A DNA stretch of 32,000 nt, taken from assembly GCF_017876815.1 (NCBI RefSeq), contig NZ_JAGIOS010000001.1, positions 780,001-812,000 on the forward strand. The letters run 5' to 3'. This stretch comes from Sinorhizobium meliloti (GTDB taxonomy: Bacteria > Pseudomonadota > Alphaproteobacteria > Rhizobiales > Rhizobiaceae). The first letter of the stretch is position 1, and every line of letters starts with the position of its first letter. A program made the position numbers and the translations under genes. Shown here in pieces: positions 1 through 32,000 of the stretch. The notes under the pieces are model-generated. The model saw only the letters and a list, made by a program, of their open reading frames with translations, did no database searches and was not told the DNA's origin.

Positions 1-597
1 CGCCAGTTCGCGCGCGACGGCAAGCACGTTGCGCCAGGTGGCGATGTAGTGCAGGTCGACGCCCTTCGACTTCATGTTGCCGCGCGCCTCCGGGAAGATG
101 TCATAGTAGAAGAGGGCGATGCCGTGCTCGACCACGCCGCCGGCCGCGCGGATCGCATCGATGAACTTGAACATCGAGCCGCCGGCGGTCGTCAGATCCT
201 CGATGACAAGGACACGCGCACCCTCAGGCATATAGCCCTCTATCTGGGCGTTGCGGCCGTGCCCCTTCGGCGCCTTGCGTACATAGATCATCGGCAGGCC
301 AAGACGCTCGGCAAGCATTGCCGCGAAGGGAATACCGGCGGTCTCGCCGCCGGCCACCACGTCGAACTGCTCGAAACCGGCTTCGCGGAGGATCGTGGCG
401 GCAGCGAAATCCATGACCGCCGAGCGGATGCGCGGATAGGAGACCAGCTTGCGGCAGTCGATATAGACCGGGCTCGCCATGCCGGAGGCGAGCCTGTAGG
501 GCTCGTCGGCGCGAAAATGCACGGCCTTGATTTCCCAGAGCATCTTCGCGACCAGCTCGGCCATCACGGCCTTGTCGGTGAATGCGTTCGAAAACAT
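1..597 (-). CDS. pyrE: orotate phosphoribosyltransferase; the C-terminus runs off the left window edge
   Basis: Manual minus-strand translation from the ATG at 597..595 gives [51 protein letters not shown]...[45 protein letters not shown]...[14 protein letters not shown]. This includes a PRPP-binding loop. A Shine-Dalgarno (SD) sequence GAAGGAGAG lies upstream. The gene is missing from the ORF track because no stop falls inside the window. The listed plus-strand ORF 49..702 is its shadow. Confidence 0.9.
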
Positions 598-614
598 GGA
601 CTCTCCTTCGGCTA

Positions 615-1658
615 TCAGGCCTGTGTCACGGCCCAGTGGAGCGGGAACATCGGGTCGAAAACCGTGACCGGACCGGCTTCGGTCTCGATCCTGGCAGGGT
701 AGCTGACCGGCTCCTCCTGCTTGCGCAGCGTGATCGTCTCCTCGTTTGCCGGCAGGCCGTACCAGGCGGGGCCGTTCAGCGAGGTGAAGGCTTCCAGCCG
801 GTCGAGCGCACCCTCTTCCTCGAAGACGTGAGCGAGGCAGCTCAAGGTGTTGATCGATGTGTAGATGCCGGCACAGCCGCAGGCGCACTCCTTAAGCGGG
901 TCGACATGCGGGGCAGAGTCCGTGCCCAGGAAGAAGCGGACGTCGCCCGAGATCGCCGCCTGGCGAAGCGCCAGCCGATGCGCCTCGCGCTTCGCCACCG
1001 GCAGACAGTAGTAATGCGGCTTGATGCCGCCGACGAGGATGGCGTTGCGGTTGATGATCAGGTGATGGGTGGTGATGGAGCCGGCAAGATTGGCCGCATG
1101 CTCGCGGATGTAGTCGACGCCGTCCTTCGTCGTCACATGCTCCATGGTGATCCTGAGATCGGGCAGGCGCCGGCGGAGCGGGTCGAGAACGGTTTCGATG
1201 AAGACCGCCTCGCGGTCGAAAATGTCGACCTCGGCCGTCGTCACCTCGCCATGGACGCAGAGCGGCAGGCCGATCTCGGCCATGCGCTCGAGCACCGGCA
1301 TGGCCTTGTCGATATCGCGGACGCCGCTCGACGAATTGGTTGTGGCGCCGGCCGGATAGAGCTTGACGGCCTTGACGAGGCCGCTCCTGAACCCGGCTTC
1401 CACATCTCCCGGATCGGTGCCCTCGGTAAGATACAGCGTCATCAGCGGCTCGAACCGGTCCCCTGCGGGAATGGCGGCGAGGATGCGCTCGCGATAGGCG
1501 GCCGCATCGGCGGAGGTCACCACGGGCGGCACCAGATTGGGCATGATGATGGCGCGCGCGAAATGGCGGCTCGTATCGGCAATCACGCCGCGCAGGATGC
1601 CGCCGTCGCGAAGGTGAAGATGCCAATCATCAGGGCGGCGTATAACGAGGTCTTGCAT
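615..1658 (-). CDS. pyrC: dihydroorotase, homodimeric (class II) type
   Basis: ORF 615..1703 reads [19 protein letters not shown]...IIMPNL...HGE...GTDSAPH, which are metal-binding amidohydrolase motifs. I prefer the internal ATG at 1658, preceded by GGGAGAA, because it gives the canonical N-terminus. Confidence 0.9.
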
Positions 1659-1804
1659 ATCAGCGTTCTCCCGATGCTCGCGCCCGATCCGCGCGGCCGG
1701 CATCAGGGCGTACCGGTGCGCTCGAAGGGCGGCAACTCATGTGGTGAAACCGCGCCTCGATAACACCATTGCGCCGCCGAAGACAATGGCCATTCGAAAG
1801 CTCA

Positions 1805-1830
1805 CCGCAGTCCGCGGCCGGAAACTGCGG
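1805..1830 (-). terminator. weak stem-loop downstream of frcK, a possible frc operon terminator
   Basis: CCGCAGT (1805-1811) pairs with ACTGCGG (1824-1830), a 7-bp stem with a 12-nt loop. There is no clear U-tract. Confidence 0.25.
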
Positions 1831-1847
1831 GACGAATGCCGAGCACT

Positions 1848-2468
1848 CTAAAAGTCCCTGATCACGACATCCGCCGGCCTGCGGCTGTCGACGACCCGGC
1901 GGGCATTGGGTATGTCGTTGCCATAGGCCTTGCTGCGCGCCGCGTCTTCGTCATAGCCGTGGTCGTACCAGCGCTGCAGGAGCCGCCGCTCGAGCACCTC
2001 CAGACCCGGATCGATGAAGATCGAATAATCGAAAGCGCCGTCGAGGCCGTTCCAGGGCGCTTCGTCGAGCAGCAGGTAGTTGCCCTCGGCAAGCACGATA
2101 CGCGTCTCGGGCGCGATGATCCTCGCCGAGGCAATCGCCAGTTCCCGGGAGCGGTCGAAGACCGGGACGAGAACCTCGCCGTCATCGGCGCGGACGGCGG
2201 CAAGCGTTGCGAGAAAGGATCGGACGTCGAAGGTCTCGGGTGCCCCCTTGCGGGCAAGCAGCCCTTTTTCCTCGAGAACGGCATTGTCCATGTGAAACCC
2301 GTCCATGGGCAACACCGCCGCCTTTTCGCCCGCCTGCGTGATCGCCTCCGCAAGCGTTTCGGAAAGCGTGGACTTACCGGCGCCGGGCGGACCGGCGATG
2401 GCGACGATGAAGCGGCCGGAATTGACCGTCCGCTTCAGGATTTCATCCGCAAGGGATTTGACGCTCAT
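1848..2468 (-). CDS. frcK: P-loop kinase of the uridine-kinase/PRK-like family, last gene of the fructose transporter operon
   Basis: MSVKSLADEILKRTVNSGRFIVAIAGPPGAGKSTLSE... contains a Walker A motif. The start ATG (2468..2466) overlaps the frcA stop as ATGA. The listed 350-aa ORF is an upstream shadow extension. Confidence 0.8.
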   Translation of the reverse strand: MSVKSLADEILKRTVNSGRFIVAIAGPPGAGKSTLSETLAEAITQAGEKAAVLPMDGFHMDNAVLEEKGLLARKGAPETFDVRSFLATLAAVRADDGEVLVPVFDRSRELAIASARIIAPETRIVLAEGNYLLLDEAPWNGLDGAFDYSIFIDPGLEVLERRLLQRWYDHGYDEDAARSKAYGNDIPNARRVVDSRRPADVVIRDF

Positions 2469-3247
2469 GCCGCGATCGCCTCGCGCGGCGGCTCCTTCGC
2501 ACCGGTCATGAAGGCCACCGCATCGGACATGGTGTAATCCTTGGGATTGATGACGCAGAGGCGGCGGCCGAGACGATGGATGTGGATCCGGTCCGCGACT
2601 TCGAAGACATGCGGCATGTTGTGCGAGATCAGCACGATCGGCAAGCCGCGGCGACGAACGTCGAGGATCAGCTCCAGCACGCGCCGGCTTTCCTTCACCC
2701 CGAGCGCCGCCGTCGGCTCGTCCATGATGACGACCTTGGAACCGAAGGCGGCGGCGCGCGCCACCGCAACGCCCTGGCGTTGTCCGCCGGAGAGCGTCTC
2801 GACCGCCTGGTTGATGTTCTGGATGGTCATCAGACCGAGCTCGGAGAGCTTCGCCCGCGCCTGCTTTTCCATGGCGGCGCGGTCGAGCGAGCGGAACCAC
2901 TTGCCCATGATGCCCGGCTTGCGGATCTCCCGGCCGAGGAACATGTTGTCGGCGATCGAGAGTGCCGGCGACAGGGCGAGGTTCTGATAGACCGTTTCGA
3001 TGCCGGCTTGCCTCGCCTCCATCGGCGAGCGGAACTGGATGGGCTTGCCTTCCAGCCGGATCTCGCCTTCGTCCGGCGTGACGGCGCCCGATATCGCCTT
3101 GATCATCGAGGACTTGCCGGCGCCGTTGTCGCCGATCACGGCCAGGATCTCGCCGGGATAGAGGTCGAAATCGGCGCGGTCGAGGGCGGTCACGCGGCCA
3201 TAGCGCTTGACGAGGCCGCGAGCGGTGAGAATGGGTTCCTGTGCCAT
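2465..3247 (-). CDS. frcA: sugar ABC transporter ATP-binding protein (fructose)
   Basis: MAQEPILTARGLVKRYGRVTALDRADFDLYPGEILAVIGDNGAGKSS...LSGGQRQGVAVARAAAFGSKVVIMDEPTAALG carries Walker A, the ABC signature and Walker B. The 679-aa track ORF 2465..4504 is this gene fused to a non-coding read-through into frcC and IS antisense sequence. Confidence 0.9.
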   Translation of the reverse strand: MAQEPILTARGLVKRYGRVTALDRADFDLYPGEILAVIGDNGAGKSSMIKAISGAVTPDEGEIRLEGKPIQFRSPMEARQAGIETVYQNLALSPALSIADNMFLGREIRKPGIMGKWFRSLDRAAMEKQARAKLSELGLMTIQNINQAVETLSGGQRQGVAVARAAAFGSKVVIMDEPTAALGVKESRRVLELILDVRRRGLPIVLISHNMPHVFEVADRIHIHRLGRRLCVINPKDYTMSDAVAFMTGAKEPPREAIAA

Positions 3248-3486
3248 CAGGCTGCTACCTTTCTGATCCACTGGTCGATTGCAACGGCGATGATGATCAG
3301 CAAGCCGATCAGGAGATAGGTCCATTGCGGGTCGGTGCCCATGAGGCGCAGGCCGAGCGAGAAGACGCCGACGATCAGCGCGCCGAAGAGCATGCCCATG
3401 ATGGAGCCGCGGCCGCCGAAGAGCGAGATGCCGCCGATCACCACGGCAGTGATCGATTCGATATTCGCAAACTGGCCCGCTGTCGG
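3247..3486 (-). pseudogene. frcC: 3' (C-terminal) fragment of the fructose ABC permease gene, separated from its 5' part by an IS insertion
   Basis: Minus-strand translation gives PTAGQFANIESITAVVIGGISLFGGRGSIMGMLFGALIVGVFSLGLRLMGTDPQWTYLLIGLLIIIAVAIDQWIRKVAA*. The first three codons, PTA, are the duplicated target site. Confidence 0.85.
3478..3486. repeat. left copy of the 9-bp target-site duplication CGCTGTCGG
   Basis: An identical 9-mer directly abuts both IS ends, at 3478-3486 and 4786-4794. Confidence 0.85.
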
Positions 3487-4785
3487 CAGGGCTGTCCGGG
3501 GAAAGTTCCGGGTGAATCGAAATGTCGCAGGCGCATGCCCCGTCAGACGGCGTTTTTCCGTCTATTTTCTGGTTGTCGAGACTCAGAAAAGGAGACGGAG
3601 CATGCGGTTCACCCCTAGCATTTTCGCCCAGCTGCTGAAAGCGATTGATCGCCGCAGCTTTCAGGCGATTGTGGGTCGTCATGCCGGGGATGCCTACGAC
3701 AAGTGCTTTACCAGCTGGGATCATCTGGTGGCACTGATCTATGCCCAGTTGAGCGCCACGACCAGCCTGCGCGGGTTGGAGGCGAGCTTCAACGCCAACA
3801 GTCAGCATCATTACCATCTCGGCAGTGGCCGGCTGATGCGCTCGACGCTGTCGGACGCCAACCGCCGCCGCCCGGTCGCCGTCTTCGCCGAGACCTTCGC
3901 GCTTCTGGCCGGTCAGCTCGACCGGCAGACGCGCCGGGAGGGCACCAAGATGCTGCGGCTGATCGATTCGACCCCGATACCGCTGGGTAAGCTGTACGAT
4001 TGGGCCAAGTCGAACGGCCGCATCCGCGGCATGAAGCTGCATGTCGTCTATGATCCCAAGGCCGATTGTCCAGGCATCCTCGACATCACCGACGCCAACG
4101 TCAACGACGCCCAGATCGGCCGCACGATCACCATCGAAAAGGGCGCAACCTATGTCTTCGACAAGGGCTACTGCCATTACGGCTGGTGGACGGCGATCGC
4201 CGAAGCCGGCGCCAGTTTCGTCACCCGGCCGAAGACCAACATGGGACTGGCTTTGGTCGCTGAACGCCCCGTTGAGCAACCTCAAGGCGATGGCTTCCTG
4301 GTCCTCGAAGACAGCCAGGTCAGCCTCGCCAGCAAGGGCGATTCCAAGCTGCCGATCGGCTTGCGCCGGGTAATCGTCAAGCGCCAGGACGGCGATACGA
4401 TCACGCTTCTGACCAACGACCTCGAGCGCTCCGCCGTCGAGATCGGCCAGCTCTATAAGGATCGCTGGCAGATCGAGCTTCTGTTCCGCTGGATCAAACA
4501 GCACCTCAAGATCCGCAAGTTCCTCGGCAACAACGACAACGCCATCCGCCTGCAGATCTTCGCGGCGATGATCGCCTATGCACTGTTGCGCATCGCCGCC
4601 CGCCTCGCCCGCGTCCCTCTACCGATCCTGCGCTTCACCGACCTCGTCACCCAGTGCCTGTTCCAGCGCAAAAGCATCGCCGAAATCCACAAGCCGCCGC
4701 AGGTCAATCCAAGCCGACCAAAACCCCGGACCATCCCAAACCAAATGGTCTTCCGCTATGCATGAATTTTCCCCGGACAGCCCTG
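3487..4785 (+). mobile_element. IS4-family insertion sequence, 1299 bp, apparently intact
   Basis: Terminal inverted repeats are CAGGGCTGTCCGGGGAAAGTTC (3487-3508) and the reverse complement of 4764-4785, CAGGGCTGTCCGGGGAAAATTC (21/22 match). It carries a single DDE transposase gene and is flanked by the 9-bp direct repeat. Removing the element and one repeat copy restores an uninterrupted frcC frame. Confidence 0.9.
3602..4765 (+). CDS. IS4-family DDE transposase (387 aa)
   Basis: MRFTPSIFAQLLKAIDRRSFQAIVGRHAGDAYDKCFTSWDHLVALIYAQLS... Candidate catalytic residues lie in RLIDSTPIPL, YVFDKGYCHY and YKDRWQIELLFRWIKQ. The last is a Y-x2-R-x3-E-x6-K motif typical of IS4. An SD sequence AAAGGAGA precedes the ATG at 3602. 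The stop codon lies inside the right inverted repeat. Confidence 0.9.
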   Translation: MRFTPSIFAQLLKAIDRRSFQAIVGRHAGDAYDKCFTSWDHLVALIYAQLSATTSLRGLEASFNANSQHHYHLGSGRLMRSTLSDANRRRPVAVFAETFALLAGQLDRQTRREGTKMLRLIDSTPIPLGKLYDWAKSNGRIRGMKLHVVYDPKADCPGILDITDANVNDAQIGRTITIEKGATYVFDKGYCHYGWWTAIAEAGASFVTRPKTNMGLALVAERPVEQPQGDGFLVLEDSQVSLASKGDSKLPIGLRRVIVKRQDGDTITLLTNDLERSAVEIGQLYKDRWQIELLFRWIKQHLKIRKFLGNNDNAIRLQIFAAMIAYALLRIAARLARVPLPILRFTDLVTQCLFQRKSIAEIHKPPQVNPSRPKPRTIPNQMVFRYA

Positions 4786-4794
4786 CGCTGTCGG
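4786..4794. repeat. right copy of the 9-bp target-site duplication CGCTGTCGG
   Basis: Identical to 3478-3486. Confidence 0.85.
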
Positions 4795-5637
4795 GGAGAC
4801 TGAGCCGATGCGGCCGATGAGGGCCCAGCCGGCAAGGGCGCAGATGAGGCCGGAGAGCGTATAGATGGAGATGAGCATGCGCGTGACGTTGACGCCGGCG
4901 AGCTTGGCAGCCTCGGGGTCGTCGCCGACGGCATAGACATAGCGCCCCCAGGCGGTGCGGTTCAGGACATACCAAAGAAGGCAGACGAGGAGCACCATCA
5001 CCACGACGCCGTAGGTGAAGACGGCATTGCCGATGCGGAAGTTCTGGCCGAAGAACTGCAGGATCGAGGCATTCGCGGAAATGTCCTGAGCCCGGATCGT
5101 CTCATTGGCGGAATAGAGGAAGTTCGAGGCGAGCACGATCTGCCACATGCCGAGCGTGACGATAAAGGGCGGCAGCTTCATGCGCGCGACGAGCGTTCCG
5201 TTGATGTAGCCGCAAAGCGCCCCCACCCCAAGGCCGCAGATGACGGAGAGCGCCGGCGGGAAGCCGTAGCGGAAGGTGAACTGCCCCATGATGACGGACG
5301 AGAGCACCATGATGGCGCCGACCGAAAGATCGATACCGGCGGTCAGGATCACGAGCGTCTGAGCGGCACCGACGATACCGACGATCGCCACCTGCTGCAG
5401 GATCAGCGTCATGGTGAAGGCGGAAAAGAACTTGCCGCCGAGAATGACCCCGAAGGCGATCAGCGACAGGACCAGCACGATCAGCGGCACCGCGGCCGGG
5501 CTCGAATGCAGGAAGTGCTGCAGCTTCTGAAGCAGCGTCTTATCATGCGCGTCGAATGACGCTACGTCCGTCGAACTGTCGGCCAGGACCTTTTCGAATT
5601 CCTGGGATGGCTGTGCGGCTGTGTTTGTTTCGCCCAT
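4786..5637 (-). pseudogene. frcC: 5' (N-terminal) fragment of the fructose ABC permease gene
   Basis: MGETNTAAQPSQEFEKVLADSS...multi-TM permease...IGRIGSVSPTA. The frame then runs into the IS (QGCPGKIHA*) and stops at 4756. Joined to the other fragment, the gene would encode about 360 aa. Confidence 0.85.
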
Positions 5638-5866
5638 GGGGACTCCTCCCGTGAACCCCGCTCAAGAAGGGGGTGCATTGCTGCAGGATGCGCGGCCCAC
5701 CGGTCGAAGCGGCGAGCCTCAGAACGCTCCACGAAATCCGGCCTGCGCCGCGATCGGTTCTGAGAAGCCAGAGCGGAACGCGGGCAAGAAGCACCTCGCG
5801 CCTTCCTCGCCCCGCCCTGAAAATTGCGCAGGTTTTCGATGCCTTGTCAAAGACCTCGGCACTTGC

Positions 5867-5894
5867 GGGAAGGGCGGCCGGGGCCGCCCTTCCC
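5867..5894 (-). promoter_or_regulatory. GC-rich stem-loop immediately downstream of frcB, inside the operon
   Basis: GGGAAGGGCGG..CCGCCCTTCCC forms an 11-bp perfect stem with a 6-nt loop. It lies in the 281-bp frcB-frcC spacer. Confidence 0.5.
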
Positions 5895-5918
5895 TTCAAC
5901 GCCTGTGTGCGTGGCCGA

Positions 5919-6944
5919 TCAGCCCCAGCACTTCTCCATGCCGGTCTTGGTATCGATCGACTCGACGCCGGATACCGGCTTGTCGGTGACGAGCGAAACG
6001 CCGGTGTCGACGAAGTCCTTGCCTTCGGTCGGCGTAGGCTTCTCGCCCGTATCGGCGAACTTCTTGATCGCCTCGATGCCGAGCGCCGCCATCATCAGCG
6101 GATACTGCTGCGACGTCGCGCCGATCACGCCCTCGGCGACATTCTTGACGCCCGGGCAGCCGCCGTCGACGGACACGATCAGCACGTCCTTCTCGCGGCC
6201 GACGGACTTCAGCGCCTCATAGGCGCCGGCGGCGGCCGGCTCGTTGATCGTGTGGACGACGTTGATGGTCGGGTCCTTCTGGAGGAGGTTCTCCATCGCG
6301 GTCCGGCCGCCCTCTTCGTTGCCGTTGGTGATGTCATGGCCGACGATGCGAGGATCATCCTCGTCGCCGATCTTGTTCGGGTCCTTGGGGTCGATGCCGA
6401 AACCGATCATGAAGCCCTGGTCGCGCAGCACATCGACGGAGGGCTGCGACGGCGTCAGGTCGAGGAAGGCCACCTTGGCTTCCTTGGCGGCATCGCCGAG
6501 TGTTGCGGCCGCCCACTGGCCGATGAGTTTGCCGGCAAGCAGGTTGTCCGTCGCAAAAGTGGCGTCGGCGGCATCGAGGGGTTCGAGCGGCGTGTCGAGC
6601 GCGATGACCAGAAGACCCGCATCCCGCGCCTTCTGGACCTGCGGCACGATACCCTGGGTATCGGAGGCGGCAATCAGGATACCCTTGGCGCCATCGGCGA
6701 TGCAGGTCTCGATCGCAGCGACCTGGCTCTCGGAATCCCCGTCGATCTTGCCGGCATAGGACTTCAGGGTGACGCCCAGTTCCTTGGCCTTGGCGGCCGC
6801 GCCTTCCTTCATTTTCACGAAAAAGGGATTGGTGTCGGTTTTGGTGATGAGGCATGCCGACACCTCGGCTGCCTGCGAGGGCGATGCGAAAGCCACGCCC
6901 ATGGCGAGCGCGCCGAATGCGGCAGAAAGAACTGTCTTCTTCAT
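5919..6944 (-). CDS. frcB: periplasmic fructose-binding protein (ABC substrate-binding, PBP type I sugar family)
   Basis: [28 protein letters not shown] begins with a signal peptide. The remainder looks like a ribose-binding-protein-like fold. An SD sequence GGGAGGA lies upstream. Confidence 0.85.
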
Positions 6945-7066
6945 TAAATCCTCCCAAGGATGAAAAATGCCGGCGCGCCGGCTTCAGGACCCGCTGCAGC
7001 ATTCTCCTCAGCTGCAGACGGCGCTTCCGATGGTCAATCAAGCATCAAAAATCCACCGTGTCAATA

Positions 7067-7087
7067 AATAAATCAAATTGAATTATT
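7067..7087. promoter_or_regulatory. AT-rich 21-bp imperfect palindrome in the frcB/frcR divergent promoter region; candidate FrcR (ROK) operator
   Basis: AATAAATCAAATTGAATTATT is symmetric about A7077 with one mismatched pair. It is the only strongly AT-rich patch in this intergenic region. Confidence 0.3.
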
Positions 7088-7295
7088 ATCTCGTTGTGGC
7101 ATTCTGCACGTGGTATCGCCTCGGTCCGACCGGGAGGATTTGGGCATCGGCGATCGTGGGCTGGATGCGGACAGCCCCACGCGAAGCGAGCGGGTGCCGT
7201 GATCGGAGTGCGATCGCGGTAAAGCTTTAAGGTACTGCATGGCCGTACCCGGATCGGGGTGGAACCGTACGGTACCAATGGGAGGAAACGGTGGC

Positions 7296-8525
7296 ATGTC
7301 ACTGACAGATGGCCCCTATGCGGGGCCGCCCCAGCCGGATGTGGTCGACCCGAGCGGCGGGGCCAATCAAACGCGCGTGCGCGCCTATAACGAACGGCTG
7401 GTCATGTCGCTGGTGCGCCGTCACGGCAGCTTGTCCAAGGCCGAGATCGCGCGCCGATCCGGTCTATCGGCGCAGACCGCCTCCGTCATCATGCGGTCGC
7501 TCGAAGCCGACGGGCTGCTCGTCCGCGGCGCGCCGGTGCGCGGCCGGGTTGGACAGCCCTCCATCCCCATGCGGCTCAATCCGGATGCGGTCTATTCCTT
7601 CGGCGTGAAGATCGGCCGGCGCAGCGCCGATCTGGTGCTGATGGATTTTCTCGGCACCATCCGGCTGCACCTGCATCAGATCCATACCTATCCGCTGCCC
7701 GAGGAGATCGTCAGCTTCATCGTCGGGGGCATCGGCAAGCTCGAGGGACAGCTTGGCCCCGGCGAGCGCGGCCGCATTGCCGGCGTCGGCATCGCCACGC
7801 CGTTCGAACTGTGGAACTGGTCGGAGGAAGTCGGCGCGCCGCGCGAAGAGATGGACAGGTGGCGCGATTTCGACCTGCAGGCGGCGGTCGCCTCGCGCAT
7901 CCGGCATCCGGTTTTCCTTCAGAACGACGGAACCAGCGCCTGCGGTGCCGAACTCGCCTTTGGTGTGGGCGCCAGTTATCCCGATTTCGTCTATTTCTAT
8001 ATCGGCTCCTTTATCGGCGGCGGCGTCGTGATCAACTCCGCCCTCTTTTCCGGACGAACCGGCACCGCCGGCGCCGTCGGCCCGCTGCCTGTCGCCGGCA
8101 AGGACGGCAAGTCGACGCAGTTGCTGAAAATCGCCTCGGTCTTCGTCCTGGAAAAGCTCCTGCGCGAACGCGGCATCGACCCGGAGCCGCTCTGGTACTC
8201 CGCCGACGACTGGATCGATTTCGGCGAACCGCTCGAAATATGGATTCAGGATGCGGCGGCAGCGCTTGCGCAAGCCGTCGTCTCCGCGGTTTCCGTCCTC
8301 GATTTTTCGGCGGCCGTGATCGACGGCGGCTTTCCGCCCTGGGTGCGTGCGCGCCTTCTTGCCGCGACGCGAAAGGCCCTCCAGACGCTCGACCTGCAGG
8401 GCGTCACGGTTCCGGACCTCGTCGAAGGCACCGTCGGCAGCCACGCCCGCGCGATCGGCGGCGCAAGCCTGCCGCTCTTCTCCCGCTATCTGCTGGACAC
8501 CAATGTCCTCTTCAAGGAGCTTTAA
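7296..8525 (+). CDS. frcR: ROK-family transcriptional regulator of the fructose transporter
   Basis: MSLTDGPYAG...NQTRVRAYNERLVMSLVRRHGSLSKAEIARRSGLSAQTASVIMRSLEADGLL is a winged-HTH region followed by a ROK sugar-kinase-like fold. I chose the ATG at 7296 because it follows GGAGGAAAC. Confidence 0.85.
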   Translation: MSLTDGPYAGPPQPDVVDPSGGANQTRVRAYNERLVMSLVRRHGSLSKAEIARRSGLSAQTASVIMRSLEADGLLVRGAPVRGRVGQPSIPMRLNPDAVYSFGVKIGRRSADLVLMDFLGTIRLHLHQIHTYPLPEEIVSFIVGGIGKLEGQLGPGERGRIAGVGIATPFELWNWSEEVGAPREEMDRWRDFDLQAAVASRIRHPVFLQNDGTSACGAELAFGVGASYPDFVYFYIGSFIGGGVVINSALFSGRTGTAGAVGPLPVAGKDGKSTQLLKIASVFVLEKLLRERGIDPEPLWYSADDWIDFGEPLEIWIQDAAAALAQAVVSAVSVLDFSAAVIDGGFPPWVRARLLAATRKALQTLDLQGVTVPDLVEGTVGSHARAIGGASLPLFSRYLLDTNVLFKEL

Positions 8526-8529
8526 GCCG

Positions 8530-8958
8530 TTGCTGAAAGGAATAAGCCCCATTCTGAGCCCGGAGCTTCTCTCCACATTGAGAGCGATGGGGCACGGCGA
8601 CGAGATTGCGCTCGTCGACGGAAACTATCCCGGGCTGGAGCACGCGCGCCGGCTCATCCGGTTGGACGGGCACCCGCTTGTCCCCGTGCTCGACGCCGTA
8701 TTGAGCATCCTGCCGATCGACGATTTCGTGCCGGAGGCGATCTTCCGGGCAACCGTGAAACAGGACCGCGACGCGCTCGACCCGGTGCATCGGGACATCA
8801 TTGCCTGCTGTCGGAAACATGAGCCGGCACAGCCGGTCGTTCCTTTGCTCGGAGCCGATTTCTATCAGCGGGTGAAGGCGGCCCATGCGGTGGTGCAGAC
8901 CAGCGAACCGCGGCTATACGGCAACGTCATCCTGCGCAAGGGCGTCATCTACCCTTGA
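8530..8958 (+). CDS. RbsD/FucU-family sugar mutarotase/pyranase
   Basis: (M)LKGISPILSPELLSTLRAMGHGDEIALVDGNYPG...YGNVILRKGVIYP is a typical family N-terminus. I prefer the TTG at 8530 with AAGGAG 10 nt upstream. An in-frame ATG at 8503 is the alternative start. Confidence 0.75.
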   Translation: MLKGISPILSPELLSTLRAMGHGDEIALVDGNYPGLEHARRLIRLDGHPLVPVLDAVLSILPIDDFVPEAIFRATVKQDRDALDPVHRDIIACCRKHEPAQPVVPLLGADFYQRVKAAHAVVQTSEPRLYGNVILRKGVIYP

Positions 8959-8972
8959 GATCGTGACGCAAC

Positions 8973-9004
8973 AAAGAACCCGCCGGCGAGCCGGCGGGTT
9001 CTTT
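8973..9004. terminator. bidirectional rho-independent-type terminator hairpin between convergent genes
   Basis: AAAGAACCCGCCGG-CGAG-CCGGCGGGTTCTTT is a 14-bp perfect stem flanked by A and T runs on either strand. Confidence 0.8.
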
Positions 9005-9024
9005 CTCGACCAGCAATGCTTGGG

Positions 9025-9462
9025 TCAGGCAGCAACGGCCCTTCCGGTGCGGGCATCGAGCGAGAGCGCGCCCGGGCCGAAGCCTGCCAGCACCAGGAAG
9101 GCGCCGGCGATCGTGATGTTCTTCATCATCATGATCTGGTTGAAGACCGTCAGCAGACCGTTTGCAGCCGGCGGGAAGTCCGGGACGTTGATTGCGCCGC
9201 TATGGAAGACGAAAGCGGTGACCACGCAGAAGGCGGCGAGCAGATAGGATGCGATACGGGTCTGAAACCCGACGAGGATCGCAAGACCGGCAACGAGTTC
9301 GAAGAGACCGGCGAGATAGGCGAGCGCCGTTGCGGCAGGCCAACCGGCACCGGTGATCATACCGGCCGTCGCCGACGGGTCGGTGAGCTTGCCGAAGCCG
9401 GAGGTTATGAAGATGATCGAGAGAAGAATGCGCCCGATGAGCACGATGACATTCTGGGACAT
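9025..9462 (-). CDS. DoxX-family inner-membrane protein
   Basis: MSQNVIVLIGRILLSIIFITSGFGKLTDP... has four predicted TM segments. The ATG at 9462 is preceded by AGGAG. Confidence 0.75.
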   Translation of the reverse strand: MSQNVIVLIGRILLSIIFITSGFGKLTDPSATAGMITGAGWPAATALAYLAGLFELVAGLAILVGFQTRIASYLLAAFCVVTAFVFHSGAINVPDFPPAANGLLTVFNQIMMMKNITIAGAFLVLAGFGPGALSLDARTGRAVAA

Positions 9463-9697
9463 GCGCGAGGCTCCTGTTGGGAAACGTGTTGGCAGCAGAG
9501 ATAACAAGCTTTTCGAAATCCTCTAGCCGCCCGCCCGGCGACAGATCGTTCACAATCTAGAGACGGAATCGATTCGTCGTCAACTGATGCCTTGCCGCTT
9601 TGGCCTCGGTCGGCCAAACAAGCGCTTTTCTGTTGCAAGATGAGGCGACAGAGTCAAAACTCCCCGACGCGTAAAGGGGAACGCAGGGGTAATCGCA

Positions 9698-10402
9698 ATG
9701 GCTGAAGTCATCCGGAGTTCCGCCTTCTGGCGGTCCTTCCCTATATTCGAAGAGTTCGACAGCGAAACCCTGTGCGAGCTATCGGGCATCGCCAGCTACC
9801 GGAAATGGTCCGCGGGCACGGTCATCTTCCAACGCGGCGACCAGGGCGACTACATGATCGTGGTGGTTTCCGGACGCATCAAGCTTTCGCTGTTCACGCC
9901 GCAGGGCCGCGAACTCATGTTGCGGCAGCACGAGGCAGGGGCGCTGTTCGGCGAGATGGCGCTGCTCGACGGACAACCGCGATCGGCGGATGCGACCGCC
10001 GTCACCGCCGCCGAGGGCTATGTGATCGGCAAGAAGGATTTCCTCGCCCTCATCACGCAGAGGCCGAAGACCGCCGAGGCGGTGATCCGCTTCCTCTGCG
10101 CGCAATTGCGCGACACGACGGACCGGCTGGAAACCATCGCGCTCTATGATCTCAACGCCCGCGTCGCCCGCTTCTTCCTGGCGACGCTCCGCCAGATCCA
10201 CGGTAGCGAGATGCCGCAAAGCGCCAATCTCCGGCTGACGCTCAGCCAGACGGACATCGCCTCGATCCTCGGAGCGAGCCGGCCGAAGGTGAACCGCGCG
10301 ATCCTGTCGCTGGAGGAGAGCGGTGCGATCAAGCGCGCCGACGGCATCATCTGCTGCAATGTCGGTCGCCTGCTGAGCATCGCCGATCCGGAGGAGGATT
10401 GA
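9698..10402 (+). CDS. clr: Crp/Fnr-family cyclic-nucleotide-binding transcriptional regulator (Clr)
   Basis: cNMP-binding domain: FQRGDQGDYMIVVVSGRIKLS...GALFGEMALLDGQPRSADA. C-terminal HTH: LTLSQTDIASILGASRPKVNRAILSLEESG. Its position next to a CHASE2 cyclase matches the S. meliloti clr-cyaD1 arrangement as I recall it. Confidence 0.8.
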   Translation: MAEVIRSSAFWRSFPIFEEFDSETLCELSGIASYRKWSAGTVIFQRGDQGDYMIVVVSGRIKLSLFTPQGRELMLRQHEAGALFGEMALLDGQPRSADATAVTAAEGYVIGKKDFLALITQRPKTAEAVIRFLCAQLRDTTDRLETIALYDLNARVARFFLATLRQIHGSEMPQSANLRLTLSQTDIASILGASRPKVNRAILSLEESGAIKRADGIICCNVGRLLSIADPEED

Positions 10403-10463
10403 TGCCGCTTGCCCAAAAGCGGGCGGTTTCAAAGACTTGGAGCGGTTGAGCGTAAGGCCGAGG

Positions 10464-12335
10464 ATGCATCACCGCATAACCCCGCTTTCCGGAGGGATCA
10501 TCGCCAGCCTCGCCGCGGCGCTGCTGCTCTATCTCTATGCCGGAACCATCCTCGACACCCAGCGTGAACTCTTTTTCGACAGTCTCACTCAATGGGTCCC
10601 CTCGCCGAGGTCGCCGGACATCATCGTCGTCGACGTCGATCGTAAGGCCTATGAGGCGCATGGCGGCAGCTGGGACAGGGCCGCAACCGCGGATCTGATT
10701 ACACGCTTGGCCGCGGCCGGGCCGAAGACGATCGCCGTCGATTTCGTTTTCAGTTCCGCCTGCGACCCGGCTTCGCCCGCAAACGCCGCGCTCGCTGCGG
10801 CGATCGGCAGAGCCCCGGTGGCCCTCGGCTTCTTGGCGGCCGGCCGCGTTCTCGCACGGCCGCGCCCCGTGCCGCCTCTGGCCCTCAGGCGCCAGCTGGC
10901 CGTCCCCGCGCAGTGGTTTATCGAAGGTGCGGAGACCTCCTGCCCGGCTTTCATGGACCGGGCGAAGGCCGCGACGGCCGCTTTTCTCGTCGGCGACGAG
11001 GATGCGCGGGTCCGGCGTGTTCAGGCTTACGCCATACTCGGCAACGATGCCTACCCGGCGCTCGGCATCGAAGCGGGGCGGCTTGCCGCCGACAGCAGCA
11101 CGCCCGTTCTCGGCGGAGAACCCGCCTGGCTAAGGCTCGATCACGCGATCATCCCTCTCGATGAGAGCGGCAACCTGCGTTTCCCGGCAAGTTCCGGAGA
11201 GGCGATCGCCGCCCGCACGATCTCTGCCGCCGACATCCTCGCCGGTCGACTGGAGAAAAGCCGTCTGGCGGGAAGGCTCGTCTTGATCGGCAGCAGCATG
11301 CCGAGCCTTGGCGGCCTTCGGCCCACCGCCTCCATGCCGCTCCAGCCATCGGTTCAGATCCACGCCGATATCGCCAATGCGATCATGACGGGGTTCGTGC
11401 CTTACCGTGGCAGCAATCTGCCATTGATCGAGGCGGTCTTCGCCTTCGCAGCGGGAGTCGCTGCAGCCTACGCAGCAACCAGGCTTCGCCCGATGGCATC
11501 CCTTATGTTGGGCGCTGCGGCGGTGCTCGCAACAATCGCCTTTGCCGGTGCGATCTATGCCTCCACCGGTTGGCTCTTCGACGCAGTCGGCACATCCTTG
11601 GCACTGGCTGCGGTCCTCATCGTCACCAGCGCATTGCAGCTCGCGCGCACGCGGCGCGCAGAGGCGATCGCCCGGCGGAAATTCTCGCAATATCTGCCGC
11701 AGTCCGTGGTGGCGCGCTACATAGACGAGCCCGATCGCGGGCGCATGGCCGGTGAGGAACGCCCGGTGACGGCGCTTTTCACCGATATCGAGGGTTTCTC
11801 GACAGTTTCGCAAAAGCTTGATCCCCGCGAACTCGTGGCCCTGCTCGACATCTATTTCGCCGAGGTGAACGCGCTCGTCTCCGGGCATGGCGGCATGGTC
11901 GACAAGGTCGTCGGCGATGCCGTCCATGCTCTCTTCAACGCGCCCGAGGACCTGCCCGGCCACGTAGACAAGGCGATCGGCTGCGCCGCAGCGATCCATG
12001 CTCTGACCGAGGAGATGCGCAGACGTCCGCAATTTGCCGAACACGGTTTCGGCAGGACCCGCATCGGCATCGAAACCGGGCCGGCGGTACTGGGAGAGGT
12101 GGGCGCCGGCGGGAAGCTCGACTACACCGCCCATGGCGATGCGGTGAACCTCGCCGCTCGCCTTCAGGAGGCGAACAAGTTCCTCGGCACCGCCATCTGC
12201 ATCGGCCCGGCGGCGGCTGCGCAGTCGAAGGCGGCGCTCAGATCCCTTGGCCGGCATGACATCAGGGGCTTCGGATCGATGGAGCTATTTACGGTAGCGG
12301 GCGATGGGCTGAACAAGCACCTTGGAGCGGAATGA
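10464..12335 (+). CDS. cyaD1: CHASE2-domain receptor adenylate/guanylate cyclase (class III)
   Basis: An N-terminal TM segment is followed by a CHASE2-like periplasmic region (IIVVDVDRKAYEAHGGSWDRAATADLITRLAAAGPKTIAVDFVFS). TM helices follow, then a cyclase domain (VTALFTDIEGFSTVSQ...KVVGDAVHALFNAP...GIETGPAVLGEVG...YTAHGDAVNLAARLQ). I chose the ATG at 10464. Confidence 0.8.
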   Translation: MHHRITPLSGGIIASLAAALLLYLYAGTILDTQRELFFDSLTQWVPSPRSPDIIVVDVDRKAYEAHGGSWDRAATADLITRLAAAGPKTIAVDFVFSSACDPASPANAALAAAIGRAPVALGFLAAGRVLARPRPVPPLALRRQLAVPAQWFIEGAETSCPAFMDRAKAATAAFLVGDEDARVRRVQAYAILGNDAYPALGIEAGRLAADSSTPVLGGEPAWLRLDHAIIPLDESGNLRFPASSGEAIAARTISAADILAGRLEKSRLAGRLVLIGSSMPSLGGLRPTASMPLQPSVQIHADIANAIMTGFVPYRGSNLPLIEAVFAFAAGVAAAYAATRLRPMASLMLGAAAVLATIAFAGAIYASTGWLFDAVGTSLALAAVLIVTSALQLARTRRAEAIARRKFSQYLPQSVVARYIDEPDRGRMAGEERPVTALFTDIEGFSTVSQKLDPRELVALLDIYFAEVNALVSGHGGMVDKVVGDAVHALFNAPEDLPGHVDKAIGCAAAIHALTEEMRRRPQFAEHGFGRTRIGIETGPAVLGEVGAGGKLDYTAHGDAVNLAARLQEANKFLGTAICIGPAAAAQSKAALRSLGRHDIRGFGSMELFTVAGDGLNKHLGAE

Positions 12336-12344
12336 GGGAACGCC

Positions 12345-12520
12345 GCCCCTCATCCCGCTGCCGCGACCTTCTCCACGCAAGCGGGGCGAAGGAGACCCCG
12401 CGGCACCCGCTCAAATCCCCTCTCCTCTTGTGGACCGCAGCGTGAGAGGGAGCGAGCGTGCGCTGCTTGCCCCTTCGCCCCGCCTGCGGGGAGAAGGGGC
12501 CGGCAGGCGGATGAGGGGCA
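12345..12520. repeat. nested GC-rich palindromic intergenic mosaic repeat (RIME/REP-like) between convergent genes
   Basis: Three hairpins are present: about 12367-12392, 12418-12450 and 12470-12499. The outer arms are inverted copies of each other. The 30-mer at 12345-12374 is 29/30 identical, in reverse complement, to 19169-19198. Confidence 0.7.
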
Positions 12521-12562
12521 CACATCGACAGCAACCGCATCGCGGGATGCCAGCTATCGCCC

Positions 12563-13177
12563 CTACCTCAACCCGACGCTCGCATAGGCCTGGCGAATCC
12601 GCGCCTGGCCCCAGCGCGTCGGTTCGCTGGGTGCAGCACCCGGGCGGTTGATATCCACGCCCTGGCCGGCGGCGACTGTCCGTGTAACGCCGCCGCCCTG
12701 AACGGACACCACGCCATGTTCCACGAACACCGCGAAAGCCGCTCGGCTCGGGCCGCAGAAGAATTTCGTTCCCCGAACGCCGATCATGCCGAAGGCGGTG
12801 CGCACCGCGACGTCCGTCTTGGGCAAACCTTCGGGCCGGTCGAAGACCATCCGGCCGAGGCCCAGCTCCAGGGTTCCGCCCTGGCCGGCGATGTAGCTGT
12901 CGATCAGGAGTTCCGTTTGCGGCCCCAGCAGGATACGCGTTTCGCTGAGCGCGAGATCGGCGAAGCTGTTGCTGCTCGTCAGGACATAATCCTTGTCGAG
13001 AACCGCGCCGCCGATCGCCAGCCGTTCCTCGTCCCCGCCCTGCCGGCGGCGGACATTGCCGCGGATTTTCGCAGCCTTGCCCACGACCGGAGCTGCTGCC
13101 GTCGAACGGCCGCCCGATACGGTGGCAAGCAGCAGGCCGCCAAGAAAGATCCGTCTCCTCATCTCGAACTGCCGCAT
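12563..13177 (-). CDS. FecR-domain periplasmic protein with an RR-type (possibly Tat) signal peptide
   Basis: The N-terminus is MRQFEMRRRIFLGGLLLATVSGGRSTAAA. The FecR-like beta-rich core reads ...LTSSNSFADLALSETRILLGPQTELLID...VAVRTAFGMIGVRGTKFF...VFVEHGVVSV. Confidence 0.7.
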   Translation of the reverse strand: MRQFEMRRRIFLGGLLLATVSGGRSTAAAPVVGKAAKIRGNVRRRQGGDEERLAIGGAVLDKDYVLTSSNSFADLALSETRILLGPQTELLIDSYIAGQGGTLELGLGRMVFDRPEGLPKTDVAVRTAFGMIGVRGTKFFCGPSRAAFAVFVEHGVVSVQGGGVTRTVAAGQGVDINRPGAAPSEPTRWGQARIRQAYASVGLR

Positions 13178-13308
13178 CGGCTTCTCCGCTGCGTTTCGCA
13201 GCGCTCCCTGTTCGGCCTCCGGCTCCTTACGAGGATAGACCGAGGCGTGCCCGATGCAAGACGCATCTTGGGGGCTGCTTCAACTCACCGTTTCATCGCC
13301 TTCACCGC

Positions 13309-13324
13309 TGTTTCCCGCGGAACA
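13309..13324. promoter_or_regulatory. CRP/Clr-type binding site TGTT-N8-AACA upstream of the Sel1-like gene
   Basis: TGTTTCCCGCGGAACA ends 51 nt upstream of the ATG at 13376. Its reverse complement, TGTTCCGCGGGAAACA, is the Clr box I recall for the S. meliloti smc02178 promoter. Confidence 0.7.
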
Positions 13325-13375
13325 GATGCCGGGTCGGGGCGGCCCTAGGATGGTGTCGGTTAGAGGGAGAGCACC

Positions 13376-13837
13376 ATGAAGAAACACGTTGGATCGAGCC
13401 TGTATCACCTGATCGCGGCCGCCGTGGTCTTGCCTCTGGTCGCGACCGCGCCCTCCGCGGCGCGTGCAGGCGATCTCACCGCCGCCGAGCAATGCGACCG
13501 CGAGGCCGGTAGCGAATTCGATCTCGAACGCAACAGGGCTTTCCCCGCCGTTGCGACGGAGGACATCCGCATCGGGGTGGCACTTTCCGCCTGTCGGGAA
13601 GCCTATAATCAGAACGGCGGCGCCCGGACGCAGTTCCAGCTCGCTCGCGTTCTCAACAGGGCTGGACAGAAGCTGCAGTCGGCACGAATTCTCGCCGAAG
13701 CCGCTGGGAATGGCCATGCTCTGGCAATGGCCAGCTATGCCGATCTCCTTGCCGAGCGCGGCATGGCCGGTACGTCCTCCGGCGATTTGCTGACGGCCCG
13801 GCGCTTCGCGCAGGCGACCACGGACGGATTGCAGTGA
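13376..13837 (+). CDS. secreted Sel1/TPR-like repeat protein (smc02178-like Clr target)
   Basis: Signal peptide: MKKHVGSSLYHLIAAAVVLPLVATAPSAARA. Sel1-like helical repeats: ...AEAAGNGHALAMASYADLLAERG.... An SD sequence GAGGGAGAG lies upstream. Confidence 0.7.
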   Translation: MKKHVGSSLYHLIAAAVVLPLVATAPSAARAGDLTAAEQCDREAGSEFDLERNRAFPAVATEDIRIGVALSACREAYNQNGGARTQFQLARVLNRAGQKLQSARILAEAAGNGHALAMASYADLLAERGMAGTSSGDLLTARRFAQATTDGLQ

Positions 13838-13840
13838 TGA

Positions 13841-13879
13841 GGGCGGCGGACCGGTCTTCCGCATAGGTCCGACCCGCCC
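13841..13879 (+). terminator. stem-loop after the Sel1-like gene
   Basis: GGGCGGCGGACC...GGTCCGACCCGCCC forms a stem of about 12 bp with one bulge. There is no strong T-tract. Confidence 0.4.
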
Positions 13880-13948
13880 GAAAATGCCGCTTGACGCCTG
13901 CGAGCAGGCGCAGGAGCGTGACCCGCGAGACATCAACGCGGGACGCAC

Positions 13949-14755
13949 ATGACGAAGCTCATCATTTTCTCCGACCTCCACATGGTGCCCGAAGGCGAGA
14001 CGATCATCGGGCTGGACCCGTACCGGCGGCTCGCCAACGGCATCGCCCACGTAAACCGCTACCATGCGGATGCCGACCGGGTGATCTTCGCCGGCGATCT
14101 GACGCATCGGGCGGACCGCGCTTCCTACGAGCGGCTGAAGGCGCTTCTCGGCGAACTCACCCCCCCGGCGGCGCTCATGATCGGCAATCACGACCGGCGC
14201 GATGTGTTTCTCGACGTCTTCGCGGAAGCGACGACCGACGCAAACGGCTTCGTCCAGCAGGTGCTCGATTTCGCCGATTGCCGCGCGATCCTGCTCGATA
14301 CGCTGTTTGCACCGCCCTACGACTATCCGGTGAGTCACGCCGGCCACCTATGCGACAGGCGCCTTGCCTGGCTCGACCGGCAACTCGAGGAGGCCGGCGG
14401 CCGGCCGGCGCTGATCTTCATGCACCACCCGCCGCATATCAGCGGCTTTGCCGGCATCGATATGATCCGCCTCGTCAACGAAGACGACTTCTACGCCCTG
14501 GTGAAGCGGCACGGAAATGTTCGTCATATCTTCGCCGGCCACGTCCACCGCACCATCAGCGGCTCCAGTCGCGGCATTCCCTTCTCGATCTTCAAAAGTC
14601 CGGTGCACCAGCAGCCTATGCCCTTCGACACCGCGGACGCGTCCCTTTCGGTGGACGAGCCGGCGGCCTACGGCATAGCGCTGGTGACCGGCGACGGCGT
14701 GCTCGTGCATACGGAAGACTACGAGATAGCAAGGCGCGACGCGGTGGGAGCGTGA
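13949..14755 (+). CDS. spdA: class III cyclic-nucleotide phosphodiesterase / metallophosphoesterase (SpdA-like)
   Basis: Calcineurin-like motifs are present: IIFSDLHM, FAGDLTH, MIGNHD, IFMHHPP and FAGHVH. Its position in the cyaD1 locus matches S. meliloti spdA as I recall it. Confidence 0.75.
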   Translation: MTKLIIFSDLHMVPEGETIIGLDPYRRLANGIAHVNRYHADADRVIFAGDLTHRADRASYERLKALLGELTPPAALMIGNHDRRDVFLDVFAEATTDANGFVQQVLDFADCRAILLDTLFAPPYDYPVSHAGHLCDRRLAWLDRQLEEAGGRPALIFMHHPPHISGFAGIDMIRLVNEDDFYALVKRHGNVRHIFAGHVHRTISGSSRGIPFSIFKSPVHQQPMPFDTADASLSVDEPAAYGIALVTGDGVLVHTEDYEIARRDAVGA

Positions 14756-14813
14756 CCTTCCGGCGCAAGAGGCAGGCATTCCGGCGCCACCCGCTTCGTG
14801 ATAGGCTGGCGCC

Positions 14814-15128
14814 ATGAGCCAATCCGTTCCCGCCCATCAGAATTTCGACTGCCAGAGCTGCGGCGCGTGCTGCGCGTATTCGGCCGACTGGCCGCGCTTT
14901 TCGCTGGAGACGGAGGAGGAGCTCGAGCGCATTCCGGCGGACTATGTGGCTGCGGATCTCGGCGGCATGCGCTGCGAGAGCGGCCGCTGCACGGCGCTTG
15001 AAGGCAAGCTCGGCCGTTCCGTCGCCTGCAAGGTCTACGACATACGCCCCATCGTCTGTCGCACCTGCATGCCGGGGGACGACGAGTGCCTGATGGCGCG
15101 GGAGCAACTTTTCGGGGCGGCATGCTGA
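14814..15128 (+). CDS. YkgJ-family (UPF0153) cysteine-cluster protein
   Basis: It contains the FDCQSCGACC motif (CxxCxxCC) plus C-terminal CKVY...CRTC cysteines. Length is 104 aa. Confidence 0.7.
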   Translation: MSQSVPAHQNFDCQSCGACCAYSADWPRFSLETEEELERIPADYVAADLGGMRCESGRCTALEGKLGRSVACKVYDIRPIVCRTCMPGDDECLMAREQLFGAAC

Positions 15129-15314
15129 CCTATGATCATCCGGAACATTCGCTTGCGCTCCGTATAGTTCTCCTTTTGTCCGGCCTGTCGTGGAGAAACA
15201 TTCGGCCATCAGGCTAATTTGCCGGATGGATGTTCGGCGATGGCACGCGTATTTTCTGCCACGACATCAGGGCGTCGAAAGCGCCCGCTACCGTTCCGTG
15301 GAGGACAGCGTTCA

Positions 15315-18300
15315 ATGAGCCCGAACCCGCTTCAGAAACCCGCGATCGACGCCGCACCTGCGCCCTTCGCCGACTTCGCACCGCCAGTCCGGCCGCAAAG
15401 CACGCTGCGCCGGGCGATCACGGCCGCTTACCGCCGCCCGGAAACGGAATGCCTGCCGCCTCTCGTCGAGGCGGCCACGCAATCGAAGGAAATACGGGAC
15501 GCCGCCGCAAGCACCGCCCGCAAGCTGATCGAGGCGCTGCGCGGCAAGCATAGTGGTTCCGGCGTCGAGGGACTGGTGCAGGAATATTCGCTTTCGAGCC
15601 AGGAAGGCGTGGCACTCATGTGCCTTGCGGAAGCGCTGCTGCGCATTCCCGATACGGCGACGCGCGACGCGCTGATCCGCGACAAGATTGCCGACGGCAA
15701 CTGGAAATCGCATCTCGGCGGCAGCCGTTCGCTCTTCGTCAATGCCGCGACCTGGGGACTTGTGGTCACCGGCAAGCTGACCTCGACGGTCAACGACCGC
15801 AGCCTCGCGGCGGCGCTCACGCGTCTCATCTCGCGTTGCGGCGAGCCGGTGATCCGGCGCGGCGTCGACATGGCCATGCGGATGATGGGCGAACAGTTCG
15901 TCACCGGCGAGACGATCCGCGAAGCGCTGAAACGTTCTAAGGAGCTCGAGGAGAAAGGCTTCAGCTACTCCTACGACATGCTCGGCGAAGCGGCGACCAC
16001 GGCCGCCGACGCCGAACGCTATTACAGGGACTATGAGAGCGCCATTCACGCAATCGGCAAAGCCTCCGCCGGCCGCGGCATCTATGAGGGCCCGGGCATC
16101 TCCATCAAGCTCTCGGCGCTGCATCCCCGCTATAGCCGCGCGCAAGCCGCGCGCGTCATGGGCGAATTGTTGCCGAGGGTGAAGGCGCTCGCTCTCCTCG
16201 CCAAGAATTACGATATCGGCCTCAACATCGACGCCGAGGAAGCCGACCGGCTGGAACTGTCGCTCGATCTCCTCGAGGTGCTCTGCCTCGACGGCGATCT
16301 CTCCGGCTGGAACGGCATGGGCTTCGTCGTGCAGGCCTATGGCAAACGCTGCCCCTTCGTTCTCGACTTCATCATCGATCTTGCCCGGCGCTCCGGCCGG
16401 CGCATCATGGTGCGGCTGGTGAAGGGTGCCTATTGGGATGCCGAGATCAAGCGGGCGCAGCTCGACGGGCTCGCGGATTTCCCGGTCTTCACGCGCAAGA
16501 TCCACACCGACGTCTCCTATATCGCCTGCGCAGCCAAGCTGCTTGCCGCGACCGATGTGGTGTTCCCGCAATTCGCGACACACAATGCCCAGACGCTCGC
16601 CGCCATCTACCACATGGCCGGCAAGGACTTTCACGTGGGCAAATACGAATTCCAGTGCCTGCACGGCATGGGCGAGCCGCTTTATGAAGAGGTCGTCGGC
16701 CGCGGCAAGCTCGATCGCCCCTGCCGCATCTATGCGCCTGTCGGCACCCATGAGACGCTGCTTGCCTATCTGGTCCGGCGCCTCCTCGAAAACGGCGCCA
16801 ACTCCTCCTTCGTGCATCGCATCAACGACCCGAAGGTTTCGATCGACGAACTGATCGCCGACCCCGTCGAAGTCGTCCGCGCCATGCCGGTCGTCGGCGC
16901 CAAGCACGACAGGATCGCCTTGCCGGCCGAACTCTTCGGCGATGCGCGGACCAATTCCGCCGGGCTCGATCTTTCCAACGAGGAAACGCTTGCGTCGCTT
17001 ACGGAAGCGCTGAGGGAAAGCGCGGCAATGAAGTGGACCGCCCTGCCGCAGCTCGCAACCGGCCCCGCTGCCGGCGAGACGCGGACGGTTCTGAACCCCG
17101 GCGACCATCGTGACGTCGTCGGCTCGGTGACCGAGACCTCGGAAGAGGACGCACGGCGCGCCGTGCGCCTTGCCGCCGACGCGGCGCCGGATTGGGCGGC
17201 CGTGCCGCCCTCCGAGCGGGCCGCCTGCCTCGACCGCGCCGCCGAGCTGATGCAGGCCCGCATGCCCACGCTTCTCGGGCTGATCATCCGCGAGGCGGGC
17301 AAATCGGCGCTGAACGCCATTGCCGAGGTGCGCGAGGCGATCGATTTCCTGCGCTACTATGCCGAACAGACGCGCCGCACGCTCGGCCCCGGCCACGGGC
17401 CGCTCGGCCCGATCGTCTGCATCAGCCCATGGAATTTCCCGCTGGCAATCTTCACCGGGCAGATCGCCGCCGCACTCGTCGCCGGCAATCCCGTGCTCGC
17501 CAAACCCGCGGAAGAGACGCCGCTGATCGCCGCCGAGGGCGTGCGCATCCTGCGTGAGGCCGGCATTCCGGCAAGCGCGCTGCAGCTTCTTCCGGGCGAC
17601 GGACGCGTCGGTGCGGCGCTGGTCGCCGCGGCCGAGACCGCGGGCGTGATGTTCACCGGATCGACGGAAGTCGCGCGGCTGATCCAGGCACAGCTTGCCG
17701 ACCGCCTTTCGCCCGCCGGCCGGCCGATCCCGCTGATCGCCGAAACCGGTGGCCAGAATGCGATGATCGTCGACTCCTCGGCGCTTGCCGAGCAGGTGGT
17801 CGGCGACGTGATCACCTCCGCCTTCGACAGTGCCGGCCAGCGCTGCTCGGCACTGCGTGTGCTGTGCCTGCAGGAGGATGTGGCCGACCGCATCCTGACG
17901 ATGCTGAAGGGCGCGCTGCACGAACTGCATATCGGCCGCACCGATCGTCTTTCCGTGGATGTCGGCCCGGTCATCACATCAGAGGCGAAGGACAACATCG
18001 AGAAGCACATAGAGCGGATGCGCGGGCTCGGCCGCAAGGTCGAGCAGATCGGGCTCGCCTCGGAGACCGGAGTGGGCACCTTCGTGCCGCCGACGATCAT
18101 CGAACTCGAGAAGCTTTCCGATCTTCAACGCGAGGTCTTCGGGCCGGTGCTGCACGTCATCCGCTACCGGCGCGACGATCTCGACCGGCTGGTGGACGAC
18201 GTCAACGCCACCGGCTACGGCCTGACCTTCGGGCTCCACACGCGCCTCGACGAGACGATCGCGCATGTGACGAGCCGTATCAAGGCGGGCAACCTCTACA

Positions 18301-19016
18301 TCAACCGCAACATCATCGGCGCGGTCGTCGGCGTCCAGCCCTTCGGCGGCCGCGGTCTTTCCGGTACCGGTCCCAAGGCCGGCGGTCCGCTTTATCTCGG
18401 CCGCCTGGTTACGACCGCACCGGTGCCGCCGCAGCACAGCTCGGTGCACACGGACCCGGTCCTTCTCGACTTCGCCAAATGGCTCGACGGCAAAGGCGCG
18501 CGCGCGGAGGCCGAAGCGGCCCGCAACGCCGGCAGCAGCTCGGCACTTGGCCTGGATCTGGAACTCCCCGGCCCCGTCGGCGAACGCAATCTCTATACGC
18601 TCCATGCGCGCGGCCGCATCCTCCTCGTGCCGGCGACGGAGAGCGGTCTATACCACCAGCTCGCCGCTGCGCTCGCGACCGGCAACAGCGTCGCGATCGA
18701 TGCCGCCTCCGGTCTGCAGGCTTCGCTGAAGAACCTGCCGCAGACCGTCGGCCTGCGTGTCTCCTGGTCCAAGGACTGGGCCGCCGACGGCCCGTTCGCC
18801 GGTGCGCTGGTCGAAGGTGACGCCGAGCGCATCCGCGCGGTCAACAAGGCTATCGCCGCCCTGCCCGGCCCGCTGCTGCTCGTGCAGGCCGCATCGAGCG
18901 GGGAGATCGCCCGCAACCCGGACGCCTATTGCCTGAACTGGCTCGTGGAAGAGGTTTCCGCCTCGATCAACACGGCTGCAGCCGGCGGCAATGCCAGCCT
19001 GATGGCGATCGGCTGA
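15315..19016 (+). CDS. putA: bifunctional proline dehydrogenase / L-glutamate-gamma-semialdehyde dehydrogenase
   Basis: The 1233-aa protein has a PRODH barrel (LSIKLSALHPRY, VRLVKGAYWD) and an ALDH domain (ISPWNFPLAIF, AETGGQNAMIVDSSAL, QRCSALRVL). The ATG at 15315 is preceded by GGAGGA. Confidence 0.95.
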   Translation: MSPNPLQKPAIDAAPAPFADFAPPVRPQSTLRRAITAAYRRPETECLPPLVEAATQSKEIRDAAASTARKLIEALRGKHSGSGVEGLVQEYSLSSQEGVALMCLAEALLRIPDTATRDALIRDKIADGNWKSHLGGSRSLFVNAATWGLVVTGKLTSTVNDRSLAAALTRLISRCGEPVIRRGVDMAMRMMGEQFVTGETIREALKRSKELEEKGFSYSYDMLGEAATTAADAERYYRDYESAIHAIGKASAGRGIYEGPGISIKLSALHPRYSRAQAARVMGELLPRVKALALLAKNYDIGLNIDAEEADRLELSLDLLEVLCLDGDLSGWNGMGFVVQAYGKRCPFVLDFIIDLARRSGRRIMVRLVKGAYWDAEIKRAQLDGLADFPVFTRKIHTDVSYIACAAKLLAATDVVFPQFATHNAQTLAAIYHMAGKDFHVGKYEFQCLHGMGEPLYEEVVGRGKLDRPCRIYAPVGTHETLLAYLVRRLLENGANSSFVHRINDPKVSIDELIADPVEVVRAMPVVGAKHDRIALPAELFGDARTNSAGLDLSNEETLASLTEALRESAAMKWTALPQLATGPAAGETRTVLNPGDHRDVVGSVTETSEEDARRAVRLAADAAPDWAAVPPSERAACLDRAAELMQARMPTLLGLIIREAGKSALNAIAEVREAIDFLRYYAEQTRRTLGPGHGPLGPIVCISPWNFPLAIFTGQIAAALVAGNPVLAKPAEETPLIAAEGVRILREAGIPASALQLLPGDGRVGAALVAAAETAGVMFTGSTEVARLIQAQLADRLSPAGRPIPLIAETGGQNAMIVDSSALAEQVVGDVITSAFDSAGQRCSALRVLCLQEDVADRILTMLKGALHELHIGRTDRLSVDVGPVITSEAKDNIEKHIERMRGLGRKVEQIGLASETGVGTFVPPTIIELEKLSDLQREVFGPVLHVIRYRRDDLDRLVDDVNATGYGLTFGLHTRLDETIAHVTSRIKAGNLYINRNIIGAVVGVQPFGGRGLSGTGPKAGGPLYLGRLVTTAPVPPQHSSVHTDPVLLDFAKWLDGKGARAEAEAARNAGSSSALGLDLELPGPVGERNLYTLHARGRILLVPATESGLYHQLAAALATGNSVAIDAASGLQASLKNLPQTVGLRVSWSKDWAADGPFAGALVEGDAERIRAVNKAIAALPGPLLLVQAASSGEIARNPDAYCLNWLVEEVSASINTAAAGGNASLMAIG

Positions 19017-19034
19017 GCGCGCCGATTGAACAAA

Positions 19035-19214
19035 GGGCTGCCCCTCTCCTCGGGTTTAACCCGAGGACTAACCCTCTCCCCGCAGGCAGGGAGAGGGAAC
19101 GAGTAGGCCGCGCGTTCGATAAAATGGTGCGCTGGAGGGCGCCGCGTGTCCCTTCTCCCCGCCTGCGGGGAGAAGGTCGCGGCAGCGGGTTGAGGGGCAG
19201 ACGCCGGCTGCCCC
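19035..19214. repeat. cluster of GC-rich palindromic repeats (RIME/REP-like) downstream of putA
   Basis: Four hairpins are present: 19048-19066 (CCTCGGG/CCCGAGG), 19072-19097 (CCCTCTCCC/GGGAGAGGG), 19151-19176 (CCTTCTCCCC/GGGGAGAAGG) and 19194-19214. It shares a near-identical 30-mer with 12345-12374. Confidence 0.7.
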
Positions 19215-19265
19215 CTTGGCCTAACGATCGGGAATCCGCTATCAAGCTCGAAACGGACAAAGCGG

Positions 19266-19850
19266 ATGTTCACGCTCCAACGCATCGAGACCTCGGCACA
19301 GGAAATCAAGAAGAGCCGCTTCCTGGCGATTGCCGGGCCGATCGAGGACGAACTGTCGGCCAAAACCTTCATTGCCGCCCGCTCGGATCCTGCGGCCAAC
19401 CACAATTGCTGGGCCTGGCGGGCCGGCCAGAGCTATCGCTTCAGCGACGACGGCGAGCCAAGCGGGACGGCGGGCAAGCCGATCCTTGCAGCGATCGACG
19501 GTCAGTCGCTGGACCGCGTCGCCGTGGTCGTGACACGCTGGTTCGGCGGCGTCCTGCTCGGCAGCGGCGGACTGGTCCGTGCCTATGGCGGCACTGCGGC
19601 GCTTTGCCTGCGGGCGGCGGAAAAGATCGAGCTCATCGAACGACAGCGTGCCGAGATCGCCTGCGACTTCGCCGATCTCGCGCTCATCAAGGCGCGGCTG
19701 GCAGCGCGCGGCGTGTCGATCGCCTCCGAGACCTTCACCGGCACCGGCGCAGTGCTGTCGGCCGAGATACGGCAAGACGCGGTGGACGACGTGCTCACCC
19801 TCGTGAGCGATCTCACTCGCGGCAAGGCGCTGGTGACACTCTGCGACTGA
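19266..19850 (+). CDS. YigZ/IMPACT-family (UPF0029) protein
   Basis: EIKKSRFLAIAGPIEDE...HNCWAWRAG...FSDDGEPSGTAGKPIL...VVVTRWFGGVLLGSGGLVRAY are conserved family motifs. Confidence 0.8.
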   Translation: MFTLQRIETSAQEIKKSRFLAIAGPIEDELSAKTFIAARSDPAANHNCWAWRAGQSYRFSDDGEPSGTAGKPILAAIDGQSLDRVAVVVTRWFGGVLLGSGGLVRAYGGTAALCLRAAEKIELIERQRAEIACDFADLALIKARLAARGVSIASETFTGTGAVLSAEIRQDAVDDVLTLVSDLTRGKALVTLCD

Positions 19851-19938
19851 CGGGAGCTTTCATCTGCGCCACTATCGTCATAGTTATGCGGACGACACGG
19901 AGCTGAGTTCCGGCATCAAGATGGAGAGGATACATTCG

Positions 19939-20924
19939 ATGAAAACAAGGATCTTGGGACGAACGGGCGCCACGATTTCGGAGATCGGTTTCGGCGCCTG
20001 GCAGATCGGCGGCTCCTGGGGCGACGTCAGCGAGGAGGATGGCAAGCGCGCGCTCAATGCCGCCCTCGACAGCGGCATCACCTTCATCGACACGGCGGAC
20101 GTCTATGGCGACGGGCGTTCCGAAAAAATCATCGCCGCGGTGCTGCAGGAACGGGGCGGAGAGAAACCATTCGTCGCCACGAAGGCGGGCCGCCGGCTCA
20201 ATCCGCCCTGGCGGAGGGCTATACGGGCGCCAATATCGAGGCCTTCATCGACCGCAGCCTCGCAAATCTCGGCGTCGAAACGCTTGATCTCGTCCAACTC
20301 CACTGCCCACCGACGGAGGTCTACTACCGGCCCGAGGTCTTCGGCGCGCTCGACCGGCTGGTGACCATGGGCAAGATCCGCCATTACGGCGTCTCGGTCG
20401 AGAAAGTCGAAGAGGCCCTGAAGGCTATCGAATATCCAGGCGTCGCCACGGTCCAAATCATCTACAACATCTTCCGCCAGCGGCCGCAGGACCTATTCTT
20501 CGCCGAGGCGAAGAAGAAGGATGTCGGCGTCGTCGTGCGCGTACCGCTCGCCTCCGGCCTTCTTTCGGGCAAGATCAGCAAGGACACCGTCTTTGCCGCC
20601 GACGACCATCGCAACTTCAACCGTCACGGCGAAGCCTTCGACGTCGGGGAGACCTTTGCCGGCGTGCCGTTCGACGTGGCGCTGCAGGCGGTCGACGAGC
20701 TTCGCACGCTGGCGCCCGCCAATGTGCCGATGGCGCAATTCGCCTTGCGCTGGATCCTCGCGCAGGACGCGGTTTCCGTCGTCATTCCCGGCGCCCGCAA
20801 CGCCGCGCAAACGCAATCGAACGCCGCCGCCAGCGCCCTTGCGCCGATCGACGGCGCGACGCTCGCGGCAATCGCAGCGCTTTACGAGCGGCTCATCAAG
20901 GTTCATGTTCATCAGCGCTGGTGA
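19939..20924 (+). pseudogene. aldo/keto reductase interrupted by a -1 frameshift at about 20200-20210
   Basis: The N-terminal part (MKTRILGRTGATISEIGFGAWQIGGSWG...FIDTADVYGDGRSE...VATKAGRRLNP) is in the frame of ORF 19921. The family sequence continues in the frame of ORF 20361 (AEGYTGANIEAFIDRSLANLGVETLDLVQLHCPP...GKIRHYGVSVE...IPGARNAAQ). The original frame degenerates into PWRRAIRAPISRPSS and stops at 20364. Confidence 0.7.
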
Positions 20925-20946
20925 CAGATGAACCGGTAAGAGGCTG

Positions 20947-21378
20947 ATGACGAGGGAGGCATTCGATCTCGAACGCTTCGTCGCGGCGCAGGAAGGCATC
21001 TATCCGGCCGCGCTCGCGGAGCTGCGCGCCGGCGCCAAGCGGACGCATTGGATGTGGTTCATCTTTCCGCAGATCGCGGGCCTCGGCCATTCGCCGACGG
21101 CGCAATATTATGCGCTGTCGGGCCTTGGCGAGGCGCAGGCCTATCTCGCACACCGGGTCCTCGGCCGGCGCATTCTCGAATGCACGGAAGCGGTCAATGC
21201 GGTCGGGGGGCGCAGCGCTCTTGATATCTTCGGCCGGCCGGACGATTTGAAGTTCTGCTCATCGATGACGCTCTTCGAAGCGGCAGCGCCTGATGTCGAC
21301 GCTTTCACCCGGGCGATCGACCTCTACTTCGGCGGCGTTCGGGACTCGAGGACGATCGAGATTCTCGGCAAGAGCTGA
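20947..21378 (+). CDS. DUF1810-family protein
   Basis: LERFVAAQEGIYPAALAELRAGAKRTHWMWFIFPQIAGLGHSPTAQYYAL is the hallmark HWMWFIFPQ region. Confidence 0.8.
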   Translation: MTREAFDLERFVAAQEGIYPAALAELRAGAKRTHWMWFIFPQIAGLGHSPTAQYYALSGLGEAQAYLAHRVLGRRILECTEAVNAVGGRSALDIFGRPDDLKFCSSMTLFEAAAPDVDAFTRAIDLYFGGVRDSRTIEILGKS

Positions 21379-21385
21379 ACTGCGC

Positions 21386-21493
21386 TCAAAAGGACGCGGC
21401 CGCTCCCTGCGACAGGACGAGCAGGAACAGCACCGCACAGACCGTCAGGCCGGCGATGATGAGCATCAGTTCCTTCATCATATAGCGATACAT
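21386..21493 (-). CDS. small hydrophobic membrane peptide (35 aa), below the ORF-track cutoff
   Basis: Manual translation gives MYRYMMKELMLIIAGLTVCAVLFLLVLSQGAAASF*. A strong SD sequence AAAGGAGGG lies 6-7 nt upstream of the ATG. Third-codon-position GC is about 83%. It has one predicted TM helix. Confidence 0.55.
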   Translation of the reverse strand: MYRYMMKELMLIIAGLTVCAVLFLLVLSQGAAASF

Positions 21494-21891
21494 CGCGTCC
21501 CTCCTTTGCGGACGGCGAGTGCTGCTCCAGCACCGCACGTCCTATTCGGCGTGCAAAGGTCGCTGTCGCGCTTCGCATTGCTGCATTCTTTGATCCTTGA
21601 ACCGGTCAGGGCCCAAGCGAAGATGCAGCGGGTCTAATATGGGAATCCGGTTATGCGGCTTTAAGTTCCGCGCGAAGCACAAGAGTGTGAACGCTTCAGG
21701 CAAGCGCCGATGAAGCCTCGCAGGCACGCGCCGTTTAATCCCACCTCACCCGCCTGAAATGAGAGTTGCGAGCGCTGACCGAAACACTATCTCAGGAGTT
21801 CGTCGCGCCGGGACGCGGGCGGAAAGCCGCATAGAGTTTCCGTCCCGCGCTAAGGCGCCCTTCATCGCACAAACCATGCAGGAGCTTGCTC

Positions 21892-22569
21892 ATGCTTGTC
21901 AGGCTGACCGTACAGACGATCGTCTGGTTCGGGTTCATCGGAGCCGTCCTCTTCCTCTCGGCCGGAACGCTCGCCTGGCCGGCGGCGTGGACCTATCTGT
22001 TCCTCATGCTTGCGCTTTCGTTCCTCGTCGGGCTCCTCCTTGCCCGGCACGATCCCGCGCTGCTCAAGGAAAGACTGGCTGCCCCCATCCAGGAGGGCCA
22101 GCCCCTGGCCGACAAGGTGCTCCTTTCGGTTATCCTCCTGTTCCTCGTCGGCGGCTTCGCCTTCATGGCGCTCGATGCCGCGAGATTCAAATGGTCTTCC
22201 ATGCCGGTCTGGGTGCAGGCTCTGGGCGCGCTGCTCGTCGTCCTCTCCATCGGTTTCAGCTATCGGACATTGCGCGAAAACAGCTTCGCATCGCCGGTCG
22301 TCAAGGTGCAGACGGAGCGTGCGCAAAGCGTGATCACCACGGGACCCTATCGTTATGTCCGTCATCCCTTCTATACGGGCAGCCTTCTCTTCGTCGCCGC
22401 GACCTCTTTGTTCCTGGGCTCCTGGTGGGGGCTGCTCGTGGCACTCGGACTGGCGGCATTGCTCGCGATCCGGATCGGCATAGAGGAGAAGGCGCTTCGC
22501 ACCGGGCTCGCCGGCTACGATGCCTATGCGGAACGCGTGCGCTACCGGCTCGTGCCCTACGTGTGGTAG
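21892..22569 (+). CDS. isoprenylcysteine carboxyl methyltransferase (ICMT)/PEMT-family membrane methyltransferase
   Basis: It is a multi-TM protein with the C-terminal motif VITTGPYRYVRHPFYTGSLL...IEEKAL. The ATG at 21892 is preceded by AGGAG. Confidence 0.75.
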   Translation: MLVRLTVQTIVWFGFIGAVLFLSAGTLAWPAAWTYLFLMLALSFLVGLLLARHDPALLKERLAAPIQEGQPLADKVLLSVILLFLVGGFAFMALDAARFKWSSMPVWVQALGALLVVLSIGFSYRTLRENSFASPVVKVQTERAQSVITTGPYRYVRHPFYTGSLLFVAATSLFLGSWWGLLVALGLAALLAIRIGIEEKALRTGLAGYDAYAERVRYRLVPYVW

Positions 22570-22753
22570 CCGGCCCGGCCGTTCGCCGTTGACTCCTCCG
22601 ATGATGAGAGGAGAATGTCATCTTCCGCGTCACTACAGTGCCCCGCGTCCTGCCGGACGCCCAAAAGCCGCTGTAGCACTTTGAAGCGCTGCATTTTTTT
22701 CGTGAGTCGCAACGGCTTGGGGAGACTGCAGCAGGATAGAAGAGGCGCCTACG

Positions 22754-23224
22754 ATGACGATCGCCAGGAGACTTCAGGACTATATCGACAGCGAAGGGAT
22801 CACCTACGACACCCTCGCCCATCACCGTACCGCAACCACCAGTCAGACTGCCGAAGCCGCCCATGTGCCGGGCAACAGGCTCGCCAAATCCGTGGTCGTT
22901 CACCACGAGATGGGCTATGCGCTCGCCGTCGTTCCGGCCACGCATCGGGTCGAGCTCTCCACCCTGCAGGACGTCATGAACCGCCGTCTCGGCCTCGCCT
23001 CGGAGGAGGAGGTCAGCGAGCTCTTCAACGATTGCGAGACCGGAGCCGTCCCGCCCATCGGCGAGGCCTATGGCGTGCCGGTCATCCTCGACGAAAGCCT
23101 CGACAGGGCAAACGATATCTATTTCGAGGGCGGCGACCACAGGACGCTCGTGCATATGAGCGGCACCAATTTCCGCAACCTCACGAAGGATGCGCGGGTC
23201 GCCCGGTTCAGCCATCCGTCGTAA
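22754..23224 (+). CDS. YbaK/EbsC/ProX-like aminoacyl-tRNA deacylase-domain protein
   Basis: LAKSVVVHHEMGYALAVVPATHRVELSTLQ...GAVPPIGEAYGVPVILDESL...IYFEGGDHRTLV fits the family pattern. Confidence 0.65.
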   Translation: MTIARRLQDYIDSEGITYDTLAHHRTATTSQTAEAAHVPGNRLAKSVVVHHEMGYALAVVPATHRVELSTLQDVMNRRLGLASEEEVSELFNDCETGAVPPIGEAYGVPVILDESLDRANDIYFEGGDHRTLVHMSGTNFRNLTKDARVARFSHPS

Positions 23225-23260
23225 GCCGGGCCGCTTATCGGCGGCGGGCCATATCGGGGC

Positions 23261-23932
23261 TCACTGGGCGATCGCCGTCGTGGATATGGCGATGCAGGAC
23301 GCGCTTCCCGCGGGAATGAGCATCCCCTGCCCCTGGCCCTTGCCGAGGTTGTATGTCTGGACGCCCGAGAGCGTATCGGCCGCGGTGCTGCCCGGGGGCA
23401 GGAGCGGAAGGACATCCTTGCATGCCCTGGGGAAGGGCGCCACGCGCAGCATTGCGCCTTCACACCCGCCCTTCGGCAAGGGAGCCGCGAAGACGAAACC
23501 GCCCGCCGGACCTTCGTAGCCGGGGGTCTTGTAGCTGAGGCCGACGATCGCCTGGATCATATGCTCGTCCGCCTTTTCGGCGTTCCAATGGGAGCGGACG
23601 GCATATTGCGACCCGGTCACCAGCATTTCGCCCAGCAGCGGAAATGCCGTCGTGCATCTTTTCATGCCGGCCTGCTTTATGTGATCGGCGAAAACGTTGC
23701 TCGGCACCTTGGCCGGCGTCTCCGCGGCCCGGACCGAGCCATCGGCGGATTGAGCCAGACCGATCACGCCCTGAAAATACAAGAGAGCGACGGCGGCGAA
23801 GCCGAGAACGAGGGTGCCCAGGACACCGAAGAACATTCTGCGCCAGAGGTGCTCCCCGGCAGGAGTCTGTGGGAATGAAGCTCCGCCGGTCTGCGGCCGG
23901 CGGAGCCGGTCGTTTGCATCTGTCTCGGTCAT
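23261..23932 (-). CDS. hypothetical membrane-anchored periplasmic protein (one TM, four Cys), last gene of the surface cluster
   Basis: The TM segment is FFGVLGTLVLGFAAVALLYF. It is followed by a roughly 170-aa domain I do not recognise. The start is 13 nt after the IalB-family stop. The start codon is uncertain; M33 is an alternative. Confidence 0.55.
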   Translation of the reverse strand: MTETDANDRLRRPQTGGASFPQTPAGEHLWRRMFFGVLGTLVLGFAAVALLYFQGVIGLAQSADGSVRAAETPAKVPSNVFADHIKQAGMKRCTTAFPLLGEMLVTGSQYAVRSHWNAEKADEHMIQAIVGLSYKTPGYEGPAGGFVFAAPLPKGGCEGAMLRVAPFPRACKDVLPLLPPGSTAADTLSGVQTYNLGKGQGQGMLIPAGSASCIAISTTAIAQ

Positions 23933-23945
23933 GAGGTCTGCACTT

Positions 23946-24515
23946 CTACTCTATGGCCTCCAGTGCCGGGTTCAGGCCCTTCAGAGGCAGGTTGATGCTG
24001 ATGGTTCCGTCGCCCGTGCCGTAGGAGACCCCGACCGTCGCCTCCCGGGCGATGTTGTCACGCAGGATGGGGCCTACCGGCACCGTCGCCAGGCAGACGC
24101 CGCGGTCGCAGCTTTCCACCTCCACCTCGACCGGCTTCTTGCGGTCGGGGAACGAAAGGCTCACTCTCGACCCCTTGCCGGCGGCCGGAGGCACCCTCAG
24201 GATCATCATCGGCCTGCCTTCCGCGGTTGCGGCGAGCGACCAGCTGAAAATGCTTTTTCCGGACTCGTCGGCGACGTTTTGCGTGATGTTGCAGATCTTC
24301 TGCTTCGTCTTGAAATTCTCGTCGCAAATGAGCGTCCAGTTTCCGAAAGGATGGATGACGCGGCGATACATTCCGATCGGCACATCGGGCGGAACGGCCA
24401 CCTCGGAGGGCTTTATCCGGTAGCGAGGGGCCGTCTCCCCCTCCTGTCCGACGGAGGCGCCGGCAGACAGGATGAAACCGGTGACGGCCGCCAGGCCGCC
24501 GGTGAGGCGCCCCAT
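23946..24515 (-). CDS. invasion-associated locus B (IalB)-family protein
   Basis: A signal peptide MGRLTGGLAAVTGFILSAGASVGQ is followed by FGNWTLICDENFKTKQKICNITQ...IFSWSLAATAEGRPMMILRVP...VEVEVESCDRGVCLATVPVG, the IalB-like pattern with conserved Cys pairs. The start lies 8 nt after the adhesin stop. Confidence 0.75.
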   Translation of the reverse strand: MGRLTGGLAAVTGFILSAGASVGQEGETAPRYRIKPSEVAVPPDVPIGMYRRVIHPFGNWTLICDENFKTKQKICNITQNVADESGKSIFSWSLAATAEGRPMMILRVPPAAGKGSRVSLSFPDRKKPVEVEVESCDRGVCLATVPVGPILRDNIAREATVGVSYGTGDGTISINLPLKGLNPALEAIE

Positions 24516-24523
24516 CGTCCGGC

Positions 24524-27500
24524 TCAGTTGAGCGTGATGCTGAGGCCGGCACCGACACCGACGTTCCCCCCGGCCGCAGCACCGGTCAGGTTCGCCCGGA
24601 CGCGTCCGTCTTCGCTGGTGTAGCCGGCACCGAAGGCGAGCGCCCCTTCGCTTCTCCAGAAGCCGCCGCCGAGCGCCACGCTCAGCTTGCCCGGCTCATT
24701 GTCGAAGCGCAGCGAGGCCGCCGCAAGTCCGATGGCGGCGGCTTGCCGCGCTTCGCTCCGAACCTGCCCGATCTCGCCCGAGAGCTGCGCGAACCGTTGT
24801 TGCGCATAATTGTTCACCGCGCTCACCTTGGTCTCGATAACCTGGTCGGTGTAGATGGCCGCCTGATCGATCGCCCACTCGGTCTTTTCGTCCGTGTAGC
24901 TCTTGCTTTCCGCGACGCTTTCGTCGAGCTGGCCGACATTGACGGCGTCGGTCGCCTTCACGCCCTTGGCCACATTGGCGATGAGCACCGGCTTGTCGGG
25001 ATCTCCTCCCTCGAGCGTCAGCGTGTTGAGCCTCTTGCCGGCAGCGTCGGTATCATAGACGGCAGCGTTCTCCAGATCGCCCTGGAAGCTCTCGATATAG
25101 GTTACGCGGCTGTCGATCTCTTTCACTTCGGTATCGAGCCGATCGACCTTCACGTTCGTGGCGTAAAGCTGGCTGCCGTTGACCGCGTCGGTCGAGTTCG
25201 CGTTCAGGTCGCCCGCGGCGACATTGGTGATCTTGGTGCCGTTAGCCCCCTCCAGCGTCAGGGTGCCCTTGCTTTTGTCGTCATAGCCGACGCCATTCGC
25301 AGTGGCATTCGCAACGACGTCGAAGAGCTGGCCGCCGTTGACGGCATCCTTCGAATCCTTCGCCACCGTACCGTTTGCCACATTCGTGACCTTCATGCCG
25401 CCGGCATCGATGCCATCGGTCGTGACGCTCGGCCCCCCGGTGATGACCAGGCCGTTGCTGCCGAGCATGGTGCTGCCGATCACGATCGAACCGCCGGTGA
25501 TAACAGTGGTCGGCGCATTCGGATCGGCGGGATCGGCACCCACCGTGATGCTTTCGGAGACGTCCAGATCGTCGGCCAGGTCGAAGCTCACGGTGTCGCC
25601 GGTCTCCGCCTTGCTGACGACGATATTGCCGTCGCCGCTGCGAAGATCCACCGTCTCGCCCGGCGCGACATTGGACGCGTTCGCACCCTGCGCCGAGAGG
25701 CTCCAGCCGGCACCGGCCGTGCCGCCCACCGCCGCCAGCGCGTCGCCGACATTGCTGTAGTCGGTGCCGCCGATCGTGTATTTCGGGGCGATCCACTCAT
25801 CCTTGACAGGGTCATAGGCGGCTCCCCCGCCCAGGGCGACGGCCACGTTGGATACGCGGCTGCGAAGCCCGAAGAGCTGGCTGCCGTTGACGGCATCGGT
25901 CGATGCCGCGCTCAAGGCGCCGGGCGCAAGATTGGAGATCCTGGTGCCGCCCATGCCCCCGGCAAGGGTCACGCTATCGAGGTTGAGTTCGCCCTCATCG
26001 ATCACGCCATTCGTATTGGCGTCGGTCCAGTCATATTTGACCGCCCGCTGGTCGGTATTGCCCGATGCGGTCTCGACTTGCCTGAGCTGGGAAAAGTTCA
26101 CCGCGTCGGTGTCGGCCTCGCCCGCAGCGACATTGGTGATTTTGCCGGCCGCTTGGATGCCCGCCGCCGTCACGCGCGGGCCGAGCGCCGTGTCCTCCCC
26201 GTTCGCGTCCTGCGTCGTGAAGCTCAGGCCGTTCTCGTCCAGCACCGTGGATGCACCCGTGTCGGGATCTCTCGCCGTCACCCTGTTCACCTCGATCTCA
26301 TCGGCCAGATCGATGCTCACGTCGTTGCTCAAGATCTGATTGCTGATCACGATATTGCCGTCGCCGCCTTTGAGGACCAACTCGTCGCCCGGCCCGATGC
26401 CGTCGATGCTGCCGCTGTCCGTCGTGAGCTTCCAGCCTGTCTTGGCGATCGTCTCGACCGATTTGAGCTGGGCCACGTTGGCGGCATCGGAGTCGGCCGT
26501 GCCGGCGGCGACACCTGTGATCTGGCGGTAGACGCCGGTTTCGGCGTCCGGATTGCCGACGGCGACCGCGCCGCGCGTGCTCTGCGTCGCCTCGATGGCG
26601 TTTTGGTCGGCCGTCGAGGCCCCGCCCGGCACATAGCCCGCCACGTCGGCACCCGTATCCGAAACCGAGCCGGAACCCAGCGCCACGCCGCCGACTTCGG
26701 TGACGTCGGCACCATTGCCGAGCACGAAGGCATCGGACACATCGATATTGTTGCCGTTGCCGATGACGCGGCTGCCATCGGCGGCATCCGCCAATGTGTT
26801 GTCGTTGCCGAAGGTGCCGGCGTTGTCGGCGGCGATGGTGTTGTCGTTGCCCAGCGAGTAGGAGCCGGTACCGGTGATATCGGTCGGATCGCCGATGGCG
26901 CCGCTCGAAGCGCCGCTGACGGTATTTCCGACGCCGATGCTGATGGACTTCAAACCGGAAGCCACGGCGCCGGTGCCGATTGCGATGGCTTCATCGGCGC
27001 TCGCCAGCGCCTCATTGCCGATGCTCACCGCGTCACTGACCACGAGGTCGGCGCGCACGGCGGTCTCATGTTCGCTCTCGGAAAACTGGATTCCCGCATT
27101 GGTGCCTATGGCGACGTTGTTATCGCCTTCCCGGGAACCGCCCGCCGAATCGCCGATCGCTATGTTTGACGACCCCTTCACCTTCTGACTGGCCGCAACG
27201 CCGAGGGCGACATTGTTCTGACCGGAGGTGGAACCAGTCCCTGAACCTGTGCCGATCATGATATCGCCCGCCGATCCCGACGTGGCTCGGGTACCGATGC
27301 TGATGGAATCGTTCAGGGAGGTACTGCTATTCCAGCCTATGCTGATGGACCGGTCGTCGTTGGCCAGCGCATCCGTGCCTATAGCGACGGCGTCGCGCGC
27401 ACCGCCGTCCGCCTGCGCCGGATCGGCGGCCTTCGTTTTCGCACGCGAGCCGATTGCAATCGACCGATCCGCATTGGCTTCGTTTCTGGCACCGATAGCA

Positions 27501-28888
27501 ATGGCCTCGATGCCCGGCGACTGATTGAAGGCTCCCAGGCTGACAGAGGTTTGCCCGCCTTTGATTCGGTCATTCCCTTCAAACCCGGCGTTGTTGACGA
27601 GGCCGATGCTGACCGATTCGTCGCCATCGGCCCAGCTTTCGGTACCGATACTGACGGATTTGTCACCCACAGCCTTGGCTGCATCGCCAATACTGACGGC
27701 TCCGCTGCTGGCTTGACTGCCCGTTCCGATGCTGACGGACCGGTCGCCGTTGGCCTTGGTATTGGTACCGATAGCGATGGCGTCGATCGCGGCCACGTCA
27801 TCCGGAATATCTAGATTGGCTTCTTTCGTACTCGCGCGCACGCCGAAAGCGATCGACCGGAGACCGCCGGCTGTGGTTTCGGTACCGATGCTGATGGAGC
27901 CCTGCCCCAGGGCATTGTTGCCGGCGCCGAGGCTTAGGGATTGCTCGCCGCTGGCCACGTTGCTGCTGCCGATGCCGATCGAGAGTTTGCCTGTTGCCGT
28001 GTTGCCCGCGCCGATGCCGATGGATTGCTCATTGCCGGCCTGATTCTGTCTGCCGATGGCGAGAGACCGGTCGCCATTGGCCTGTGCATCCGTACCGATT
28101 GCAATGGCATCAGACGCGCCGCCCGGGTCCGCTTCGTTGGCCACCGTATCCGGGTCGTCGACTACCAGCGATTTCGTACGCGCACGCACGCCCATGGCGA
28201 TCGACTGGGAGCCCCCGGCCTTGGTCTGCTCGGCCTCTCGCCAAGCGAAGGCATCATCTCCACCGATTGCGATTGCCCGAACATTGGCCGCGTATGCAGA
28301 CTGCCCGATGGCAACCGATCCGTTTGAATTCGCGTAACTACCGTTACCGAATGCAAGTGAACCGCTGCCGGCCGAGACCGATTGGCGTCCCAGCGCCACA
28401 GAGTTGCTACCAAGCGATTGCGCGACTGAACCTATGGCAATGCCGGAAACCCCAGAAGAAGTCGCCAGGCCGCCGATCGCTATTGCTGAGGCCCCCGTCG
28501 CCTCGGCTGTAGATCCAAGGGCGGTTGCGCCAAACCCGGTTGCAACAGACCCAGAACCCACTGCAGTGGGGCAATAGTCCTTCGTGAAATCGATATCAGA
28601 TGGGGTTCCCTGATTTCCATTACTGGCGATTGAAGTCGAGCAAGCGTTGCCCGTCGCCGCATCGGCGCCGGTCTCGTTGTTGTTATCGCCCGAGACTTGA
28701 GTGGACTTCGTCACCTGCTGCGCCGCGGCAATCGGCGCTAGACCGATCGCCATTGCCACTGCAACCGCGGCCCCTGTGACCCCGGACATCCAGCCGCCCC
28801 GCCCCGCCCCGGCGCCGGCCCCGAGCAGGCCACCTCCCCGGCCGCGGCCGAAGCCCGGCACCCGGCACGACAGCCGCAGCACCGCCAT
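24524..28888 (-). CDS. trimeric autotransporter adhesin (YadA/BadA-like), about 1454 aa
   Basis: Dozens of YadA-head-type repeats are present (SIAIG..A.A.G..S(I/V)(A/S)IG). Six neck/stalk motifs are present: DAANVAQLK, DAVNFSQLRQ, DAVNGSQLF, DAVNGGQLF, DAVNGSQLY and DAVNVGQLD. A coiled-coil stalk leads to a C-terminal 4-strand anchor (AAIGLAAASLRFDNEPGKLSVALGGGFWRSEGALAFGAGYTSEDGRVRANLTGAAAGGNVGVGAGLSITLN). The start is uncertain: I chose the ATG at 28888, with alternatives at 28789 and the TTG at 29008. Confidence 0.85.
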   Translation of the reverse strand: MAVLRLSCRVPGFGRGRGGGLLGAGAGAGRGGWMSGVTGAAVAVAMAIGLAPIAAAQQVTKSTQVSGDNNNETGADAATGNACSTSIASNGNQGTPSDIDFTKDYCPTAVGSGSVATGFGATALGSTAEATGASAIAIGGLATSSGVSGIAIGSVAQSLGSNSVALGRQSVSAGSGSLAFGNGSYANSNGSVAIGQSAYAANVRAIAIGGDDAFAWREAEQTKAGGSQSIAMGVRARTKSLVVDDPDTVANEADPGGASDAIAIGTDAQANGDRSLAIGRQNQAGNEQSIGIGAGNTATGKLSIGIGSSNVASGEQSLSLGAGNNALGQGSISIGTETTAGGLRSIAFGVRASTKEANLDIPDDVAAIDAIAIGTNTKANGDRSVSIGTGSQASSGAVSIGDAAKAVGDKSVSIGTESWADGDESVSIGLVNNAGFEGNDRIKGGQTSVSLGAFNQSPGIEAIAIGARNEANADRSIAIGSRAKTKAADPAQADGGARDAVAIGTDALANDDRSISIGWNSSTSLNDSISIGTRATSGSAGDIMIGTGSGTGSTSGQNNVALGVAASQKVKGSSNIAIGDSAGGSREGDNNVAIGTNAGIQFSESEHETAVRADLVVSDAVSIGNEALASADEAIAIGTGAVASGLKSISIGVGNTVSGASSGAIGDPTDITGTGSYSLGNDNTIAADNAGTFGNDNTLADAADGSRVIGNGNNIDVSDAFVLGNGADVTEVGGVALGSGSVSDTGADVAGYVPGGASTADQNAIEATQSTRGAVAVGNPDAETGVYRQITGVAAGTADSDAANVAQLKSVETIAKTGWKLTTDSGSIDGIGPGDELVLKGGDGNIVISNQILSNDVSIDLADEIEVNRVTARDPDTGASTVLDENGLSFTTQDANGEDTALGPRVTAAGIQAAGKITNVAAGEADTDAVNFSQLRQVETASGNTDQRAVKYDWTDANTNGVIDEGELNLDSVTLAGGMGGTRISNLAPGALSAASTDAVNGSQLFGLRSRVSNVAVALGGGAAYDPVKDEWIAPKYTIGGTDYSNVGDALAAVGGTAGAGWSLSAQGANASNVAPGETVDLRSGDGNIVVSKAETGDTVSFDLADDLDVSESITVGADPADPNAPTTVITGGSIVIGSTMLGSNGLVITGGPSVTTDGIDAGGMKVTNVANGTVAKDSKDAVNGGQLFDVVANATANGVGYDDKSKGTLTLEGANGTKITNVAAGDLNANSTDAVNGSQLYATNVKVDRLDTEVKEIDSRVTYIESFQGDLENAAVYDTDAAGKRLNTLTLEGGDPDKPVLIANVAKGVKATDAVNVGQLDESVAESKSYTDEKTEWAIDQAAIYTDQVIETKVSAVNNYAQQRFAQLSGEIGQVRSEARQAAAIGLAAASLRFDNEPGKLSVALGGGFWRSEGALAFGAGYTSEDGRVRANLTGAAAGGNVGVGAGLSITLN

Positions 28889-29061
28889 CAACCGGCGGCG
28901 GAGTGAGCTGTTCGCCCCCGCGTCCGGATGCCAGTGTCTTGCCAAATCCCGGTTTCGGCGGGTGTCGGAAGATGGATGATTCCTGTAGGTCAAGATACAC
29001 TCTCGCAAATCTGATGAACATGCCCGGGGGCAGGGCCCGGACGGGTGCGCTTCATGTCCCC

Positions 29062-29565
29062 TTATTTCTCGACCTGAACGCGGTAGGTCGTAACCAGCGT
29101 TGCGCCCGGCGGGAGGGCTTCCGAAACCCGCCAGCGGATCTGGCGGTAGTCCGACGCTTCCGCCTCGACGCGGCTTTTCGTGCCATCCTCAAGGGTAACG
29201 GTCTTGTAGGCCGGCACCCCCTGCCAGGACTCGCCGTCGATCAGCACTTCGAAGGCGGCCTTGAGCGAGACCGCGCGCCCGGCGTCGACAAAAGAGGTAT
29301 TGGACGGGATCGGCCCGTTGATGACCAGGCCGGAAAGCGGCTCCTTCGCCACGTTCTCATAGCGCCCCGTGTACTGCAGAAGGTCTCCCGGAGCGGCGGC
29401 CTCGGCGGGCGAGAAGGTTTCCTTTCCACCTTCCCCGATCTCCACGCTCTGTACGCCGAGATTGGCTGAAAGCGGGCTCGCCGGCTTCTGATCCTGCGCC
29501 GCCGCACTCCATGACAGGAGCATCAGGCCGGCCGCAAAAATGGACGATGTAATCGAGTGCCTCAC
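29062..29565 (-). CDS. small secreted DUF11-like (conserved repeat domain) beta-sandwich protein
   Basis: A GTG start at 29565 is preceded by GGAGA. The signal peptide is (M)RHSITSSIFAAGLMLLSWSAAAQ. The mature part reads ...APGDLLQYTGRYENVAKEPLSGLVINGPIPSNTSFV...IRWRVSEALPPGATLVTTYRVQVEK. Third-codon-position GC is high in this frame. Confidence 0.65.
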   Translation of the reverse strand: MRHSITSSIFAAGLMLLSWSAAAQDQKPASPLSANLGVQSVEIGEGGKETFSPAEAAAPGDLLQYTGRYENVAKEPLSGLVINGPIPSNTSFVDAGRAVSLKAAFEVLIDGESWQGVPAYKTVTLEDGTKSRVEAEASDYRQIRWRVSEALPPGATLVTTYRVQVEK

Positions 29566-32000
29566 ACGTTGTCTCCATCTGAAGCGCCGCGCGTCTGACG
29601 GACGTCGATACGGCGTTGAGCGCTGCAAGGCCTGACCTCGAATCGGTCCCGGCACGCAGGGGCGGCTTGGCGCAAGTGGCCGGCCCCTGTGTTTCGGCCG
29701 TCGTCACTTGCGCCGTGACGGTACAGCTGCTCGGCCCGGCCGCAAGTTTGCCCCCGCTGAAGCTGATTTTGTTGCCGTCGGTTACGGAAACACTGCCTTC
29801 GCACTGGGAAACTGCCGGCGTGCCGGCGAGCACCAGGCCGCCCGGCAGGGTGTCGGCGAAGGCAAGCCCTGTCTGCGCGGCCGCATCGGCGGGGTTTGTG
29901 AGCGTGAAGGTCAGCGTGAAGGTCTCGCCCTTCTTCACCGAACCTGCTGAGAATTTCTTGGTCAGCGACGGTTTCAGTTCGGTGATCTGGACATAGCCGT
30001 CGGCGCCTTTGTTGTTTTCGTTGGAGTTGACTGCGGTCAAGGAAGAGGAAGGAGTCCTGACGAACAGGCCGCTTTTGTTGCTGTAGCATGAGCCTCCGCC
30101 CTCCGAGGCGGTTCCGCTGCTCGTGGCGTTGTAGGGATATCCGCTGCCGGCTTTGCCTCCGGTATATCCGCCCCCGCCCCCGCCGCCGCTGCCGCCGTCG
30201 CTACTGCCGCTGATATCGGCGGCAGATGCGCCGTTACCGGAACTATTGCAATTGGCATTCGCTGTGGGAGTTCGGGCGTTTCCGCCATCTTTCGGATCGG
30301 GAGCGGTCGAACCGGACGAGGCTCCGGCCGCGCCGCCGCCGCCGCCGCCGCCGGCTTTCAATACGGTTGTTCCTCCCAGTGCCAGCGAGGTCCCGCCACC
30401 ACCGCCGCCGCCGGGAGAGCCACCGGTAATGCTCGTGGTGTCGCCGCCATCACCGCCTCGTCCCGTGCCGGAGCCTCCGGCCCCTCCATTGTCGCTAAAG
30501 CCATTGACGCCGCCGCCGCTGCCAACCGTGCCGGTGATCGTGTCACCCGGGACAACATTCACGATCGCGTCGATGATCCGGGCTGCACCTCCCTTGCTGA
30601 AGGGGGTCCTGAGGAAGTTATCACCCGTCCCGCCGACGCCACCGACCAACCGCACCTTCACCCGCGTTACGCCCGCCGGGACGGTATAGGTGTAGAGCTC
30701 GCCGCCGACGCCGGTCGTAACGCCGTCGAAACCTTCCAGCCCCGTTGCCGGCTCGACGCTGCCGGGCAGGCGCACCACCCCCTCGACGACGCCGGCAACG
30801 ATCCGCTTGCTGTCGTCGGCAAGGAGCTTCACCTCGGCCTCGTAGCGGCCGAGGCCGTTGCGCACCGCGATCTTGTGGGTGCCGGAGAGCGCCGGCGGAT
30901 AATAGTCGACGAGGGCCTCGCCCTTGTCGACGAAGACCTGGACACCGGGTTCGGTCGCCCGTATGTCCTCGGCCCCCCACCGGCCCCGGCCGGAGGTCTC
31001 GAGCGTCACGTCCATCGAGGCATGGGTGGGAACGCCGTCGGCGTCGACGAACCGGATCAGCACCGGGATGGCCGAGGCCGGATCGGCGAAGGCCGCGGGC
31101 GGAGCCACGAGTTCGATCCGCGCCGGACGCCCGGGCGCCAGAACGGTGATTTCATTGCGCTCGCGGACATTGCCGAACGGGTCGGAAAAAGTGGCCTCGA
31201 GCCTGTTGCGGCCGCCTTCGAGGCGGATCGCGACATATTCGGCCGCCTGAACGCCCCCTGAAGCGTAGACGACCCGCTGGCCGACCTGCCCATCGGAGAC
31301 AGGTTCGCCGTTGAGATTGAGCCCCAGCTTCCCTTCCGCCGGTCCCTTGATGCGGACCGAGACGATGTCGCTGTTGACCAGGCTGTCGGCCTCGAGGTCC
31401 AGAAAGCCGAGTGCCGGCGAGAGCCCGCGGATCTCCGCTTCCAGATCGCGCGTGCGGTCGAGCGCGAGTGCCTGCGGCGCGTCGGCCTTCCCGGATTCTG
31501 CCGACTCTTCCTCCGACTGTTCCCGCGCGACGATCTGCGTTTCGGTGGTCTTGGCCGCTTCGCGGCGGGAAGACGACAGACGCCCGAAGTAATCCACCCA
31601 TTCCTCGCCTCCCGGATTCAGCCGCTCGGGAACGCTTACAGTCTTGCTGGCGGCGATGTTTTCGGCATAGGCCTGCCGGCGAGACTCGAGTTCGGCAAGC
31701 ACCTCCTCGCGGCTCACGCCCTCCCTCGGCGAGACGGCGAAATATTCGCTCACCACCTGCCCCGGCAGCAAACGCAGATAGCGGCTCTGCGGGCTCAGCG
31801 CGTCGCGCGCCGTGGTCGACCGAAGCTTTACCGTTGCCGGCAGCGTGGGCGTCGAAACGGCGATGACATGCGAACCGGGCGGCAGTCCGGGCAGCGAATA
31901 TTTACCGTCGATATCGGTGACGACGCTCGCTCCGTTCGAGAACTGGAGCTTGACGCCCGGAACTCCCGGCTCCACGCGCTCCAACGCACCGTCCGCCGCA
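29357..32000 (-). CDS. giant secreted/surface multi-domain protein; the N-terminus runs off the right window edge
   Basis: The frame is open to the window edge. Domains seen: a Cna-B/carboxypeptidase-regulatory-like segment (GVKLQFSNGASVVTDIDGKYSLPGLPPGSHVIAV); Ig-like segments (IPVLIRFVDADGVPTHASMDVTLE...); a glycine-rich domain at aa 428-669 of the listed ORF (nt 29978-30703); and a DUF11-like domain (SLTKKFSAGSVKKGETFTLTFTLTNPADAAAQTGLAFADTLPGGLV...SCTVTAQVT, nt 29672-29974). The last roughly 100 codons are low-quality and overlap the next gene. Confidence 0.75.
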   Translation of the reverse strand, partial: AADGALERVEPGVPGVKLQFSNGASVVTDIDGKYSLPGLPPGSHVIAVSTPTLPATVKLRSTTARDALSPQSRYLRLLPGQVVSEYFAVSPREGVSREEVLAELESRRQAYAENIAASKTVSVPERLNPGGEEWVDYFGRLSSSRREAAKTTETQIVAREQSEEESAESGKADAPQALALDRTRDLEAEIRGLSPALGFLDLEADSLVNSDIVSVRIKGPAEGKLGLNLNGEPVSDGQVGQRVVYASGGVQAAEYVAIRLEGGRNRLEATFSDPFGNVRERNEITVLAPGRPARIELVAPPAAFADPASAIPVLIRFVDADGVPTHASMDVTLETSGRGRWGAEDIRATEPGVQVFVDKGEALVDYYPPALSGTHKIAVRNGLGRYEAEVKLLADDSKRIVAGVVEGVVRLPGSVEPATGLEGFDGVTTGVGGELYTYTVPAGVTRVKVRLVGGVGGTGDNFLRTPFSKGGAARIIDAIVNVVPGDTITGTVGSGGGVNGFSDNGGAGGSGTGRGGDGGDTTSITGGSPGGGGGGGTSLALGGTTVLKAGGGGGGGAAGASSGSTAPDPKDGGNARTPTANANCNSSGNGASAADISGSSDGGSGGGGGGGYTGGKAGSGYPYNATSSGTASEGGGSCYSNKSGLFVRTPSSSLTAVNSNENNKGADGYVQITELKPSLTKKFSAGSVKKGETFTLTFTLTNPADAAAQTGLAFADTLPGGLVLAGTPAVSQCEGSVSVTDGNKISFSGGKLAAGPSSCTVTAQVTTAETQGPATCAKPPLRAGTDSRSGLAALNAVSTSVRRAALQMETTCEALDYIVHFCGRPDAPVMECGGAGSEAGEPAFSQSRRTERGDRGRWKGNLLARRGRRSGRPSAVHGAL

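Follow-up and report, generated by a model that had tools for sequence, protein, structure and literature searches.

The apparent five-gene surface cluster at the right-hand end of a 32,000-nt stretch of the Sinorhizobium meliloti genome (the window) is probably two unrelated surface-protein units lying side by side. One is an operon encoding a trimeric autotransporter adhesin (TAA), a member of the IalB family and a membrane-anchored protein of 223 aa, and the other would be the remnant of a CLIPPER/DUF11 operon with a giant chimeric gene. All five minus-strand ORFs at 23261–32000, in the order given by an earlier reading of the sequence alone (the sequence-only reading), were confirmed by an ORF listing, and the export signals and domain identities assigned there were essentially borne out by Pfam/NCBIfam profile matches and signal peptides. 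The same-strand run comprises six genes rather than five, the sixth (M) lying beyond the window end. By position, the features are:

23261–28789, minus strand: Unit 1, the TAA, IalB-family and 223-aa membrane-anchored proteins
23261..23932, minus strand: 223-aa protein, predicted bitopic inner-membrane protein, third gene of the TAA operon
23946..24515, minus strand: periplasmic protein of the IalB family (189 aa), encoded by the middle gene of the TAA operon
24524..28789, minus strand: TAA, type Vc, in the 1421-aa form starting MSGVTGAAVAVAMAIGLAPIAAAQ, first gene of the triad
28790..29061, minus strand: gap between the small gene S and the TAA gene
29062 to past the window end, minus strand: Unit 2, probable remnant of a CLIPPER/DUF11 operon
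29062..29565, minus strand: S, a small secreted single-domain CLIPPER-like protein of 167 aa, GTG start, last gene of the CLIPPER operon
29357 to beyond the window end, minus strand: giant ORF, with no stop before base 32000

The short spacers ascribed to the whole run hold within the TAA operon (8 nt between the TAA and IalB genes, 13 nt between the IalB and 223-aa genes) but not between S and the TAA gene, which are 116–272 nt apart depending on the TAA start chosen. This gap may carry the TAA operon's own promoter; a sigma-70 consensus scan of it found no promoter. According to the gene tables there are no usher and chaperone or sortase genes within 10 kb on either side and no OmpA gene in the locus, and the next gene past the 223-aa gene is a convergent tRNA_edit gene, 36 nt away. 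The block had been thought not to be syntenic with S. meliloti 1021, which was mistaken: that strain carries an identical small protein (CAC41894.1), the 223-aa gene (Q92SE3_RHIME) and the TAA (gi 15964211).

The coherence of the first unit was seen in a survey of 36 metagenome loci, each with a relative of the 223-aa gene, among which only loci with room upstream were counted as informative. In all 33 informative loci the gene immediately before the 223-family gene is an IalB gene, and in 29 of 29 a TAA anchor immediately precedes IalB; the same arrangement is present in L037–L039. None of the 36 has a CLIPPER gene within 8 kb. By gene order and short spacers, S. meliloti fits a conserved Hyphomicrobiales-type TAA–IalB–223 operon. 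Across the triad loci the C-terminal 235 residues of the TAA are 53–74% identical and the passengers about 30%. Of 15 long metagenome loci, 14 have a DUF4189 gene downstream of the 223-family gene and eight a second IalB gene; S. meliloti has neither downstream of its 223-aa gene.

TAAs are exported by the Sec pathway, and their C-terminal YadA anchor forms a trimeric outer-membrane barrel that displays a head-and-stalk fibre. In S. meliloti the gene product matches YadA_anchor (PF03895; 48 bits against a cut-off of 22.7, E 1e-12, ORF residues 1436–1492), YadA_stalk (PF05662; 196 bits, E 1e-58, six stretches) and YadA_head (PF05658; 112 bits, E 2e-32, eight stretches), and its signal peptide, read from the sequence by inspection, is MSGVTGAAVAVAMAIGLAPIAAAQ/Q. 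Other annotated starts lie at 28945 (giving 1473 aa) and 29008 (the ORF maximum). By anchor, stalk, head and signal peptide the protein is classed as a TAA, a putative surface trimer in adhesion, and it would be exported by Sec and then displayed as a fibre through its YadA-anchor barrel. Its build is that of Bartonella BadA/Vomp, and its C-terminal 260 residues match the Vomp-type C-terminus (NF033870; 234 bits, E 3e-69, below the 500-bit cut-off), but the passenger is much shorter and has other repeats; the 1021 ortholog has been used in a comparison of BadA heads (PMC2483945). It is the only adhesin of the locus that is plausibly working, which makes the TAA, and not a "five-gene system", the proper focus for questions of rhizobial attachment and nodulation.

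The second protein of the operon matches the IalB family along the entire model (PF06776; 89.2 bits against a cut-off of 22.1, E 3e-25, positions 1–131 of 131). Its signal peptide ends in SAGASVGQ and contains no lipobox cysteine, and 1195 blocks of the collection, from S. meliloti assemblies, contain a protein of exactly this sequence. In its predicted topology the third protein begins in the cytoplasm, crosses the membrane as a helix at roughly residues 28–53 and ends in a periplasmic alpha/beta domain (80–223), with conserved cysteines at positions 93, 157, 171 and 213. Its family has 231 representatives at E ≤ 1e-3, and neither the protein itself nor any of 66 family members has a match in Pfam/NCBIfam. 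An AF2 model built with the alignment has a pLDDT of 85 overall and above 95 for the domain, and Foldseek gave no PDB match to it, so that the modelled fold appears both confident and new.

These two proteins may be partners dedicated to this class of TAA, which they would assist or tether, with the conserved C-terminal 235 or so residues of the adhesin as the probable point of contact. The sequence-only reading had found no described system to match the combination, yet the TAA–IalB pairing in Hyphomicrobiales is already published. In Brucella abortus, BtaE/BatA (BAB1_0069) is followed on the same strand by IalB (BAB1_0070) at a spacing of 209 bp (PMC7688925), and a 2026 survey lists 188 IalB homologs next to TAAs and also notes another small protein with a signal peptide encoded alongside IalB (bioRxiv 10.64898/2026.01.22.700529). 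The S. meliloti pair has the same order and strand, in the same order of bacteria, but with a spacing of 8 nt rather than 209 bp and in a plant symbiont. What is added here is the strict linkage of a third gene, that of the 223-aa family. A partner role would parallel that of SadB for Salmonella SadA and TpgA for Acinetobacter AtaA, small envelope proteins encoded in the operons of their TAAs that work in the periplasm to display or anchor the adhesin (PMC3953254, PMC12523085). The likeness is one of operon position only: SadB is a trimeric lipoprotein, whereas IalB lacks a lipobox; TpgA has an OmpA-like peptidoglycan-binding domain, whereas neither IalB nor the 223-aa protein has an OmpA match in Pfam/NCBIfam; and the S. 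meliloti operon encodes a pair, of which the 223-aa protein would sit in the inner membrane, neither being related to the known helpers in sequence or family.

The CLIPPER operon, found in alpha-, beta- and gammaproteobacteria, is more complete in relatives, where it consists of M, A, B and S. In about 12 CLIPPER loci (L015, L016/17, L024–L033) there is no TAA, IalB or 223-aa gene within 10 kb, and in L015 and L018–L020 the small gene is directly followed by tRNA_edit. Extension of the sequence to the right, as had been proposed, recovered the N-terminus of the giant protein and identified M, the preceding gene, as encoding a 907-aa CLIPPER/NEW3 protein (DUF11, 59 bits). In the relatives, B has a glycine-rich tip, three DUF7933 domains, SpaA_4 and CLIPPER, and A is a protein of about 2000 aa with an Ig-like/CLIPPER array and a C-terminal region of about 790 aa. 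The A-type proteins are mutually homologous over their full length, C-terminal region included. Among family members this region gives sub-threshold matches to OMP_b-brl, BBP2, BBP2_2, DUF2490, YfaZ and Phenol_MetA_deg, and a profile match to the V. cholerae OmpT porin (E 1.5e-4); these weak matches suggest an outer-membrane barrel. No Usher or IAT_beta match was found in the A-type proteins. They may combine an N-terminal Ig-like array with a conserved barrel region that has no Pfam family, of which S. meliloti keeps only a remnant. Like the inverse autotransporters (intimin/invasin), they pair Big_1/Invasin_D3 Ig-like domains with a large, in their case putative, outer-membrane barrel, but in the reverse order, with the Ig-like array N-terminal and the barrel C-terminal. 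Gram-negative CLIPPER (DUF11) fibrillar adhesins such as Acinetobacter silvestris B9T28_05395 (PDB 9IFR) are large Sec-exported proteins with CLIPPER, CLIPPER_2, SdrD_B and DUF7933 CnaA/CnaB-like domains (PMC12617251), and the S. meliloti giant and M carry stalk domains of the same type. The A. silvestris protein has its own C-terminal OmpA-like anchor; in the relatives, by contrast, the anchor-like part would be the 790-aa region on A, with M, B and S as separate proteins, and it is this region that S. meliloti has lost.

At full length the giant protein is 1620 aa with a Sec signal peptide (DUF11, 65 bits; DUF7933, 70 bits; SdrD_B, 48 bits), its gene running about 2.2 kb past the window end; the part within the window matches DUF7933 (E 3e-20) and DUF11 (E 2e-5). 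From comparison with the L015 genes, it would be composed as follows:

30692..32000, minus strand: in-window portion of the A-derived part (residues 1–1176; Ig-like, SdrD_B, CLIPPER), the whole part being 68% identical to L015 A residues 1–1175
29975..30691, minus strand: glycine-rich domain from the mature N-terminus of B, 51% identical over 243 aligned residues to L015 B residues ~55–290
29684..29971, minus strand: one DUF7933 domain (CnaA-like, isopeptide-type; PF25564, E 3e-20) from B
29357..29629, minus strand: putative read-through tail, being former B–S intergenic DNA and the 5' part of S in another frame

Two deletions would account for this structure. The first, in frame, would have joined A residue 1176 to about residue 58 of B, so that A lost its barrel and B its signal peptide; the junction (...GELY/TYTVPAGV, at 30692/30691) is sharp in the alignment. 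The second would span the stretch between about residue 430 of B and a point shortly before S, leaving an ORF without its native stop, which consequently reads into S. The single DUF7933 domain retained is 61–62% identical to each of the three repeats in L015 B. Gly_rich_2 (PF21722) has no match in the S. meliloti giant at E ≤ 1, and in the orthologous stretch of L015 B it reaches 17.8 bits (E 0.004; cut-off 24.3). Homology of the giant to gene B stops at about residue 1530, the DNA upstream of S aligns to the L015 intergenic region, and GC3 across the overlap with S is 0.72 in the S frame against 0.58 in the giant frame; all of this points to the last 90 or so codons being read-through over the start of S rather than real coding sequence. 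The envelope anchor of the A-type orthologs, the barrel region, thus appears to be deleted in S. meliloti, in which case the chimera could not be held in the outer membrane as A is, and the set would be a remnant under relaxed selection. Among 12 assemblies the giant ORF is disrupted in four, the TAA in four (two by IS) and M in one. Several strains carry IS insertions or frameshifts in the block, and errors in long-read sequencing may account for some of the frameshifts.

Could the whole run, really six genes, nevertheless be one adhesion or host-contact module, with CLIPPER proteins and TAA assembled or regulated together? In its favour, all the genes lie on one strand in S. meliloti, every product is exported, and in one relative (L021) an IalB–228 pair is directly upstream of an M-type CLIPPER gene on the same strand, so that the two units are neighbours in two different layouts in Sinorhizobium-like genomes, which could mean a link and counts against their independence. 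Such a module is nonetheless very improbable. Outside Sinorhizobium-like genomes the two sets do not co-occur: the surveys of triad and CLIPPER loci above show each recurring apart, with the small gene adjoining tRNA_edit directly in four loci, and in S. meliloti the gap between S and the TAA gene separates them. The proposal of a single undescribed adhesion module, for which the sequence-only reading had itself named lack of co-conservation as a refutation, is not upheld. Nor does a fibre–subunit relation between the giant and small proteins, suggested from a shared C-terminal fold, find sequence support, BLAST giving no significant similarity between the small protein and the giant's C-terminal domain (E > 0.2; only superfamily-level HMM matches in common), and the giant being itself a probable deletion chimera. 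We favour two units whose adjacency would be lineage-specific and without functional meaning.

Within the two-unit reading, the chimera might still be a working new combination: Sec would export it, and a different route would release it or retain it at the surface alongside M and S. We consider this rather unlikely. In its favour, the A–B join preserves both the reading frame and A's signal peptide, the glycine-rich tip and one DUF7933 domain stand at the end, and M and S are intact, S with its ribosome-binding site. The ORF is also intact over 4.86 kb in eight of the 12 assemblies, so that the protein may still be made and used; but the strains are about 99.9% identical here, and an open frame is then no evidence of selection. 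Loss of the only recognisable outer-membrane anchor and of the native stop codon, and the four disrupted assemblies, weigh further against it. For the TAA operon, it is a tentative possibility that IalB and the 223-aa protein, with DUF4189 elsewhere, have an envelope function of their own (e.g., redox, cell-wall or host-interaction) and are merely co-transcribed with the adhesin. IalB paralogs frequently occur without a neighbouring TAA (preprint 10.64898/2026.01.22.700529), which also counts against a partner role; the four conserved cysteines and the frequent DUF4189 gene suggest a periplasmic, disulfide-containing set; and the lack of similarity to SadB or TpgA fits as well. Against it are the strict order and linkage in every informative locus, the very short spacers, and a TAA C-terminus that is conserved along with the IalB and 223 genes while the passengers diverge. 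Comparably tentative is a broader proposal, that IalB, the 223-aa protein and, in most genomes, DUF4189 make up a periplasmic apparatus dedicated to assembling or tethering Hyphomicrobiales TAAs of the Vomp/BadA type and that, separately, the A-type proteins are an undescribed outer-membrane CLIPPER display system.

In Bartonella, a role for IalB as a host-interaction factor has been proposed, and to our knowledge the family has been regarded as Bartonella invasion factors since the 1990s without a mechanism. If true, the apparatus would join SadB and TpgA as a third kind of TAA helper, unrelated to either, and would give a concrete molecular role to this long-enigmatic "invasion" family. The strict TAA–IalB–223 linkage makes IalB-family function directly testable in a genetically easy organism.

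The small gene S also bears on annotation. Its ORF maximum is 29062–29655, with a weak TIGR01451/DUF11 match (E 4e-5), and its GTG start is preceded, 8 nt upstream, by a ribosome-binding site (GGAG, 29574–29577) and followed by a signal peptide ending SWSAAAQ/DQ. Homologs are 161–198 aa long with a conserved N-terminus, and the lysine at the expected isopeptide position is not conserved in alignment A1. Over its first 70 or so codons S shares DNA with the end of the giant ORF, which is read there in a different frame; most S. meliloti records give S as 96 aa instead of 167 aa, and list the read-through chimera as though it were a genuine DUF11/DUF7933 protein of 1620 aa.

The sequence-only reading had taken the surface genes at the right-hand end of the window for a single undescribed five-gene module of adhesion or host contact. 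The five minus-strand ORFs claimed for 23261-32000 are all present, and they divide into two units: an operon for a trimeric autotransporter adhesin (TAA) with an IalB-family protein and a further partner, as found in Hyphomicrobiales, and, adjoining it, a deletion-damaged operon of proteins with CLIPPER domains. Four of these genes lie wholly within the window:

23261-23932, minus strand: membrane-anchored product of 223 aa, no family match
23946-24515, minus strand: IalB-family protein (PF06776, 89 bits)
24524-28789, 28945 or 29008, minus strand: TAA with YadA head, stalk and anchor (Pfam, NCBIfam)
29062-29565, minus strand: small gene S, GTG start with GGAG 8 nt upstream

The C-terminus of the TAA resembles the Vomp model, with a score under the model cut-off, and the small protein gave a weak DUF11-type match (TIGR01451, E 4e-5). 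The large ORF, which carries DUF7933 (E 3e-20) and DUF11 domains, leaves the window end. [quoted passage not shown] By exact-sequence look-up, the products of these genes are proteins AEH77377-AEH77381 of strain SM11. Positions 23001-32000 are 100% identical to one homologous locus (L002), and a second (L011), which differs from the window by one base, reaches further upstream. Continued beyond the window, the giant gene encodes 1620 aa in all, including a signal peptide of the Sec type, and is preceded on the same strand by a sixth gene, M (a 907-aa CLIPPER/NEW3 protein), before which stands a gene for an FMN-dependent dehydrogenase. A scan of the DNA for promoter and terminator consensus sequences and a search for tandem repeats gave nothing informative.

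The order of the TAA operon is strictly conserved. Among 36 metagenome loci, several of which are near-duplicates of one another, IalB lies directly upstream of the 223-family gene in all 33 with room for it, and a TAA anchor directly upstream of IalB in 29/29; three further contigs agree with this order. Over their last 235 residues these TAAs share 53-74% identity with the S. meliloti protein, against about 30% for the passengers. The IalB and 223-aa proteins would act in the periplasm on this conserved C-terminal part of the TAA. Most non-Sinorhizobium loci extend the operon past the 223-family gene (e.g., L046 8613-9604, with equivalents in L043, L049-L051 and L059-L063): DUF4189 comes next in 14 of 15 long loci and a second IalB gene follows in eight, and in several the TAA is preceded by regulators of the AraC family; all three are absent from this operon in S. 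meliloti. The whole three-gene unit is present twice on one metagenome contig, Ga0058692_1000030 (L068, L069).

A pairing of TAA and IalB genes has been reported before. In Brucella abortus the two (BAB1_0069 and BAB1_0070) lie on one strand and are reported as a bicistronic unit (PMC7688925), and a January 2026 preprint describes 188 IalB genes adjoining TAAs in Hyphomicrobiales, accompanied by a small signal-peptide protein, an association that it judged possibly incidental. TAA helpers of other kinds, SadB and TpgA, are already known.

Searches with the 223-aa protein gave 231 representative relatives (E<=1e-3), and no Pfam family matches any of the 66 members aligned. AlphaFold2 was poor from the single sequence (pLDDT 52), and from the 66-sequence alignment gave a mean pLDDT of 85, rising above 95 for residues 80-223. 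In the model a transmembrane helix spans residues 28-53, followed by a disordered linker and then a compact alpha/beta domain. Cys93, Cys157 and Cys213 are invariant in the family and Cys171 nearly so. Foldseek found no match to the model in the PDB (best E 0.07, TM < 0.3), and sequence searches of the PDB with the 223-aa protein and with IalB returned nothing usable. A family profile did match a type IV pilin there (E 1e-4); the match covered nothing but the hydrophobic helix at the N-terminus and was discounted, as the protein lacks a prepilin motif and carries a cytoplasmic leader of 33 residues.

Co-conservation of the two units, which a single module would require, does not hold. A genome scan for the S family recovered CLIPPER modules in Chelativorans, Halomonas/Vreelandella, Polaromonas and metagenome-assembled genomes, each with M, A, a B-like protein and S in varying order, and none had a TAA, IalB or 223-aa gene within 10 kb; the scan used two short peptide patterns and missed both S. 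meliloti itself and a close relative (L015), and hence under-samples. Conversely, CLIPPER-module genes are absent from all 36 metagenome loci of the TAA operon. In L015 and L018-L020, a tRNA_edit gene directly follows S. An exception is a Sinorhizobium-like metagenome contig (L021 1-4602, Logan DRR783110), where a pair of IalB and 228-aa genes lies directly upstream of an M-type CLIPPER gene, 800 nt away on the same strand, an arrangement unlike that of S. meliloti; the two units thus adjoin in two arrangements within the lineage. A chaperone-usher or sortase pilus was rejected since no such genes are present, and a type I secreted adhesin because the giant protein has an N-terminal Sec signal and T1SS genes are lacking. 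No published account of the M/A/B/S module was found.

The origin of the giant gene became clear by comparison with L015 (GCA_003024595.1, PYJP01000003.1), labelled Mesorhizobium plurifarium. Its flank from tRNA_edit to putA shows 89% DNA identity and full synteny with S. meliloti, and suggests that, despite the label, it is a Sinorhizobium/Ensifer strain. Its surface genes diverge far more than this stretch, with amino-acid identities of 68% for A and 76% for S. At the corresponding position L015 has four genes, M, A (1965 aa), B (1195 aa) and S, with B made up of a signal peptide, a Gly-rich domain, three DUF7933 repeats, SpaA_4 and CLIPPER. Residues 1-1176 of the S. meliloti giant align with residues 1-1175 of A at 68% identity, and within a few residues past 1176 the protein shifts to the mature N-terminus of B: L015 A reads ...GVDGELY|LQGKVRGD..., L015 B ...GPGSYS|YTVPAGV..., and the giant ...GVGGELY|TYTVPAGV.... 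The Gly-rich domain that follows shares 51% identity with its counterpart in B, and the single DUF7933 is 61-62% identical to each of the three B repeats. Homology to B ends near residue 1530 and the DNA beyond matches the L015 spacer between B and S; the native stop has therefore been lost and the ORF reads into S. Missing from the giant are residues ~1177-1965 of A and ~430-1195 of B. These alignments establish the giant gene as a deletion chimera of A and B.

A deletion also accounts for the overlap of the giant ORF, in a different frame, with the first ~70 codons of S. A programmed frameshift between the two was considered and rejected, since S has its own ribosome-binding site. Read in the S frame, the overlap has a third-position GC of 0.72, and the tail read in the giant frame 0.58, against 0.77-0.84 for real genes here; S homologs in other organisms (161-198 aa) are conserved from the signal peptide on. 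Because the overlapping long ORF takes precedence, S is mostly called as only 96 aa (631 S. meliloti contigs, compared with 167 aa on 139; 75-153 aa also occur). Two contigs from a species whose small gene is 75% identical (L019/L020 1-60) stop about 180 nt upstream of S in a palindromic element, ATTCCTGTGACAAGCACAGGAAT, which resembles the intergenic repeats of rhizobia and may have caused the assembly breaks.

Homology to L015 A extends over all ~2000 residues in A-type proteins of Halomonas, Vreelandella, Polaromonas and uncultured gammaproteobacteria, which makes the long form the ancestral one. No Pfam family and no sequence relative in the PDB was found for the C-terminal ~790 residues of A. 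Sub-threshold matches to several outer-membrane barrel families in the C-terminal half of family members, a profile match to the Vibrio cholerae OmpT porin (E 1.5e-4, counted as weak support) and barrel-like terminal strands suggest that this region is an outer-membrane barrel. The chimera would then have lost its outer-membrane anchorage, and the CLIPPER set is probably decaying. The large A-type family is widespread and uncharacterised (L015 335-6232; L016 13825-20055; L026, L029-L033), with N-terminal Ig-like domains (Big_1, Invasin_D3, SdrD_B, CLIPPER), and shorter relatives of ~1100 aa occur in Lysobacter, Pseudoxanthomonas and Steroidobacteraceae. These putative outer-membrane proteins and the strict three-gene TAA operon, with its family lacking a Pfam model or PDB fold match, are the by-products of most interest.

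The sequence-only reading had also not recognised the block as syntenic with S. meliloti 1021, and this proved mistaken. In strain 1021 the small protein is the same over all 167 aa (CAC41894.1), and the 223-aa gene (Q92SE3_RHIME) and the TAA (gi 15964211, which figured in the BadA head paper) are present too, so that the block cannot be called foreign to this strain. The 1021 locus tags SMc02177-80 and SMc02187-92, considered for the cluster, were wrong; they did point to the neighbouring cyaD1/clr/spdA locus, and SMc02187 is an integrase in a different island. Among 12 assemblies, the ORF is disrupted in four for the giant gene, in four for the TAA and in one for M, which suggests decay. Two of the TAA disruptions, in two S. 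meliloti strains, are due to a Transposase_mut-family IS inside the gene, at L003 6588-7784 and L005 6583-7779 (about 26730-27930 in the window). Frameshifts in the TAA, giant gene or M were seen in other assemblies (among those with frameshifts are GCA_054089545.1, GCA_002197165.1, GCA_051041345.1 and GCA_028888255.1), and part of them may be long-read sequencing errors.

Elsewhere in the window, the cyaD1 locus (9698-14755, mainly plus strand) is known from the cAMP-dependent autoregulation of infection (PMC4222275, PMC5498481), and is followed by putA:

9698-10402, plus strand: clr, Crp-like regulator
10437-12335, plus strand: cyaD1, CHASE2 adenylate cyclase
12563-13177, minus strand: FecR-domain gene
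13949-14755, plus strand: spdA/SMc02179, metallophosphoesterase
15219-19016, after spdA: putA
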